A stretch of 64,000 nucleotides of DNA from a virus. Every line of letters starts with the position of its first letter. Positions within the stretch are counted from its first letter, which is position 1. Positions 1-64,000 of this stretch are shown piece after piece. The notes below the pieces were generated by a model that saw nothing but the letters and a program-made list of their open reading frames with translations, had not been told where the DNA came from and did not search any database. A program made the position numbers and the translations under genes. The DNA lies in IMG/VR virus record IMGVR_UViG_3300027659_000010. One strand, 5' to 3'.

Positions 1-751
1 CATATTCAACGATCTAGATGAAATGCTTCCGATAGAAGATTTTATAAACGATATCTACGAATTTAAAAATGATCTAGAGTTTGTTATATTCCCTTATCCG
101 TTTATGATAGATAAGTTTATAGATGTTAGCATAAAAAATAATATTCAATGGCCTAACTTAAATGTACAAACTTTATCATACATACAAGATAAACCAAAAC
201 AGGCTATCGCTCAAGGAGTATTTAGATCTATTACCAGCATATTTGGTTCTAATGAGACTAGCGGACCAATTTTTACAGTGGTCATTGATAAATCAAATAT
301 ATATCAGGATTCTGCGATATTTGATCACGTAGATGATTTTTATAAAATCAAAATTTATCAAGGCGGGCTGCTAGGAGTTACCCTGCCAGTATATGATACA
401 GAAATAATAACCAACGATCTTTTTGAGCTACAGGGAGTGTCTTATAGACATAAAGGAAGAAGCGATCTAGTTAAAATTAATGGTGAAGTATTGGACATAA
501 AAATTGTCAATGATTTTAACAATAAAAATACCAACTTATATCTAGTCACAGATACTGTTAAAAATTGTCTATATCTGGCATTTTGGAACAATAAAGATTC
601 GTACATACTTAACGAGTACACTAACTTTTTTAAAAATAATTTCAAACGGATAGAGATAGCAAAGACTGCAGTATTAAATAAACATAAATTCTTAACAGGT
701 ATTAAGATAGATAACGAATTGTTGAGAGAATACTTTAGAAATTATGTTTGA
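1..751 (+). CDS. adenylate-forming (ANL/AMP-binding-like) enzyme, C-terminal part; frame open to window edge
   Basis: FGSNETSGP and KGRSDLVKINGE resemble the YGxTE and GRxDD-IKxxG motifs of AMP-binding enzymes; no stop upstream of ATG 23 in this frame. Confidence 0.45.
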   Translation, partial: IFNDLDEMLPIEDFINDIYEFKNDLEFVIFPYPFMIDKFIDVSIKNNIQWPNLNVQTLSYIQDKPKQAIAQGVFRSITSIFGSNETSGPIFTVVIDKSNIYQDSAIFDHVDDFYKIKIYQGGLLGVTLPVYDTEIITNDLFELQGVSYRHKGRSDLVKINGEVLDIKIVNDFNNKNTNLYLVTDTVKNCLYLAFWNNKDSYILNEYTNFFKNNFKRIEIAKTAVLNKHKFLTGIKIDNELLREYFRNYV

Positions 752-986
752 TAAACATCTCAATTCAAGCAAAGTTACATACCTAGAGCATCTATCCTGG
801 GCGTTGATTTCTGGAATAAGATTAATTTATGCTGGTATGGCTAGTATTATTCACGGAGTATTACCTTCCTTGTTTAACAGCACAGCACCTAGGACAGTTA
901 TTGACATTTATCATTCTCATCTAACAGATCATCCAAATGCAGAATATCAAGATTTAATAGAAAAGGCCAAAAAGAAAAATGATTGA
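744..986 (+). CDS. small DUF6356-like protein
   Basis: H-x5-TYLEH...IHGVLPSLF...TA pattern. Confidence 0.55.
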   Translation: MFDKHLNSSKVTYLEHLSWALISGIRLIYAGMASIIHGVLPSLFNSTAPRTVIDIYHSHLTDHPNAEYQDLIEKAKKKND

Positions 987-1464
987 ATATGTAAGGAACA
1001 TAACAAACTTCTGGGAGGATGATTTAAAAATCCACGAGTTTGCGAGGCAAGTTCCTTTTGTTGCTAAAAATTTTGAGCATTTGGATAGGAAGTTTTATAA
1101 TTCTGGTTATCTATTGCAGAGCTTTAATGACGAATTAGTCAATGCTGAAGGATTTAAAAAAGTGTTAAATGTTGCAGAAGGTTCTGTTAGTTGGACTTGC
1201 ATACTTCCAAATTTAATATTGCCCACGCATTCAGATACATTCTATACCCTACGAGAACAACACAGCATAGACTTAGACAGGTGCTTTAGATATCTAATCT
1301 TTTTAGAAGATTGGACATTTGGGCATCATGCGGGATTTGAAAAACTTAATATAACAAATTGGAAGGCCGGCGACGTTTGGATCTTTGATAGCAAGGAAGC
1401 GCACTACGGTGTTAATGCCAGCAATGTTCCTTTTTATTCATGTCAAGTGAGTTCATTCAAATGA
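979..1464 (+). CDS. 2OG-Fe(II) oxygenase/cupin-fold protein
   Basis: HSD motif, WKAGDVWIFD and distal His (AHYGVN). Confidence 0.55.
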   Translation: MIEYVRNITNFWEDDLKIHEFARQVPFVAKNFEHLDRKFYNSGYLLQSFNDELVNAEGFKKVLNVAEGSVSWTCILPNLILPTHSDTFYTLREQHSIDLDRCFRYLIFLEDWTFGHHAGFEKLNITNWKAGDVWIFDSKEAHYGVNASNVPFYSCQVSSFK

Positions 1465-2201
1465 AATTAGGAATTGCAGGCTACGGTATTGTAGGAAAGG
1501 CCACACACAAAGGTTTACTTAAAAATGGTCCTGTAGTAATACACGATTTATTAACTGGAACAACGATTGAAGATTTATATGTTTGTGATTATGTGTTTTT
1601 TTGTACACCAACTGACACCGATTTGAGTCTACAAGTACTAGTCGATAATATCAAATGTCTTAAGGCTGTTAATCCTAGTTGCAGTATTGTTATTAGAAGT
1701 ACTGTTCCTGTAGGAACCTGTAAATCTATTGCACAAATAATCAATGATAAAATTTACTATATGCCAGAATTCCTGCGTGAACGTATGTGGGAAGAAGATT
1801 GTTACGATCGTCCTATAATTGTAGGTAATGATAACCAAGCAGTCCCTATTTGGTTACGGGGAGAGGAATGTATATTTTGTACATTAGAAGAAGCAGAAGT
1901 TATTAAGATGTTAAGCAACAATATGGCCGCGGCAAGGGTTGTATTTGCAAATCATATGTATGAACTAAGCAAGGCAGCAGGTGCAAATTACGATAACGTA
2001 CTAAATGCATACTTACAGGTTAATCACGATCAACACTATCTAGAAGTAAATGACAACCTGCGAGCATTCGGAGGCAAATGTTTGCCAAAAGATCTAGATT
2101 TTTTAATCAATACCTTTAAGCAGCTAGGTATTCCGCAGACTTATTTTACAGCAATGAAAGAAGACAATCAACTATGGCCAGTAACCGTAAGAAAATCTTA
2201 A
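1461..2201 (+). CDS. UDP-glucose/GDP-mannose dehydrogenase family protein (short form)
   Basis: GYGIVG Rossmann motif, RSTVPVG, PEFLRE, FGGKCLPKD; ATG 1461 overlaps previous stop (ATGA). Confidence 0.85.
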   Translation: MKLGIAGYGIVGKATHKGLLKNGPVVIHDLLTGTTIEDLYVCDYVFFCTPTDTDLSLQVLVDNIKCLKAVNPSCSIVIRSTVPVGTCKSIAQIINDKIYYMPEFLRERMWEEDCYDRPIIVGNDNQAVPIWLRGEECIFCTLEEAEVIKMLSNNMAAARVVFANHMYELSKAAGANYDNVLNAYLQVNHDQHYLEVNDNLRAFGGKCLPKDLDFLINTFKQLGIPQTYFTAMKEDNQLWPVTVRKS

Positions 2202-3064
2202 TCACAGGTGCATGTGGATTAATTGGAAGAGAACTTTGCGATCAACTTAGTCCGTATAATGATGTCACGGCTGTGGATAACAATCAACGTTTTAGTGATT
2301 ATATGCCTAAAAATTGTTCGTATGTAAGATCCAATCTAATTGAATATTTAGATCAATCGTCTAATAAATTTGATATAATCTATCACATGGCCGCAACAAA
2401 TGGCACAACGTATTTTTATAGTCAAGCAAACGATGTGCTAAGAAACAATGTAACACTAGATCTATCCATGTTTAGATTTGCAGAATCTAATCCTGCCTGC
2501 AAATTAATCTATGCAAGCAGCAGTGAAGTTGTAGCAGGCACTACTGTTTTTCCTACACCTGAAATTACAGACATAAATGTTAGCAACATTCACAACCCTC
2601 GTTGGAGTTACATGTTACCTAAAGTAATAGCAGAGAATTATTTGTTTAACAGTAATATTGATTTTTTAGTTATTAGATTTTTTAATGTGTATAGCGAACA
2701 TTCTGGCACTGGCCATTTTGTTAAAGATATTATTGATAAAATTCAAAAGGAAAATTTTGAACTTGTTGGTGCGGACGAAACTCGTTCTTTTTGCTATGTA
2801 AGAGATGCAGTTGATGCAGTGATTAAAATATCAAACTGTAGCAAACAAGTAGTGAATGTTGGCAGTGACGAGGAATTAACTATCTTAGAAGCAGCTAATA
2901 TTATTGCTCAGTCGTTAGGAAAAACTCATATTAAATGGATTACAATCCCTGGGTTATTAGGTAGTGCTAAAAAACGAAAACCTGATATTACAAAATTGAA
3001 AAAATTATTACCAACTTTTTCACCTAGTGCGTTCAGAGAAATAATCAACTCTGTTAAGGATTAA
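2174..3064 (+). CDS. NAD-dependent epimerase/dehydratase (UDP-glucuronate decarboxylase-like)
   Basis: TGACGLIG, YASSSEV, YxxxK (YMLPK), RFFNVY, TRSFCYV. Confidence 0.85.
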   Translation: MASNRKKILITGACGLIGRELCDQLSPYNDVTAVDNNQRFSDYMPKNCSYVRSNLIEYLDQSSNKFDIIYHMAATNGTTYFYSQANDVLRNNVTLDLSMFRFAESNPACKLIYASSSEVVAGTTVFPTPEITDINVSNIHNPRWSYMLPKVIAENYLFNSNIDFLVIRFFNVYSEHSGTGHFVKDIIDKIQKENFELVGADETRSFCYVRDAVDAVIKISNCSKQVVNVGSDEELTILEAANIIAQSLGKTHIKWITIPGLLGSAKKRKPDITKLKKLLPTFSPSAFREIINSVKD

Positions 3065-4154
3065 TTGCGTACATTGGAATAGCGTACTCAACTGAATTAA
3101 AGGTCACTTTCATCCATGAAAGAATTGAACTAACATTTACTTGTCCGCTCGCTCCGCCTGCTACTAGTGCAGGAGCTACTAGTGTCAGTTGTCCATCAGG
3201 ACCAATACTTAATTTTATACTTGGAACTCCAAGTGTAGAAGTAGTCAAAATATTCATTCTACCTGGTAAAACTCCAGGACTTACTACACCTCCAACACTG
3301 GCAGTAATATAGGCTGCTCCGTAAGTGCCACTTCCAGTGCTGCCACCAAATTCTAATGAAAAGATAGCATCATTGTTTATTAATGCAGTTGGACTGCTCG
3401 GTGTTCCCCGGCTTCGCCCCAACACCATTGCTCCAGGTAACCCTTCATCATGATATGTATCAATCTCAAACAAATTAACATTTGACGTGCCTGCAGAAGT
3501 AACTATTTTTATTCCTGTCGTAGCTGGTAGCTGATTAAGTAAAATTCTATTACCGGTGACATCACCTGCGAGATCACCTTCGACATTACCTTCGACATTA
3601 CCAACCAAATTAGCAAATAGTTGATTATCTACAGTAACATCACTGTTGAATACCACAGCAGGTGTGAATGTTATCGCAGATGAATCTGCTGAGTCGATTA
3701 AATTAGTGAATATATTGCCAGTGACATTACCTGTGACATTACCTGTGACATTACCTGTGACATTACCTGTGACATTACCTGTAAGCGGACCAAAAATTTG
3801 TCCCGAAGCAGCATCTATAAGCAGTGTAGAATCTTCGGCAACCACGTTGCCTTTGAAAACTCCTCCTATAGTTCCTGTGTTATTAAGAAGGTCGACCACC
3901 GCAGTTATACTAGCACCTGCATCATTATATGTGAAATTTATACCAGTATGTGGTGCGCCGTTTACAAACAACTGAGCAGCAGCATCTTGTGCGTCTTCAT
4001 TGGTATAGCCAGTGATTTGTACACCACCCAGTGTGCTACCATTACCTATGTATAGTCTTTGATCATCTGTAACATACAGCAGTTCGCCCTGGGCAAGAGC
4101 CTGGGTCATAGCTTGTCTTTGTGCGTTTGTGCCTCTGCGAATCTGTAAGGGCAT
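3054..4154 (-). CDS. tail fibre/virion fibre protein
   Basis: N-terminal LQIRRGT...GEL.YVTD...LYIGNG fibre anchor motif; GNVT repeats. Confidence 0.75.
   Translation of the reverse strand: MPLQIRRGTNAQRQAMTQALAQGELLYVTDDQRLYIGNGSTLGGVQITGYTNEDAQDAAAQLFVNGAPHTGINFTYNDAGASITAVVDLLNNTGTIGGVFKGNVVAEDSTLLIDAASGQIFGPLTGNVTGNVTGNVTGNVTGNVTGNIFTNLIDSADSSAITFTPAVVFNSDVTVDNQLFANLVGNVEGNVEGDLAGDVTGNRILLNQLPATTGIKIVTSAGTSNVNLFEIDTYHDEGLPGAMVLGRSRGTPSSPTALINNDAIFSLEFGGSTGSGTYGAAYITASVGGVVSPGVLPGRMNILTTSTLGVPSIKLSIGPDGQLTLVAPALVAGGASGQVNVSSILSWMKVTFNSVEYAIPMYAINP
3721..3780. repeat. 12-bp tandem repeat (GTGACATTACCT)x5 encoding GNVT repeats
   Basis: directly visible. Confidence 0.95.
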
Positions 4155-4217
4155 ATCTCAACTCCTGGAATTGTTCCTACTAGTATATTTATGTCACGGA
4201 GTTCAGAACATATAGCC

Positions 4218-4246
4218 AAAAAAATAGCACCCGGAGGTGCTATTTT
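4218..4246. terminator. intrinsic terminator, likely bidirectional
   Basis: A-tract ATAGCACC-cgga-GGTGCTAT T-tract. Confidence 0.75.
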
Positions 4247-4295
4247 ACCCTTTTTGTAAAGCGCCTAAGGGCTGGCGCTAAAATAGGACTATGTC

Positions 4296-4901
4296 CTAAT
4301 CTACTGTAGGACCGTTACCGTTCCTAAATCCCACTTCTCCGCCTTCTGCTTCGATGCGTTTAACTACATCTTCAAACAAAATAGGTGCAAAGTCTGGGGT
4401 CTGCTCCACGCATACGCAATGATAACGTGTATCCACCTCATCACTGTATAACACAGTACCTGTTCTAGCTTCAACCCCACGGGCTTTTTTAACACGATTC
4501 CAATGCAGATGTCCGTGTATGTTCACTCCAAATCGGCCCAAGCTAGCTTCGTGTATAGGAATATGGCTCAAGATCATTCCATTCATCACATGATATGCAC
4601 GTAATTCACGGAAGTGTTCTCGATAGTCTGTGTCCTTGAAAATATCATGGTTACCACGGATCAACACCTTGTCACCATTCAAACGATGCAGAATGTTCAA
4701 CGCCTTTCGGTTGATCACCACATCGCCCAAGTGATAGACCTTGTCTGAGGGTTTGACCCGTTCATTCCAGGCCTTGACCATGGCTTCATCCATTTCATCA
4801 GGGTCGTCCCAAGGACGCAATTTTGAGCCATCATCTCGGGTAAAACGGCAAACACCTGTGTGTCCGAAGTGTGTGTCTGATACTAAAAATACGCTGGGCA
4901 T
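4296..4901 (-). CDS. calcineurin-like metallophosphoesterase
   Basis: SDTHFGH, HLGD, GNHD, HGHLH. Confidence 0.9.
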   Translation of the reverse strand: MPSVFLVSDTHFGHTGVCRFTRDDGSKLRPWDDPDEMDEAMVKAWNERVKPSDKVYHLGDVVINRKALNILHRLNGDKVLIRGNHDIFKDTDYREHFRELRAYHVMNGMILSHIPIHEASLGRFGVNIHGHLHWNRVKKARGVEARTGTVLYSDEVDTRYHCVCVEQTPDFAPILFEDVVKRIEAEGGEVGFRNGNGPTVD

Positions 4902-4914
4902 GTATTGCTCCTTT

Positions 4915-5451
4915 CTAAGTTTCGTCTCTCTGCCTGCGAGCTCTACGTTCAGCTGCTAATATAAAGACTTTTTCGTTATCATTGGTCCAATCTTCTGGAA
5001 CCGGCACTCCGTTTATCGAGTGAGGTTCCTGTTCATCGTAGGTCCATCCCAATGCTCGCATCATACGATGCTTGACCAATAGGTTAGGGCTACGAAACGC
5101 TTCAGTGTCTCGGAAGCCTAACATAACACCGATTTCACAAACAGCACCACTGCGACACACGCCGGCATGGCAATGCACAACAACATTCATGCGATTTTCA
5201 AATGCGTATTGCAGTAAGCGCACAAGTTCGTTGGCCTGCTCTTGACTACACCGCATGGCTTCGTCTAAGGCATGATCCTTTTCTTCTATGTCTAAAAACT
5301 GGAATTGATGAACTTCTTTGAATTGATGCTTGGGAGTAGGAAACTCCATGTCAGGATCTACAATTTGGATCAGCATAGAGTTTATACCCGCGTCGATGTG
5401 ATGTCCTTTTGGGATGTCGCTGAGTGCTACGTTCTGTATCCATGGATTCAC
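4915..5451 (-). CDS. CX5R (tyrosine/dual-specificity) phosphatase-like protein
   Basis: VHCHAGVCRS P-loop. Confidence 0.8.
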   Translation of the reverse strand: MNPWIQNVALSDIPKGHHIDAGINSMLIQIVDPDMEFPTPKHQFKEVHQFQFLDIEEKDHALDEAMRCSQEQANELVRLLQYAFENRMNVVVHCHAGVCRSGAVCEIGVMLGFRDTEAFRSPNLLVKHRMMRALGWTYDEQEPHSINGVPVPEDWTNDNEKVFILAAERRARRQRDET

Positions 5452-5452
5452 A

Positions 5453-5875
5453 TCATGCTCCTGTTATTGCAAAAATTTTATTGGCTAACACACGTTCTTT
5501 AGAATAGGCTTCTATCTCCCAAGGTTGGTCGTAGTAGCTTTTGCGTATGTGCTGCCCCATCCAATAGTGTGTTTTACAACTGCGACTGGGCTTAATCTGA
5601 CCACGAGCATACTGTTTGACATGTACCATTTCGTGCGCCAAGGTAATGATCAGTCTTTCAAACTCCAGTCCAGAATCTATGATCATAGTTATAAATTTTG
5701 GACCTACTTTATGCACCACACCTCGCATGCCTTCTTTACGGGCCATTCCTTTTTCAGTCATGATTAACAGAGTGAAACGGCTGCGATTCAATCCCAGTTC
5801 TTTGGCAAAGAAATTCGCGGAAGTTTCTATGATTGATTTGGTAGAACTAGCTCTACCTTCCATGATGATCTGCAT
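5453..5875 (-). CDS. HExxH zinc metallopeptidase-like protein
   Basis: AHEMVHVKQY...PWEIEAY; start moved to ATG 5875, downstream of the promoter. Confidence 0.7.
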   Translation of the reverse strand: MQIIMEGRASSTKSIIETSANFFAKELGLNRSRFTLLIMTEKGMARKEGMRGVVHKVGPKFITMIIDSGLEFERLIITLAHEMVHVKQYARGQIKPSRSCKTHYWMGQHIRKSYYDQPWEIEAYSKERVLANKIFAITGA

Positions 5876-5902
5876 CTGTGGCCTTTGAAGATTGTTTATA
5901 CT

Positions 5903-5931
5903 ATTATACAATCACTATCGCTGTGTGTCAA
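5903..5931 (-). promoter_or_regulatory. sigma70-type promoter
   Basis: TTGACA-17nt-TATAAT. Confidence 0.85.
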
Positions 5932-5932
5932 G

Positions 5933-6006
5933 TGGTGCTCTCAGGTGGTAATGCTCCACCGTTTCTACATTACCAATGTAGTGTAATGCTTTTATACTAT
6001 GAGAGC
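5933..6006 (-). tRNA. tRNA-Thr(GGT), non-canonical T-loop
   Basis: cloverleaf, CTACA-TTGGTAA-TGTAG, T-loop AGCATTA, CCA. Confidence 0.8.
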
Positions 6007-6010
6007 GGCG

Positions 6011-6085
6011 TGGTCCGGCCAGCAGGAATCGAACCCACATTCGCGAGGTAGAAGCTCGCTGTATTATCCATTATACTATGGCCAG
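6011..6085 (-). tRNA. tRNA-Arg(TCT)
   Basis: GCGAG-CTTCTAC-CTCGC, GTTCGA, CCA. Confidence 0.9.
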
Positions 6086-6086
6086 T

Positions 6087-6662
6087 TTAGTCTATTTGAA
6101 TGTCTGCGGCTAATACAAATCTGTATTGAAGGCTCTGTACGATGCCGGGGCGGTGCCACATGTTGCCGGGATAGATCAACCAATTACCGTCTGTGGGGCG
6201 CACAAAATATCTGTCATCAGATTGTGGACCCTCTGGTGCCATCTCTGTACCGCAATAGTCTCGATCTTTAACATCCTCGGGTATGTGTAGATACCAAATA
6301 CCACTGAGTATTTGTGCGGTAGGGGTAGTAGGATGCCAATGATGATGCCAGAGATTATCACGGTTTTCGGCACCCTCGAGATTGGTCATAAAACTCCAGG
6401 CCATCATGTTAGATATTTTGGCTTCACGGCCTAGATACATGAATACACTCATCATAAAACTCACACGGTACTTTAACCATACAGCCTCCGATCTAGCAAA
6501 GATGTTTTCTTTGGTCTGGAACTTAGGTGAATTGGTAAAATAGTTACCGTCGGCAATGATGCCTTTGATAATCTCACAGGCTGCGAGATCATCCTGTTTG
6601 GTTATTAGAGATGAGAAATCGTATTTGCAAGCCTGAGGATTATGATCTATAACTTTCAACAT
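6087..6662 (-). CDS. putative 2OG-Fe(II) oxygenase
   Basis: WHHHWH...LSGIWYL...IYPGNMWH...RFVLA double-stranded beta-helix pattern. Confidence 0.55.
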   Translation of the reverse strand: MLKVIDHNPQACKYDFSSLITKQDDLAACEIIKGIIADGNYFTNSPKFQTKENIFARSEAVWLKYRVSFMMSVFMYLGREAKISNMMAWSFMTNLEGAENRDNLWHHHWHPTTPTAQILSGIWYLHIPEDVKDRDYCGTEMAPEGPQSDDRYFVRPTDGNWLIYPGNMWHRPGIVQSLQYRFVLAADIQID

Positions 6663-6668
6663 ATTATT

Positions 6669-6742
6669 TGGAGCGGGGTAAGAGAATCGAACTCTCCGCT
6701 TTAGCTTGGAAGGCTAAGGTATTACCACTATACGAACCCCGC
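6669..6742 (-). tRNA. tRNA-Gly(TCC)
   Basis: canonical cloverleaf, TCCA end. Confidence 0.95.
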
Positions 6743-6760
6743 ATAGATTTATTTACTCAT

Positions 6761-6835
6761 TGGCCTCACTGCCAGGAATCGAACCTGGATCTAATTCTTA
6801 GGAGGAACTTGTTCTATCCATTGAACCACAGCGAG
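6761..6835 (-). tRNA. tRNA-Arg(CCT)
   Basis: AGTTC-CTCCTAA-GAATT, CCA. Confidence 0.9.
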
Positions 6836-6838
6836 CAA

Positions 6839-7066
6839 TCAGACTTTTTTAAGGTATTCTCGACCTACAGCACCTGACTGCACATCTAACAGTGCGCCAA
6901 CAGGTGCGTTCATCTGAGTCTGTAGTTCAGCTGCTTTGTGTCTGCGACTGAGCTCTCTGGCACGAGCTGATGCTATCAGCACCAAGTCGAATCTATTACC
7001 GCCTACATTTTCCACACATTTTTCTGTGTCAATTTCAGGACCACGACTTAGTGTTTTGTTTTTCAT
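6839..7066 (-). CDS. rpoZ: RNA polymerase omega subunit-like protein
   Basis: CVENVGGNRFDLVLIASARAREL...PVGALLDV matches the omega signature NRF.LVL.A..RAR.L. Confidence 0.8.
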   Translation of the reverse strand: MKNKTLSRGPEIDTEKCVENVGGNRFDLVLIASARARELSRRHKAAELQTQMNAPVGALLDVQSGAVGREYLKKV

Positions 7067-7080
7067 ACATACCTTATAGT

Positions 7081-7154
7081 TGGTTGCGGGACCCGGAATC
7101 GAACCAGGAACTAGAGCTTATGAGACTCTCGAGATACCGTTTCTCTATCCCGCG
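7081..7154 (-). tRNA. tRNA-Met(CAT), initiator-like
   Basis: C1:A72 mismatch, CTCATAA loop; lacks the GGG/CCC anticodon stem. Confidence 0.85.
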
Positions 7155-7160
7155 ATAGTT

Positions 7161-7736
7161 TTAAATCAAGGCTTCAGCTTGCAATACAGCCACTACATCT
7201 TCTGAAAGAGGTATCTCTGTTTTGATGTTAAGTTCTAACACCTCGTCATTGATCTTTTGTTTCTGTTTTTTCAGACTCAACACTTCTGCTTTGGCCTGTG
7301 CAATCTGTTCTAATCCCAGCACCCCTGTGGTCACTGTGTCACTGTAGCCGTAGATACGACTGCGAGTAGATTCGCTCTTGTCGTTGCGGATCTTGTCCAA
7401 CTTGCCTTTGATCACATCTAGTGCAGTGATCTCTGTGGCCTTGGCCAATTCTTCTAGCTGACCTATACGCTTATCTATAAAAGCTGCTTTGGCCAAAGCA
7501 GTGTCGATACCGCTGGCGCTGTTAGCTGTGCCTACTAGGGCACGGATATTGTACAGAGCCATGGTAAGCTTCTGACGGCGACCGTCATTTTCTACCAAGA
7601 CACTATTGGCTTTGGTGATAACGTCCTCGACTGATTGGAACTCATTGATCTCAACAGTGAGATCAATTTTGATGTTCTTAATTGCTTCTGTGATGCTGTT
7701 CTGCACAGCATTTGCTTTTCTCAGTGTGATATTCAT
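7161..7736 (-). CDS. hypothetical coiled-coil protein
   Basis: 191-aa helical ORF with AAAGGA SD. Confidence 0.75.
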   Translation of the reverse strand: MNITLRKANAVQNSITEAIKNIKIDLTVEINEFQSVEDVITKANSVLVENDGRRQKLTMALYNIRALVGTANSASGIDTALAKAAFIDKRIGQLEELAKATEITALDVIKGKLDKIRNDKSESTRSRIYGYSDTVTTGVLGLEQIAQAKAEVLSLKKQKQKINDEVLELNIKTEIPLSEDVVAVLQAEALI

Positions 7737-7744
7737 TTTTTTCC

Positions 7745-8022
7745 TTTTTCAAACAACAATGACGGATCGACGAAAGGTCAAGTAATAGACCGGACAATGG
7801 ACAATGAAGGGTTGTAATCTTCGTTGACAATGTGCAAATAACAATACACAGAGGTCCATATATTTCCGATTAACAAATGACATTCTATTAGAGATCGGAT
7901 CACATAAACACGTTCCAATTTTCAAGGTTGGATTGTAAGTTCGGATTAGGATTGTAGCCTAAACCTATTTGTCTATCCTCTTCTACCCTTCGCTTCACCG
8001 GTCACGTTATTTCTAACGCAAC
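7745..8022 (-). ncRNA. candidate long structured leader/ncRNA
   Basis: about 280 nt non-coding between consensus promoter and gene; repeated ACAAT/ATTGT motifs. Confidence 0.45.
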
Positions 8023-8028
8023 AAAACA

Positions 8029-8057
8029 ATTATAACATGGTCTAGGGTGTTTGTCAA
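8029..8057 (-). promoter_or_regulatory. sigma70-type promoter
   Basis: TTGACA-17-TATAAT. Confidence 0.85.
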
Positions 8058-8073
8058 CACTTATTGGTAAAAT

Positions 8074-8147
8074 TGGTGCCCCGTGACAGAATCGAACTGC
8101 CAACCCCTGATTACAAAACAGGTGTTATACCACTTAACTAACAGGGC
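8074..8147 (-). tRNA. tRNA-Thr(TGT)
   Basis: cloverleaf, CCA. Confidence 0.9.
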
Positions 8148-8164
8148 CTTATAGTATATATCTC

Positions 8165-8238
8165 TGGTGGAGGATGAGAGAATCGAACTCTCAATCTCGA
8201 CTTGCAAAGCCGATGTTATCCCATTTAACTAATCCCCC
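8165..8238 (-). tRNA. tRNA-Ala(TGC)
   Basis: cloverleaf, G3:U70. Confidence 0.95.
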
Positions 8239-8244
8239 GGAATT

Positions 8245-8424
8245 TTATTGTTTGCCTGTGTCGGGCTTGCGACCTTTTTCACGTTTAGGTTGTATGGCTG
8301 CACATAGTTCAGCGTCAATCATAGCACGTTTCCACTGCCCCTTTTGATGTGCATCTTTGAACTTGCCTGTGGCTAAACTGATTTTTAGCAGCGAACTCAT
8401 TCTATAATTTGGACCTGGTTTCAT
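8245..8424 (-). CDS. small basic hypothetical protein (59 aa, MKPGPNYRMSS...)
   Basis: hand-translated ORF with AAGGAA SD; below ORF-track cutoff. Confidence 0.65.
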   Translation of the reverse strand: MKPGPNYRMSSLLKISLATGKFKDAHQKGQWKRAMIDAELCAAIQPKREKGRKPDTGKQ

Positions 8425-8446
8425 ATATTTCCTTTTTAAAAAAAAT

Positions 8447-8536
8447 TGGCGGAAGACCGGGGACTCGAACCCCGAAGACGTTTTAAAGCGACCGACGGTT
8501 TAGCAAACCGCTCCAATACCATTATGGGAGTCTTCC
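8447..8536 (-). tRNA. tRNA-Ser(GCT)
   Basis: long variable arm, GCCA end. Confidence 0.95.
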
Positions 8537-8543
8537 GTATTAC

Positions 8544-8617
8544 TGGTACCTCGTGACAGAATCGAACTGCCGTATCCCACTTGTAAGGAGGGCATTCTAC
8601 CATTAAATTAACGAGGC
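8544..8617 (-). tRNA. tRNA-Val(TAC)
   Basis: cloverleaf, CCA. Confidence 0.9.
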
Positions 8618-8620
8618 ATA

Positions 8621-8789
8621 ACCATTAAAAAATAACATTACACCCTATGGGATGAGACGGATTTCTGAGTGGAGTTCGATTCTCCTCATCAGCCATTGTC
8701 CACGGTTGTTTCAGAAGAGTAAGATGGCCCTATTCTTCATAAGTCTATGCGTCCATAGACGATACCCGCTAATGCTATTTTTTAATGGT
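8621..8789 (-). ncRNA. candidate multi-stem ncRNA closed by a 20-bp stem
   Basis: ACCATTAAAAAATAGCATTA / TAATGTTATTTTTTAATGGT with internal hairpins. Confidence 0.55.
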
Positions 8790-8866
8790 GCCCCCAGCGA
8801 GACTCGAACTCGCACCCGAAGACTGGCTTCTAAGACCAGCGTGTCTACCAATTCCACCACAGGGGC
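8786..8866 (-). tRNA. tRNA-Leu(TAG)
   Basis: cloverleaf, CCA. Confidence 0.95.
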
Positions 8867-8880
8867 CTAACACATCAACT

Positions 8881-8909
8881 ATTATACGACAATTTTAGAC
8901 TCTTGTCAA
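8881..8909 (-). promoter_or_regulatory. sigma70-type promoter inside tRNA array
   Basis: TTGACA-17-TATAAT. Confidence 0.85.
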
Positions 8910-8917
8910 GAGTTTTT

Positions 8918-9001
8918 TGGTGCGAGTGGAGGGACTCGAACCCTCATGCCCTAAGACGGGAGATTTTAAATCTCCTGAGTATGCCATTTCTCCACACTCG
9001 C
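8918..9001 (-). tRNA. tRNA-Leu(TAA)
   Basis: cloverleaf, variable arm, CCA. Confidence 0.95.
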
Positions 9002-9006
9002 ATTCT

Positions 9007-9082
9007 TGGTGCTGCCTCCCCGGATCGAACAGGGTTCCTCGGATTTTCAATCCGTTGCTATGACCACATCAGCTAAAGCAGC
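9007..9082 (-). tRNA. tRNA-Phe(GAA)
   Basis: cloverleaf, CCA. Confidence 0.95.
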
Positions 9083-9490
9083 TTAGTCCACAGTAGTGTC
9101 AACTACCTCTACACTAACATCTTCGGAATAGTATCCATTACTGGAACCATACCATCGAACTGTTACACTACCTTTTCGTGTACGAAAACGATAGAATGTC
9201 CATGTGTATGATTCTTCGTATTCATTTAGTGGCCCAGCTTCATAGTTAGAAACTTCTTCAGCTTCTATTAATGGTGCTCCGACTAGGTCTTCAAGATCCC
9301 CACAGATGTCTTCTATGTAAACACTTTCACAACAGTTTTGATGATGTTGGAATCGTACATAGTTTGTCTTTGACAGATACAAAGTTAGTGTTTCGTCATC
9401 TGCTTCTGCCTTGTATAATGTTCGTCCTAGTAGTTCATCGAACTCTCGAACAGAACCTTTTAATGTGTTTAATGTTTTTATTTTTTCCAT
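9083..9490 (-). CDS. conserved phage hypothetical protein
   Basis: HHQNCCESVYIEDICGDL...SYTWTFY...RWYGSSNGYYSE, a common phage family. Confidence 0.75.
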   Translation of the reverse strand: MEKIKTLNTLKGSVREFDELLGRTLYKAEADDETLTLYLSKTNYVRFQHHQNCCESVYIEDICGDLEDLVGAPLIEAEEVSNYEAGPLNEYEESYTWTFYRFRTRKGSVTVRWYGSSNGYYSEDVSVEVVDTTVD

Positions 9491-9500
9491 AATAATTCCT

Positions 9501-9575
9501 TGGGGAGAATGATGGGAATCGAACCCACGCGACGAGAATCACAATCTCGGATGCTACCATTACATCACAGACTCC
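9501..9575 (-). tRNA. tRNA-His(GTG)
   Basis: G-1, C73, CCA. Confidence 0.9.
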
Positions 9576-9581
9576 ATTGAC

Positions 9582-9656
9582 TGGCACCACCGCCACGAGT
9601 CGAACGTGAACTTAAACTTTCGCAAAGTTTCGTGATATCCCTTTCACTACAGTGGT
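9582..9656 (-). tRNA. tRNA-Arg(GCG)
   Basis: AAACT-TTGCGAA-AGTTT, GCCA end. Confidence 0.85.
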
Positions 9657-9815
9657 ATCTTTTTCCAACACATCCTTACGCATAAGAAACATTCTAGAAT
9701 TTTCAGGACGATGAACAACTAGATATTCAACGTCGTCTATTCTTTCTACATTGCGAATGTTCTCGCAGATAACTCGCTCGTTGTTTAGACGATTTCGAAA
9801 TATAATAGGTTTCAT
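9612..9815 (-). CDS. small hypothetical protein (MKPIIFRNRLNNER...), 3' end overlaps tRNA-Arg(GCG)
   Basis: AAGGAG SD before ATG 9815. Confidence 0.6.
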   Translation of the reverse strand: MKPIIFRNRLNNERVICENIRNVERIDDVEYLVVHRPENSRMFLMRKDVLEKDTTVVKGISRNFAKV

Positions 9816-9832
9816 GCTGATCTCCTTTAATA

Positions 9833-9907
9833 TGGCCGGGCTTAGAGGAATCGAACCTCTACCTGCGGTTTCGAAGACCGTAATGATATCCATTTCACCA
9901 AAGCCCG
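9833..9907 (-). tRNA. tRNA-Arg(TCG)
   Basis: ACGGT-CTTCGAA-ACCGC. Confidence 0.9.
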
Positions 9908-9914
9908 ATAAAGT

Positions 9915-9988
9915 TGGCACGGGAACTAGGGCTCGAACCTAGAATGACAGAGTCAAAGTCTGTAGTGTTACCATTACACTATTCCCGA
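9915..9988 (-). tRNA. tRNA-Gln(TTG)
   Basis: cloverleaf, GCCA end. Confidence 0.9.
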
Positions 9989-9996
9989 ACAGAAAC

Positions 9997-10072
9997 TGGT
10001 CTCCCTACTAGGATTCGAACCTAGACCACACGGCCCCAAACCGCGGATGCAACCAGATAACACTTTAGAGAG
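9997..10072 (-). tRNA. tRNA-Pro(TGG)
   Basis: cloverleaf, CCA. Confidence 0.9.
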
Positions 10073-10077
10073 ATAAT

Positions 10078-10152
10078 TGGTGGAGGACCAGGGTATCGAA
10101 CCCTTGTAGTCATGAGTCTTGCAAGGACCCACCGCCGTCCTCGGCTTCCCCC
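10078..10152 (-). tRNA. atypical tRNA-Ala(TGC)-like
   Basis: G3:U70, D-arm with 4-nt loop, 7-bp anticodon stem, GTTCGA T-loop, ACCA. Confidence 0.7.
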
Positions 10153-10158
10153 AAATTT

Positions 10159-10233
10159 TGGTGGTAATGGAAAGAGTCGAACTTTCACTGGGCACCGTAT
10201 GAAGGTGTTGCACTACCGTTATGCTACATTACC
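10159..10233 (-). tRNA. tRNA-Met(CAT) (elongator or Ile2)
   Basis: loop TTCATAC, CCA. Confidence 0.85.
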
Positions 10234-10291
10234 ATATAGAAACACACTATGCCACGCTCTGAACCTGGACTCTTAGTAATGTGTTTTTATA

Positions 10292-10366
10292 TGGTAGGGG
10301 CACAGGGACTCGAACCCTGATAGACCGGTTAAAAGCCGGCTATTCTAGCCTTTGAATTATACCCCC
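10292..10366 (-). tRNA. tRNA-Lys(TTT)
   Basis: cloverleaf, CCA. Confidence 0.95.
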
Positions 10367-10369
10367 ATA

Positions 10370-10444
10370 TGGTCCCTCCGGGCAGACTTGAACTGCCAAC
10401 CAGCGGATTAAGAGTCCGTTGCGCTACCATTGCGCCACGAAGGG
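10370..10444 (-). tRNA. tRNA-Lys(CTT)
   Basis: cloverleaf, CCA. Confidence 0.95.
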
Positions 10445-10539
10445 ATGGATCGTAAATATTTTCTTTTACGTGCCATCCAGGACCATACGGGGTCTAGGAT
10501 GACACTAGAGTTTACCTCGTTTCATGTCATTCTCCGTTG

Positions 10540-11997
10540 TTAATATTTCTGAGTACTTAACTTTTTATCTTTGTAAGATTGTATTTTTGGCAGTGCAACC
10601 GCAAGGTCACCCTGGCTGAATTTAGCAGTTTCATTTAGTCTGTTGATTAGACCACCGTCAATCCCTATCGATGCAAGAGCCCAACAGTTAAATGTAAAAC
10701 CATTTTCTTTCTTAAACAGCTCACGCCACATTTTTTCTTGTAGATCCGTTGCTTGATTTATATTCATAAACTTGTTTTGCCAATGTAATACTGTAGAAGC
10801 AACCTTAGCATCCTGGTCCTCGTTAGATCGTATGATCGCATCATCCATCACGGTATAACCATATTTTTTATAGTCTATACTAATTTTAGATTGTGTGTCA
10901 AACTCTCCCGCTGGTATTTCTAAAACAAATGGAAGAAATGATTGTCCTCGCCAGTTTTCTTTTAACCAGTCAATTGTTCTTTCTATTTGTTCTACAGTAT
11001 CCCCTGGTAGACCTATAATAAAACTTATATTTCCCCGGTACAATCCCCGGTTCATAAAATAGTTTTTACTATCTATCAATCCTGCTTTTATCCTGTCAGG
11101 GTCCATGCCCTTACCGATAACTTTAACTGACTCTTTGTTAAAACTTTCTATACCATAATGGTGACCAAGAAATCCTAATCTAGCTAATTCTTCTTTTTCT
11201 TCTTTTCTAGCTATCATTAAGTCTGCCCTAATAAACCCACTAAACCAAGGACGAAATGGCAATAGTTGTGTTACATCAGCAAATTTGGTTATTTTTTCTG
11301 TTCGATCATTAAATGTTTCGTCGGATACATAGTAGTTAGTAACTCCAAACCTATCATAGGCATCCATAACTTGTATGTAGTAATCTAATGCATCTCTGCT
11401 GTAATCTCCTTTTACACCTAGTACAGGAAAGTTACAAAATGCACATCTAAACTTACAGCCTCGAGCAAACTCAATTCCTAACCACTCGTCGGGACTAATG
11501 TAGTCCCGGTCTTGATACTTTACCATTAAACTTTTCATTGGAAACGAAGGATACATTTCATTTCCGTTGATTAACTTTTTATTGAAAATAGAAAACTTTG
11601 GAAGTTCTCCGTTGCTAAAAAGCCATTTTAGCAAAACTAACAAAGCGTTTTCGCCGAAACCTTGAATGTAATAATCTATACACTTTGATTTGAACTGTGG
11701 AGCAACTCCTGAGCCTGATATTAAAACAACCCCAGGATACTCAATCTTCAACCATTCTGTAAAGTTTTCTAATTCTACACTCCACACCGAAAACATGTGA
11801 CCAAATCCTATAAATTTTGTGTCTTTATCGATTCTTGATCTAGACAGTTCTTTTAACTCATCTAAAGTCCAATATAAAGTATAATCGATAACCTCAGAGT
11901 CCCAATCATGTTCTCTAAGATAGTGTGCTATTCTGTATACACCTAAATTCCTTCCTAACTGGTTAGTTGAAACATTGAATAATAAACATTTATGCAT
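10540..11997 (-). CDS. B12-binding-domain radical SAM protein
   Basis: RGCKFRCAFC (CxxxCxxC), DETFN, GIES, IIGLPGDT; N-terminal Rossmann-like domain. Confidence 0.85.
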   Translation of the reverse strand: MHKCLLFNVSTNQLGRNLGVYRIAHYLREHDWDSEVIDYTLYWTLDELKELSRSRIDKDTKFIGFGHMFSVWSVELENFTEWLKIEYPGVVLISGSGVAPQFKSKCIDYYIQGFGENALLVLLKWLFSNGELPKFSIFNKKLINGNEMYPSFPMKSLMVKYQDRDYISPDEWLGIEFARGCKFRCAFCNFPVLGVKGDYSRDALDYYIQVMDAYDRFGVTNYYVSDETFNDRTEKITKFADVTQLLPFRPWFSGFIRADLMIARKEEKEELARLGFLGHHYGIESFNKESVKVIGKGMDPDRIKAGLIDSKNYFMNRGLYRGNISFIIGLPGDTVEQIERTIDWLKENWRGQSFLPFVLEIPAGEFDTQSKISIDYKKYGYTVMDDAIIRSNEDQDAKVASTVLHWQNKFMNINQATDLQEKMWRELFKKENGFTFNCWALASIGIDGGLINRLNETAKFSQGDLAVALPKIQSYKDKKLSTQKY

Positions 11998-12021
11998 TGT
12001 TTATTTAAATGATTAGGCTAC

Positions 12022-12097
12022 TGGAGTTTAATAAAACAGGATAGCATCTTTTTTCATTAAAAGTGAAATTGGATTTTTGCTGTTGCTATACTAAACT
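12022..12097 (-). ncRNA. armless tRNA-like RNA with Lys(UUU) anticodon stem-loop
   Basis: AGTTTAGTA/TATTAAACT stem + CCA; TAGCA/TGCTA; TTTCA-CTTTTAA-TGAAA. Confidence 0.5.
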
Positions 12098-12171
12098 TGG
12101 TTCCCAGAACAAGAATCGAACTTGTAATGACCGGTTATCAGCCGATTGTTATACCATTTAACTATCCGGGA
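12098..12171 (-). tRNA. tRNA-Ile(GAT)
   Basis: cloverleaf, CCA. Confidence 0.95.
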
Positions 12172-12175
12172 AAAT

Positions 12176-12265
12176 TGGTGGAAGCGGTGAGATTCGAACT
12201 CACGGACCCTTTCGAGCCGTCTGTTTTCAAGACAGGTGCAATAAACCGGACTCTGCCACACTTCC
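12176..12265 (-). tRNA. tRNA-Ser(TGA)
   Basis: long variable arm. Confidence 0.95.
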
Positions 12266-12273
12266 ATAAACTT

Positions 12274-12354
12274 TGGTACCCCTGCCCGGACTCGAACCGG
12301 GATACATAACACTCCTTTTGAGAGAGCTGCCTTTACCAATTTGGCCACAGGGGC
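12274..12354 (-). tRNA. tRNA-Leu(CAA)
   Basis: GCTCT-CTCAAAA-GGAGT. Confidence 0.9.
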
Positions 12355-12360
12355 ATTACG

Positions 12361-12452
12361 TGGTACCAGCGGAGGGAATCGAACCCTCTCAAGAACGCTA
12401 ATCTGGCGCTAAAAGGTTTATAAAACCTCTCTGACTACCAAGTCTCGCTGGC
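12361..12452 (-). tRNA. atypical tRNA with TAT anticodon (Ile-like), long variable arm
   Basis: 7/5 acceptor/T fold, D-arm GACT-TGGT-AGTC, 6-bp anticodon stem, ACCA. Confidence 0.75.
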
Positions 12453-12457
12453 ATTAT

Positions 12458-12535
12458 TGGAAGTGCGGGTGAGATTTGAACTCACGGTTTTAGAGTTTTG
12501 CAGACTCTTGCATTGGACCTCTCTGCCACCGCACT
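12458..12535 (-). tRNA. tRNA-Cys(GCA)
   Basis: U73, CCA. Confidence 0.95.
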
Positions 12536-12541
12536 ATAGAT

Positions 12542-12615
12542 TGGCTACCCACCAGGGACTCGAACCCCGACGAACAGTTTTGGAGACTGTCATGCTGCCA
12601 TTACATCAGTGAGTA
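12542..12615 (-). tRNA. tRNA-Trp(CCA)
   Basis: cloverleaf. Confidence 0.95.
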
Positions 12616-12620
12616 ATTCT

Positions 12621-12694
12621 TGGAGCGGGTAGCGAGAATCGAACTCGCGAATAAACCTTGGCAAGGTTTCAGGTTACCATTACATCATACCCGC
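12621..12694 (-). tRNA. tRNA-Gly(GCC)
   Basis: cloverleaf. Confidence 0.95.
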
Positions 12695-12700
12695 ATTATA

Positions 12701-12775
12701 TGGTACACGGTACGAGAATCGAACTCGTCTTTCCGCCTTGAAAGGGCAGCGTCCTAACCGATAGACGAACCGTGC
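12701..12775 (-). tRNA. tRNA-Glu(TTC)
   Basis: cloverleaf. Confidence 0.95.
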
Positions 12776-12782
12776 ATAATAT

Positions 12783-12858
12783 TGGCTCCCCAGCGTGGGA
12801 TCGAACCACGGACACCTTGATTAACAGTCAAGTGCAACTACCGCTGTGCTACTGGGGA
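12783..12858 (-). tRNA. tRNA-Asn(GTT)
   Basis: cloverleaf. Confidence 0.95.
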
Positions 12859-12864
12859 ATAAAC

Positions 12865-12940
12865 TGGCGCCTCGTAGGGGAGTCGAACCCCTGTGTTCCG
12901 CTAGACAGGCGGGCATAATAGACCGTTATATGAACGAGGC
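12865..12940 (-). tRNA. tRNA-Asp(GTC)
   Basis: cloverleaf, loop CTGTCTA. Confidence 0.9.
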
Positions 12941-12946
12941 AAAACT

Positions 12947-13034
12947 TGGTGGGGACTGAAGGAATCGAACCTAACCGCCAGCCACTCTGCAATTAAGGCA
13001 AGAGATTTACAGTCTCCCGCAGAGAACAGCCCCC
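12947..13034 (-). tRNA. atypical D-arm-less tRNA-Tyr(GTA)-like
   Basis: 8-bp acceptor, GAGA-CTGTAAA-TCTC arm, GTTCGATTC T-loop, ACCA; no D-arm. Confidence 0.65.
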
Positions 13035-13260
13035 AAATCGAAAACACTCTCCATCGACTATGTCAACCTGTCCTTTCGATACATGAAAGTAGGAGAGTGT
13101 GTATTAAAGTACTCTAAACTACTTAGGCTGCCTGTTCGTAAAGAATACTTTAATACGCTACCATTTTTTTATCCACATAAGGATAAGCCATCCGGTAGGC
13201 CGCCCATTCGCCCATTTTAAGTGCGGGCTAGGATCTCGTTTCCTATCACACTCTTCGAAC

Positions 13261-13431
13261 TTAATGATCAGTGGACTCGAGAAGATTACTCTTCTTCAAA
13301 GCTTCTCTGAGCTTGTAGGCTCGGTCAAACTTATCTTGAATAAGTTTGCGTGTCTGTTCATCGGTTAAGGTATAAGCAGATACGTAAGCCTGTTCAACTT
13401 TTTTATTGTGTTCTATCTGTTCTCTATGCAT
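13261..13431 (-). CDS. small hypothetical protein (56 aa, MHREQIEHNKK...), first gene after the attenuator
   Basis: hand-translated; AAGGAG SD. Confidence 0.65.
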   Translation of the reverse strand: MHREQIEHNKKVEQAYVSAYTLTDEQTRKLIQDKFDRAYKLREALKKSNLLESTDH

Positions 13432-13444
13432 TTTTCTCCTTTAT

Positions 13445-13481
13445 AAAAACAAAAACCCCAGGGTGTTTATTCCTGGGGTCC
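13445..13481 (-). terminator. intrinsic terminator of the tRNA-operon leader
   Basis: ACCCCAGG-9nt-CCTGGGGT followed by TTTTGTTTTT. Confidence 0.85.
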
Positions 13482-13505
13482 TTTGAAGTAGCTGTGTATT
13501 TTCTG

Positions 13506-13649
13506 TTACACTAACATCTCCACGGACCCCGGCTGTAGCTCTGGTGTGCGATCATTAGATATACTATCAATCGCGAGCCAATATGAGGGCACAAAGCCTC
13601 CCATCTGGGCTAGGGATTTACAAGATCTATGTAATGATGCTGTTTTCAT
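13506..13649 (-). CDS. putative leader peptide (47 aa) of a tRNA-operon attenuator
   Basis: MKTASLHRSCKSLAQMGGFVPSYWLAIDSISNDRTPELQPGSVEMLV; 3' end contains GGGGTCC, complementary to the terminator 5' arm. Confidence 0.7.
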   Translation of the reverse strand: MKTASLHRSCKSLAQMGGFVPSYWLAIDSISNDRTPELQPGSVEMLV

Positions 13650-13699
13650 TGTCTTTTCATTTCCTTGAAAGTCACACACTGTTTCTAGTGCATGTGTTA

Positions 13700-13728
13700 A
13701 TTATACATGTATTTAGTCTCTGTGTCAA
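13700..13728 (-). promoter_or_regulatory. sigma70 promoter of tRNA operon (TAAATA in spacer)
   Basis: TTGACA-17-TATAAT. Confidence 0.85.
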
Positions 13729-13783
13729 CCTCTATTTGCACTTCTGGCAAAAAAGTTTTGACTCTTTGCTAAACATTACTGCT

Positions 13784-13812
13784 AGTATACGGTCTTTTTA
13801 TTTATGTGTCAA
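13784..13812 (-). promoter_or_regulatory. second tandem sigma70 promoter (TAAATA in spacer)
   Basis: TTGACA-17-TATACT. Confidence 0.8.
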
Positions 13813-13841
13813 CCTAGACCCGGCCTGTTTATGTGGCTTTT

Positions 13842-14087
13842 TTACAACAGATCATCCTGTGCGATCAGTAGATGCTTGCCGATTTCAAAGAGTCCGACTC
13901 CGCCTGGCAGGTCCAAGGCACTGACATGTATCTGCGCCACTCCATCTCGGTCGAGAGTACAGGCTACCATTTCTCGGATCTCGCCCTGTTCAATCAATTC
14001 TTTTACGTGGTTGATCACTTCGAGCAGTGATTGCTTGCGCTCTTCATCTTCTTTGCCCTTGGGATCAAATGTGTAAACGTTGTTCAT
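13842..14087 (-). CDS. hypothetical protein
   Basis: ORF coupled to clpP by ATGA overlap. Confidence 0.7.
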   Translation of the reverse strand: MNNVYTFDPKGKEDEERKQSLLEVINHVKELIEQGEIREMVACTLDRDGVAQIHVSALDLPGGVGLFEIGKHLLIAQDDLL

Positions 14088-14659
14088 AGCATTAAATGAT
14101 CCGCTACGCCGATTTCCACAGTTTCTTCTGCGGTAAGATAGACATCTGAGGCTGGCAACAATTTTTTCTTGATCACTGATGGTGCCAGTCCAGTGGCTGT
14201 TTTCAAAATAGATACCATGCGTTCATTGCAGCTGTCATTTTCTCGCATGGTGGCTTTGAGATCGTGATATTTATTGTCCATGCTTTCTGAAAATTGGTGG
14301 CACATGAAACTGGTGTTCTTGGCAGCGTATCTTTCACCGTGGGTGCCTGATGCAAAGATCAGAAATGCTGCGCTCATCACAGCACCTATGCCCACACAGC
14401 GTAGTTTATGGGGACTGGCTTGCATGACATCTATCAAGGCAAATGCCTGATAAAGATCTCCTCCGGCGGAGTTGATGTACAGAGTCAGAGTTTTTTCTTT
14501 GGCTACATCGAGATTTTCATAGATCAACCAGCGCACACATTCGCCCACAGAATCCTCGTTGATCTCACCGTTGAGGAAAAAGGTACTGGATTCCAGTAGT
14601 TTGAGATCAATCTGATCCTCAGCATTGAAATATTCTGATCGTTTCACTTTCTGCTCCAT
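14084..14659 (-). CDS. clpP: ClpP-family protease subunit
   Basis: LYINSAGG, GAVMSAA (catalytic Ser), FMCHQ, DVYLTAEE...G.AD. Confidence 0.85.
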   Translation of the reverse strand: MEQKVKRSEYFNAEDQIDLKLLESSTFFLNGEINEDSVGECVRWLIYENLDVAKEKTLTLYINSAGGDLYQAFALIDVMQASPHKLRCVGIGAVMSAAFLIFASGTHGERYAAKNTSFMCHQFSESMDNKYHDLKATMRENDSCNERMVSILKTATGLAPSVIKKKLLPASDVYLTAEETVEIGVADHLML

Positions 14660-14716
14660 GCGTATGCTTTACTTATCCTTAATATATTATAGCATGATTA
14701 ACTGCGTATATTATAG

Positions 14717-14986
14717 TCAAATATGCCAATTTTTGGAATCTGAATTCCAATGCCTGCGATCATAGACTTGGAATTCTACATTATAGCCCACTAGTCCAAT
14801 ACCCATGTGCAGCCCTGCATGGCTCTGTTTATGAGTGAATCTGATAAAAATATCTACTATGTCTGCACCCTTGTAGATCTGCAGTTCCCAAAATTTATTC
14901 CTAAAGACAGTAGATCCGTGCCAACATCTGATATTTTCAAATCTATCACTGCCAGGTATCCTGAGATTGAGCTGTAGGCTTATCAT
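14717..14986 (-). CDS. hypothetical protein
   Basis: ORF in coupled run. Confidence 0.6.
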   Translation of the reverse strand: MISLQLNLRIPGSDRFENIRCWHGSTVFRNKFWELQIYKGADIVDIFIRFTHKQSHAGLHMGIGLVGYNVEFQVYDRRHWNSDSKNWHI

Positions 14987-15168
14987 TCTGGCTGTTCTCG
15001 AAATCGTGTCAAAAAACTTTCTTCATAACAGCTGAATTCATTGGGCATGTGATCTTGGGGTTTTTCTGCTCGATAATATACCCAATCTTTGCCGTCTATA
15101 TTAGTGGTGCTAATCACCACAAATACTTTGCCGTCGCTGCCTGCCCACTTTGATCCCTGTTTCACCAT
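14983..15168 (-). CDS. hypothetical protein
   Basis: ORF with SD. Confidence 0.65.
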   Translation of the reverse strand: MVKQGSKWAGSDGKVFVVISTTNIDGKDWVYYRAEKPQDHMPNEFSCYEESFLTRFREQPE

Positions 15169-15177
15169 AGCAGTTCC

Positions 15178-15579
15178 TTATCTAAATGTTTCTAGTGCCT
15201 CACTGTCGATGTTCTCAGTCATATGTAGCATAAATCTATAGTTATCCCAGGCCGTTTTGACTGACTGATTTTCGCTGAGTTGGGTAGGAAACATATCTAC
15301 CCAAACTGAATTTTCTGGCTGTGCGTGTCTGTGCATGCCCTGTGCTCTTGGCTGCAATACTCTGTTAGAACTCCAAAGCAGATGTGCGACTTCTTTGCAA
15401 CTGTCGTGGTCTAGTCCTAGGAGATACCCGGGCTCTGTCATATAGACACTTATTACATTATCCAGATGATCTAGATCTTTGATGTTTGTCGCAGTGATTA
15501 AAAATGCCACATCGTCTATGCTGACGTCCCCATTTACTATATCACGGATACATCGACCAAAACTAAATCCTATCTTCAT
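15178..15579 (-). CDS. hypothetical protein
   Basis: ORF in coupled run. Confidence 0.7.
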   Translation of the reverse strand: MKIGFSFGRCIRDIVNGDVSIDDVAFLITATNIKDLDHLDNVISVYMTEPGYLLGLDHDSCKEVAHLLWSSNRVLQPRAQGMHRHAQPENSVWVDMFPTQLSENQSVKTAWDNYRFMLHMTENIDSEALETFR

Positions 15580-15800
15580 TCTTCAACTCCGAAATGTTTT
15601 TTAATCTGTTCAGCACAAGTATCACCATCGTGAACCACATAACTATCAGAATCCTCTGCCATCTTATGACACACTTCAACACATTCCTTGACAATCAACT
15701 CGGCGAACTTTTCTAGGTCAAACCCTATCAACTTCATTGCGGCTTTGTTAATTTCATCGTAGCCAGCGACTTTGGCTAGGGTCTTAATTCGTTCGTTCAT
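15576..15800 (-). CDS. small phage protein (MNERIK...KFAELIV.EC...HFGVEE family)
   Basis: paralog of next gene. Confidence 0.75.
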   Translation of the reverse strand: MNERIKTLAKVAGYDEINKAAMKLIGFDLEKFAELIVKECVEVCHKMAEDSDSYVVHDGDTCAEQIKKHFGVEE

Positions 15801-15982
15801 TCTTCAACTCCAAAATGCTGTTTAATCTGTGCCCTAGCATCGTCATACCCATGTAGATATAAATTAGACATACATTCCCGAACAATCAACTCGGCGAACT
15901 TTGTTGAACTGAACAGGGCGTAAGGCTCAGACTGACTAGATACCCAACATTGTTTTTCAATTTCTTTAATTCGTTCGTTCAT
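15797..15982 (-). CDS. small phage protein (same family)
   Basis: ATG 15982; shared motifs. Confidence 0.75.
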   Translation of the reverse strand: MNERIKEIEKQCWVSSQSEPYALFSSTKFAELIVRECMSNLYLHGYDDARAQIKQHFGVEE

Positions 15983-16006
15983 ATAACACTTTCTCAACAA
16001 AATACC

Positions 16007-16035
16007 ATTATAACATCATCTAGGTCAACTGTCAA
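16007..16035 (-). promoter_or_regulatory. sigma70-type promoter
   Basis: TTGACA-17-TATAAT. Confidence 0.85.
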
Positions 16036-16041
16036 GTATTA

Positions 16042-16299
16042 TCATGACCACCTCATCGCAAACAGCATGGCATCCTGTTCATTTTGAAAATACCAAGCTC
16101 GCCCATTTGGATCGCTGAGGTCCCGGAATTTGTTTTGGCAATTTTCCAGACACCATGTTAGTTTTTCTGAAAAGTCATCGTCCTTGAGCACAATAGCGTG
16201 ATAGGAGTTTAACAAGGCCATTAGTCTATCATCTACTTTGAGATGCTCTTCTGCTCTCTGGGCCTTGAGTATGGTTGCTGTAGGATCGGGGTCTATCAC
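16042..16299 (-). CDS. small protein, C-terminal F..E.DA..F..RW family
   Basis: WCLENC...WYFQNEQDAMLFAMRWS. Confidence 0.7.
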   Translation of the reverse strand: MIDPDPTATILKAQRAEEHLKVDDRLMALLNSYHAIVLKDDDFSEKLTWCLENCQNKFRDLSDPNGRAWYFQNEQDAMLFAMRWS

Positions 16300-16652
16300 T
16301 TTCCATGCCTCAACATATATTCAGTGAGTCTAGCACCAGAAAGTTTGGCTCGAATCTCATACCGGTAGCCATACTGCATTACATCTGGAATTCTATACCA
16401 GCTGGGAGTTTCCACTGCGTTAGACATGATCCACGCACCTTCTTCACTTTGCTGCCATTTCCATAACGGTTCTGCAGCATACAGGTCTGGATCCTCAACA
16501 TCCCCCATGGTGAATGTATGTACCACTACTTCTCTGACTTCCTCTACTCGATCGTCGATTATCATATACCTATATGTATCTAGTCTAGGCCTGCGACCTA
16601 AGTAATCTCGAGCAGGCTCAAATTGATAGCCTTTTGTTTTTGCTATTGCCAT
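16296..16652 (-). CDS. hypothetical protein
   Basis: GDVEDPDLYAAEPL motif, coupled ORF. Confidence 0.7.
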   Translation of the reverse strand: MAIAKTKGYQFEPARDYLGRRPRLDTYRYMIIDDRVEEVREVVVHTFTMGDVEDPDLYAAEPLWKWQQSEEGAWIMSNAVETPSWYRIPDVMQYGYRYEIRAKLSGARLTEYMLRHGK

Positions 16653-16903
16653 CTCAGAGCAAAATTGACAGCGTCTATTTCAGATTCAAAGATAAAGTCT
16701 GCACCCCTTCTTTCAAAGGCATGATTACAGTGTTCTGCTAACCAATGTGTGATATCCACGGCATGAGTGTTATCAGTGAATCTATCTAAATTCACTCTGC
16801 GCCACCCTAGTGATTTCAGCATACCCCAAAGTATTTCTCTATCTATCTCACTCTGCATCCGTGTGCCAAGTTCGTCTATGATTTGTTTTTCTAGATTATT
16901 CAT
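16643..16903 (-). CDS. small protein, F..E.DA..F.LRW family
   Basis: FIFESEIDAVNFALRWQ. Confidence 0.7.
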   Translation of the reverse strand: MNNLEKQIIDELGTRMQSEIDREILWGMLKSLGWRRVNLDRFTDNTHAVDITHWLAEHCNHAFERRGADFIFESEIDAVNFALRWQ

Positions 16904-16906
16904 ACA

Positions 16907-17200
16907 TTAGCGCCATTTCATCACAAACATAAGTCGATCTGCATCATCACGAAACCAAAACTTGCGATTGTTCATGTACCAACGCTGTGCGGGCTCGGGC
17001 GGAGGATTCTCTCCCCAGATAGATCCCTGGGTTGAATCAAAGGCATTGATGCACCACGCTTCCATTTCCAGCCAAACTCCTCCTATGGGTTCTACACAGT
17101 AGTATTGACAGCCGTAGGCTGTGCCTTCTGTGAGTTTGAGATCCTCCACAGGACGAGCGTGTAGATCGTTCCACAATCTCTGAAAGGCCACGCTATTCAT
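16907..17200 (-). CDS. small protein, same family
   Basis: FWFRDDADRLMFVMKWR. Confidence 0.7.
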   Translation of the reverse strand: MNSVAFQRLWNDLHARPVEDLKLTEGTAYGCQYYCVEPIGGVWLEMEAWCINAFDSTQGSIWGENPPPEPAQRWYMNNRKFWFRDDADRLMFVMKWR

Positions 17201-17433
17201 TTCACACTATTACCTTCTGCTGACCCCCAACGCAGCATGAACAGCATGGCATCACGTTCCTGTTCAAACTGCCAATACAAGGCGTAATGTGTTTCTTGCC
17301 GCCAAATGCCTTCACAGTTTGTTTCACACCATTCTTTCATTTTATCTATGTTAGCATAGCCTATGTTTTGGAAATTTATCCGATAGCTAAACACGGCACG
17401 ACTACGGGTGGCCAGTATCTGTGCTAGGTCCAT
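17197..17433 (-). CDS. small protein, same family
   Basis: start MDLAQ; WQFEQERDAMLFMLRWG. Confidence 0.7.
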   Translation of the reverse strand: MDLAQILATRSRAVFSYRINFQNIGYANIDKMKEWCETNCEGIWRQETHYALYWQFEQERDAMLFMLRWGSAEGNSVK

Positions 17434-17636
17434 CTTAGAGAAAATATTACTAGGTCTTTGGGATTCCTGAAAAAGAAATGTGTGTTGCCAAACATTGAAT
17501 CCACCGCCCATTCCGCCTTGGAATTTTCGGTCATGGCACGCCAACCACCATTCTTGAAACGAGATTCACACCATGCTATCATCTCACCCTGTTGGTGATA
17601 TCTATCTTTGCCAAAACTAACGCGAGTTATTTCCAT
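17424..17636 (-). CDS. small protein, same family
   Basis: start MEITR; FFFRNPKDLVIFSLRWT. Confidence 0.7.
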   Translation of the reverse strand: MEITRVSFGKDRYHQQGEMIAWCESRFKNGGWRAMTENSKAEWAVDSMFGNTHFFFRNPKDLVIFSLRWT

Positions 17637-17953
17637 GTGCGGTGATCCTCGGCTACCCACTCCACACCGTCATACTCGCCGATGTGCCACGACACATCTC
17701 CGGGTATTTCTACGATCTTCAGCTTGGCATGGCCACCGCTGGCTTCAGAGCCTAGTTCTTTGACCACCTTGACTAGATAAGGATCGTCACGAGCTACCTC
17801 TCGATCATACCAACCGGGATCTGTGATGCCTGCGAGTTTTTTGTATTCCTCGCAGGCACGAGCACTGAGACCAAAGCCGCCATAGCAGTCATTAATTACT
17901 ATGTGTCTTATGCCAGTTTTTAGATCTTCCAAAAACTTTTGAGTTTCAACCAT
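17627..17953 (-). CDS. conserved phage hypothetical protein
   Basis: IVINDCYGGFGLS...RDDPYLV.VV.ELG...EYDGVEWVAE.HRTW. Confidence 0.75.
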   Translation of the reverse strand: MVETQKFLEDLKTGIRHIVINDCYGGFGLSARACEEYKKLAGITDPGWYDREVARDDPYLVKVVKELGSEASGGHAKLKIVEIPGDVSWHIGEYDGVEWVAEDHRTWK

Positions 17954-18519
17954 TAACGGCCTTTCTTTTTCTTTTTCTTTTTCTTTTCTACAGAAAAATC
18001 AATGTCATTTAACATGCGATGTTGGTCGATGGCTTCTTGTAGCGCGATCTCAACCAATTGATTGAAAGTGATATCACGATCGTGTGCGATCTTCATATAT
18101 TCTAACAATTCTGCATCGTCGAATTCTACTTGTATCTGCACTCGAGTATCGTAGTCTTCACCTTCACGAATGGCCAGAGCTTTTTGGAAGAAATCATCAT
18201 CTACATCTAGATCAATGTACTTGACATCATCCCAGGCATTATTGACACTGATTCCACGCTCTTCACTTTCATCGGAGTGGTCACTTTGGAAGTCAGGATT
18301 GATTAATCTATAGGCACGATTATGCACATAATCGTGAGCCTGGACTTCATAGACTACCTGTGTTTTATTATCAAAAATGATGCAAAAACTATGTCCATTC
18401 TGATCACCATTCCAACTATCTAGGGTGTAAGCATCAGGACCATAGCATTGCCAACAGTATTCACTGCCCTCAGTGATGCGATAGTCTACCAATTCCATCC
18501 ATTCTTTAAGAGTAATCAT
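17953..18519 (-). CDS. hypothetical protein, lysine-rich tail
   Basis: ORF with SD. Confidence 0.75.
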   Translation of the reverse strand: MITLKEWMELVDYRITEGSEYCWQCYGPDAYTLDSWNGDQNGHSFCIIFDNKTQVVYEVQAHDYVHNRAYRLINPDFQSDHSDESEERGISVNNAWDDVKYIDLDVDDDFFQKALAIREGEDYDTRVQIQVEFDDAELLEYMKIAHDRDITFNQLVEIALQEAIDQHRMLNDIDFSVEKKKKKKKKGR

Positions 18520-18543
18520 GATAATCCTTTCATTTAATGTGCT

Positions 18544-18572
18544 ATTGTAACACTAATTCTTCGTGTTGTCAA
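18544..18572 (-). promoter_or_regulatory. sigma70-type promoter
   Basis: TTGACA-17-TACAAT. Confidence 0.7.
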
Positions 18573-18798
18573 TGTCTTTTTGTTGCTCAAAGTTGGGCTC
18601 TTTGTATTCAAAATCTTCTGGAACGCTATAACGTATTTTTGGATAAATGCTTTCATTTCTAAAAAACACTATGGTCACTGGTTTCCAATATTTGTGCAAG
18701 AGATTGTTGATCAATATCAATCCGAAAATCAGCACTATACTGCCCAAAGCAAATAAAATACTTCCTACCAACCAAATGGCCATTTGTTCTGCTATCAT
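18553..18798 (-). CDS. small membrane protein
   Basis: N-terminal TM helix. Confidence 0.65.
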   Translation of the reverse strand: MIAEQMAIWLVGSILFALGSIVLIFGLILINNLLHKYWKPVTIVFFRNESIYPKIRYSVPEDFEYKEPNFEQQKDIDNTKN

Positions 18799-19253
18799 TG
18801 CTCTGTCTCCTTTGTAAGTTCACACATTAATAAAAAATGTTCATATGATTTACGAACACTCTCATGTTTCATAAGTTTGTCTGCTTCTTCCTGCATGGCT
18901 TGAATGCCGGCCTCAGCACAATCACGAATACACAATCCGTTAAGAGTGGCCAGCTCATCGCCCAATTCTTTAGCCAACTTTTCCCAGGCCTTTTTTTGGC
19001 TAGGAGTAATTGGAGTACGCTGTGGTCGCATTTCACTGGCCTTGCTAATAGCTCGACATACAGCATCTTCAGCAACACGGCCAGCGGCAATCATAGGAGC
19101 ATATGCTGGGTCAATGTTGTACCGGCGACTTTGGCCACCAGGATACACCATGAGCAAATGTGTACCGTGGGTGTAGCTGTCCATAAAGTCGCCGTCGTAT
19201 TCTGACACAGGCACATACCTGCGTCCAACTTTTTCGTAATAGATTTTTTTCAT
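18795..19253 (-). CDS. hypothetical protein
   Basis: MKKIYYEKVGRRYVPV... Confidence 0.7.
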   Translation of the reverse strand: MKKIYYEKVGRRYVPVSEYDGDFMDSYTHGTHLLMVYPGGQSRRYNIDPAYAPMIAAGRVAEDAVCRAISKASEMRPQRTPITPSQKKAWEKLAKELGDELATLNGLCIRDCAEAGIQAMQEEADKLMKHESVRKSYEHFLLMCELTKETEQ

Positions 19254-19263
19254 ACTGCTGCTT

Positions 19264-19581
19264 TCAATAACTTTCAATTATCGTTGTGTTGTTGATGATA
19301 AATTTGCCAAACTGTTCATGGAACTGATCAAACGTTTTTAGCCTATTTGGATCCAACGGTAACTTGTAGGTACTTAACCAAGTCTTGAGGATCCTTACTG
19401 CAGGTTCTTTATCAAACAGATTCATGATGGTCAATATATGTTTGTCTGCTGTGGAATTCATAGACTTGTATCTTTTTCTTTTACCTTGATTTAGTACCGC
19501 AAGTAGATCTTTTCCTGATTCATGAGCATACCAATCAGGTCCTTTGAGCAGAGCCATAAGTCTTTGGTGTTCTGACATCAT
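19264..19581 (-). CDS. hypothetical protein
   Basis: ORF, start uncertain. Confidence 0.55.
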   Translation of the reverse strand: MMSEHQRLMALLKGPDWYAHESGKDLLAVLNQGKRKRYKSMNSTADKHILTIMNLFDKEPAVRILKTWLSTYKLPLDPNRLKTFDQFHEQFGKFIINNTTIIESY

Positions 19582-19594
19582 ATCTTCATCTCTT

Positions 19595-19990
19595 TCAAAA
19601 CAGCACAGGTTCAACTGTAGATTCATCTCGAAGAGCCAACATCACTTCTTCTTGTTCAGTGTAGATCAAATTAGTCTTTTCGAGCACAAGCCTACGAGCT
19701 TGTGGAGGTAGGTAGCACCAATTGCTGACAAAATCGTAACTGCCGTGAGCTTCACGAGGCATGCAGTCTGAAATCCATCCACTTAGATTTTTCAATGCTT
19801 CTATGGTGTTAACAGGATGACTGTGAGCCATAGCACCATGGAAGTCATTGGCTAAAACAGAAGTAAAGAAGTGGCCAGGACTGTATCCGTAGACCAAATA
19901 ATTAGCCATGGGGTCTGCAAAGTCGCGAGGAACATCCCACTTAGAGAATGTTTCGTACAGGCGGTTCCGACTGTAAACAGTTATGTTCAT
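19595..19990 (-). CDS. hypothetical protein
   Basis: YLVYGYSPGHFFTSVLAND phage motif. Confidence 0.7.
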   Translation of the reverse strand: MNITVYSRNRLYETFSKWDVPRDFADPMANYLVYGYSPGHFFTSVLANDFHGAMAHSHPVNTIEALKNLSGWISDCMPREAHGSYDFVSNWCYLPPQARRLVLEKTNLIYTEQEEVMLALRDESTVEPVLF

Positions 19991-20790
19991 ACTTCAACTA
20001 CTTTCTCTGGATCCCATCCAGTGTCTTCACTCCATCCGCTGGCTTGGTGATAACCACGCGGATTACACACCACTCTGGTCTCACCTATGACATAATCAAA
20101 ACAATGATGTGTATGACCATGTGTCCACAGTTTGATCTGTGGATGATCTAACATAATTCCGGAAAGATCACTGTGATAGGCACCGTTCATGATATAGTCA
20201 CTGCGATACTGCTCGTGACAGCTCTGATAGCTAGGCGTGTGATGCCCTACTACCACTACCCGCTTGTCTGCGTGTTCTTTGACAATCAACTCGATATACT
20301 GCCTAGTCTGTCTATGACGCTCTGCAGTGGTGGCAGGCTTGAGTTTGATATAGCCCAAGGTGTCATCAGTGATAGATCTAAAATCGTTCATCATGTCACG
20401 GACACCGTGCAGAGTTAATGGATCATGTCTATTCATGTCTGTCCAAAGCGTCCCGCCTACAAACACCACATCGTCGATGATTTTGGTATCACGTTCAAGG
20501 AAATAGATGTTGTCGTGGACACCACAGGCCATGCGCAGTTGTTCAAGACTCTTAGACCAATAGCCGCCATAGAACTCATGATTGCCAGCGATATAGATCA
20601 CATGCGGAAATTGGAAACTGCAACGTTTCAAGAAATCTCTGAAACGGATGCCTAATTCACTTTCAGGCTTGAGAACTTTCTCAGCCAACATGATGTCACC
20701 TCCGAGTATCAATACATCGGCGTTATTGGTATTTTTGATCAGTATGTCCGAAAACTCTAGATGTAGATCGGATACAATTTGGATTTTCAT
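19987..20790 (-). CDS. calcineurin-like metallophosphoesterase
   Basis: SDLHLE, GGDI, AGNHE, HH.P, HGHTH. Confidence 0.9.
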   Translation of the reverse strand: MKIQIVSDLHLEFSDILIKNTNNADVLILGGDIMLAEKVLKPESELGIRFRDFLKRCSFQFPHVIYIAGNHEFYGGYWSKSLEQLRMACGVHDNIYFLERDTKIIDDVVFVGGTLWTDMNRHDPLTLHGVRDMMNDFRSITDDTLGYIKLKPATTAERHRQTRQYIELIVKEHADKRVVVVGHHTPSYQSCHEQYRSDYIMNGAYHSDLSGIMLDHPQIKLWTHGHTHHCFDYVIGETRVVCNPRGYHQASGWSEDTGWDPEKVVEV

Positions 20791-20818
20791 TAAAGTCTCT
20801 CTTGCTTAATATGTGTAT

Positions 20819-20847
20819 ATTATAGCATCAGTTATTTATTTTGTCAA
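20819..20847 (-). promoter_or_regulatory. sigma70-type promoter
   Basis: TTGACA-17-TATAAT. Confidence 0.85.
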
Positions 20848-20884
20848 TCGGTTAAATACACGTATAAAACCCGGGAGCGAATCG

Positions 20885-21166
20885 ATGGGCGAATTTTTTA
20901 AATTAGTAGCAGAACTAGGATTTCCAATCGCTGCGGCGCTGGCAGGCGGATACTTTGTATTTCTAACCCTCAAATTGGTATTAGGCTCTGTTATGAGTTC
21001 AGTAAAAGGTTTGAGCGGCATAATCACAGCCCTAGATAACCGCGTTAAAACCATGAATCACGATGTTATACGCATAGATGCTGTAGTGTCTAATGCCTTG
21101 GGTCTTCGTCCAGATGTAGAACGTATAGCTCGTGCAGATGGCAAGAACGATGCAAGGAGAGATTGA
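20885..21166 (+). CDS. small membrane protein (paralog of 21692..22030)
   Basis: GFPIAAA TM segment + LDNRVKTMNHD.IRID. Confidence 0.75.
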   Translation: MGEFFKLVAELGFPIAAALAGGYFVFLTLKLVLGSVMSSVKGLSGIITALDNRVKTMNHDVIRIDAVVSNALGLRPDVERIARADGKNDARRD

Positions 21167-21372
21167 TGTTATACATTGATTATTCTTGGGACTGTTCCCC
21201 TAGCGGTATTATATTAGATGAAGAATTTAATGCTGATAAGCTAGGTTGGCGAGACGGGGATTATTTTCAATTGGTAAATGTCAATGGTCGCTGCTATCTT
21301 AAAAAAGTAGATCCTTTAGTAAAATTTATCAAAGACGGAGAGCGAAATGAGCAAATATCAACAATGGTATGA
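21163..21372 (+). CDS. hypothetical protein (AbrB-like small beta fold possible)
   Basis: LGWRDGDYF.L pattern. Confidence 0.55.
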   Translation: MMLYIDYSWDCSPSGIILDEEFNADKLGWRDGDYFQLVNVNGRCYLKKVDPLVKFIKDGERNEQISTMV

Positions 21373-21547
21373 CAATTTACCTGAGAATACGAAAACTTAT
21401 CTAGAGTCACAGCCCATTTACCATGGAAGAGATCTATTTAAATCATCATTGATAGGTGCTGTAATTGGATTCATCGTTGGAGTATTAGTAGGATTTGAAT
21501 GGGCCTATCAGCCCGTGGTCAGTGCGATTAGACCGTTGGTGGGATGA
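21347..21547 (+). CDS. small membrane protein
   Basis: C-terminal TM helix. Confidence 0.6.
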   Translation: MSKYQQWYDNLPENTKTYLESQPIYHGRDLFKSSLIGAVIGFIVGVLVGFEWAYQPVVSAIRPLVG

Positions 21548-21714
21548 TGTTTGAAGCATTCATGGTGTTCTATTTGTTAGAATGCCTAGTATTGATCTCT
21601 GTGGCAGTTTGGTACTATAAAGAACCAAAAATAAAATCAAAGAAAATATGGAACCCCTGGGGTGAAGTTTGGAACGACAAGGAGATGACAAATGGACGTG
21701 GTATCGCTGATTAA
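21544..21714 (+). CDS. small membrane protein (56 aa)
   Basis: hand-translated MMFEAFMVFYLLECLV..., coupled by ATGA overlap. Confidence 0.5.
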   Translation: MMFEAFMVFYLLECLVLISVAVWYYKEPKIKSKKIWNPWGEVWNDKEMTNGRGIAD

Positions 21715-22030
21715 CAAATACGGGTTTCCTATCGTGGCCGCCGGTGGTATGGGCTACATGATTTTCTATGTATGGACTTGGGCCACCAAAGAAGTCAAAC
21801 CCGTTCTAAACGAAGCCAACACAGTGCTGATAGCACTGATTGACAGAATACGCATGTTAGACAACGATTTGATCAGATTGAATCAAAAGGTCAATACAGT
21901 TCTACATCTGCGTGGTAAGATCATCGAATCAGAGCGTGTGATAGAGCAACAGAAAACTGAAGAAGAAGCCAATGCCAAGTTCAAAGATGCATTAGTCGGC
22001 TCTGATAAATCTGAGGAGCCAAAGAAGTAA
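21692..22030 (+). CDS. small membrane protein
   Basis: GFPIVAAGG TM segment + LIDRIRMLDNDLIRL. Confidence 0.75.
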   Translation: MDVVSLINKYGFPIVAAGGMGYMIFYVWTWATKEVKPVLNEANTVLIALIDRIRMLDNDLIRLNQKVNTVLHLRGKIIESERVIEQQKTEEEANAKFKDALVGSDKSEEPKK

Positions 22031-22034
22031 CAAT

Positions 22035-24086
22035 CTATTTGCTGGTAGCTATAAAAACACCATTCCAATCTGCAGGTAATTTCTGTGTCAATTGGAACTC
22101 ACATCGCTCTATCCACATATCATAATAGCCAGTTAATCTACCGTCGAATTGATCTCTCAGCTGTTTGCACATGCTAATCGCTGTGCTGAAATTCTGTGAT
22201 CTGTATGCACCATGCATGGCATTGTGTATTTTCTTAGACACGTGATAGTCAGCAGCGACATCGTCCAACACTGTGTAAATAGCTACCCCTACTGTCTTGC
22301 CCTTGACTGCTAGGTCATCTACTTTTAGGAAGAAGAAATCATCACCACACTGTTCTACTGTGGCACCGCCGACTAATAGCACACACCCGTATTCTTTGCA
22401 TTTGCTTTCAATACGTGCGGCTGTGGAAACTGCATCACCTAAGACATCATACGAATGGCGTCGAGTTGATCCCATCTCTCCTATATAACCTAGACCAGTA
22501 TTGATACCTGCGCCCATTTTGACTCCTGGACGTCCTGTGGCTTCTAACTTGATGCTGAATTCTTTTACAGCCTTCAACATCTTGAGTCCAGTGGCCACTG
22601 CGGTCTTGGCGTGGTGAGGATCATCTATAGGTGCGTTATGGATGTGCATGCTGGCATCACCAATATATTTGATGATCATACCATCAGCATCTAACACAGG
22701 CTGAGTGATGGCATCCATGTAACCATTCATCACTGCTGTTAGTCCTTTGACATCATCTCCAAAACTTTCACCGAGAGGGGTAAAGCCACGTAGGTCGGAA
22801 AACACTATAGATACTTCACGCTTGGTTCCGTTCTTGATAATGTCTGGATTTTCCTGCAAGAGTTTGACCACTGTGGGACTGGCATATCCCTCAAACTGTT
22901 TCTTAATGGCCTGCTTCTGTAAGAACTCGCTTACAAACTTGACACCATAGGCATGCAAAGCGACCAAGACTGTGCCAACAAGAATGGCAGTAGCATCAAA
23001 TAAGAATAGAAAATTAGAGAAAGCGTAGTGACTGCCAAAGACCACGCCAATACATATAATGATAACACTCGCAAGTCCCGCATATACCCACCTCGTTAAA
23101 AACAATAATAATAATCCCGCAGCTAGAATTGCAATAATTTCTACGCCGTCTGCATAGTCGGGTCTTTCTATAACCACTCCATTTGCCATAGTGGCAATCA
23201 CACTGGCCTGTACATCATGCGGGAACACTGCGCCTATGCTGGTTGGCAAGGGATTACTGATTCCTGCGGCTGTCGGACCTACTATAACGACAGCTCCTCC
23301 AAAGTCTTTAGGCAAGTTAGTTATACTCACTGATTTATTCTGCTGACTCCAGTCAATCCATATACGTCCTAATGGATCTGTGCTGATAGGACCAAACTTT
23401 GGAATACGCATTTTCTCAACACCGTATTCGTTTAGTTTGATCTGGAAGGTAGAATCGCCTGCAGCAGCACGTAGAGTTTCTAAACTTAGACTGGGATACA
23501 AATTATCGTTGACACTGACCACTAATGGTATGCGCCGATTCACTCCATCAACTTCTGGCAGGGTTGAAACAATACCTATGCCCGCTGCGCTGTTTTCTAA
23601 TTTCGATATATTGGCAATTAATCCAGGATACTGCACAATTTGATCCTGCCACTCAGGTCCTATAACTGCACTACCCGGCTTGCGTGGCGTGTTTTTGGTT
23701 TTTCCACTAGGCACTGACCCTAGTATCACAGGATACTTTTTTAGAGCATTTGCGAGAACATCACCACCACCAGTACGATCAGGCTCAGCCATGATAATGT
23801 TAAGCACAACAAGGCCAGCGCCGCGATCATAGAGATCTTTAATAATTTTCGCATACTCTTCTCTCGGTAATGGCCATTGCCCATATTTGTCCAAAGCACT
23901 TTCATCTATGTTGACCGTATAGATGTTGTTGTCTGTGATTTCTTTGGCAGTGATCAGTGTATCAAAGTAGCGTAGTCTTATGCTCTCTACAAAGACAGGA
24001 TCAGCGATTCTTATACTTATAATAAGTGCCAATGTCAGCAGTGCTGTCCACGGATTAGTAAGGATTTTTTTTAGTTGATTTCTCAT
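22035..24086 (-). CDS. CHASE2-domain class III adenylate/guanylate cyclase
   Basis: IDE.AL..YGQWP.PR (CHASE2), 3 TM helices, FSDLRGFT, KYIGDA, GDAVSTAARIES. Confidence 0.9.
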   Translation of the reverse strand: MRNQLKKILTNPWTALLTLALIISIRIADPVFVESIRLRYFDTLITAKEITDNNIYTVNIDESALDKYGQWPLPREEYAKIIKDLYDRGAGLVVLNIIMAEPDRTGGGDVLANALKKYPVILGSVPSGKTKNTPRKPGSAVIGPEWQDQIVQYPGLIANISKLENSAAGIGIVSTLPEVDGVNRRIPLVVSVNDNLYPSLSLETLRAAAGDSTFQIKLNEYGVEKMRIPKFGPISTDPLGRIWIDWSQQNKSVSITNLPKDFGGAVVIVGPTAAGISNPLPTSIGAVFPHDVQASVIATMANGVVIERPDYADGVEIIAILAAGLLLLFLTRWVYAGLASVIIICIGVVFGSHYAFSNFLFLFDATAILVGTVLVALHAYGVKFVSEFLQKQAIKKQFEGYASPTVVKLLQENPDIIKNGTKREVSIVFSDLRGFTPLGESFGDDVKGLTAVMNGYMDAITQPVLDADGMIIKYIGDASMHIHNAPIDDPHHAKTAVATGLKMLKAVKEFSIKLEATGRPGVKMGAGINTGLGYIGEMGSTRRHSYDVLGDAVSTAARIESKCKEYGCVLLVGGATVEQCGDDFFFLKVDDLAVKGKTVGVAIYTVLDDVAADYHVSKKIHNAMHGAYRSQNFSTAISMCKQLRDQFDGRLTGYYDMWIERCEFQLTQKLPADWNGVFIATSK

Positions 24087-24227
24087 GACTGTATTTATTT
24101 GCGGGTTTTGTTCTAGCTTTGGCAAATATTCTATTGGTCAGTTGTCCGTGGTTTTTCTTATCTTCTTCTAGTTGGCGGTGTAAATGTCTTTTGAAATCGT
24201 CGTCAGTCATTGTGTTCCTTGGTTAGT

Positions 24228-24521
24228 TTATATAGGTGTACCTAGTGTAATTTTAGATTCCTCGCCCGTTCCAAGTATACATGAAACTTCTGATGTCATC
24301 TTTAATAATGTCCATGTTCCTTCTTTTTCATTGACCCACAGACTATAAACACTGTTGTCACTGGTGTGTTTTCCACTCCAAGTCAGCGTTTCTTTCCAGT
24401 TGTCTCCTAGACTTTGTATGATCTTTGCAGTGCGGTCGCACAACAATGGATAATCGTATTGAAATTGGGCGTTAACTAGGCTGGATGAGCAGACGAGGAA
24501 CGCCAGTAGCAGTGAACGCAT
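24228..24521 (-). CDS. exported hypothetical protein
   Basis: signal peptide, two Cys. Confidence 0.7.
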   Translation of the reverse strand: MRSLLLAFLVCSSSLVNAQFQYDYPLLCDRTAKIIQSLGDNWKETLTWSGKHTSDNSVYSLWVNEKEGTWTLLKMTSEVSCILGTGEESKITLGTPI

Positions 24522-24565
24522 TACCGGCTCCTTAAACATATATTTACCAGAATATATTTGAAATT

Positions 24566-24901
24566 TCAAGGTGAAAATTCAGAACTCATTATGTATACAG
24601 TTACACCAACACGCTGCCTTTCGTTAAAGATATCTCGCCAAGCAGGCATTTTGCGAAATCCATTGGTCACTCGATCGTAGACAAAGTCAGGTTGGTAACT
24701 GGAAGATTTGAGTTTGGGCGCCTTGCCGGGATACGCACTGTTGCCGTGGCAATGTCGACACTGACTGTCCCATACCTGCTGACCTAACGCAATTAACGAA
24801 GTATCCTTCATTACAGTATCTGTGAATGCTGGTACTGATTCCTGGGCGTCGGCTATAGAGCTAATTAGGCAGAATAGGAACGCCAATGCTAATATACGCA
24901 T
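24566..24901 (-). CDS. class I c-type cytochrome
   Basis: signal peptide, CRHCH, distal Met (KMPAW). Confidence 0.85.
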   Translation of the reverse strand: MRILALAFLFCLISSIADAQESVPAFTDTVMKDTSLIALGQQVWDSQCRHCHGNSAYPGKAPKLKSSSYQPDFVYDRVTNGFRKMPAWRDIFNERQRVGVTVYIMSSEFSP

Positions 24902-24929
24902 GGCTTACTCCTTAAAACTATATTTAATA

Positions 24930-24953
24930 AAAAAGTCCGCCGCAGCGGACTTT
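24930..24953 (-). terminator. intrinsic terminator
   Basis: AAAGTCCGC-tgcg-GCGGACTTT + U-tract. Confidence 0.7.
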
Positions 24954-24981
24954 GTAGGTGGGCTATGCCCTATTGTTATTA

Positions 24982-27030
24982 TTAGAATCTAATTATGCCG
25001 TTAAGTGAAATTGTGTTAGTATTGATATTATTACCTTGTTGTGTCGCTGCTGTTAACGCAATAGTGCCGATTTTTGTTGGAGAATACGCAACTGTGGCTG
25101 AACCTGTGGTTACGGAATCTGTTGTTGTGCCGACGTCACCGATTAAACGAAACTTGTTGATGGCTTTTTCATAACGTACACCGGCTTCACCGTATGTGTA
25201 GTTGTCTACGATTTTAGCCACAGTTCTAGCACTCTGAATATCACCTGCTTCTGTGTAGCCGCCTATAGTTGAACGTCCAACAGTTACACCGGCGTATGGA
25301 CGTAATCCATTGGTCTCTGGAGCATAGATCCTGTTGTTCAACCAAACATTTTCGCCGTTGGTACTATGACTGTTATTAAAAACATTTTCTATGGTGCGAT
25401 TGCCTTTGACTGCATTATTAGAGTAACCTAAGTTGTTGACAATCTTAACATCATTTTCTGCTGTATACACAGAGAACATACCAACGTGATTTTTGTCTTG
25501 TGCTGTTTTAGAATCTGTGCCGTCCATGGTAGTATTCACACGATTGTATTGAGCACCTAATCTCCAGTTTGGGTTGATTTCTTTTTCGACACCTAGGCCA
25601 TAGATTTGACTCTTAGCGTTGTAACCATTATCTATGTTTGATCTCGCACCACTGGCATTCACATATACCGTGACTTTTTTATCTTGATCTGTGTAACCGT
25701 CTTGACGGAAAGCATCCATGTTTAGGCCACGATCTAATTGTTGATTCAAATTAGATAGATACGACATTTGGTCGACACGACCGCTGAATGAATCATTGGC
25801 TACAGTAGTGGTCACATCGTTGATCAGCGTATCGCTAGTTGTAGTGGCGCTGTCGGATGTTGTAGTCGTACCATCACTCCATGTATTGGTGGTTCTAACC
25901 AGCGTGACAACAGAACGTGTATATGGCGTGGTCACATTGGTTGTGGTCTCGCGAGCAATAGTCTGCTTACCACTGGCTTCGCTGGCGTCGTGGTGAGCAA
26001 GGCTAGCAGTGATGACTGGAAGGCTTGTGTTCACCACAGTGGTATCACTCACAGTAATGGTCGCAGTTGATGTACCAGTGATAGTTGGAGTCGTGGTAGT
26101 ACCTGATCCCGCATCAGTGGCACTGCCAACGTCTACCAGTGTACCAAAACTACTTGTACCTGCTGTGCCGCCGCCAGCCCCACCTGTTATAGCATAGTTG
26201 GCCGCAGTAAACGCACTTGGTCCAAAGATGTAAGCATAGTTGTATGTTAGGATATCGCCTACTGCAACATTGGCTGCATAGAATGCAATACCTATAGTGT
26301 CATCACCGTTGCTAACATCAGCACGACCGTTTGTATTTAGGTAGTAGTTCTTTGGATCACTTGTCCAACCTTGTATACTTGTATTAACAGTTCCAACTTG
26401 TGCTGAGTATAAACCAAGAGCATAACGACTCACAGTTGCTTCTGAGAATACAACGTTGGTCTTTGGAATAATACCGTAGCCACGAACGTTGTCAGTTGCT
26501 GAACTGTCGCCAGGTGCTGCCACAGCATCTGGATCAATGTAACGACCAAAGTACAAATGCGGCATTGCGGCGGTAGCCTCAATACGTGTGGTGATGTCTA
26601 AATAACGCTGTGCTGATGGCAAACTGTAGGTATGTCTAATACCGAATTCTGTTGCGGTACCTGCCCATATCGCAGATGCCGCAGTAGGTGTGCCAACCCA
26701 TGCTCCAGTTACAGGAATGTTACCGTCCATTTGGAATCCAGCATTGTTGTTACCGTATAACTTGAACTTCGTTCCGTCTGCGTTATCTATACGAACAGCC
26801 CAACCCTCATAGGGCGAACCTGGTGTTAGATAATCGTATGCAGAGTTAAATGTTCCAGTACCAGTGTTATCGTACTGTAGTCCTGGATTGGTGTTTCCTC
26901 CACTTCCCAGCGTACCTGTGGACTCATTCACTCCTGCTTTTATAAATTCATTTACTAATATTTCATTTCCTGCCAATGCCGACGCTGATAGCATAGCGGC
27001 AACTATTGTTGCAATTAATTGTTTTTTCAT
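24982..27030 (-). CDS. autotransporter-like outer-membrane beta-barrel protein with Thr-rich passenger
   Basis: signal peptide, Thr/Gly-rich linker, amphipathic strands, C-terminal Phe. Confidence 0.7.
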   Translation of the reverse strand: MKKQLIATIVAAMLSASALAGNEILVNEFIKAGVNESTGTLGSGGNTNPGLQYDNTGTGTFNSAYDYLTPGSPYEGWAVRIDNADGTKFKLYGNNNAGFQMDGNIPVTGAWVGTPTAASAIWAGTATEFGIRHTYSLPSAQRYLDITTRIEATAAMPHLYFGRYIDPDAVAAPGDSSATDNVRGYGIIPKTNVVFSEATVSRYALGLYSAQVGTVNTSIQGWTSDPKNYYLNTNGRADVSNGDDTIGIAFYAANVAVGDILTYNYAYIFGPSAFTAANYAITGGAGGGTAGTSSFGTLVDVGSATDAGSGTTTTPTITGTSTATITVSDTTVVNTSLPVITASLAHHDASEASGKQTIARETTTNVTTPYTRSVVTLVRTTNTWSDGTTTTSDSATTTSDTLINDVTTTVANDSFSGRVDQMSYLSNLNQQLDRGLNMDAFRQDGYTDQDKKVTVYVNASGARSNIDNGYNAKSQIYGLGVEKEINPNWRLGAQYNRVNTTMDGTDSKTAQDKNHVGMFSVYTAENDVKIVNNLGYSNNAVKGNRTIENVFNNSHSTNGENVWLNNRIYAPETNGLRPYAGVTVGRSTIGGYTEAGDIQSARTVAKIVDNYTYGEAGVRYEKAINKFRLIGDVGTTTDSVTTGSATVAYSPTKIGTIALTAATQQGNNINTNTISLNGIIRF

Positions 27031-27110
27031 TTTCGCTCCCCAACTTTATTATTGTTATAGGTGTTGGATATAATTATTTACAGCGGTATCACTGAAATAA
27101 AAATGCTGAG

Positions 27111-28214
27111 TTAATTCTGTGTAACGATTATTGTGCTGGTACTTCCTTTATTGACATTTTGTATTATGGTCTGGCCGTCTTGTATCAGAGTAAAGGTAAC
27201 ATTCTTTGTGGTATCAAATGTGGCAGTGGCGTTGTGTGTTCCAGCTTTGTACAATGTGACTTTGCTTTGATCGTCATTGAAATAATATAACAGGCCCAAT
27301 GACTTGTTAGATGCATACCCCGGCAACACTGGTATGTCTAGTTCATCGTTGAGCAATGATGCGTTCTGTCTGTCTAATTCGTTCAATGCGTTGTAGGCCA
27401 ATAGGTCAGTGTTAAGGTCGTTTCGATCCAAGGCCTTGTTGTCATCTAATTTGTTTTCTTCTAGTGCATTATATTTTAACAGGTCTATATCTAGTAAATT
27501 GAAATCTAATAATCCTTTTTCTTTCTTGTTTATTCCTGCTCGAACATCTTCTTGTATTTCTTGTGGTTTACTTATGATCAGCATGTTGTTGATATTAGCC
27601 TGATCAATTTTAATTACCACAGGGTCGCTAGGACGTTGATAGGCGCTGTTTACCAGCGTGGCCTGGAACGGCACATCTAACACCACTACCCCTGCTAGGC
27701 TACTGACTTCGATTACTCCAGTAACACAACCTCCTCGGGCATCACAACTGGGCAGCAGCATGACCAAGCTGCGCCCTAGTTCATCTACGGTCATAGAAAA
27801 GTCTGTACCTCGAACAGCGATGGTAGCCGTAGGAGTTTTAATTGCCACCTGCTGAGGATTATTTTTGGCGATTTGTCCACTGGCATACCTAGCTGTGCCC
27901 AAGGCCATGTTGATGGCCAATTTGCCAGAACCTTTCTTGGGATCGTAGACAAAATCATCTATGATCATTTTTGAATGCTCTGTGAGTTTTACTTTGGTCG
28001 CGTCCTCAAAGGTCAGCTCTGCCCGGGCCTTGGCTGTGCTGACCGCATCATTCATTTTCACGGCCGTGTTAAGGCTAGAAGATATGCTCTTCTTGTCTCT
28101 TATTATCTCAGTCGGTCCGGTCTGTTCAGTAACTTTACCAACAGTAGCCCAACTGTTAATCGGACTGAGTAACGATAACGTTGTTATTAGAACCGTTGCT
28201 GGTAATAACCGCAT
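27111..28214 (-). CDS. FecR-domain protein
   Basis: LTFEDAT...LTEHS...IKTPTATIAVRGTDF. Confidence 0.85.
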   Translation of the reverse strand: MRLLPATVLITTLSLLSPINSWATVGKVTEQTGPTEIIRDKKSISSSLNTAVKMNDAVSTAKARAELTFEDATKVKLTEHSKMIIDDFVYDPKKGSGKLAINMALGTARYASGQIAKNNPQQVAIKTPTATIAVRGTDFSMTVDELGRSLVMLLPSCDARGGCVTGVIEVSSLAGVVVLDVPFQATLVNSAYQRPSDPVVIKIDQANINNMLIISKPQEIQEDVRAGINKKEKGLLDFNLLDIDLLKYNALEENKLDDNKALDRNDLNTDLLAYNALNELDRQNASLLNDELDIPVLPGYASNKSLGLLYYFNDDQSKVTLYKAGTHNATATFDTTKNVTFTLIQDGQTIIQNVNKGSTSTIIVTQN

Positions 28215-28827
28215 TTTTAGTCATCGCTCCACTTTGTGTTAGTGTCACTGCATTAGCAATACTGATAGTACCGCTGCCAGTAACAGTGATCTCACCGTTG
28301 TGTGACCCTGCGCCACTTGCAGTATGCGTCACATTGTTGTAATTACCGGTGATAGCAATCTTACTCTGTACCACACCGCCACTGAGGGTTTGAACTGTAT
28401 TGTTATTGTTACCGATAATTTCCGATCTAATAATGCTTGCATTACATGTCGAACTCAATGCTGTGCCGCAACCAACAGTTTGATTGTTGTTGCTGCCGTC
28501 TGCGGATATCACTACTGTTGAACCAGTGCCGTTAGATTCGTTGTTGATTATCATCTTTACGGTGTTACTGGCACCAATTTGATTTATGGTTACATCATTG
28601 AGGTCACCCCTAATTATAGCGGCGTCGTCTGTATTACCTGTACCATCAACATTACCGTTCACTAGATTACCAGCACCTGTTTGGGTGATAGAAACCGTTG
28701 AATTGTCACCAATTTGTTCAACATAAACATCGTTGGCCCACGCTCCCGATGACAGCGTTCCAGCCATCATTAGACTTGCAAGTAATTTTCTCGACAACCC
28801 GCCACCGCCTGTGATTCTTTTTTTCAT
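28156..28827 (-). CDS. curlin-like repeat secreted protein
   Basis: signal peptide; Q.G..N..(V/I).Q repeats. Confidence 0.7.
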   Translation of the reverse strand: MKKRITGGGGLSRKLLASLMMAGTLSSGAWANDVYVEQIGDNSTVSITQTGAGNLVNGNVDGTGNTDDAAIIRGDLNDVTINQIGASNTVKMIINNESNGTGSTVVISADGSNNNQTVGCGTALSSTCNASIIRSEIIGNNNNTVQTLSGGVVQSKIAITGNYNNVTHTASGAGSHNGEITVTGSGTISIANAVTLTQSGAMTKNAVITSNGSNNNVIVTQSD

Positions 28828-28909
28828 TATATTCGCTCCAGATGCAAGTTAAGGTTTATAATGCATCCATATTTTTAGTGTTGTTAAATTGTCTCCAATG
28901 CTTGACTCA

Positions 28910-30157
28910 TTATGGTTTGTGTTCTGAAAGCACGTCAGTTCGCACATACCCTTTACGCTTCTCCGCGTCCGTTACATAATGCCATCCCTCCGGTCCTGGA
29001 GAAATGATATTAAATTCTGTTCCTTTTTTCAACTGCCAAGTACGTTGGCTTTTTTCATCGGGTTCTTTATACACAAACGAATCTTGTTTTAGATATCTAG
29101 GACTCCATAATGGTGTACTAGTTTTACCACTATCTGGTTGGGTAATCACACCCGTTGGTTGATCTACTTTTTCCTCAACATCTGCTTTTTTCTCTATTAC
29201 TGGAATCTGCGGAGGTTGTACAGGAACTACTCTTGAGATTTTTTCAATCGCAGTCTCAACTTTTTGTTCTGGATCTTTATTTTCTTGTTTCACAGGCTCA
29301 ACAGTAATAGGTGGTTGCGGAGAGATCGGGGCCTGTGGCACAACTGCTTGATCTTTTTTCTCTTCTATGACCGCAGGTTTTTCTACCTTGTATCTCCATA
29401 GACCTTTCTTTTCACCTTCCACGATCATGTCATAGACCGCCTGTTCAATGGCCACACGCACTGCATAGGTAGTAGGTTCATTCAAGGCCTGACCATTTTC
29501 TAATTCTAATGCTTTGGTTCCTGCATCTACAAACCGTAGAACACCTACGTTATGCTGTGTACTGTAGATGGTTTTGCTCACAGCGTTGGTCAATAATACT
29601 TCTCCACTGTTCACACTGATCAATCTTAGGCTGATAACAATTTCGTCTACGCGATACTGTTGACTGCCTCCAATGCCTAGAAACCTAGCACCATTACCGC
29701 CACTGCGTATATTACTGTCGTAGCCGATGATGCCACCTTCTATCATCACCCCAGCCACCGTCATTGGTTTCAAGGCCTTGGCATCTTTGCCTTCGTAGAC
29801 TTCTCGTTGGTTGCGAATCAATTGACGTTCTTTGATAAGGTTGTCTAGGCCCACACGCTCTACTACTTTAAACCAATTCTTTGAGTCTTGAAGTGATTTG
29901 ATTAGGAACACTTCGGCACCCTGCGTCACGGCTTTTGAAAACACAGCCAATCTATCATTGGGCTTCATTTGGCCGGTCTTGTCTTGAAAGCCATAAACAG
30001 CAATAGCGATAGGTGGTCCATCCAACGATGGAATCTTTATGGTCAGATTTTCTCGGGGTTTCAGCGCCACAGGTTCTTCCTTGGCGGTGTCCATGTGTAT
30101 GGTAGCACAGCCTGATAATGTGCTGACCATCAAGAATGATAACATCAGTCGTTTCAT
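28910..30157 (-). CDS. csgG: curli secretion channel CsgG-family lipoprotein with C-terminal SH3b-like extension
   Basis: LSGC lipobox, AVYGFQDKTGQ, VERVGLDNL.KERQLIR, EGGIIGYD, NEP. Confidence 0.9.
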   Translation of the reverse strand: MKRLMLSFLMVSTLSGCATIHMDTAKEEPVALKPRENLTIKIPSLDGPPIAIAVYGFQDKTGQMKPNDRLAVFSKAVTQGAEVFLIKSLQDSKNWFKVVERVGLDNLIKERQLIRNQREVYEGKDAKALKPMTVAGVMIEGGIIGYDSNIRSGGNGARFLGIGGSQQYRVDEIVISLRLISVNSGEVLLTNAVSKTIYSTQHNVGVLRFVDAGTKALELENGQALNEPTTYAVRVAIEQAVYDMIVEGEKKGLWRYKVEKPAVIEEKKDQAVVPQAPISPQPPITVEPVKQENKDPEQKVETAIEKISRVVPVQPPQIPVIEKKADVEEKVDQPTGVITQPDSGKTSTPLWSPRYLKQDSFVYKEPDEKSQRTWQLKKGTEFNIISPGPEGWHYVTDAEKRKGYVRTDVLSEHKP

Positions 30158-30603
30158 TAGAATGCAAAGCTCGCTATAGGTACAGTGATTTCAGTGCGGC
30201 TGCCATTGGCTTCGATAATGGTCAGTGTAACATCTGTTCCTGTTTTGACCCAACTTATATTCGTGCCTTGGAAATCCATTGTGCCACTAGTGGCACCACT
30301 GTCAGTGAACATCTGATCAGCTAGTTGTTTGGATAGTTGTGCGTAGATACGTGCTTCTACGTTCACTAGGAATTTTGATAAATTAGTCTGCTTGGCGGCA
30401 GTTTCTGCTTTGAGTAATGCCGCTGATTCCTCAGCTTTTATTTCTTTCTTACGATTTTCTTCTAGTTGATAGATACTTAGTACGTGTGAACTATATCCAT
30501 TGCCTGGAATAAAGGCTGGACTTTGGAATTGATGCACTAACTCAGCCTGTACGTGAGCACATGCAAAGATCAGTGCTGCTGACACTATGGCTTTCCTACA
30601 CAT
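30157..30603 (-). CDS. csgF: curli assembly CsgF-like protein
   Basis: AELVHQFQSPAF..GNG N-terminus; C-terminal TEITVP; adjacent to csgG. Confidence 0.8.
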   Translation of the reverse strand: MCRKAIVSAALIFACAHVQAELVHQFQSPAFIPGNGYSSHVLSIYQLEENRKKEIKAEESAALLKAETAAKQTNLSKFLVNVEARIYAQLSKQLADQMFTDSGATSGTMDFQGTNISWVKTGTDVTLTIIEANGSRTEITVPIASFAF

Positions 30604-30691
30604 GGTTCGCTCCCGGTAGTTGCTGTTAGTATTTACGTGGGGGGAGGCGGGAATTAAGTGGCGAGTTTAATCTAGATTGAAGGATAATTGA

Positions 30692-31786
30692 TTATGGTAC
30701 CTTGACCTGCATACCATTTTGAGCACCACCATTAAGTCCTATTTTTTGTATGATCATCGATTGTGCAAATTGTTCAGCAGTTTCGATATAGATAGTGGTT
30801 CCAGAACCTGTATTTATGAACAGTATGCCCTTGAATTCGTCATGTGATTTGTAGTAATCAAATGCATACTTTTTTTGTGCAGCAATAAATGAATCGAATA
30901 AAACCATACCTTTATTATTTACAGGTGCTACTAGCTGTTGAAGCTCTGCAGGAGTAGCATCAAGATAGATTGAATTAATAATGCCGCTTAGAGAAGTTCT
31001 AATAAATTTTACTACCCCGGCGGCCGGTGCGCCTGCAGCGATTAGTGATGGGCCGAAATTGGTCCAAAAATCTGAAGTTTTGCCAACGTTTACATTCGAT
31101 GGTGCAGTTATCGCTGTTTTTAATTTGAGTTTCTTGGGAAGTGCTGCGGCCGCAGTTTTTACCGCGGTTAGAGTAGAGGAACTGTTTCCATATCCTCTGA
31201 CTCCTTTTATCCTTCCGCCATTGCCTTTCACCTCGATTAATTTTCCATTTATTACTAAATCACCTGCATCTTTGCTTAACATAATATTAGGACTACAGAT
31301 AGCCAAAAACATTTCGCCTGGACCCTTTTGTGTTTTTGTTTTACCTGTTTTAAATAGTCCTTGAATGGCAATCAGCTCTGGAGCAACTTGTTGATACACA
31401 TTAGGAAATTGTGTTTGAATTATAGATTCAAGATTTAGTGAAACACCCGGGGATAACAATTTTTTAATATTGATAATTCCTTTTGTTGCCAGTTCCATAG
31501 CAAACCCTTCTTTTTCTTCGTAGGGTGCTTTGGCATCGATTATCGCTCTGGATACAACCGTATGAACTTGTCGCAGATCTTCATCTTTTTGTAGAATAGT
31601 ATCTACACCACCACCAATATCTATTTTACGGACATAAGAATAAATCTGATGCAGTTCGTCTATATCGGTTACTGTATCAATTTTAGTAATAATTGCTTGT
31701 TTGACATTTGACAATGCACTAGGATCTCCAGAATTACTAGCCGCATTAGCACTGATTTTTTCTGATATAAATTCATATTTTCTCAT
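30692..31786 (-). CDS. hypothetical protein with PD-(D/E)xK-like motif; probable virion-internal protein
   Basis: GPGE...GDL.ING..IEVKG; N-terminal MRKYEFISE. Confidence 0.55.
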   Translation of the reverse strand: MRKYEFISEKISANAASNSGDPSALSNVKQAIITKIDTVTDIDELHQIYSYVRKIDIGGGVDTILQKDEDLRQVHTVVSRAIIDAKAPYEEKEGFAMELATKGIINIKKLLSPGVSLNLESIIQTQFPNVYQQVAPELIAIQGLFKTGKTKTQKGPGEMFLAICSPNIMLSKDAGDLVINGKLIEVKGNGGRIKGVRGYGNSSSTLTAVKTAAAALPKKLKLKTAITAPSNVNVGKTSDFWTNFGPSLIAAGAPAAGVVKFIRTSLSGIINSIYLDATPAELQQLVAPVNNKGMVLFDSFIAAQKKYAFDYYKSHDEFKGILFINTGSGTTIYIETAEQFAQSMIIQKIGLNGGAQNGMQVKVP

Positions 31787-31794
31787 ACGATTAT

Positions 31795-32475
31795 TTATCG
31801 TATTTCTGGGAACAGGCAATCCTGTATAAAATGCTGCACATCGTCCTCACTCAGCCCTAAACTCACCATTACACGCGGTGTATGCGGGTTTTGCTTCTGA
31901 TTCTGTGCGTAATAATTCTGTGCTGCCGTGGTGTTTTCAGCCTGACCTAATGTTTCTCCTACCGTGCTGAGATAGTGTTCTATGGTGTCCTTGGCCATGG
32001 CTATGATCTGAGCTAGTTCTTCCTCATTTTGCACATTACCCGCTGCCACCATGCTGGGGCTGAAAATGTTGGTAGCCCACTCGGGTAGTTCTCGGACTCT
32101 TCGCCATTCCAATTGGCTCACATAGTCTGCGAACCACTGCATCATAGGATGATGAGGATCCCCTGCTTTGGAGTAATCGTGAAAACAGCCTGTGATCTTG
32201 TTTTTTCCTGCTATAACATCAAATCCATAGATAGGGCTAGGATCTGTAATGTGTGGAAAAATGCAGCAGTGCATCATCCACAAACTTTTGGTATCTCTGG
32301 CATCTACTACATCTACGTGAGCTCTGCGGTATCGATCGCTGCGCCATACACGGTTTACCCAACCAGGTTGGTTGAACCTTTCCATGCCAGGTTCATGAAC
32401 TTCTACTCCGGTTTGATTGAATTTAGTTTCTAGTAGCTGCTGAATTTCAATCAGCGTGTTCCACACTTGGCTCAT
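31795..32475 (-). CDS. ferredoxin-dependent bilin reductase (PcyA/PcyX-like)
   Basis: RRAHVDVVD, MHCCIFP, GFDVIAG, RELPEWA.IFS, QKQNPHT; adjacent to heme oxygenase. Confidence 0.85.
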   Translation of the reverse strand: MSQVWNTLIEIQQLLETKFNQTGVEVHEPGMERFNQPGWVNRVWRSDRYRRAHVDVVDARDTKSLWMMHCCIFPHITDPSPIYGFDVIAGKNKITGCFHDYSKAGDPHHPMMQWFADYVSQLEWRRVRELPEWATNIFSPSMVAAGNVQNEEELAQIIAMAKDTIEHYLSTVGETLGQAENTTAAQNYYAQNQKQNPHTPRVMVSLGLSEDDVQHFIQDCLFPEIR

Positions 32476-33007
32476 TGTTGAGATCTCGCATTATTTTTAT
32501 GGCCCATTCAAAGGCCACACGAGCTTCATCTCCTAGATCGTCTGTGAGCTCTGCACGAATCTGTTCTTTGAGTCGTTCTGGATCTTTAAATTTATAAAAT
32601 CTACCCTGACCCGGCACACGTTTGGCCAAAATCTGTCCACCATAAAGATCGCCCATGTGTCGGCAGTATAAATGTGCTTTGATTAGATGCTTACGGGCAG
32701 GATCGTGTAACAGTTCTAGAAGATAATGGTGATAGGCCACTGTGCTAGGCAACCATGTGTAACTGTGATCCTTGCCTGCTAGTTCAACGAAATCCTGATA
32801 GATAGCCCAGGTTCTTTCTATGTCAGGAAGGTTAGCAAAATTACCTTGCAATCTATTACCCATCTCAATAGGATTATAGATCAACACCATCTGATATAGG
32901 TAGTTGGCATAATCTTCTACAGCAATATTACCGCTGAGTAATTTCTTGGCAAACTCTGAGCGTTCTGCATCTGTGTGCAGGTCTTTGGTGATGTCTCTTA
33001 GGCTCAT
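32447..33007 (-). CDS. heme oxygenase
   Basis: LR..TK.LH..AE, AHLYCRHMGDLYGGQI. Confidence 0.9.
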   Translation of the reverse strand: MSLRDITKDLHTDAERSEFAKKLLSGNIAVEDYANYLYQMVLIYNPIEMGNRLQGNFANLPDIERTWAIYQDFVELAGKDHSYTWLPSTVAYHHYLLELLHDPARKHLIKAHLYCRHMGDLYGGQILAKRVPGQGRFYKFKDPERLKEQIRAELTDDLGDEARVAFEWAIKIMRDLNNEPSVEHAD

Positions 33008-33303
33008 TCCTGCTCCACGGTGATTCGCAATGGCGAACCATTTTGTCTTGCAACGGTAGTGGCTTCAATACCTTTTTGTTCTGCGATTTCAAAAGGATAT
33101 ATGCCTACTACACAGCTACCAGTTTCGTGTATCTCCAGAGTGATGTCTTTGGCTTTGGATTCTGTGTGTTTGAAAATGCCTGTGAGCAGTTCTATAACTA
33201 ATTCCATGGGTGTTTGATCATCATTGAGAAATATCACCTTCCACAAAGCTGGGGGAGCTAATTGAACTGAGGTTTTTTCTTTTACTTCGATTTCTGTAGA
33301 CAT
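33004..33303 (-). CDS. clpS: ClpS adaptor
   Basis: WKVIFLNDDQTPME.V, IHETG, EIAEQK, PLR. Confidence 0.9.
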   Translation of the reverse strand: MSTEIEVKEKTSVQLAPPALWKVIFLNDDQTPMELVIELLTGIFKHTESKAKDITLEIHETGSCVVGIYPFEIAEQKGIEATTVARQNGSPLRITVEQE

Positions 33304-33361
33304 TTCGAATCCTAGTTTATATCTGTATTTAACAAGAGAGGTTGCCCTCTCTTGTATTATA

Positions 33362-33796
33362 CTACTTCACATCAACAATGTCAATGACCTTGGGTTTAGC
33401 TGATTCTGGAATGTCTCTGATCAACTTCACAGTCAGCATGCCATTCTTGGTTTCCGCACCCACAACTTCAATGTGTTCGGCCAAAGGAAATTCTTTGATA
33501 AAATCACGAGTTGCAAGGCTGCGATGCAGATACTGCTCTGCCGCATAATCTGTGGTCTGGCTTTCACCCTTGACGATCAGCACATTGTTTTCAACAGTCA
33601 CTGAGATCTCGGTCTTATCGAAACCAGTCACTGCCAATTGAATGGCGTATTCGTTTTCGTCTAGTTTAATGATGTTGTGTGGCGGATAGTTGTTTGATAC
33701 ACTGTTGGCAAATCTGCGTTCCATTTGATCAAACATGGTATCAAATCCCACAAGTGCTCTGCTTAGAGCGTCTATTCTAGCTAATTGATTGTTCAT
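33362..33796 (-). CDS. Hsp20 small heat-shock protein
   Basis: NYPPHNI, LAVTGF, YLHRSLA.R.F, NGML. Confidence 0.9.
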   Translation of the reverse strand: MNNQLARIDALSRALVGFDTMFDQMERRFANSVSNNYPPHNIIKLDENEYAIQLAVTGFDKTEISVTVENNVLIVKGESQTTDYAAEQYLHRSLATRDFIKEFPLAEHIEVVGAETKNGMLTVKLIRDIPESAKPKVIDIVDVK

Positions 33797-33852
33797 AATA
33801 GTCTCCTTATAAAGTAAGAACAATTAGAGGCCTCGAAAGTACCCCTATATGA

Positions 33853-35757
33853 TTAGTCTGCTTTCTTCTCTGTGAAGGTAGCATCAACTACATCATCTTG
33901 GCCAGGCATCGATCCTGCATCAGCTTGTGCTTGTGCTTGATCTTTGGCCTGCCTTTTTTCCAGCAATGTTTTCATTGCAGGGAAAACTTTGTTGAGTGCT
34001 TCGGTGATTTTTTCTTTGTCATCACCTTTGACTGCTTCTTCTACTTCTTTGATCACAGTTTCAAGTTCTGTAATTTCCGCATCAGTGAGGTCACTGCGGA
34101 ATTCTTCGAGATCTTTTTTCACTTCATGGATCTGTGCTTCTGCAGAATTTTTCACATCGATCAATTCACGAGCTTTCTTGTCTGCTTCAGCATTGAGTTC
34201 TGCATCTTTGATCATGGCCTGTATTTCTGCATCGCTGAGCCCACTGTTGGATTTGATAGTGATTTTATTTTCTTTGCCTGTGCTTTTGTCTTTGGCAGAG
34301 ATATGCATGATACCATTAGCATCAATATCAAATGTGACTTCGATCTGGGGCTGGCCTCTGCGAGCAGGTGCGATACCTTCTAGATTAAATTCACCTAGCA
34401 ATTTGTTATGCTGCACCAGTTCACGCTCACCTTGGAACACCTTGATGGTCACTGCAGGTTGATTGTCGTCTGCTGTGGAGAATGTCTGTTGTCCTTTGGT
34501 AGGGATAGTGGTGTTTTTCTGTATGATTTTCGTCATCACACCGCCCAGTGTTTCAATACCAAGGCTCAACGGAGTCACGTCCAATAACAATACATCTTTA
34601 CGATCACCACCCAACACTGCACCCTGTATGGCAGCACCTACAGCCACTGCTTCGTCTGGGTTCACATCTCTGCGAGGTGCTTTACCAAACAGTGCTTCCA
34701 CAGCTTCTTGCACCTTAGGCATACGTGTCATTCCACCCACTAGGATAACTTCATCTATGTCAGCAGCAGTGACCCCTGCATCTTTCATAGCAGTCTTGCA
34801 GGGTTCTATAGAGCGTGTTATCAATTCAGCAACCAAACTTTCTAGTTTGCTGCGAGTGATCTTGATGTTCATGTGACGTGGACCGCTGGCATCTGCAGTG
34901 ATATAAGGCAGATTCACATCAGTCTGTGCAGAACTTGAAAGTTCAATCTTGGCTTTTTCTGCTGATTCTTTAAGTCTCTGTAACGCCAACATATCTTTAG
35001 TCAGATCCACACCCTGATCTTTCTTGAACTCTTCTACCAAATAGTCCATGATGCGTTGATCAAAGTCTTCACCGCCTAAGAATGTATCTCCATTGGTACT
35101 CAATACTTCAATCTGCTTTTCTCCGTCAACGTTAGCAATTTCGATTATAGACACATCAAAGGTACCACCACCTAGATCGTAGACAGCAATTTTTCTGTCT
35201 GCCTTGTCCTGTTTGTCTACACCATAGCTCAGTGCAGCCGCGGTAGGTTCGTTGATAATACGTAGAACTTCTAGCCCAGCGATCTTGCCAGCATCCTTGG
35301 TAGCTTGTCTTTGGCTGTCATTGAAATAGGCCGGTACAGTGATCACTGCCTGCGTGACTGTGGTTCCAAGATAATCTTCTGCGGTCTTTTTCATTTTACG
35401 CAGAACTTCTGCGGAAATCTGTGGGGGTGCTAGTTCTTTGCCTGCGGCTCGTACCCATGCATCACCATTACTGGCTTCCATGATTTCATATGGCATCAAG
35501 TCAAGATCTTTTTGTATGGCCTGTTCTTTGAACTTGCGACCAATCAATCTCTTGCTGGCGTAGATTGTGTTTTTTGGATTAGTTACTGCCTGACGCTTGG
35601 CTGATGCACCGACTAACACTTCGTCGTTGGCATATGCCACGATACTAGGTGTAGTTCTAGCACCTTCGTTGTTTTCAATAACTTTGGGAATTCCGTTCTC
35701 GATAACAGCCACGCATGAGTTGGTGGTGCCGAGGTCAATACCGATGATCTTAGACAT
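33853..35757 (-). CDS. dnaK: chaperone DnaK
   Basis: [19 protein letters not shown], full length. Confidence 0.98.
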
Positions 35758-35842
35758 GTTCTATCTCCTTTAAAGTAAGATCTATTTGAGCACTATGCTC
35801 TATGAACTGCCCTTAACGGTACAATTCACAATTTTATTTATA

Positions 35843-36127
35843 TCAGATATTCTCTAAATTCTGAATATTTGACCATTTTTTAAGTTTTTCGATTTTAGCA
35901 GCCTGGGCTCGCTCAATATTGGTATATGACACAATATCCATGCTGTGCAGAATATCGATCATAGCCATCATATCGCCTAGCTCTTCTTCCAAGTGTTGCC
36001 TGTTAGTTTTAGGTTTACCTGGCTTGAAATTATCCAAACCGAAGCGGCTGATTTTGCTTACTGCTTGAATTACTTCTGCACATTCTTCTTGTAGAATGTC
36101 CATTACTTCTTTTGTCTGACTGTCCAT
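35843..36127 (-). CDS. MazG-like NTP pyrophosphohydrolase
   Basis: EECAEVIQA.SK...EEELGD. Confidence 0.75.
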   Translation of the reverse strand: MDSQTKEVMDILQEECAEVIQAVSKISRFGLDNFKPGKPKTNRQHLEEELGDMMAMIDILHSMDIVSYTNIERAQAAKIEKLKKWSNIQNLENI

Positions 36128-36130
36128 ATA

Positions 36131-36712
36131 TTACCTTTGATTTGCAAATGGTGCAATATAATTACCGTTGCTCATTGTACTGGTACGCAGAGCTTTATAG
36201 ACATTTTGTACTCCTACTGCTTGATTCCAAGCGTCTTCTAAGGCATGATGTTTCAGCACAGGAGGACGATTGGGATTGATACCTATGTCAAAGATAGTAC
36301 GTGTGTCGCGAACTTCCCAGAACTGCCAAGGAATAGCTTTGCCGATTTTACGGAAGTACCATTCTAGAATAGTAACGTCAAATCCTGCACCATGACTCCA
36401 TACACGTTTAGCACCCCAGCAAAATTTGTAAAGTTGTGCTATTGCATCTTCTACTGGGATTCTATTTGCGGGATCAAAGGCTTCGTCTTGCGCACTCTGA
36501 CTTTGCGAAGCCCACCAATCTAAGGTAGCCTGTGAAACTGTGGCTCCGATACGATCACAACTATCAACATCAACACGGACATAAAATTTCTCACATTTCT
36601 TTTCGTTCACGTCGTCACCGAACGGATCAAATTTGACTGCTCCGATGGTAAGGATTGTGGCTGAAGGGAGAACGTCAAGTGTTTCCAAGTCTATCATAAT
36701 ATCTGTTTGCAT
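36131..36712 (-). CDS. DEDDh 3'-5' exonuclease (DexA/RNase AS-like)
   Basis: MIDLETL, GAGFD, RDTRT, HHALEDA. Confidence 0.85.
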   Translation of the reverse strand: MQTDIMIDLETLDVLPSATILTIGAVKFDPFGDDVNEKKCEKFYVRVDVDSCDRIGATVSQATLDWWASQSQSAQDEAFDPANRIPVEDAIAQLYKFCWGAKRVWSHGAGFDVTILEWYFRKIGKAIPWQFWEVRDTRTIFDIGINPNRPPVLKHHALEDAWNQAVGVQNVYKALRTSTMSNGNYIAPFANQR

Positions 36713-36718
36713 ACAGTT

Positions 36719-36747
36719 ATTATACTACCTTTCTGACTCTAGGTCAA
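36719..36747 (-). promoter_or_regulatory. sigma70 promoter; predicted start site coincides with ATG 36712 (leaderless)
   Basis: TTGACC-17-TATAAT, 6 nt before ATG. Confidence 0.7.
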
Positions 36748-36750
36748 TGA

Positions 36751-36990
36751 TTAAAACAGTTTAGGAGGAAGTTGTTGATCGCGGAGTTTTTTACGCCAAC
36801 GTGCTTTGGCAGCACCTTTTTTGCGTTTGCGTTCAGTGGTTGGTTTTTCGTAGAATTCTTTAGCACGTAGAGTATCTAGTGTTCCTGCTTCATCTATTTT
36901 CTTTTTGAATCGGCGCAGAGCCTGATTTATATTCTCATTTTCTTTGACAGTAACACTGTTGCCTTTGAATGTGTTGTAGATTTTAGCCAT
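36751..36990 (-). CDS. rpsU: 30S ribosomal protein bS21
   Basis: [17 protein letters not shown]...[14 protein letters not shown]. Confidence 0.92.
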
Positions 36991-37372
36991 GTGGTTTTGC
37001 AGTCTTCTCCAGTAATTTTAAAATGTCATCACTATTATATAGCACACGATCATTAACGATGTTTAAATCACGAAGATCGCCAAAATAATACGATCTCGGA
37101 TCAGCACTTATCCAACCGATTAACATTGAAGATTCTATATCGCAGTCAGCATTAAACAGTATTAAATCTGTCTTTGAAATCTTATCAAATAACCACAGTT
37201 TAGAATCTCCCTGATTCCACACGTAGTTGATTATAGTGTGGGGCAGTATGCTCTGCATCAGTGCCTGTGAAATTGTCTGAGACTGTGGCTGAGTGAGATT
37301 AATGTGTGCAATTCTAATACCGCTCTGCAGTATGTCGTCTGGAGCAGTTACTACCAGGATTTTATCTGTCAT
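36983..37372 (-). CDS. hypothetical protein
   Basis: coupled ORF. Confidence 0.65.
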
Positions 37373-38865
37373 TTTTTGATTTCTTGTATTCTCTGCCAAA
37401 GAGTGCGCTCATTCTGTTCGGCGTTTTGTGTGTAGGTTTCTTTGATTTTTTTAATCTGATTACCCTGTTCGTCGTGTTCCATCCAGCTCACAGACGTATC
37501 TGGGTCGGCCTTTTCTTCAGCCCATTCTTTGGCCTTGGCTGATTCTTCTAGGTTGGGGTTTTCTTCTGCCCATTTTTTAGCTTCTGAGACTGCGTCTTGA
37601 AAGTCTGCCCGAGGTTTGAGATAGTCTTCCCATGGTAGATGATCTATGACTCCTTTTTCTAATAGGCGTCTTTGTAATTTAAGACTCATGTCAGGATGAT
37701 CATGTTTCCAGGCAGTCATAGCCTGCTTTTCATTCTGAGGAGCAGATTCTAATAATTTTTGATCTTCTTGTTCACGTTCTTCTGCTACAGCTCGCTCTGC
37801 TTCGGCGATCATTTGGTTCCATTCGTCAATGGGCTTCTTTTTGTCCGTATCAGCATCATCTTTCACATACGAAGCTTCTTGGACCTTGTCTTGATATTTT
37901 ATGTTTTCGAATAAATCCATTTGATTAGGATCAGTTCTCACAGGAAACGGCCAATATGGACTGGCCATTAGATGTGGGGGATCTATTCTTTCTGTCTCTT
38001 CCTCCTCTGAGTCAGATGAAAGTCGTGTATGGTCAATGTCTTCCCATACAACCTTTTCTTCTGGGAGGTTAGGCTCTTCCTCCTCTTGTTTACGGAACCA
38101 TTGGAAACTGTATTGGCTGGCTAATAGTAAAATCACAGCCAACGGATCAAATACCACTACGATGATAATTATCACCCAAGTAACTGCTTTTTCTAATACA
38201 TTGGCATCCGGGTTATCACCGTAGATAAATGCCGCAATGTATTTTATTGGCCCAACCTCTGCTTCAACTTTTCTGACTTCAGCCGCGATGGGCGCACGTT
38301 CTTGGCTAAGGGTGGCAATAGTTTTCTGTTCGGACGCAATCTCAGATTGAAGGCGGATGCGTTCTTTTTGCTGTGCTCTTCGGATCGCAACAGCCTTATC
38401 CGCACCTTTTTCATCACTGCTTCGACCCATAACTTGGTCCACAGCTTCATCCATCTGTCTAAGCGCCTTGCGGTTCGCATCTATATTATCCTTTGCTGTT
38501 CGAATCTTTTCATCGTAGATAGCAATCCTGCTCTGTACATCACCCGATACCAGACTTTGATCACTGTGGGCTTTTGATAAGAATCCAAAGATACCCATTG
38601 ATGTAATCAACATCAGAATGGCAATGGCGGCTAACAGATAGGCTCGAATAAAATACGGTGCTCGAGTCCAATTTTGTTTGAGCCAAACAGTGCCTGCTAG
38701 TTTGCTGATTTCTAGAGCCACGCCCATCACGATGATTGGGATAACTGCCGCAGAGAATATAGCTACTAGTCCAGCTACACTGTACCAAATAGCCACAGCA
38801 GACACAGTTAAACCGCTGAGTAAGGCCGACCAGGCAATGAATTTGTCGCTTGTATGTATTCTCAT
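37369..38865 (-). CDS. membrane-anchored coiled-coil protein
   Basis: 3 N-terminal TM helices, coiled coil, EVGPIKYIA, VFDPLA TM, acidic tail. Confidence 0.8.
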   Translation of the reverse strand: MRIHTSDKFIAWSALLSGLTVSAVAIWYSVAGLVAIFSAAVIPIIVMGVALEISKLAGTVWLKQNWTRAPYFIRAYLLAAIAILMLITSMGIFGFLSKAHSDQSLVSGDVQSRIAIYDEKIRTAKDNIDANRKALRQMDEAVDQVMGRSSDEKGADKAVAIRRAQQKERIRLQSEIASEQKTIATLSQERAPIAAEVRKVEAEVGPIKYIAAFIYGDNPDANVLEKAVTWVIIIIVVVFDPLAVILLLASQYSFQWFRKQEEEEPNLPEEKVVWEDIDHTRLSSDSEEEETERIDPPHLMASPYWPFPVRTDPNQMDLFENIKYQDKVQEASYVKDDADTDKKKPIDEWNQMIAEAERAVAEEREQEDQKLLESAPQNEKQAMTAWKHDHPDMSLKLQRRLLEKGVIDHLPWEDYLKPRADFQDAVSEAKKWAEENPNLEESAKAKEWAEEKADPDTSVSWMEHDEQGNQIKKIKETYTQNAEQNERTLWQRIQEIKK

Positions 38866-38875
38866 GAACTAGTAT

Positions 38876-39313
38876 TTAGTTGGACCATGTCCAGCGATTA
38901 TCTACGTCGTTAAAACACGCAGTGGCTCGCATGGTTTTTTCTACATTGTAGGCAATGGCCTGTACGTGCAATCTACGGCAGTAACCTGCACCGCTGGGCC
39001 ATGTAGCAGATGTCATAGCCATACCGCTGGCATCTTTCTTGTACCAACGCACTACTTCACCATTGTCTGCATACATCACTGCATGATGTATGGCCTGATT
39101 GTAAGCGGTCTTTTGTTCATCATCCAGAGTCTTGAACCAACCAAAAGTAAGGTCTGCCAATCTATTAGACCAAGCGGCAGAACTGTAGTTAAAGAATCTG
39201 GGATTCTCTAGATCATTGGCCAGTGACGGACTACTGGCCGTGAGTATCAACAATTTCCCAACTACCATCAGGCAGCTGGCAACTGAGCGCACGGTATTGA
39301 ACATCGGTTCCAC
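38876..39313 (-). CDS. exported surface-antigen-like protein (start uncertain, likely about 39268)
   Basis: A....DNGEV..W...G.CR....ACF...W resembles the 17-kDa antigen C-domain. Confidence 0.55.
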   Translation of the reverse strand: MEPMFNTVRSVASCLMVVGKLLILTASSPSLANDLENPRFFNYSSAAWSNRLADLTFGWFKTLDDEQKTAYNQAIHHAVMYADNGEVVRWYKKDASGMAMTSATWPSGAGYCRRLHVQAIAYNVEKTMRATACFNDVDNRWTWSN

Positions 39314-39554
39314 CTTTCTTCATCCATCCATTAAAGTATCCACAGTTAGAACCTATTCCAACTCTGGCCACTGTGAGTCGTTTGACTTGATCGTCTGAGC
39401 ATTCCACAGTGGTACGACTGTTCACCCGATCTCCATTTTGTGTGACAATGGTTTGATTAGTGTAACAGTACTGTGGTTTCTGTGCCTGTGTTTTTGGCAC
39501 AGAACCACAGCCTGCAAGTAGAGCCACTGCGGTGACAGCTATGATCAGTTTCAT
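39231..39554 (-). CDS. lipoprotein
   Basis: LAGC lipobox, CQLPDGSW. Confidence 0.75.
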   Translation of the reverse strand: MKLIIAVTAVALLAGCGSVPKTQAQKPQYCYTNQTIVTQNGDRVNSRTTVECSDDQVKRLTVARVGIGSNCGYFNGWMKKGGTDVQYRALSCQLPDGSWEIVDTHGQ

Positions 39555-40036
39555 TGGCGTGCCAATTTCTGCTCTTTGGCTTCAGCAATCAACTGATCAA
39601 ATACAGGCTTAGGCATTTTCAACCTTACAAAGGTGTAGTGACGACCCTGCATAGTGAAATGTCCCACTTCACGCTGTAGGTGCTCACGAATAGCAGTATC
39701 GCGTACTACATATGAGATCTTGGTGTAAGTGGATTTCTTGTCGTCTTTGAACTCAATTCGTGTTTCAGAATTCACTTCTGAATTAATGCGTTTGGCAAAG
39801 TTATTCATCGCAATGGCATACATCTGTTCTTCAGCGGCCTGTGCATGCATTGATTCACCTGCACCGCATGAATAAGCCATTTCTTTTGACCACCAAAACA
39901 ATCCTTCAGTGCCGGCCTGAGCACAACTCTGGTACCAACTGGGTTGAGCATAGGTCTTGCGATCCTCAATGCTCTTCATTGACGAACAACCAGAAATGGC
40001 TGCTGTTATCAAACCAATTGCGAGTGCTTTTTTCAT
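39551..40036 (-). CDS. lipoprotein (LPP20-like)
   Basis: ISGC lipobox, PSWY. Confidence 0.7.
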   Translation of the reverse strand: MKKALAIGLITAAISGCSSMKSIEDRKTYAQPSWYQSCAQAGTEGLFWWSKEMAYSCGAGESMHAQAAEEQMYAIAMNNFAKRINSEVNSETRIEFKDDKKSTYTKISYVVRDTAIREHLQREVGHFTMQGRHYTFVRLKMPKPVFDQLIAEAKEQKLARQ

Positions 40037-40070
40037 AAAAACCTTTCTGTGTGTGAATTAAAACAGTACA

Positions 40071-40099
40071 AGTATAGCACCATGGCTGATCAAAGTCAA
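40071..40099 (-). promoter_or_regulatory. sigma70-type promoter
   Basis: TTGACT-17-TATACT. Confidence 0.7.
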
Positions 40100-40116
40100 C
40101 CACGGTGTTTACCAAA

Positions 40117-40419
40117 TTACTTGAAGAAGATCAATGCCATCATCGCGGCCTGTACGATGAATCCCACTCCGATGGTCACGATATTCAGCATGTCTTTTTG
40201 GATAGCTGCTTTAACAAATAGCAGTGTGAGACCTGTCCAAACTAACAGCACCAAATCTACACCCGGTAATCTGTCTGTGAGCCCTGCCATCACTGCCAGC
40301 AGACTGGGTATCGTTGAGGCATGCAATACTATTGCTGCCAACCATCCAAATGTTTCTGCTGAAATCACAGAAATTTTAGTTTGAATGAATTCTTTCAGTT
40401 GATTGATATCTGTCATCAT
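40117..40419 (-). CDS. 3-TM membrane protein (PQ-loop/SemiSWEET-like or holin)
   Basis: three hydrophobic helices. Confidence 0.6.
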   Translation of the reverse strand: MMTDINQLKEFIQTKISVISAETFGWLAAIVLHASTIPSLLAVMAGLTDRLPGVDLVLLVWTGLTLLFVKAAIQKDMLNIVTIGVGFIVQAAMMALIFFK

Positions 40420-40970
40420 AGTTTAGCTTCCTTTGCTCGATAAAAAATGTGTTGACCTATTTGTCCAACTTTTGGTAAATTCCATCTTGGGTTAACATAG
40501 GTGGCATGATAATACAAAGCATCTTTGAGAACAGATAATCTAAATCCTTCCAAAAGAACTTTCTTGGCGACTTCATAGCTTTCATTGTAGGCCTCCTTGT
40601 TTATGGGACGATTTTTGTGTGTGGAATCGCAGTACCATGAGAACTGGCACACGACTCTTTCCATAACAACATTTTTTTGATACACGACTCCGCAGACATC
40701 CTTGCCAAATACACCAGCTTGAACACGGTTAAGAGTCACCTGAGCCACTGCTACTTTACCTTCGAACGGCTCATACCCTGCTTCTCGATAAATGTTAATA
40801 GCTAGACAATCCAATTGTTGCTCTCGGGTTTTAATTGAAACTACATCTCGACTGTAAAATCCATTTTTCTCTTTGAGATTTGCAAATTTAGTCGAGGTCA
40901 AAGTTTGAACCAACACAACTACTAGAATAAATCCTACAATGTAGGATATGGTACGAATTGACTTTTCCAT
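40416..40970 (-). CDS. SleB/Hydrolase_2 cell-wall hydrolase
   Basis: CLA.NIY.EA..E...GKVAVAQV.LNRV, CQFSW, YYHA.YV.P.W, IGQHIFY. Confidence 0.9.
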   Translation of the reverse strand: MEKSIRTISYIVGFILVVVLVQTLTSTKFANLKEKNGFYSRDVVSIKTREQQLDCLAINIYREAGYEPFEGKVAVAQVTLNRVQAGVFGKDVCGVVYQKNVVMERVVCQFSWYCDSTHKNRPINKEAYNESYEVAKKVLLEGFRLSVLKDALYYHATYVNPRWNLPKVGQIGQHIFYRAKEAKL

Positions 40971-41004
40971 AAGTCCTCCTTTCATTTGGTGTGCGATATT
41001 CTGC

Positions 41005-41215
41005 ACATTACATTAAGGGAGTTAACTTCACGAGGCTCTGAAAGAACCCTACTTTCGTGTAGTTGTCTCCATTGGACGCATGATCTCATAACTCATGTGC
41101 CTTTGGCGACCCTTGGCGTCCCGAAAATACGGGTTTCTCATTGGCCAAGACCCGCGGATCTGTTTCAGCTTTTGGCATACTTTGGATCTACTATCTCAGT
41201 TTCTTTGCGAAACGT
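41005..41215 (-). ncRNA. candidate cis-regulatory RNA with tandem CCAA-triad units
   Basis: six CCAA motifs spaced 10/31/28/10/31 nt; hairpins. Confidence 0.5.
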
Positions 41216-41260
41216 TTAATATATAGTCGATATCGTGAATTCATATACAAAAACCGGTGA

Positions 41261-41650
41261 TTATCGACGCATTTTGGATATATCCACAGCTTCTTCGTCT
41301 GAAAACACAGGTACCGCATTTGACTTGTGCATGGTAGCGATACCCTTGACCATTGTGCCAGTATATACTTTTGGTGCAGGCATTGTACAAGCACCTCCGG
41401 AAAATGGAAGGCTGGGTATTTTGGCAGCACTCGAACCTCGATATGATGCAGGCGGGGGGTTCCAGACTTCGCTGCTCATAGCACGTTTTCGCTTGCCTTC
41501 TGTCTGCTCTATACCCTGCCTTCTCAGAAGATCTTTCCAAGATTCGTCTAATTCACGGGCTTTTCTAGCATGTTCTGCCGATGCAAATTTTTTCTTGCCT
41601 CGTTTCTTGCCCGTGGTAGATAACCACGGACCTTCTAAGTGCATACTCAA
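41261..41650 (-). CDS. conserved basic phage protein
   Basis: KVYTG...GIATMHKSNAVPVF...A.DI..MRR. Confidence 0.75.
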   Translation of the reverse strand: MSMHLEGPWLSTTGKKRGKKKFASAEHARKARELDESWKDLLRRQGIEQTEGKRKRAMSSEVWNPPPASYRGSSAAKIPSLPFSGGACTMPAPKVYTGTMVKGIATMHKSNAVPVFSDEEAVDISKMRR

Positions 41651-41751
41651 AATTTATCTCCAAAAAAATTAAACTACTCTATGAGTTTAACACCTCTACA
41701 AAAAAAGTCAAGAAAAATCCCACCAAAGTGGGATAAAATCAAAAAGGATTG

Positions 41752-42585
41752 TTAAAGACCCATTTCTTTTCGAATTTTTGTTGCCGAAATATCAGTGATT
41801 GACAAATCAAATGTTTCTTGTTCGATTTTATAACCAACATCACGACCATAAGTGATATTGACGATATTAGGAACAACCTGTATTTCATATTGTCCTTGAT
41901 AAATGGGGTCTAGATCTCTTTTTATGTATTGCATTACCTGATCCAGAGCAAAAGGATTAGTGCCTTGCCAGCCCTGGCAATCACGTATTTGTATAACAAC
42001 TTGTCCTGTTTTCGCTATAGCACGTTCAAACAGCGCCCGATGGCCTGCATGCCAAGGTTGCCATCTACCTAGCATTTGAACAGTTTCTTGCCGCCAATTA
42101 AACACAGGTCTTCGACGATTTTCTAAAATATGTTCGCCTACAAACTCTGCCCACTTCTCACTATTTTGTTCTGTAATGCGGAAGTCATAAACTTCGGGTG
42201 GCACAAACATTTTATTTGTGTCTTCAAAACGCCCTTTATCTATAGTATCCATCCAAATAGTCCAATCCGCTTTGTAGTTGTTTCGCATTTCTACCAATGG
42301 GGCCACGAAATCCACAATACAATAATCAGTATCGGCTTTGTCTGCCAAATCTCTCATGCGTTGGCTTTGTCTAATCCGGCCATCTAAACTGAAGTCCCAG
42401 TCATTGAACTGTCTGCGAACTTCATCAGCATTTAGCCATCTCACTGTAACCATCGAGTCATTTAAGGGGCGTAATGAATTTTCATTTATAGGTTTAAAAT
42501 TATTTTCTAAATATTTTTTTAGTTGCTTGGCAAGATATGTTTTCCCTGAACCAGGTAATCCCATTATCAAAATTCTTTTAGTCAT
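41752..42585 (-). CDS. APS-kinase-like P-loop domain fused to HxGH nucleotidyltransferase
   Basis: GLPGSGKT, LNADEVR..DFS..GR; GRWQPWHAGH, ISATKIR. Confidence 0.8.
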   Translation of the reverse strand: MTKRILIMGLPGSGKTYLAKQLKKYLENNFKPINENSLRPLNDSMVTVRWLNADEVRRQFNDWDFSLDGRIRQSQRMRDLADKADTDYCIVDFVAPLVEMRNNYKADWTIWMDTIDKGRFEDTNKMFVPPEVYDFRITEQNSEKWAEFVGEHILENRRRPVFNWRQETVQMLGRWQPWHAGHRALFERAIAKTGQVVIQIRDCQGWQGTNPFALDQVMQYIKRDLDPIYQGQYEIQVVPNIVNITYGRDVGYKIEQETFDLSITDISATKIRKEMGL

Positions 42586-43163
42586 AATTTATATTTTTCC
42601 TTTTCTGTAGTGAACCGATAATTGATTTGCAGTTCTTGTACCCAATCTAACACTTCTTTTTTGTTAATGACTTTGTCCCAGACCGGTCCGTATCCAATGT
42701 AATGCTTATCAGAATCAGATGCCCAATCATCGAATCCTAAGATCTGTCCGGTTCCGTGCCAATCAGTAATTATATCTTCGTAGATTAACCAATGTATATT
42801 TTTAAATTTCGGCCATTCTTTGATATTAAAAATTCTTTCATGGAAAAATAAAATACCATGTGCAAACGTAAAGAAATATGTTCTTGGAATAACAAATGGT
42901 TCTAGAGCGATATCTTTAAATTTATGGGTTTGTTTAGTAAGCATTATTGTGTAGAAACTCAATACCTGCGCTAACATGTCTTTTCTCGTACAAATTACCA
43001 CAGTCCACTGTTCTGGCTGTTCTTGAATTTCGGGCCATATCATAGGCATTTCTAAATTTTCTACGATTCTCGGTGTGCCTAATTTATCTAATGAGTTTTC
43101 AATATGAGCTTTCAGACTATTGCTGGCTGATCTTCCAGGGCTAACTACAATATATTTTTGCAT
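42582..43163 (-). CDS. sulfotransferase-like protein
   Basis: SPGRSASNSL, RKD..AQVLS, YEDI. Confidence 0.55.
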   Translation of the reverse strand: MQKYIVVSPGRSASNSLKAHIENSLDKLGTPRIVENLEMPMIWPEIQEQPEQWTVVICTRKDMLAQVLSFYTIMLTKQTHKFKDIALEPFVIPRTYFFTFAHGILFFHERIFNIKEWPKFKNIHWLIYEDIITDWHGTGQILGFDDWASDSDKHYIGYGPVWDKVINKKEVLDWVQELQINYRFTTEKEKYKL

Positions 43164-43241
43164 ATAAATTCCAAAATAGAAACAATAATAGGTAAGTCTT
43201 ATCTTGTCTAATATATATACCGAAAAGATAAGATAGGTAAG

Positions 43242-43266
43242 AAAAAGCGGCTTATCGCCGCTTTTT
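43242..43266. terminator. intrinsic terminator after pqqA
   Basis: AAAAAGCGGC-ttatc-GCCGCTTTTT. Confidence 0.8.
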
Positions 43267-43279
43267 CAATGTTACAAAA

Positions 43280-43351
43280 TTATCTATTCATAACATACAT
43301 AGTGATTTCAAAACCAAAACGCATGTCAGTTGCTGTTGGTGTGGTCCACAT
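43280..43351 (-). CDS. pqqA: pyrroloquinoline quinone precursor peptide PqqA
   Basis: MWTTPTATDMRFGFEITMYVMNR; W..P...D.R.GFE.T.Y with ExxxY core; AAGGAGG SD; own terminator. Confidence 0.92.
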   Translation of the reverse strand: MWTTPTATDMRFGFEITMYVMNR

Positions 43352-43475
43352 AATATCCTCCTTTGTTGATAAATTACATACTGTATTGTGCTAGTATGTA
43401 TCACTATTATATGACAGATTCGCCACAGAACACATAGTTAATATCATTAAATAACCGTAGCAAATATCATTATGG

Positions 43476-43889
43476 TCATTTGGTTTTCTCAGCCAACTCT
43501 CGATATCCGCGACCTGTGGGATGTATGCCGTCGGCGCTCATGTGTGCTTTTGGTCTTGACAAAATCGTATCACCGTATTCTTTGGCCAACATAACTATAG
43601 CATCATGTACCAGAGGTTTTCTATCACGACCAGGATCGATCCAAAATACCCTATCAGCGGCAATATTTTTACGCATGTTCTGCAATTCCCAAATACTTCT
43701 CACACCAGCATGATCATTAGCACCTAGGCTGATAATCACGGTCTTGGCAGGACTCTTGCTGACTTTGGCAAGATAATCTCTGTTCCACTGCTGAGAGTTC
43801 CAACCTCCTCGGGCATAGCTCACACACTCAGGCCTTGCCTGTGCTGTTCCAACTGCGATGCTGTCTCCAATAATCAAGCACTCTAGCAT
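43476..43889 (-). CDS. SGNH/GDSL hydrolase
   Basis: IGDSIA, LGAND, DGIHP. Confidence 0.85.
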   Translation of the reverse strand: MLECLIIGDSIAVGTAQARPECVSYARGGWNSQQWNRDYLAKVSKSPAKTVIISLGANDHAGVRSIWELQNMRKNIAADRVFWIDPGRDRKPLVHDAIVMLAKEYGDTILSRPKAHMSADGIHPTGRGYRELAEKTK

Positions 43890-43892
43890 AGG

Positions 43893-44330
43893 TTATTGAT
43901 TGGCTTTATGTGCCTGCAGGGCTTTGGTGAAACGGTTAGCATGACTGCGTTCTGCTTTGGCCAAGGTCTCAAACCAATCAGCGATTTCGTCCAGTCCTTC
44001 ATCACGAGCAGTTTTAGCCATACCTGGGTACATGTCTGTGTATTCGTGTGTTTCACCATGTATAGCTGATTCTAGTGCTTCTGCTGTGGTTTTGGCTGCC
44101 ATGCCTGTGGCAGGATCTCCCGAACCACCATCGATCAGGTATTCCATATGACCATGTGCATGGCCTGTTTCACCTTCGGCTGTGCTACGGAACAGTGCAG
44201 AGATATCGTTGTCTCCGGCCACATCAGCCATGTTTGCGAAATATAGATATCGGCGATTGGCCTGTGACTCGCCCGCGAAAGCTGCTTTTAGATTTTCTTC
44301 GGTACGTGTACCTTTTACAGTTTGTGACAT
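43893..44330 (-). CDS. rubrerythrin (short ferritin-like form)
   Basis: [38 protein letters not shown]. Confidence 0.92.
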
Positions 44331-44449
44331 AGGGTCTCCTTGTTTGTCAATGTATGTGTATATTATATATCCTATTGAAATAGGCAATCAATAGTTTTTT
44401 TGTGAATATTTTTTTATGAAGCTAATAGATTTTTTCAATATCAAAAAAG

Positions 44450-44471
44450 AAAGGAGCCGAAGCTCCTTTTT
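44450..44471. terminator. intrinsic terminator
   Basis: AAAGGAGC-cgaa-GCTCCTTT. Confidence 0.75.
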
Positions 44472-44488
44472 ATGTGCTAATCTCTAGA

Positions 44489-45046
44489 TTAGAACTTGAA
44501 ACCAACGCTGATATTAGTAGCATTGTAATCGCTGTCACCACGAACACTGTCGTAGCCTAGGCCAACGAAATAATTCTTACTTAGAGCGTGCTCTGCACTC
44601 AGGCGATATGTGCGTGTGGTGTCAGCATTGACGCTGTCCATTGCTGCACGATAACGGTAACCTGCTTTAACTGAAAGCGATGGAGTTACAGCATACTTGA
44701 TGCCTGGCTCTACACTGTAGTAGCTGTAGTTAGTTGCAGTCTTGAACTTCTCACCAACACCTGCACGACCGTACACGCTGAGACCAGTTGCACCGACTGG
44801 CTGTGTAGCTGTTAGACCGGCTTCTAAACGTGTGTCGCTGAGATTGTTACTGTTGTCAGTCTTTTGACGCAAGCTGAAATCAGCTTTGAACATTTGGTTA
44901 ATGTCTGTGCCCATGGTAACTTTAGTTGCGCGAGCATCTGCGGTACTATCTACCCCATCACGGCTGCTATACTCAACAGCACCAAACCCGCCAGCAAAGG
45001 CAGTACTTGCGGCGCTCAAAGCGGCCACTACGATAAACTTCTTCAT
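44489..45046 (-). CDS. outer-membrane beta-barrel protein
   Basis: signal peptide, amphipathic strands, C-terminal GFKF. Confidence 0.8.
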   Translation of the reverse strand: MKKFIVVAALSAASTAFAGGFGAVEYSSRDGVDSTADARATKVTMGTDINQMFKADFSLRQKTDNSNNLSDTRLEAGLTATQPVGATGLSVYGRAGVGEKFKTATNYSYYSVEPGIKYAVTPSLSVKAGYRYRAAMDSVNADTTRTYRLSAEHALSKNYFVGLGYDSVRGDSDYNATNISVGFKF

Positions 45047-45120
45047 TGATATTTCCTTTTAAAAGTAAATGACTTGTATGTCAATGTTTAGTATATAGTA
45101 TTTCTGCTATGCATGTCAAG

Positions 45121-45147
45121 AAAAAGCGGCTACGAATAGCCGCTTTT
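45121..45147. terminator. intrinsic terminator after tmRNA
   Basis: AAAAGCGGCTA-cgaa-TAGCCGCTTTT. Confidence 0.8.
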
Positions 45148-45149
45148 GG

Positions 45150-45510
45150 TGGTTTAGGTTACAAGGTATGTCCTACCCCGGACCGCTGTTTTTTAGGCAG
45201 CTAGGGCAAATCTGCTTTCATTAGCAGCACCGCGAACGGTGTTACCAGTGAAGCTCATTGCACTGAAGTCAAATGTATCTGCGTTTGCATTTACGTTTAT
45301 TTGCTTGATTAACGGTCATCGCCTACCGTGTTGCCGTCTCTATTATCTCACCCTGTCGAAACCATGGCTCGCCCAACTAAGCACACTCGGCACTAAAGCC
45401 TTGCTACCAGAATACTCGGTTCGGAGTATGCTTAGGTGGACGAGGCGGGAGTCGAACCCGCGTCCAGAATGCCTTCACTTTGAAGGGATTACAACAATTC
45501 CTTACATGAA
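45150..45510 (-). ncRNA. ssrA: two-piece (circularly permuted) tmRNA
   Basis: GGACGCGGGTTCGACTCCCGCCTCGTCCACC (ends 45435) precedes GGGCGAGCCATGGTTTCGAC (starts 45374); G3:U70; tag ORF 45288-45193 ends FALAA. Confidence 0.9.
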
Positions 45511-45570
45511 AACTTCAATCAATACAAATACAACAATAAGAATTGCTACAATGAATTGATAGGCTTTCAT
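45502..45570 (-). CDS. 22-aa hydrophobic peptide (MKAYQFIVAILIVVFVLIEVFM)
   Basis: hand-translated single TM helix directly after cspA. Confidence 0.45.
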   Translation of the reverse strand: MKAYQFIVAILIVVFVLIEVFM

Positions 45571-45572
45571 AT

Positions 45573-45776
45573 TTATGCAGGCTGAATGTTGCTGGCCTGC
45601 TGTCCTTTCTGACCCTGAGTTACTTCAAACCTTACACTCTGTCCTTCTTGTAGGCTCTTGAAGCCACTCGAATTAATCTGTGAAAAGTGAGCAAATAAGT
45701 CTGCGCCACCATCGTCCGGCGTAATAAAGCCAAAACCTTTGGCGTCGTTAAACCATTTTACTTTTCCTGTTACCAT
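45573..45776 (-). CDS. cspA: cold-shock protein
   Basis: GKVKWFN.AKGFGFI, LFAHFS. Confidence 0.95.
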
Positions 45777-45819
45777 TTTACTTGATTTCCTTGTTGTTAA
45801 AAGACTCTGTCTCTGTATG

Positions 45820-46230
45820 TTATTTAATCCAACCTATGCGTTTTCCCGCAGCTATTCGCCGATCATATTCCTCGACCGAGCTAGGGAATCTCCAGGCCCA
45901 AACTGCCACGCACAACATAAACAGTGCTGTATATATTATACCACGAACAGGTATCGCAGTCAACCACATGATCGCCAAACTGGTTGACATCATGAACAGC
46001 ATAAAGTATTTCATTTTCTGAGGGAACACACGCCTAGTATTCCAATTATGTAGGAACGGTCCAAACAACCGGTGATTGTAGATCCAACGATGCATGCGCT
46101 CTGAACCTTTACTAAAACAATAGGCAGCAAACACCACAAATATACTGTATGGGATGCCCGGAGTGATAACTCCTATATAGGCCATGCCAAGACTTAGAAA
46201 ACCCAATGTGTTCCAAAATAATTTTTTCAT
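45820..46230 (-). CDS. YbaN/DUF454 membrane protein
   Basis: IGVITPGIP...[12 protein letters not shown]...H.LFGP. Confidence 0.85.
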
Positions 46231-47198
46231 TAGGCAGCCACTACTCTGTTAGGTACTGCAGCCACTATGATGTCTTGATGCAGATTAGGAGTAAATTTTC
46301 CACCTGCAGCACCATTTAGTGTGGCTAGTTTATTAATGGGTTTCGAAACCCTCACAGATTGACCACCATAAGGTAAGTTTGGAATAGCATAACTGATATG
46401 TATCCACACAGTTTTGCTTGGTAGATATTCCAGCAGCAATTGATCATAAGGAATGTTTTTATTAATCCACTGTGCTATCTCGAAATAGTCATGTGCTCCT
46501 ACACCACGGAACTGCAGATCAGCTGCTTGACCTGTGCCGTGTTGTGCCTGACCCTTTCCTTCTCTATAAGTGTTGGTAATCAACATACTAGGATATTTGG
46601 CCTTTATGGGTTCTAGAATATTGAGAGCTAGGGCGGCCAAATTATTCACGATGTTTTGAGGCGGTAGTCCCTTGACATTGTCAGCTAACTGAGCTATAGT
46701 TCTGGGAAAGGTAACATTTTTTATCGCTTGTCCTAGGGTAAATCCCGACGGTGTTAATTTAGTAGCAAATGTAATGTCACCTGAAACAGCTGCGCTAGGT
46801 CTGTCTGCTGGTCTGTCTTTACTGGGCGCCACGCCTGGTCCTTTTGGAGTAGGTGTTGTGGTTAATGTTTTATGTTCTACAGCAGTGATGCGCCCTTCGG
46901 CGAGGAATCTATCAGCTTCTCTTTTACCTGCGGTGTTGTCTTCATCGCCTTCCACGTTTTTTACAGCAGCTACCACAGTCACCTTTGGCACTGCTGCAGA
47001 GGCGAATGTTCCTGGTGTTGTGGCTGCATTGTACAGCGCAATTTCCACACCATTGGCAAACACGTTGAACGGATTGTATAGAGGTTCCTGTCGGCTTAAG
47101 GTGCCTGCTGCGTGATTGTGCGGTACAAGATAGTGTCCACCAGCACTGCTCGATCCAGCGCCGGGAGTAGTCGATTGAGGTGTTGGAGTAGTTGCCAT
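46230..47198 (-). CDS. virion-associated peptidase M15-like protein
   Basis: ITNTYR...QHGTGQAADL...DQLLLE...WIHISY. Confidence 0.75.
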   Translation of the reverse strand: MATTPTPQSTTPGAGSSSAGGHYLVPHNHAAGTLSRQEPLYNPFNVFANGVEIALYNAATTPGTFASAAVPKVTVVAAVKNVEGDEDNTAGKREADRFLAEGRITAVEHKTLTTTPTPKGPGVAPSKDRPADRPSAAVSGDITFATKLTPSGFTLGQAIKNVTFPRTIAQLADNVKGLPPQNIVNNLAALALNILEPIKAKYPSMLITNTYREGKGQAQHGTGQAADLQFRGVGAHDYFEIAQWINKNIPYDQLLLEYLPSKTVWIHISYAIPNLPYGGQSVRVSKPINKLATLNGAAGGKFTPNLHQDIIVAAVPNRVVAA

Positions 47199-47201
47199 TT
47201 A

Positions 47202-47825
47202 CTAAAATTCCTTTGGAAGGGCATCAATTTTAGCTTTAAATGCTATAAGTCCTGCAAGAGTAATGTTTTCAGGCCCTACATTTTCAACGTACAATTTATA
47301 AGTCGAAACTAGTCCTACCCAATCCAACGGTCCTTTCATATGTATGCCGGCGCCCTTGGATCGATCATAAATTCCTGCAAGGGATACTGCAGAATTTTCC
47401 GACGCCTGAGCAATATCCGATAATATTGCTCCGATGGTGGTTGACCCAGGAGTTACAGCAGCCGTCATCGATTCAGTTGCTCTTGCGGTATCTTCAGATG
47501 CTTGAGCAATATCCGATAATATTGCTCCGATGGTGGTTGACCCAGGAGTTATAGCAGCATACATCGATGATAGTATTGAATTTTGAATAGATGACTGAGT
47601 CGCTAGATCGGTTAATTTATCAGACACATTATCTATTTTATCAGCTATAAATGCCATACTCAATGACACCTGTTCCAACGCTGTTACAATTCTAATTAAA
47701 TGAGGACTATAATCATAAGCAATTGCATTATTAGCAGTTGCTCCTGTACCTGCAGAAGAGGTAGTGAGCACTGCTGCTGCTGGGGCAGTTGGTGTTGTAG
47801 GTAATAATGAACTGTCGTTGGCCAT
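47202..47825 (-). CDS. hypothetical structural protein with internal duplication
   Basis: 49-bp exact repeat at 47407 and 47503 (96-bp period). Confidence 0.7.
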   Translation of the reverse strand: MANDSSLLPTTPTAPAAAVLTTSSAGTGATANNAIAYDYSPHLIRIVTALEQVSLSMAFIADKIDNVSDKLTDLATQSSIQNSILSSMYAAITPGSTTIGAILSDIAQASEDTARATESMTAAVTPGSTTIGAILSDIAQASENSAVSLAGIYDRSKGAGIHMKGPLDWVGLVSTYKLYVENVGPENITLAGLIAFKAKIDALPKEF

Positions 47826-47846
47826 AGTACTTTCCTAAACTAGTAT

Positions 47847-48140
47847 TTAAGCCAGTGCAATCCCTGTGGTCTGTTGTATAAACTGATCTGCAAATGATTT
47901 ATCTGTGGCTTCTGCCACAGCTACTACAGCTTTGGCTAATCTAATTTCTTTGTTGGGATCTACTGTGAATAAGTAGGGCATTAACGCTGGTCCTTTTGGA
48001 CTCATAGCTATGACCATAGGATGCGCTAATTTGTAGTGCATGACTTGATCTTCCGCTAGTTTTGCTACTAGTTCTTCACCGCTAGTGAGTTTTAACGTAA
48101 CTACTTCTCCTACTGCAACACCTTTGTCTATTAACATCAT
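47847..48140 (-). CDS. hypothetical protein (Sm-like fold typical of T4-like phages)
   Basis: VTLKLTSGEELVAK...TTGI. Confidence 0.65.
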   Translation of the reverse strand: MMLIDKGVAVGEVVTLKLTSGEELVAKLAEDQVMHYKLAHPMVIAMSPKGPALMPYLFTVDPNKEIRLAKAVVAVAEATDKSFADQFIQQTTGIALA

Positions 48141-48391
48141 AATTTTCCCTTGCCGAATCCACCGGCTGTTTGTTCTATGTGGTCACGTAGTTCTGTGAAA
48201 CCACCTATAAGTGTGTTATTGATAAAGATCTGTGGAACTGTTCTTGCATTTGGTACAGCCTCCAATAGTTCTTCTTTGGTATATCCATCACCGATCTTGC
48301 GTTCTTCAAACTCTATGCCTCTTTGCGTGAGCAGTGCCTTGGCCTGATCACAGTAGGGACAATTATATTTGCTCCATACAACAGCTTTCAT
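48137..48391 (-). CDS. glutaredoxin
   Basis: CPYC, RTVPQIF, IGGF. Confidence 0.95.
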   Translation of the reverse strand: MKAVVWSKYNCPYCDQAKALLTQRGIEFEERKIGDGYTKEELLEAVPNARTVPQIFINNTLIGGFTELRDHIEQTAGGFGKGKL

Positions 48392-48411
48392 TTTATTTTC
48401 CTTTTGATAAT

Positions 48412-48981
48412 TTATCTTTCAAGCAAGTGTTGATAATCATTTACCATTTTATCCCAAGTAGTTAAATGCACGGGAGATCTTGCACTTATAGTCCATCGAT
48501 AAGAAAATCTATTAATCATTGCATGGGGATGATCAACACGTATGAGTATTAATTGATTTTTCTCCATAACACATCTATCTATTTCTTGTAGTTGACTTAT
48601 AGGCCAAGACAAGTAACTCTCCCCATCCGAATTAATAGGCATAAATGCGCCAGACTGTTGTGGTTTATCGTACCAAATCATTTCGCCGGCTTCACCACTT
48701 ATAACCCAATTAAATCCGCAGTTCACAATTTCAGCAGGGTTACCTGCAAGATCTATATGTGCAAAATCATCAACGATACATGGTCGTCTATAAAAAAGTA
48801 TTCCTATTGCTATAGGAATACCTATAGTCTCCATGGTCTCTAACCATTCTTTACTGAAAATATTTTCTCTTTCGATAGGCCAAACTTGTCTGTCGTCTAT
48901 ATCATTTGGAGTGGGAAATTTCCAATCGTTTAATATTGCCTTTGAAACATCTATGTTAAGTCGATACCAGCATTTTTTCAT
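48412..48981 (-). CDS. hypothetical cupin/2OG-oxygenase-like protein
   Basis: HID...NWVI...PHA...RWTISAR. Confidence 0.5.
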   Translation of the reverse strand: MKKCWYRLNIDVSKAILNDWKFPTPNDIDDRQVWPIERENIFSKEWLETMETIGIPIAIGILFYRRPCIVDDFAHIDLAGNPAEIVNCGFNWVISGEAGEMIWYDKPQQSGAFMPINSDGESYLSWPISQLQEIDRCVMEKNQLILIRVDHPHAMINRFSYRWTISARSPVHLTTWDKMVNDYQHLLER

Positions 48982-48982
48982 G

Positions 48983-50494
48983 TTACATATTCAACTTACT
49001 ACGTTTGTAATTCTCAATCATTTCGTAATTAAGATTGAGCTTTGGCGAACCTTTTTTGTAGTCGTAAGATAATAGCTCACGTATTGACTTATCAGGAGCC
49101 GTGTAAAAAAACTTTTGAATAGGATACCTAATATCGTTTTGAGGAAATTTATAATACATCAATTCTACCCATTCTGCCATTCTTCCCCAATTTGTGTGTT
49201 TGTTTTTCCATATTACATTATCCGGGCGGAATCCAGTTATGTGATTATAATTGTCATACACTTCAAGACTTTTTAGATACTCTTTTTGCTCTTCTTGAGT
49301 AGCAGGTTCATAACCGTATTTGGCATAGTCCATGGTCATCTTTGAATTTTGGTTTAAATGGTCAAAGGCATTTTTCTTTGGGATATCAAGTACATTTGCT
49401 ACCACATTCTCTCCCTGCCAATTGTCAAGACACCATTGAAAATTAGCTTCTACATCTGCCTCGGTATCATGAGGAAGCCCTGCAATCAAAGTGATTGTGG
49501 CTCTGTATAACCCATCATTTTGTTTGTGAAAATAATTTTTTGCATCTATCAACCCTTGTTGTAATATTTCCGGATTCATTCCTTTACCAATGACCTTTCC
49601 CGATTCGTGGTTAAAAGTTTCAATGCCGTACAGATGAGAGACAACCTGCATTCTTATCAGTTCATCCCATTCCTTTTGACCACGTTTTACTAACAGGTCA
49701 GGACGAATAAACGCCCAGAAAAAAGGTTGGAAGTCCAGCTGTTGTACAACGTCAGCAAATTTTGTAATTTTTTCAGTGCGGTCGTTGAATGTTTCGTCGC
49801 TGATCATATATCTGGTGATACCGAATCGATCATAAGCATCTTTGATCTGTCTTTCAAAACTGTCAGTATCTCTAGTCCAATCTCCCTTGACTCCGATCAT
49901 TGGATGATTACAGTAGTCGCAGACAAACTTACAACCCCTGCTGAATTCTATTGAAATCCATTCATATGATTGAAGGAAATCTCGATCCTCATATATAATA
50001 ACAGGATCTCTCCAAGGAGCAGCATCCCATCCGCCTTGTGCAACTTTTCTACCTTTTACAGTTGTAAACTCTACGGCGTCGCCGGCATTAAACAAATACT
50101 TTAATAGTTTTATAAAGATTGTTTCTGCGTACCCAGTTATTTGATAGTCAATATGCTTTGTGTTGATTTCTGCAAAAGTTTGAGATCCGTAGATGATTAG
50201 AATATTCGGATAGTTTTCTTTTAGCCAGGCAGCAGTTTGTTCAGCTAACTCAGGCCATTGCAGGAATAACGATCCGAACCCTATGAACTTGTAATCACTA
50301 TCAAGTCTAGTTATCAGTAACTGTTTTATTTCTTCAAACGTCCAGAAACGGAAAAAATCTATTACTTCTACATCCCATCCATGCTTACGTATTTCTGTAG
50401 CTATTCGATGACCACCACCTGATCTACCTGCCTCATCTTCTCTGGCAATAAGAAATAACAGAGCTTTATACTTACTTTTTTCAATAATTTTCAT
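48983..50494 (-). CDS. B12-binding-domain radical SAM protein (paralog of 10540..11997)
   Basis: RGCKFVCDYC, DETFNDRTEKITKFADV shared with paralog. Confidence 0.85.
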   Translation of the reverse strand: MKIIEKSKYKALLFLIAREDEAGRSGGGHRIATEIRKHGWDVEVIDFFRFWTFEEIKQLLITRLDSDYKFIGFGSLFLQWPELAEQTAAWLKENYPNILIIYGSQTFAEINTKHIDYQITGYAETIFIKLLKYLFNAGDAVEFTTVKGRKVAQGGWDAAPWRDPVIIYEDRDFLQSYEWISIEFSRGCKFVCDYCNHPMIGVKGDWTRDTDSFERQIKDAYDRFGITRYMISDETFNDRTEKITKFADVVQQLDFQPFFWAFIRPDLLVKRGQKEWDELIRMQVVSHLYGIETFNHESGKVIGKGMNPEILQQGLIDAKNYFHKQNDGLYRATITLIAGLPHDTEADVEANFQWCLDNWQGENVVANVLDIPKKNAFDHLNQNSKMTMDYAKYGYEPATQEEQKEYLKSLEVYDNYNHITGFRPDNVIWKNKHTNWGRMAEWVELMYYKFPQNDIRYPIQKFFYTAPDKSIRELLSYDYKKGSPKLNLNYEMIENYKRSKLNM

Positions 50495-50504
50495 GGTCCA
50501 TTAT

Positions 50505-50672
50505 TTAATTTGAATATATCACAGCACCTTTTTTGTCAGTGACTCTAACCAATAACATGCCTTTGTTTTTATAGCTCAAGGCTGCGGATATGGCTGCTTG
50601 TTCGCTGCCGTAACTGCCAATCGTGGTCCATGACTCATATGGGTTTGTTCTTTTGAATTGTGCTTTGTACAT
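50505..50672 (-). CDS. small hypothetical protein (55 aa, MYKAQFKRTNPYESW...)
   Basis: hand-translated ORF after nrdB. Confidence 0.6.
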   Translation of the reverse strand: MYKAQFKRTNPYESWTTIGSYGSEQAAISAALSYKNKGMLLVRVTDKKGAVIYSN

Positions 50673-50678
50673 GATTTA

Positions 50679-51779
50679 TTATATAGCCGGAAGAGCATCA
50701 TAGTCAAGATTTTCACCCATGACGCCTATCACATAGTTGGTGCTTTCGGTTTCTTGCAGAGCACTCTGTTTCTTCGAAGTGTCCGTGTGCTTATTGAACC
50801 AAGGAATTGGAGTTGATCTCGGAGCAGTGGCCTGATACTTGATACCTATGTCTTTGAGCGCACCTACAGCAGTATAGTCTACGAAATCTTTGAGTATGGC
50901 TGCATTGAGTCCAATCACGGGACCCAGTTTAAACAGATAGTCAGCCCAGGCCTTTTCTTCAGAGATGACATCCAGATACAGCTGATATACTTCTGCTTCA
51001 CATTCTAGTTTGGCTGCCGCAAATCTCGGATCTTCCTTGACTACCTGATTGATCAACCATGCAGTCCAACCTTTGTGTAGCAGTTCGTCTTGTAGGATTA
51101 GGCTGATAATATTGCCATTGCCAATGAAGATGCGATTCTCTACCATGGCCAATGATGTGGCAAAACTTACCATAAAGCGGAATGCTTCTAGAGCATATGA
51201 AGCATGCAGGGCCATGTATATGGCTCTGACATGATCTTTTTCAGAGATTGCCTCACCTATCTCTTTTCTACAGTTGATTTCATGTAGTTGATCATAGTAT
51301 CGACCCACGCTGGCAGCCATGTCTACGATCTCTTTGGTATCGTGGATTGTATTGAACACATCCTTGGGCACGTTGTAGATGTTGCGAATGATATGGCTGT
51401 ATGAACGACTGTGTATGTTGGTTTCAAAGAATGTCCAATTGTAGATCAGTGCTTCCAGTTCTGGTAGGCTGATCACAGGCATAAACACCTGGCTGGGAGC
51501 TCGGCCTTGCAGACTGTCTAGAGCTGTTTGACGCAGAAGGTTTGAAGTGAATATGTGCTTGACCGCGGCACTGGCATCTTTGAAATCGTTGGCATCCTTT
51601 GTGAGATTGATTTCTTCTGGCACCCAAAAGAATCCTCGAGCTGTTTTTTCGTAGTCAACTATCTTGTTGTATTTGACTTCTTCGAATCGCTGTATGGTTA
51701 CCGGACCGGCTGGGTCAAGAAACATCTTACGATTCACATAATCAGTTTTGTTGGTTAGATTGTATTGTCTTTTGCTCAT
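50679..51779 (-). CDS. nrdB: ribonucleotide reductase class Ia beta subunit
   Basis: FFW.PEE, LDSLQ, IHSRSY, LEAFRF, DELLH, QETE..NY. Confidence 0.95.
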   Translation of the reverse strand: MSKRQYNLTNKTDYVNRKMFLDPAGPVTIQRFEEVKYNKIVDYEKTARGFFWVPEEINLTKDANDFKDASAAVKHIFTSNLLRQTALDSLQGRAPSQVFMPVISLPELEALIYNWTFFETNIHSRSYSHIIRNIYNVPKDVFNTIHDTKEIVDMAASVGRYYDQLHEINCRKEIGEAISEKDHVRAIYMALHASYALEAFRFMVSFATSLAMVENRIFIGNGNIISLILQDELLHKGWTAWLINQVVKEDPRFAAAKLECEAEVYQLYLDVISEEKAWADYLFKLGPVIGLNAAILKDFVDYTAVGALKDIGIKYQATAPRSTPIPWFNKHTDTSKKQSALQETESTNYVIGVMGENLDYDALPAI

Positions 51780-51815
51780 TTGTATTTTCCTCGTTTGTAC
51801 GCATCTACTAATATA

Positions 51816-52367
51816 TCACAACAGGTTTCTAGCATTAATAAAATCCCAATTAATAATTTTCCATTGATTTTCTAGATATTTTGATTTGTCTGATTGATAG
51901 TCTAAGGCCCATGCATGTTCCCACCAATCTATCAATACCACTATGTCATTCTTGATCTCATGATTGACAATGGTTTTTATCTTGCCGTCCTTGGCCAAGT
52001 AGGCCCACCCACTGCCTTGTATGCTCATGGCCGTTTTCTCAAACTGTTGCTTGAACTGATCAAAGGTTTTATAGTGTTCTTCAATGAAACTCAGTATAGG
52101 TCCTGTCGGCGTGTTGTTTCTACCGGGTGCTTGATATTGTTGGAACAGAGTATTGTGCAGGAATGCGCCAGCTTCATTGAACTCAGCATCACCTTCATTG
52201 CTGTTATAGCGTTTGGCATAGCCCTGTGCCAGTTCGCCGTAGTGATAGTTGATGGTATCTTCGCTGATGCTGGGAGCCAGTTCATCACGCTCATAAGGCA
52301 ATGGCAGTATTTCTAATCGATGCGGCCTACCTTCGTTGAGCACGTTGCGTATGAAACTATAGGGCAT
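51816..52367 (-). CDS. Fe/Mn superoxide dismutase
   Basis: LPY..L.P.IS, LHN, QGSGW, DWWEHAW. Confidence 0.9.
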   Translation of the reverse strand: MPYSFIRNVLNEGRPHRLEILPLPYERDELAPSISEDTINYHYGELAQGYAKRYNSNEGDAEFNEAGAFLHNTLFQQYQAPGRNNTPTGPILSFIEEHYKTFDQFKQQFEKTAMSIQGSGWAYLAKDGKIKTIVNHEIKNDIVVLIDWWEHAWALDYQSDKSKYLENQWKIINWDFINARNLL

Positions 52368-52372
52368 CGTGT

Positions 52373-52702
52373 CTATACTCTAAAACTTTCGCCACACCCA
52401 CAGCGATCTCGTTCGTTGGGATTGACAAAATCAAATCCTTCGTTGAGTCCTTTCTTGGTCCAATCCATTTCTATACCTTCTAGATAAACCAAACTCTTGG
52501 GATCTACAAACACATGCACCCCATGACTGACAAAACCAACATCATCTGTGCGAGGACCGTGCGGTGCGTCTACATATTCCAGCACATAGGCCAAGCCACT
52601 ACAGCCTGTGGTTTTAACTCCAACACGGATGCCAATCCCTGTGGGTCTTTGAGCCAGTTGTGTTTTAACCTTGTCAGCAGCGGTTTCAGTAAGAGAGATC
52701 AT
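52373..52702 (-). CDS. iscA: Fe-S assembly protein IscA
   Basis: GCSGLAY, CGCGESF. Confidence 0.92.
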
Positions 52703-53072
52703 GTTTCTTTTTATAGTCCTCTACTGCGGCTTTGATAGCATCTTCTGCAAGTATGCTACAATGTATTTTAACCGGTGGTAGGGCAAGTTCTTCAGCAATT
52801 GTGCTATTAGTAATCGTTCGTGCCTGGTCAAGCGTTTTTCCCTTGACCCATTCTGTGACGAGGCTTGAGCTGGCGATTGCTGATCCACACCCGTATGTTT
52901 TGAATTTTGCATCTGTAATAATCCCATCTGTTACTTTGATCTGTAGTTTCATTACATCCCCGCAGGCAGGAGCACCCACCATGCCAGTGCCCACATCTGT
53001 ATCAGCTTTATCGAAACTACCTACGTTACGTGGGTTTTCATAATGATCAATTACTTTGTCGCTGTATGCCAT
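52686..53072 (-). CDS. iscU: Fe-S scaffold IscU
   Basis: [31 protein letters not shown]. Confidence 0.97.
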
Positions 53073-53081
53073 ATTGTATCC

Positions 53082-53405
53082 TTATACGCTAAAACTGCTG
53101 CCACATCCACAAGTGCTTTGAGCATTGGGATTAGTGATTACAAATTGGCTGCCTGAAATATCCTCTTTATAGTCTATACTAGCACCTTGTAGATACTGCA
53201 TGCTCATTGAGTCCACCAATACCTTGAACTTTTCTAATGGTATTTCAAAGTCATCTTCGTTGGTTATTTCGTCGAATGTGAAGCCGTAGCTGAATCCGCT
53301 ACAGCCACCTCCCTGCACAAAGGTTCTCAGTGCAAGATTGGGATTGCCTTCTTCTAAAAGCAGATCCAAGATTTTGATCTTGGCTGATTCGGTTATGGTC
53401 ATCAT
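53082..53405 (-). CDS. erpA: Fe-S insertion protein ErpA
   Basis: [27 protein letters not shown]. Confidence 0.9.
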
Positions 53406-55744
53406 AGTTTGCATGCTTCGCAGTCCTCTTCTTCGATGCTGGTTTCAACCTCACGTTCGTTGTAGAAACCATTGTAATGTACTTCTGGTGTGGCTTCTGC
53501 CACTGCCTTAGAACCTGCTTTGTTGATCAAGCTGTAGTAAAAGGTCTTGAGTCCCCATACATGCGCCTGCATGAGGTTCTTAGCGATCAGCGTTGTAGGC
53601 ACCTTGCGGTCTGGAAAGTGTGCAGGATTGTAGAATGTGTTGGTAGATATTGATTGATCAACATACGCAGCTAAAACTGCGGCAGTTTTAAGATATCCAT
53701 CACAGTCTCGTTGATCCCACATTAGTTGATACTTATTTTTTAATCTATTGTATTCTGGTACTACCTGAGTCAATGATCCTGCTTTAGATTCTTTGGTAGA
53801 TATCAAGCTCATAGGCATTTCTATCCCATTAGTTGAATTTATAACCACTGAGCTTGACTCTACCGGAGCAATGGCCATCAATGTGGCGTTTCTCACGCCG
53901 TGTAGTTTCATTTCTTGTCTGAGATTCTCCCAGTCAAGTTCTGGAGCAAAGTTGGTGAGGTCGTTAACTCCTTGGGCTCTTCTTTCCCAGGGGAATTCAC
54001 CTTTGCCGTATCTGGTTCTGTCTGAATCTTTGCATCTGCCTCTTTCTTTGGCCAGTTCAACGGTGGATTCTGTAAGGTAAAAGGCTTGATGCTCCATCCA
54101 AACTTTAACTTCTGCCAATGCGTCGTTGTCGCCATATCTGTAGCTCCTTTTTGCATGCCAATAGGCAAGATTAGTGACGCCTATACCCAGGGGTTGGAGT
54201 TCATCATTACTGAGTTTGCTTTGTATACTCAGGAAGTCTTGATAATCCAATATGTTACATAGGCTTCTTTGTAGAATGCGACAGGCTCTACGCATGTCTT
54301 CTGGGTTACGGAACGCACCCCAGTTAATGGATCCCAGTGTGCATAACGCTATGCGTCCCTGCTCGTCGTCAAGTCTTTTAAATGAACGAGTTGGCAATAA
54401 GATCTCACAGCACAGGTTACTTTGATAAATGGTATGATACTCTGGATCAAACGGTCCTTGATTCATAACATTATCAATAAACACCAAATAGATGCGACCC
54501 GTGTCTGTACGCTCCTTCAAAATGCCAGACTTGAATACTTCTTCAGCTGACATTGTTTTTTTGCGTAGGTCTTTACGCTTTTCATATTTCAAATACAGTT
54601 GTTCAAACAACTCTGTGTTTCTGTAAAATGCTTCATACAAGTCTGGTACTTCGTTGGGATCAAAGAAAGTTATGTTTTCTCGGTTCTTGAATCGTCTCCA
54701 GAAGAAAGCACTAAGCACAACCCCATAATCCATATGACGGACTCGGGTTTCTTCTGTTCCTTGGTTGTTCTTAAGCACAATAAGATCATCAAACTGAAGA
54801 TGCCAAATAGGATAGAATACAGTAGCACTAGCATTACGAATACCTCCTTGACTGCAACTACGAAGATCGCCAAACCATTTCTTTAAGAATGGGATCATAC
54901 CAGTGTGCATGATCTCTCCACCTCTAATGGGACTACCTAATGATCTAAGACGACCGATCTCTAAACCAATGCCGGCACGTTTGCTGGCATACTTGGCCAT
55001 CATCTCACCAGAAGCAAATATGCTATCCAGATCGTCGTCACTGCGGATAAGCACACAACTAGAAAACTGTTTAGTTTGAGTGCCAAGGCCAGCCAGCACA
55101 GGTGTAGCAAGAGTAAATAGGCCATCGCTCGCACAGTTGTAGTACTCTTTGATGTAACGCATACGGGACGATTGAGGTTCTTCCTTATGAAAGACCGTAG
55201 CGGCCGCGACCATATATCTAACCTGTGGCGTCTCATAGATCTCTTTCGTAGCGCGATTGCGTACAAGATACTTCTCAATAAGTTGTTCAATGGCTGCATA
55301 TGAGTACTGTTCATCCTTTTCGTGATCAATGAAATCATTCATGCGATTCCATTCTTCTTCTGAATACCACTCCAAGAGTTCAGCGGTGTAAAGGCCCACT
55401 GAAACATTTTTCTTTATGATGTCATAGAGATGGGGAGGTTCGTATTGGCCATATACATCCTTGCGCAGCATGCTGAGTCTCTGCTTGCCTGCCACATATT
55501 GGTAGTTGACATGTCCTACATCTGGATTATGTTCTATGTCTATGAGATTAACTATAGCTCTAAGAGTGGTACCGTCAATTTCTTCTGTGGTGATGCCATC
55601 ATAGAAATGCGGTTGTGCTTTGATTTCTATCATTGATTGACTTACGTCTGCTATGCCTTTACAGACTTTGGCAACCTGCGCCTGCCATTTTTCTACTGCT
55701 AATGGTTCTTTACTACCGTTTCTTTTAATAACCGTGATGCTCAT
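53402..55744 (-). CDS. nrdA: ribonucleotide reductase class Ia alpha subunit
   Basis: ATP cone, QFSSC, SNLCCEI, C-terminal CEACKL. Confidence 0.97.
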
Positions 55745-55784
55745 ATTCTGTCTCTATTAGTATTTTATGTATTTATTACTGAGG

Positions 55785-56198
55785 TTACTGCTGCCATATC
55801 ATGCTGGCATCAAGGTGTTTGATTTCTTTAATGTCACTGACTGTTCTGCAGGCATGATTCAACACATGCGAGTCATCCACTATCAATATGTATTCTGCTT
55901 CGCTTTTTCCTGGGATCATTAACTTATGTATCTCGCATTTGATTTTGATAAACCGCTGTGTTAATTTAATAGTGTACAACATTCCCAGAGCGATTGCAAG
56001 ATCGTCCAGTCGAAGATCTAGAATCAATTGCCAGGGATCAGGCCATTGTTGGGGTGAGTAGGGATCGAGATACGCACTTACAAACGGAGCATGGCTCCAA
56101 AGTTCAGCAACATCTTCCAGCGGGTGATCACTGGTTTCTAGTGTGTCTCTGAACTGTTTCCAAGCTGCGATTCGATCTGTGCCGTACCGGTCAAACAC
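55785..56198 (-). CDS. hypothetical protein
   Basis: WPDPWQLI motif; GTG start. Confidence 0.7.
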   Translation of the reverse strand: MFDRYGTDRIAAWKQFRDTLETSDHPLEDVAELWSHAPFVSAYLDPYSPQQWPDPWQLILDLRLDDLAIALGMLYTIKLTQRFIKIKCEIHKLMIPGKSEAEYILIVDDSHVLNHACRTVSDIKEIKHLDASMIWQQ

Positions 56199-57780
56199 CG
56201 TAGGCTACATCAAAAGAGATGCTGCCTGTTAGGCCTGTGGCCAGAGGATTCTTATATGATAATACCACAGTTTCAATACCGCTGTCACCAGCGTTGCCTT
56301 TGAGTGTGGCGTTGAATTCAAAATTAGTCATGGTAGGTCCTCCTAGAGCTGTGACAAGGTTTGGTGAATAGGTATAGTTGTCAGTGAAACTGATATTAGT
56401 AATGTCATCAATCCCTGCGAGGTCATCACCGATGGCCATTTGCAGAATGCCAAATCTGATGTGTCCGCCTAGTCGCAGGCAGTAATTGATCACTGTGAAT
56501 TTGCTCAGTGCAGAAAACACAGCCAGAGGTTGGAAGCTGTCGCTGAGATAGATCAGTGCGTAATTTCTATCTACAAAACTAACGTTGGCTGCATTATAAA
56601 CTTCTACGAAAGAACCTTTGGTATCCACTGAGGTCATACCTGCAGCCTGTTGGCGATCACTAGAACAGTTGAGCACCACATTGCCTATCTGCTCGCCAAA
56701 ATACACCATCACGTCATCTGGATTGGCAGCGGTGTTGGTGCCGTTGGCTACGTTTTTAAATTTTGATCGATTGATAGTAGTACCTTGACCGTTGGTGGAT
56801 CTAAATGCTTGGCGATCAATTTCTTCAAACACACAATCATATATGGTCCAATTGTTGCCCTGTGTGGCTAATCCATCGATGTATATGGCAGTGTCATTGA
56901 CAAAGAAACGTGAATTTTCAAATTTGATGTCTGTGTCGAACACGGCAGTCTGGCGGCATTTTACAGCTAGACTTACACCTTCGAATGTGCAGTCTCTAAA
57001 TAGGATATTATCAGTCCTGGTACCTATCAATGTGTTTTCCCAAAATACCGCAGCAGGTTCAGAGCCCAATGATGCCACTGCTGTGCCTAATACGTAGGTG
57101 CCAAGAAAATTTAATTTTGATAATACAGAATTAGCAACTCCCGACAACACGATCTGTCCTGTGGTTCTCGATATGGTGAGGTTTGAGATATCTATATTCT
57201 GAGGTCTATTGGTGCTGTTGAAGTCTAGGAGTTCTAGTCCTGTGCTGGTGATGAAACGAATATTATTTGCGCCTATGTTTAACACCACACCATGCCGAGT
57301 TTCACCTTGCAGAATTACTCCTGAAGGCAATGCGAGATCACTGGTGAATAGATATTCGCCGTTGGGTACTACTAGAACTTTTTTATAATTGGTGTTGGCG
57401 TTACGGAACAACTGTGTGGCTGCTGTTTCAAAGGCCGCGACACAGTCTGTGGAACCGTCACCTATGGCTCCAAAATCTCTTACACTGACATGAGTTTCAT
57501 CTATTTTATTCTGTAAAGACCTCGGAACGCTGAGAGTAATTGATGTATTATCGTTGGCAAATCTATAGCTGGCCGCAAGATCCAAGATGTTGTCGTGTTC
57601 TGTAAGGATCTTGGTGTTGCCTACATAAGGTGCACCTTCCAGCACACTGCCGTTGCCTATGAATAATTCTTGTGAATCTATAGCCCACGCAAACTCAGCT
57701 GAACTCAGTTGAGGTATTCCACTGTTTGAGTTTTTTTGCCCTCTGCGGACTTGAATTTTCGATATTTGGACAACGGCCAC
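56191..57780 (-). CDS. tail/baseplate protein with pectate-lyase-like beta-helix
   Basis: QISKIQVRRG...ELFIGNG; SVRDFGAIGDG..D; P.GEY. Confidence 0.75.
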   Translation of the reverse strand: MAVVQISKIQVRRGQKNSNSGIPQLSSAEFAWAIDSQELFIGNGSVLEGAPYVGNTKILTEHDNILDLAASYRFANDNTSITLSVPRSLQNKIDETHVSVRDFGAIGDGSTDCVAAFETAATQLFRNANTNYKKVLVVPNGEYLFTSDLALPSGVILQGETRHGVVLNIGANNIRFITSTGLELLDFNSTNRPQNIDISNLTISRTTGQIVLSGVANSVLSKLNFLGTYVLGTAVASLGSEPAAVFWENTLIGTRTDNILFRDCTFEGVSLAVKCRQTAVFDTDIKFENSRFFVNDTAIYIDGLATQGNNWTIYDCVFEEIDRQAFRSTNGQGTTINRSKFKNVANGTNTAANPDDVMVYFGEQIGNVVLNCSSDRQQAAGMTSVDTKGSFVEVYNAANVSFVDRNYALIYLSDSFQPLAVFSALSKFTVINYCLRLGGHIRFGILQMAIGDDLAGIDDITNISFTDNYTYSPNLVTALGGPTMTNFEFNATLKGNAGDSGIETVVLSYKNPLATGLTGSISFDVAYGV

Positions 57781-57817
57781 GGTATTCTCCTAGAAACTTC
57801 TATTCCTAGTATTTAGC

Positions 57818-58516
57818 TTATCGTAGGCTGTAATACTCTTCTACTTTGTTCAACCAGGCGTCCTGCCACTTATTAAAGTCTTTGGGTTCTAATGTGAACT
57901 GTTGATATTCAAAAGCACGGCTGCACATAAAAATAACGCCCTTGCGTATGTCTGTGCCGTAGACTTCATTATGTGCTAGTATATAGGCCATCAGTTGTAG
58001 ATAATAATCTTCTACCCATTCTGCTTTTTTTGGCTTGTTGGTCTGCTTGTGATCCATTACTGCAGGTTCGCCATCATGCACACCTACAAGATCAGTGGTG
58101 CCTGAGAACAATCCCGGAAAGTATAGACTCTGCTCCATGGCCCACACTTCGTTGACTTTGCTGAGACCGTTTTCAATTATTACATCAGCCATTTTGTTGG
58201 CCTGCACATGCACAGGATTGTTACCGGGTTGCCGCTGTTCGCCAACGATAAATCGTTCGAGGTTAGCATGCATGGCTGTGCCCACGCCAGCAGCTTCTGT
58301 GGTTATCTGCTGAGCCTTGGCATGACCTATGCGATTTTTCCATTCATTGAGATGCGTCATGTCTTTGGTAGCACTCAATATAGTTGTCACTGACGGAAGG
58401 CTTTCTCCATCAGGAGTTAGATACACACGTTTCCGTGTAATAGGATCATTGACCTGGATACAGTTTTTATATTGATATCGTTCGACGAACGGTGGTGGTG
58501 TGTAAGATGTAGTCAT
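57818..58516 (-). CDS. PD-(D/E)xK exonuclease
   Basis: PSVTTIL, GT.MH..LE, GTTD, DHKQ, YYLQL.AY. Confidence 0.85.
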   Translation of the reverse strand: MTTSYTPPPFVERYQYKNCIQVNDPITRKRVYLTPDGESLPSVTTILSATKDMTHLNEWKNRIGHAKAQQITTEAAGVGTAMHANLERFIVGEQRQPGNNPVHVQANKMADVIIENGLSKVNEVWAMEQSLYFPGLFSGTTDLVGVHDGEPAVMDHKQTNKPKKAEWVEDYYLQLMAYILAHNEVYGTDIRKGVIFMCSRAFEYQQFTLEPKDFNKWQDAWLNKVEEYYSLR

Positions 58517-58545
58517 ATCCTGTATATATTAACAGAATACGTTGA

Positions 58546-58917
58546 TTATGTCAAACTTTGCGTTAGATTTTGAGCAGCCGCACCCGCTGCGATCTTATCT
58601 ACAGCGTCCTGACTGGTTTGTCCTTGACTCACTGGAGTTTCGGTATCCTTGTCAGTACCTGGTACATTGAGTTCTATGCCGTCGGCATTGAAGTTCTTTA
58701 CCAAACCCTGTATCACTGGACTAGAATCATACATGCTCTTAAAAGTTTCGTAGTCTGCGCCCATTTCAAATCCGCTGTCTGTGGCGATTTTCTGCAGAGC
58801 TGACCAATTCAATTTGGCAGCTTGTTTTTTGCTGGCGGCACGACCGATGAAGTTTTTTAGGATCATGACAAATTTGTCTAGTCCTAGGTCAGTGTCTACG
58901 AATTCAAAGAATCTCAT
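58546..58917 (-). CDS. hypothetical virion protein
   Basis: MRFFEF N-terminus. Confidence 0.7.
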   Translation of the reverse strand: MRFFEFVDTDLGLDKFVMILKNFIGRAASKKQAAKLNWSALQKIATDSGFEMGADYETFKSMYDSSPVIQGLVKNFNADGIELNVPGTDKDTETPVSQGQTSQDAVDKIAAGAAAQNLTQSLT

Positions 58918-59357
58918 TTTATTTGTGTTAGCTGTTGTTGTAGAGCCTGTAGCTCTGCCTGTTTCTGTTTGATCTGATCCTGGACTTCTTTCTTGGCAAC
59001 GGCCACTTGTTGAGCCTGTGCTGCAGGATCCGTAGCGCCACCTTCTAATCCGCCTAAATTTGCTGCTCTTCCTATTTGTCCTGCTACATTTGCTGCTCTT
59101 CCTATTTGTCCTGCTACATTTGCACCTTTTGAAACGACATTGCCTACAGCCTTGGCTCCTTGCGATGCTACATTGCTCACAGCTTTTGCACCTTGAGACA
59201 CTGCACTGCCAACACCTTTGGCAAGAGCGGCACCACCCCTTACAGCCGCATTACCCAATGCAGCTGCACCTCGCGCCACACCTCCCGCGACTGCGCCCAG
59301 TGCAGGCAAGATTTCGTCTAGCTGTTTGTCGTTGCTGGCTATTTCGTTGAGTCTCAT
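58914..59357 (-). CDS. Ala/Gly-rich virion-internal-type protein
   Basis: QLDEI motif; 30-bp direct repeat 59058-59117. Confidence 0.7.
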   Translation of the reverse strand: MRLNEIASNDKQLDEILPALGAVAGGVARGAAALGNAAVRGGAALAKGVGSAVSQGAKAVSNVASQGAKAVGNVVSKGANVAGQIGRAANVAGQIGRAANLGGLEGGATDPAAQAQQVAVAKKEVQDQIKQKQAELQALQQQLTQIK

Positions 59358-60793
59358 TATCCTGCCAACACTCTTAGTAGGTTGCTGCTGCGGTCAATGC
59401 TTTCACGCTGTTCACGACCTGCATCGCCCATACCGGCTGCTGGTTCTGCGGCAGCAAACTCATCATCACCACCTAGTTCTTCACCACCTGCATTCATTGC
59501 GTCTGGTTCAACCGGTCCCATTTCGTCACTACCAGCCATGTCTGCGCCTGGTTCCATACCCAGCATTTCTGCACCTTGTTCTTCGCCAGTGAGCATACGC
59601 ACACCTGTGGCTAGAGTTTCACGTGTGGTCTTGAGATTTTCTAAGGCCTGTTGAATAGCTGGTGCCACTGAACTGATAAATGTCTTGGCCTGTTCTTGAC
59701 TCATCTCATCACGGATTGAATCACCTAGTTGCAGCAGTGTGTCGTTTTCCATGCCTGATAGTTCTTCAATCCAACGGCTCACTCTGTCAACCATGGTCTT
59801 TGCTGTAACGATAGCGGAAGCTTGTTGTACTTCGCCTTCTCTTAAATTACTCATACTTTCTCCTTGTGTTCTTTGTATGCTTTCTGTGGCAGGTGCCCCA
59901 GTTACATTTACTTCCCATTTCTTGCCAGTGGACTCGCTCTTTTTAGCCGCCCAGTCCTTGAGTTGGTAATAATGTTTTCTTTCAGCTGAGTCGTCGGCAT
60001 ACTGGCCGCGACCCTTGAATACTTTCCACTGCTTGCCGTTGATACTAACAGCAAAGTTGTTTGGTGGTTCTGTGTTGCCTTCGTCGTTTTCTCTTTCTCT
60101 GCGGCCCATGCCACTGACACTGCTGTCATAATCTCGTTGGTAGGCATCTCGTCCACCTTCGTTATTAACACTTTCGTAGTCTTCATCGCTACCAAAGCCA
60201 GCTGATGAAAGAGCGTAGGCATCATCAGTTTCGCCACCTTCGTCATCGTCCCCGCCTTGGGCAAGTTCTTGAAACTCTGCCTCTAGATCATCCATGTAGT
60301 CGTCCATGTTACGGAGTTCGCCACCGTCTTGATCAGAGTATGAACCATATACCTCATCTAATGCACCTTCCACATCACCCTGTCGCAGCAATGACGCAAT
60401 ACCTTCTATGTCTGGATCTCCGTAGCCGCCAATTTCAAGCATGTCTTCGTCGAACTGTTTCATAATTTTTACGACTTCTTCTTCGATCGACCCAAACCCC
60501 TCTTCAACTTCTGCAGGACCTGCATCTGCTATGAATTCCTCACGTTCTGCGATTTCAGCATTGATAGCATCCAACATCCACTGTGCCTTAGTCATTGCTT
60601 CGTTTTCGATGTTTTCATTGAATCCGCTTTGGCTGCGGGCATCGTGAATCTGTGTACGCAGTTTGTTGCGGGCATCTTCCAGCTTGGGTAGATCAAAAGA
60701 TTCAAGATTTAATCTTTGGCCAAAGGTCTTTTCAATGCTTTCATTGATGCGTTCAGCTGATCTATTGAATCTAAAAAGGTCTGTGGTTTTCAT
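59357..60793 (-). CDS. acidic prohead core/scaffold-like protein
   Basis: acidic, modular, many L/I-x-E sites. Confidence 0.55.
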   Translation of the reverse strand: MKTTDLFRFNRSAERINESIEKTFGQRLNLESFDLPKLEDARNKLRTQIHDARSQSGFNENIENEAMTKAQWMLDAINAEIAEREEFIADAGPAEVEEGFGSIEEEVVKIMKQFDEDMLEIGGYGDPDIEGIASLLRQGDVEGALDEVYGSYSDQDGGELRNMDDYMDDLEAEFQELAQGGDDDEGGETDDAYALSSAGFGSDEDYESVNNEGGRDAYQRDYDSSVSGMGRRERENDEGNTEPPNNFAVSINGKQWKVFKGRGQYADDSAERKHYYQLKDWAAKKSESTGKKWEVNVTGAPATESIQRTQGESMSNLREGEVQQASAIVTAKTMVDRVSRWIEELSGMENDTLLQLGDSIRDEMSQEQAKTFISSVAPAIQQALENLKTTRETLATGVRMLTGEEQGAEMLGMEPGADMAGSDEMGPVEPDAMNAGGEELGGDDEFAAAEPAAGMGDAGREQRESIDRSSNLLRVLAG

Positions 60794-60827
60794 AGTTTTA
60801 AGGGTCCAGATTTTATAGTGTATTTAT

Positions 60828-61253
60828 TCAGAATTTGGTCAAAGAGTCTGCGAGATTTTTAGCAGCCACGGTGCGATCTCGACTTGCTGTGTACCGAGCC
60901 CACAGTATGTCTGCACGGTCATGATCTCCGGAATCTTTGGCCTTTTGATATTGGCTACGCAGCAGTTGGCTGTCCACAAACCAACGACCGTAGTCTTGAT
61001 CTGCGGCATAGATGCGATCTATAATCAGAGAGCTTTGTCGCAGGCACAAGAGATTGGCCATGCGAATAGCCACTGCATTGAGGTGTATTTCTCTGTAGAC
61101 GATCTCTCCACCACGCAGGAGATTTTTCATATGACCCTGACTCTGTATCAGTATATCACCTACGAGAATGCCTTCCGTGGTTCGAACTGGTATGGGATTT
61201 TGCAGCAGCTCTTTGCGGACTATGTGTTCTAGCCGCTGGCTTATTCTTGTCAT
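60828..61253 (-). CDS. hypothetical protein
   Basis: ORF. Confidence 0.7.
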   Translation of the reverse strand: MTRISQRLEHIVRKELLQNPIPVRTTEGILVGDILIQSQGHMKNLLRGGEIVYREIHLNAVAIRMANLLCLRQSSLIIDRIYAADQDYGRWFVDSQLLRSQYQKAKDSGDHDRADILWARYTASRDRTVAAKNLADSLTKF

Positions 61254-61290
61254 AAAAGGACCTCTGGTCCTTTATTTAAATGCTGTTATT

Positions 61291-61611
61291 TCATGCTCCG
61301 AAGAACTTGAGTATGGTCTGTAGATTCAGCTGTCCAGTCCAACCTAGCCCAGCTATAAACGCCATGCCTACCATGCCATACATCATCATCTTGTTCTTGC
61401 TTTTTTCTAGCTCGTTGAGTTTTTTGCCTAGTTCTGCATGCTGTGTGCAAGAGGCGTCGTACATGTGATTTAATTTCTCAGTGAGTCCGTCACGAGTTTT
61501 ATCCAGACAGTCGTGGAGATCTTTGACATCAACTTTTAGTTCATCTAGTTTTTCGTCAAGATTCGCAACCTGCGTTTCTACTATTCCAACACGTTCTGCT
61601 ACCGTAGGCAT
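61291..61611 (-). CDS. coiled-coil protein with C-terminal TM helix
   Basis: heptads then hydrophobic tail. Confidence 0.7.
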   Translation of the reverse strand: MPTVAERVGIVETQVANLDEKLDELKVDVKDLHDCLDKTRDGLTEKLNHMYDASCTQHAELGKKLNELEKSKNKMMMYGMVGMAFIAGLGWTGQLNLQTILKFFGA

Positions 61612-61711
61612 TAGGGCCGTCTCCAATGTAATAAGTCAAGTGCTCGCTCCGAGCCATGTGCCTATGATATGATTGAATGCCTAATGGTTTGCCTTGATAA
61701 TATATTTATGT

Positions 61712-62107
61712 TCAGGGGCTAATTTTAGTTACCCAAATATTAGTGTTATCACCTCGGCTTCTAAACACAGCAGGGGTTAGTTCCACGGTGTTATTTAGCT
61801 GATCAACTATGGGCACACCATCAAGATCATCAACTAACAGAGCTACAGGATCGCCTTGGGCTAGAAACACGTCTTCACGTTCTGCGTCGAACTGCCAGAT
61901 CCAATGTGTGGCCTTGCCTGGTCCTATAGGCAGCCTACCGTCATGCAGTTCAGGGTCTCGGAGCCAAGTGACATTCGAGCGCATGCCGATGGCCTGCACG
62001 AGACTATTAAAATTAGCCTGTTGTCCTAGTTTGACTCGGTCAGTTTCATCTCGTACTGGATTAGTTCGAGTTATATCGACCACTGTAATGATTTGATAGC
62101 GTGCCAT
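61712..62107 (-). CDS. hypothetical protein
   Basis: TVVDITRT...QQANF motif. Confidence 0.7.
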   Translation of the reverse strand: MARYQIITVVDITRTNPVRDETDRVKLGQQANFNSLVQAIGMRSNVTWLRDPELHDGRLPIGPGKATHWIWQFDAEREDVFLAQGDPVALLVDDLDGVPIVDQLNNTVELTPAVFRSRGDNTNIWVTKISP

Positions 62108-62143
62108 AATATGCTAGTATTTACATTCTAAATCTCCAGCCAA

Positions 62144-62168
62144 CAAAAAAGGACCTTTCGGTCCTTTT
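62144..62168. terminator. intrinsic terminator
   Basis: AAAAGGACC-tttc-GGTCCTTTT. Confidence 0.8.
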
Positions 62169-62196
62169 ATGCTTCCCATCCCTGAGAATTAACTAA

Positions 62197-62613
62197 TTAC
62201 AGTGCTGGTGCAAAGTGTGCTTCAACAGATACAGTAAATGTACCTGAACCACCGCCTGTAGCACCTTCTGCTGCTGACTTGATATCAGCTACTGTAAGGT
62301 TACCAGTACCTTGGCAACGTAGGAATACTGTTGCTGTTGTACCGCTAACAAAAGCTGCACCTGCTGCTGTTCCAACTGCTGCTACTGTGAAAGCAGAATC
62401 ACCTGTACCAGCAGAACCTTGACTTCTTGTGATTTCGCTGATAGCTGCACTTAATTCTGCATCGTTAATTGTACTGTCTGATGCAATTTTAACAATCAGC
62501 TCACGTCCAGCATCGGACTGGCTGATTCTGTGTTTATATGCGTTTGCACCAAATGTTGCTACTGTTGCACCTGCGTTGTCGACTGTTTCTACTCTACTTA
62601 ATACGTCTGCCAT
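62197..62613 (-). CDS. probable abundant structural (decoration-type) protein
   Basis: strong SD, biased codons, own terminator. Confidence 0.6.
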   Translation of the reverse strand: MADVLSRVETVDNAGATVATFGANAYKHRISQSDAGRELIVKIASDSTINDAELSAAISEITRSQGSAGTGDSAFTVAAVGTAAGAAFVSGTTATVFLRCQGTGNLTVADIKSAAEGATGGGSGTFTVSVEAHFAPAL

Positions 62614-62713
62614 GATATGTTCTCCTTAATCAATGACCTCGCTCAGAGGCCGGCAATAATAAAGAATCACCTGATTCTTGTATAGTATTTAGTCATTTTG
62701 GCAAAAACCGTGG

Positions 62714-63811
62714 TTAATCGGCTCTAAACGGAGTCCAACGATCTCTAGGCACTAGTTTTGAACCGCCTGCCACATAGCCTTCACCGCCTGGTTTGCCGCC
62801 TGTGGTGGCTGTGATTTCACCTTCGGCAGCATCCAGCTCACGGATCACTTCATCTTTGGCTGACATGATTTCTCTCACTAACTGGAACAGCAGATCCATG
62901 ACTCCTGGATGACGTTCGCTGTGCGCTGCGATCTTCTGAGCTTTGGCAGGAGTTTTACCCACAAAGTTCATGAACGCTTCTGTGTTTATGTTGTCTAACT
63001 GTTTGGCCTTGCTCTGAGTATTCACGAAAGTATAGATTTCTGACTGTAGATAGCCCATGCCTGTGACAGGAGCCAGGAGGCTGTTGATCTTTGGTTGGTT
63101 CTTGGCCAAAGCTTCTATCTTGGCTAGATTAGCTGCACCTACAGCTGGTCTATGGCTGACTGCTGTGAGTCCAAACACCTGCAGTGCAGGAGTGTTATTA
63201 AACAGTTCTGCATCATCAAAGTCTTCACCACTCTTGTCTCCGAAATAACTGAATACCTTATGTGCGGCCACAGCCACCTTGGCATCTGCCAGTGCTCGCC
63301 CTGTGTCGCTGTTGATCATAACAGAGTAAGTGGTTTGATTAGGAGTAAATGAAATGCGACCATCTGCACCTGTGTAGGACTTGCCTGGGTGGAACAGGAT
63401 GTCTCCGTAGACATAACCACGCCAATCTTGAGGAGTTGCTGCTTCAAATATGGGCCACAGTGCTGCCATGTCTGAGGCAAATCGTTCACGCCAGTCTTCA
63501 CCCTTGCCGCGACTCATGATAAACTGTTTGAGTTCTTCTGGACTCGAGCTCTTGCCTTCTTCACGACCCCAGTTGTTTTTACCTACCAACCTAAATTCAC
63601 CATCGTCTTCACGACCCCAATACACTGTGGGATTACCGTCCCATTTAATGGTGATGCTGGTTTCGGGTTTAGCTAGATCTTTCAGTATCTGTATGGCCTT
63701 GACTGCGCCATTGGATTCAGTGAACACCAGATCCTCAAGGTGGTTGAATTCTCTGCCCACCTTTTTAGGAGCAGGTGCTTCATCTTCTAATAAAAGTTCC
63801 CAGAATCTCAT
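62714..63811 (-). CDS. KxDG nucleotidyltransferase/ligase-fold protein (DUF6267-like)
   Basis: HLEDL, TIKWDG.P, GD.LF, FTPN, GEGYV...KLV.R. Confidence 0.6.
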   Translation of the reverse strand: MRFWELLLEDEAPAPKKVGREFNHLEDLVFTESNGAVKAIQILKDLAKPETSITIKWDGNPTVYWGREDDGEFRLVGKNNWGREEGKSSSPEELKQFIMSRGKGEDWRERFASDMAALWPIFEAATPQDWRGYVYGDILFHPGKSYTGADGRISFTPNQTTYSVMINSDTGRALADAKVAVAAHKVFSYFGDKSGEDFDDAELFNNTPALQVFGLTAVSHRPAVGAANLAKIEALAKNQPKINSLLAPVTGMGYLQSEIYTFVNTQSKAKQLDNINTEAFMNFVGKTPAKAQKIAAHSERHPGVMDLLFQLVREIMSAKDEVIRELDAAEGEITATTGGKPGGEGYVAGGSKLVPRDRWTPFRAD

Positions 63812-64000
63812 CGTACTATGTCAATCATTCTGCGCATCCAACCAATTGTTCCTGGTTGATAGCTTTCTACCGCGGCTTTGGCAGGTAGCTCAATGCCCTG
63901 TTTGCCCAAGGTTTCTCTGGCACCTGAGACCAATTCATCGTAGTTCGGTAGTTTGATTATGTAGTCTAGAATGTTGTCCACACTGCGTATATCTTTGACT
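63808..64000 (-). CDS. C-terminal part of a protein truncated by window edge
   Basis: open frame ...ESYQPGTIGWMRRMIDIVR*. Confidence 0.7.
   Translation of the reverse strand, partial: VKDIRSVDNILDYIIKLPNYDELVSGARETLGKQGIELPAKAAVESYQPGTIGWMRRMIDIVR

Follow-up and report, generated by a model that had tools for sequence, protein, structure and literature searches.

The leader locus and its surroundings

The window analysed here is a stretch of 64,000 nucleotides from an uncultured giant phage (IMG/VR record IMGVR_UViG_3300027659_000010). On its minus strand, a leader ORF of 47 codons followed by TAA (13649-13506) is preceded by two promoters and followed by an intrinsic terminator, a small gene and a large array of tRNA genes. 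A first-pass annotation made from the sequence alone had described this arrangement and proposed that the ORF encodes a codon-sampling peptide whose attenuator gates the array. On the sequence, the ORF is confirmed, with its ATG at 13649, its stop codon at 13508-13506, 33 distinct codons and all 20 amino acids, the last of which is supplied by the Glu at codon 37. The tandem promoters are likewise present and are conserved in relatives. The upstream promoter, P1 (TTGACA-17-TATACT, 13784..13812, minus strand), is an 11/12 match, and its TTGACA and -10 box are kept in 9 aligned relatives. The proximal promoter, P2 (TTGACA-17-TATAAT, 13700..13728, minus strand), is a 12/12 match with a predicted start near 13693, and it too is kept in relatives (alignment A1). 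By sequence, both are early-type sigma-70 promoters. In its MFE fold the leader transcript begins with a 5'-terminal stem-loop (AUGCACU/AGUGUGU, 13674..13693, minus strand); by eye, relatives retain this hairpin with differing sequences, such as GACAGCA/UGCUGUC, and it presumably acts as a 5' stabiliser.

Approximately 170 relatives were retrieved from IMG/VR by three independent routes, namely the neighbouring ClpP gene, a terminator motif and an ORF motif. The sets used below comprise 101 distinct peptides, 36 representatives with <60% identity and about 130 distinct relatives overall. All retrieved relatives retain the leader ORF. The ATG and TAA are kept across the approximately 130 distinct relatives, lengths range from 42 to 50 aa and the indels are in-frame. 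The tRNA array always lies downstream, as anticipated for an ORF conserved ahead of tRNA arrays in related phages: every locus with >600 nt of downstream sequence has a same-strand tRNA array 200-1036 nt away, and no opposite-strand tRNAs were found at these loci. The peptides share a conserved block, IAKQ.GFMPS.W...SLSNDRTPE, of which the SLSNDRTPE portion could reflect a function of the peptide itself, and the C-terminal 8-10 residues vary freely with the RNA pairing there kept. Most relatives were found with motif patterns, and the invariance of those search motifs is therefore in part a retrieval artefact. At 45 ClpP-linked loci lacking the motif no tRNAs were found within 4 kb, so these loci are uninformative about more distant versions of the leader.

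No cultured relative was found: among GenBank phages there was no DNA match to positions 13200-14100 and no match to the small downstream ORF, and tblastn with the leader returned only noise (E > 0.4). The leader peptide matched no protein family, and an Rfam cmscan of 5000-15000 (E <= 1) returned only tRNAs and chance matches, none of them in 13445-13812. The large subunit of the ribonucleotide reductase (RNR) of this phage is nearest to those of Xanthomonas, Ralstonia and Stenotrophomonas phages (54-61% identity).

The leader ORF is presumably translated from its ATG. Only the ATG is invariant in the alignment, and an alternative GTG start, which would give 57 aa, is unsupported. The ATG follows the end of a -10 box by 6-9 nt in 12 of 101 relatives, a spacing of the leaderless-transcript type that supports this codon as the start. 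A Shine-Dalgarno-like core is missing from 57 of 101 leaders and, where present, is mostly separated from the ATG by 11-16 nt, in contrast to the strong, well-spaced Shine-Dalgarno sequence of the downstream ORF. Gene finders almost never call the leader (2 near-identical proteins among 5.8 billion). A mini-ORF, MKRQ*, that had been noted as overlapping the leader start does exist at 13660-13646, but as a coupled uORF it was rejected; it occurs in just 5 of 101 distinct relatives and is therefore incidental.

The first gene after the terminator (13261..13431, minus strand) encodes a conserved 56-aa protein and carries an AGGAG Shine-Dalgarno sequence at 13440-13436. A homologous ORF of 50-60 aa begins 15-19 nt past the U-tract in 106 of 145 loci. 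Searches of Pfam, PHROGs and Atlas with the 56-aa ORF gave nothing usable. The tRNA array (5936..13035, minus strand) was delimited with ARAGORN and Rfam and contains about 32 genes, in agreement with the earlier count: ARAGORN found 29, and three more (5936-6006, 10078-10152 and an odd one with a GTA loop at 12947-13035) were added by Rfam or by ARAGORN at a low threshold. Between the terminator and the first tRNA block (13035-12098) no strong promoter (at least 10 of 12) was found, the only candidate being a 9/12 match at 12942-12915, within the first tRNA genes. Internal 12/12 promoters are present at 8909, 8057 and 5931.

Amino-acid composition of the leader peptide

The presence of all 20 amino acids in so short a peptide exceeds chance. 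Among the distinct leader peptides, 88 of 101 contain the full set, compared with 3.9% of random length-matched windows taken from long ORFs of these phages, and compared with 17.4 per 100 after column shuffling (maximum 28 in 2000 shuffles). The excess persists among the 36 representatives, of which 27 are complete versus 4.7 after column shuffling (maximum 12). It is also seen in leaders retrieved independently of the terminator (20 of the 22 new ones). Even 35-aa leader variants contain all 20 amino acids; about 12% of leaders are without one or two.

Completeness is maintained as individual residues relocate. Cys occurs as a single copy in 31 of the 36 representatives (mean 1.03 copies), yet is spread over 22 alignment columns, and Tyr, His and Phe occupy 18, 17 and 16 columns, respectively. 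The leader contains no codon runs, many amino acids are present in one copy, and Ala accounts on average for 2.5 of the roughly 47 residues. Judged from these sequences, it is the completeness of the leader that is under selection, while the rare residues change position.

It had further been proposed that the leader samples separate codon boxes. Two null models are exceeded by codon diversity and by the leaders' use of both boxes for each of Leu, Arg and Ser, of ATA plus ATY, and of Gly Y plus R codons. This statistical support is confounded by the common descent of the leaders and by a third-position bias that RNA structure imposes. Tuning of leader codon usage to host tRNAs was considered and rejected. 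The bias toward G/C-ending codons is restricted to the structured parts (codons 13-23 and 37 onward), and codons 2-12 resemble the genome.

Mutually exclusive RNA hairpins at the end of the leader

The 3' end of the ORF takes part in one of two overlapping structures. The intrinsic terminator (ACCCCAGG / CCUGGGGU and a U-tract, 13445..13479, minus strand) has a predicted dG of -15.6 kcal/mol. In it, ACCCCAGG (13479-13472) pairs with CCTGGGGT (13462-13455) across a 9-nt loop, and TTTTGTTTTT (13454-13445) follows; it was missed by a consensus scanner because the loop limit of the latter is 8 nt. The putative antiterminator (13475..13530, minus strand) is a long hairpin formed by GGGGUCC and GGACCCC, with the stop codon (13508-13506) in its apical helix. 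The positions first assigned to the two complementary strands, GGGGTCC at 13530-13524 and GGACCCC at 13481-13475, are correct, and five bases, ACCCC, are common to the antiterminator 3' arm and the terminator 5' arm. The long helix, first noticed as an alternative pairing, is the MFE fold of the transcript (z = -3.75 vs 200 dinucleotide shuffles).

Comparison of relatives supports both structures. All 101 distinct relatives have the antiterminator hairpin in their MFE fold, always with the stop codon inside it. The interior of the hairpin has a mean z of -3.1 vs shuffles, and the stop codon lies 24-34 nt upstream of GGACCC in every one of these sequences. The closing pair of the antiterminator is G-C in 54, A-U in 38 and G.U in 3 relatives, and never A.C. 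Where a base is shared by the two helices, the triples of upstream partner, shared base and downstream partner across 120 distinct sequences are G-C-G (58), A-U-G (41), A-U-A (11) and G-U-G (4). One lineage altered all three strands jointly, to GGAGUC / GACUCC / GGAGU. Compensatory terminator variants are also found in relatives that were retrieved independently of the terminator sequence. By these partner tables, both helices covary, as the attenuator proposal predicted, and the covariation includes three-way changes at the shared bases. RNAalifold on a MAFFT alignment (A2) recovered the terminator only, because MAFFT misaligns the variable hairpin; the results above therefore come from folding each sequence singly, from shuffles and from tables of pairing partners. 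Given a codon-threaded alignment, RNAalifold indicated a further, internal hairpin (UUGG...CCAG, 13541..13581, minus strand) over the conserved NDRTPE codons. Its pairs are present in 71-92% of sequences with slight covariation, and it might possibly serve as an RNA polymerase pause hairpin.

The effect of a ribosome on these structures was modelled by partition-function folding with masking, which is thermodynamic rather than kinetic. With the ribosome anywhere in codons 1-36 the model predicts read-through, and once it has reached codon 38 or beyond, termination. The predicted sensing window, in which the antiterminator is free to form, therefore covers codons 1-36 (13542..13649, minus strand); the modelled probability of the terminator there is <= 0.05, save for a rise to 0.3-0.6 at codons 14-17. 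Across 101 sequences the predicted structure changes from antiterminator to terminator as the ribosome moves from 11 to 10 codons ahead of the stop. In the model, the stall "at any earlier codon" that would free the antiterminator thus means one at codons 1 to about 36, and is borderline for Glu at codon 37, the usual last-new residue, where the predicted probability ranges from 0.2 to 1.0 with the assumed footprint. Often Glu lies just 3 codons ahead of the 5' arm of the hairpin; in 76 of 89 all-20 leaders the full amino-acid set precedes this arm. A conserved anti-antiterminator of the trp type (1:2) was not found. With the ribosome placed early in the ORF, no more than 10-28% of sequences have the terminator in their MFE fold. 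Absence of translation should therefore give read-through and not super-attenuation.

Proposed regulation of the tRNA genes and its alternatives

Sequence comparison establishes the anatomy of the element and its conservation, and shows that all 20 amino acids are selected for, that the two helices covary and that the element is linked to tRNA arrays. It is likely that the element is a ribosome-mediated transcription attenuator with a "pangram" leader peptide, in which trp-style logic is generalised to the whole aminoacyl-tRNA pool. The phage would probably transcribe its own tRNAs whenever a shortage of any usable tRNA slows ribosomes. Transcription would start from both sigma-70 promoters, with a ribosome translating the 47-codon leader as it closely follows RNA polymerase. 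With all aminoacyl-tRNAs available, the ribosome would get as far as the stop codon or one of the ten codons ahead of it and cover the 5' arm of the long hairpin. GGACCCC would then be free to pair with CCUGGGGU, and transcription would end at 13445-13454. If instead a scarce, uncharged or cleaved tRNA held the ribosome in codons 1 to about 36, the GGGGUCC...GGACCCC hairpin would form first and sequester the terminator 5' arm, and polymerase would continue into the small ORF and the tRNA array. Accumulating phage tRNAs should relieve the stalls and restore termination, which would make the element a homeostat. Transcription-translation coupling and the efficiency of termination at the leader are presumed in this scheme. 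The physiological trigger may be amino-acid starvation, host shut-off or tRNA-cleaving defences.

The modelled switch geometry responds to ribosome slowing of any kind, and the element might instead be a general sensor of translation rate or ribosome availability, for which amino-acid content is secondary and which reports host shut-off, ribosome-targeting toxins or antibiotics. Ribosome-targeting drugs also trigger the whiB7 uORF of Actinobacteria (PMC10274678). Retention of all 20 amino acids with moving single Cys, Tyr, His and Phe residues, and the complete 35-aa variants, are left unexplained by such a sensor, which is unlikely to be the whole account. The two readings are not mutually exclusive.

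Two further explanations are improbable, and to a similar degree. The ORF could encode a small functional protein and have a terminator of its own, in which case the hairpin would only stabilise the mRNA or tune termination and the tRNAs would be expressed by leak-through. Its conserved peptide block and an ordinary promoter-ORF-terminator layout are compatible with this, but the freedom of the C-terminal 8-10 residues to vary with RNA pairing retained, and the three-way covariation that ties the last codons to the terminator, are not expected of such a gene. The wandering single residues are unlike positional protein conservation, no protein family matches, and the tRNA array is always directly downstream. 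Alternatively, the switch may mainly control the conserved small protein past the terminator, with the tRNA genes as passengers. The homologous ORF with its strong Shine-Dalgarno sequence just past the U-tract, at 106 of 145 loci, favours this, but no such ORF was seen at about one quarter of loci, and at some loci the first tRNA is only 200-300 nt past GGACCC. The tRNAs are favoured as the target because the all-20 leader matches a near-complete tRNA set. Finally, a non-coding structured RNA (an sRNA or processing signal) with a fortuitous ORF would agree with the strong fold (z = -3.75) and with conserved synonymous sites around ATGATCG, but it is highly improbable given a frame that stays open, with in-frame indels, in about 130 variants, an all-20 property meaningful only under translation, and the lack of an Rfam match.

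The proposed pangram attenuator shares several features with known systems. Like the leaders trpL, hisL, pheL and leuL and the multivalent thrL and ilvL, it has a short ORF between the promoter and the regulated genes. As in enterobacterial attenuators, the terminator 5' arm can also pair upstream to form an antiterminator, and the position of the ribosome would select the fold, with full translation leading to termination. The enterobacterial leaders contain runs of regulatory codons, whereas the phage leader has none and contains all 20 amino acids, mostly in one or a few copies each; this lack of codon runs is what sets it apart from classical attenuators. The enterobacterial targets are biosynthetic enzymes, whereas the present element is phage-borne with a tRNA array as its target, and no conserved counterpart of the enterobacterial 1:2 anti-antiterminator was found in the phage leader.

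By analogy, the closest experimentally studied counterpart is the whiB7/wblC uORF of Actinobacteria, which is similarly long and diverse and is likewise combined with a rho-independent terminator and antiterminator (PMC10274678). The residues contained in the whiB7 uORF determine which amino-acid shortages are sensed, single codons included, and removal of its single Trp codon or its three His codons abolishes sensing of that amino acid (PMC10274678). The Mycobacterium smegmatis uORF contains 19 of 20 amino acids (PMC10274678). The likeness is functional only, with no sequence relationship. The whiB7 uORFs are variable, Ala-enriched and often several amino acids short, with selection for completeness unreported, and what they control is a transcription factor of stress and drug resistance, whereas the phage leader would control tRNA genes. 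No WhiB7-type regulator follows the phage leader; the 56-aa protein without a family match comes next, and then the tRNAs. T-box riboswitches also sense tRNA charging, choose between terminator and antiterminator and precede translation-related genes, but they bind one specific uncharged tRNA directly and without a ribosome, and no T-box match was found at the phage leader. No description of such control for tRNA genes was found in the published literature.

The purpose and control of large phage tRNA sets have been debated for decades. Phage tRNAs have recently been tied to escape from tRNA-cleaving defences (PMC10264068, PMC11555353). A more tentative extension of the attenuator reading is that the element is an inducible counter-defence sensor, keeping the complete set of replacement tRNAs off while host tRNAs are intact, turning them on within seconds of the cleavage or depletion of any host tRNA species, and off again once phage tRNAs have restored decoding. 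At the same tentative level, such losses could stem from host shut-off by the phage itself or from defence effectors such as anticodon nucleases and those of the Schlafen-like, retron or Cas12a3 type. Anticodon nucleases supply a plausible rationale for the switch and do not count as evidence for it. If the counter-defence reading is true, one cis-element would read out the entire decoding capacity of the cell. The element is compact (approximately 250 nt) with sigma-70 promoters and an intrinsic terminator, and should therefore be directly testable in laboratory proteobacteria; it could also serve as a reporter of global tRNA charging. It would extend attenuation from one amino acid and codon runs to all amino acids and single codons, and would be a striking instance in which selection acts on peptide composition and not on sequence. 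For the phages themselves, a sensor of all amino acids that gates the array would give their tRNA genes a demand-driven, self-limiting regulatory logic.

Organization of the leader locus

The window comes from an uncultured giant phage, and the genes of its leader locus lie on the minus strand. Two tandem promoters, P1 (13812-13784, 11/12 match to the consensus) and P2 (13728-13700, 12/12), are followed by a stem-loop predicted at the 5' end of the transcript (~13693-13674), an A-rich stretch and the 47-codon leader ORF (13649-13506). The end of the ORF overlaps a long imperfect hairpin, with GGGGUCC at the base of its 5' arm (13530-13524) and GGACCCC at the base of its 3' arm (13481-13475); the leader stop codon TAA (13508-13506) falls inside its apical helix. 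This hairpin, the putative antiterminator, shares bases with a predicted intrinsic terminator in which ACCCCAGG (13479-13472) pairs with CCUGGGGU (13462-13455), followed by UUUUGUUUUU. An AGGAG ribosome-binding site lies between the terminator and a 56-aa ORF (13431-13261), and the tRNA array runs from 13035 down to 5936. The coordinates and counts of the first-pass annotation are all correct, including the number of distinct codons (33) and the presence of all 20 amino acids by codon 37, and both promoters are kept in relatives. The MKRQ mini-ORF that it placed over the leader start is incidental, as it was found in only 5 of 101 relatives. An Rfam scan of window positions 5000-15000 gave no family match in the leader region, and GenBank phages contained no DNA match to it.

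Within 8 kb (5903-13728), the gene strand carries four 12/12 promoters of the form TTGACA-17-TATAAT (13728, 8909, 8057 and 5931); weaker promoter-like sites are, in total, about as numerous as in shuffled sequence. The perfect promoter at 8057-8029 leads into GCGUUAGAAAUAACGU (8029-8010, minus strand), a 5' hairpin with an AGAAA loop. It is of the same kind as the 5' hairpin of the leader transcript (13693-13674), here and in relatives, and promoter plus 5' hairpin may be a reused module.

Composition of the leader peptide

Three routes led to related loci: the ClpP gene in the neighbourhood gave 70 loci, a pattern built on the terminator motif gave at least 119 stretches, and the third route used a 16-nt motif within the leader ORF, imposing no condition on the terminator. 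The IMG/VR relatives are located on contigs of up to 364 kb. Sixteen ClpP-linked relatives align over the leader with 70-80% DNA identity; in these the leader ATG and TAA are invariant, the ORF spans 46-49 codons with in-frame indels, and every peptide contains all 20 amino acids. Over all loci there are 109 distinct leader peptides, 101 of them 35-57 aa long, and 88 of the 101 contain all 20, among them highly divergent peptides of 42-44 aa and two of 35 aa. The same holds for 20 of 22 new leaders retrieved by the ORF motif, but for only 3.9% of windows of matching length drawn at random from long ORFs in these phages.

Relatedness alone is insufficient as an explanation of this uniformity. 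When residues were shuffled within alignment columns, complete peptides numbered 17.4 per 100 on average and never more than 28 in 2000 shuffles, against the 88 observed; among 36 representatives with <60% identity, they numbered 4.7 (maximum 12), against 27 observed. The counts drop because rare residues are maintained in number, but not in position. Cys averages 1.03 copies and is single in 31 of the 36 representatives, yet it is spread over 22 columns and in differing contexts (QCK, HCIA, ACSW, SCW, VCE, IECG, CQGS, GSCN); Tyr, His and Phe occupy 18, 17 and 16 columns, respectively. Residues that are constant in number but shifting in place indicate that selection targets the presence of each amino acid, not a folded sequence.

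The first-pass annotation also proposed that the leader samples separate codon boxes. Leaders contain 35.7 distinct codons, versus 32.8 expected from genome codon usage or 32.2 from family codon usage (sd 0.19), and the presence of both Leu, Arg and Ser boxes, of ATA with ATY, and of Gly Y and R codons is commoner than in any of 200-300 synonymous resamplings. Diversity and box coverage thus exceed the controls, but third-position composition changes along the leader: the structured parts of the RNA, codons 13-23 and codon 37 onward, are G/C-rich, whereas codons 2-12 are genome-like. Because this bias is regional and the sequences share ancestry, codon-level sampling is suggestive only.

A putative two-state RNA switch and its predicted response to ribosome position

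The segment that pairs with GGACCCY begins 11-28 nt (mostly 20-25) before the stop codon in all 101 distinct sequences, and the stop codon always lies within the hairpin, 24-34 nt ahead of GGACCC. The conserved base helix is closed by G-C in 54 sequences, A-U in 38, G.U in 3 and A.C in none. The hairpin interior varies by lineage (GUGUAA/UUACAC, GAGUUAA/AAACUC, UUAAGUAA/CUUAA) and has a mean z of -3.1 against dinucleotide shuffles, with 82% below -2. The minimum-free-energy fold of the window transcript is the long hairpin rather than the terminator (z = -3.75). Sequences retrieved without reference to the terminator contain compensatory variants of it (CCCUAGG/CCUAGGG, CCCUGG/CCAGGG, CCCCUGG/CCAGGGG), and in one lineage all three strands are altered together (upstream GGAGUC, shared GACUCC, downstream GGAGU). 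Among 120 distinct sequences, the shared base Y and its two partners, written in the order upstream partner-Y-downstream partner, form the triples G-C-G (58), A-U-G (41), A-U-A (11) and G-U-G (4). Covariation, which the first-pass annotation named as a check on its two helices, is therefore present in both. Together, the triples and compensatory changes indicate that the same nucleotides are held complementary to two partners, the signature of a two-state switch.

A further hairpin, UUGG…CCAG, covers the conserved NDRTPE codons and is kept in 71-92% of sequences with little covariation. Speculatively, it may pause polymerase and may also underlie the synonymous-site conservation at these codons.

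To model the effect of ribosome position, all RNA as far as 12 nt past the first base of the A-site codon was removed (10 and 14 nt were also used), and the probability that the central pair of the terminator forms was computed for the remainder. For the window, this probability does not exceed 0.05 when the A site is on codons 1-13 or 18-36, and it is 1.0 from codon 38 through the stop. In this model, the proposal that a stall at any earlier codon gives read-through holds for codons 1 to ~36, with a weaker prediction at codons 14-17 (0.3-0.6), where CCCUC can compete for GGGG, and is borderline at codon 37, where the value varies from 0.2 to 1.0 with the assumed footprint. Across 101 relatives, the modeled change from antiterminator to terminator falls 11 to 10 codons ahead of the stop. 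All 20 amino acids occur upstream of the 5' arm in 76 of the 89 complete leaders, and the last new residue is usually Glu, which lies 3 codons ahead of the arm and on the border of the predicted sensing window. Leader Glu codons are 92% GAG, versus 19% in long ORFs of the phages, and the conserved GAG (13539-13541 in the window) is exactly at that predicted boundary. Folding revealed no conserved trp-like 1:2 pairing among the relatives' leaders, so an untranslated leader should give read-through.

Ribosome-position attenuation is established for trpL and hisL. From this classical paradigm and the thermodynamic model, we infer that a ribosome translating smoothly to the leader end would cause termination, whereas a stall at any hungry codon within the first ~36 would allow the antiterminator to form, and the small ORF and tRNAs would then be transcribed. 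It is likely that the locus operates by such an attenuator mechanism; the interpretation in the first-pass annotation is supported in silico, with these refinements.

Putative leader translation, the tRNA array and known attenuators

Translation of the leader ORF is favored by frame conservation, by selection for a complete peptide, since composition is meaningless if the ORF is untranslated, and by the layout in some relatives. A promoter that ends 6-9 nt before an ATG is the layout of a leaderless mRNA. In 12 of 101 relatives (L025, L185, L008, L016, L075, L096, L100, L105, L124, L164, L071 and L133), the -10 box of a TTGACA-N17-TAnnnT promoter ends 6-9 nt ahead of the leader ATG, which would leave their transcripts with little or no 5' UTR; that of other relatives is 40 nt long and A-rich. 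Against translation, a Shine-Dalgarno core is absent from 57 of 101 leaders and, where present, is mostly 11-16 nt from the ATG. The region before the ATG is 57% A, which may aid Shine-Dalgarno-independent initiation.

Every locus with more than ~600 nt downstream has a same-strand tRNA array starting 200-1036 nt past GGACCC, with up to 35 tRNAs within 7 kb and none on the opposite strand; loci showing at least 30 tRNAs cover 18-20 amino acids. A homologous ORF of 50-60 aa (…EQAY…LT.EQ..KLIQDKFERA…) starts 15-19 nt past the U-tract in 106 of 145 loci and is preceded by a strong Shine-Dalgarno sequence. The window copy (13261-13431, minus strand) is the first gene after the switch, and its small conserved protein matches no protein family. 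In the window, the stretch from the terminator to the first tRNA block has only a weak 9/12 promoter-like match (12942-12915), inside tRNA genes. Perfect promoters resume at 8909, 8057 and 5931, consistent with the earlier suggestion that the switch need control no more than the upstream part of the array.

A tRNA-like gene at 12947-13035 (minus strand), not called by ARAGORN defaults, has the anticodon-type loop CUGUAAA (GTA, Tyr) and an encoded CCA. It gives only a weak tRNA-Sec-like Rfam match (26 bits), and ARAGORN run at a low threshold predicts another fold (Lys-ctt); this candidate would be the only tRNA-Tyr of the array. The tRNA-Ile(TAT) at 12361-12452 (minus strand) is 92 nt with a long variable arm, and its best Rfam model is tRNA-Sec (35.7 bits, below threshold). 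The window also encodes ClpP and class Ia RNR. Unusual cargo for a phage includes a radical-SAM enzyme inside the tRNA array (10540-11997), a CHASE2-adenylate/guanylate cyclase (22035-24125), a protein with an autotransporter beta-domain (24982-27030) and a full-length Hsp70/DnaK (33853-35757), all on the minus strand. ARAGORN called a candidate permuted tmRNA-like gene (45102-45526, minus strand) with a 33-residue tag ending in ALAA.

A full-text literature search returned no account of a leader peptide with all amino acids or of attenuation controlling phage tRNA genes. The phage leader probably belongs to the same mechanism class as classical leader-peptide attenuators, but lacks their runs of cognate codons and has a different putative target, tRNA genes; it would therefore be a variant of the classical system. 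Among studied systems, the whiB7 uORF, which senses many amino acids, comes closest. Unlike the phage leader, the whiB7 uORF is Ala-enriched, variable in composition and controls a transcription factor. Removing its one Trp codon or its three His codons abolished the response to that amino acid only (PMC10274678). By analogy, whiB7 provides a direct experimental precedent for single codons in a long, diverse uORF being sufficient for sensing. Phage tRNAs have been described as an escape from tRNA-cleaving defences (PMC10264068, PMC11555353), and such escape is a plausible selective setting for the phage leader.
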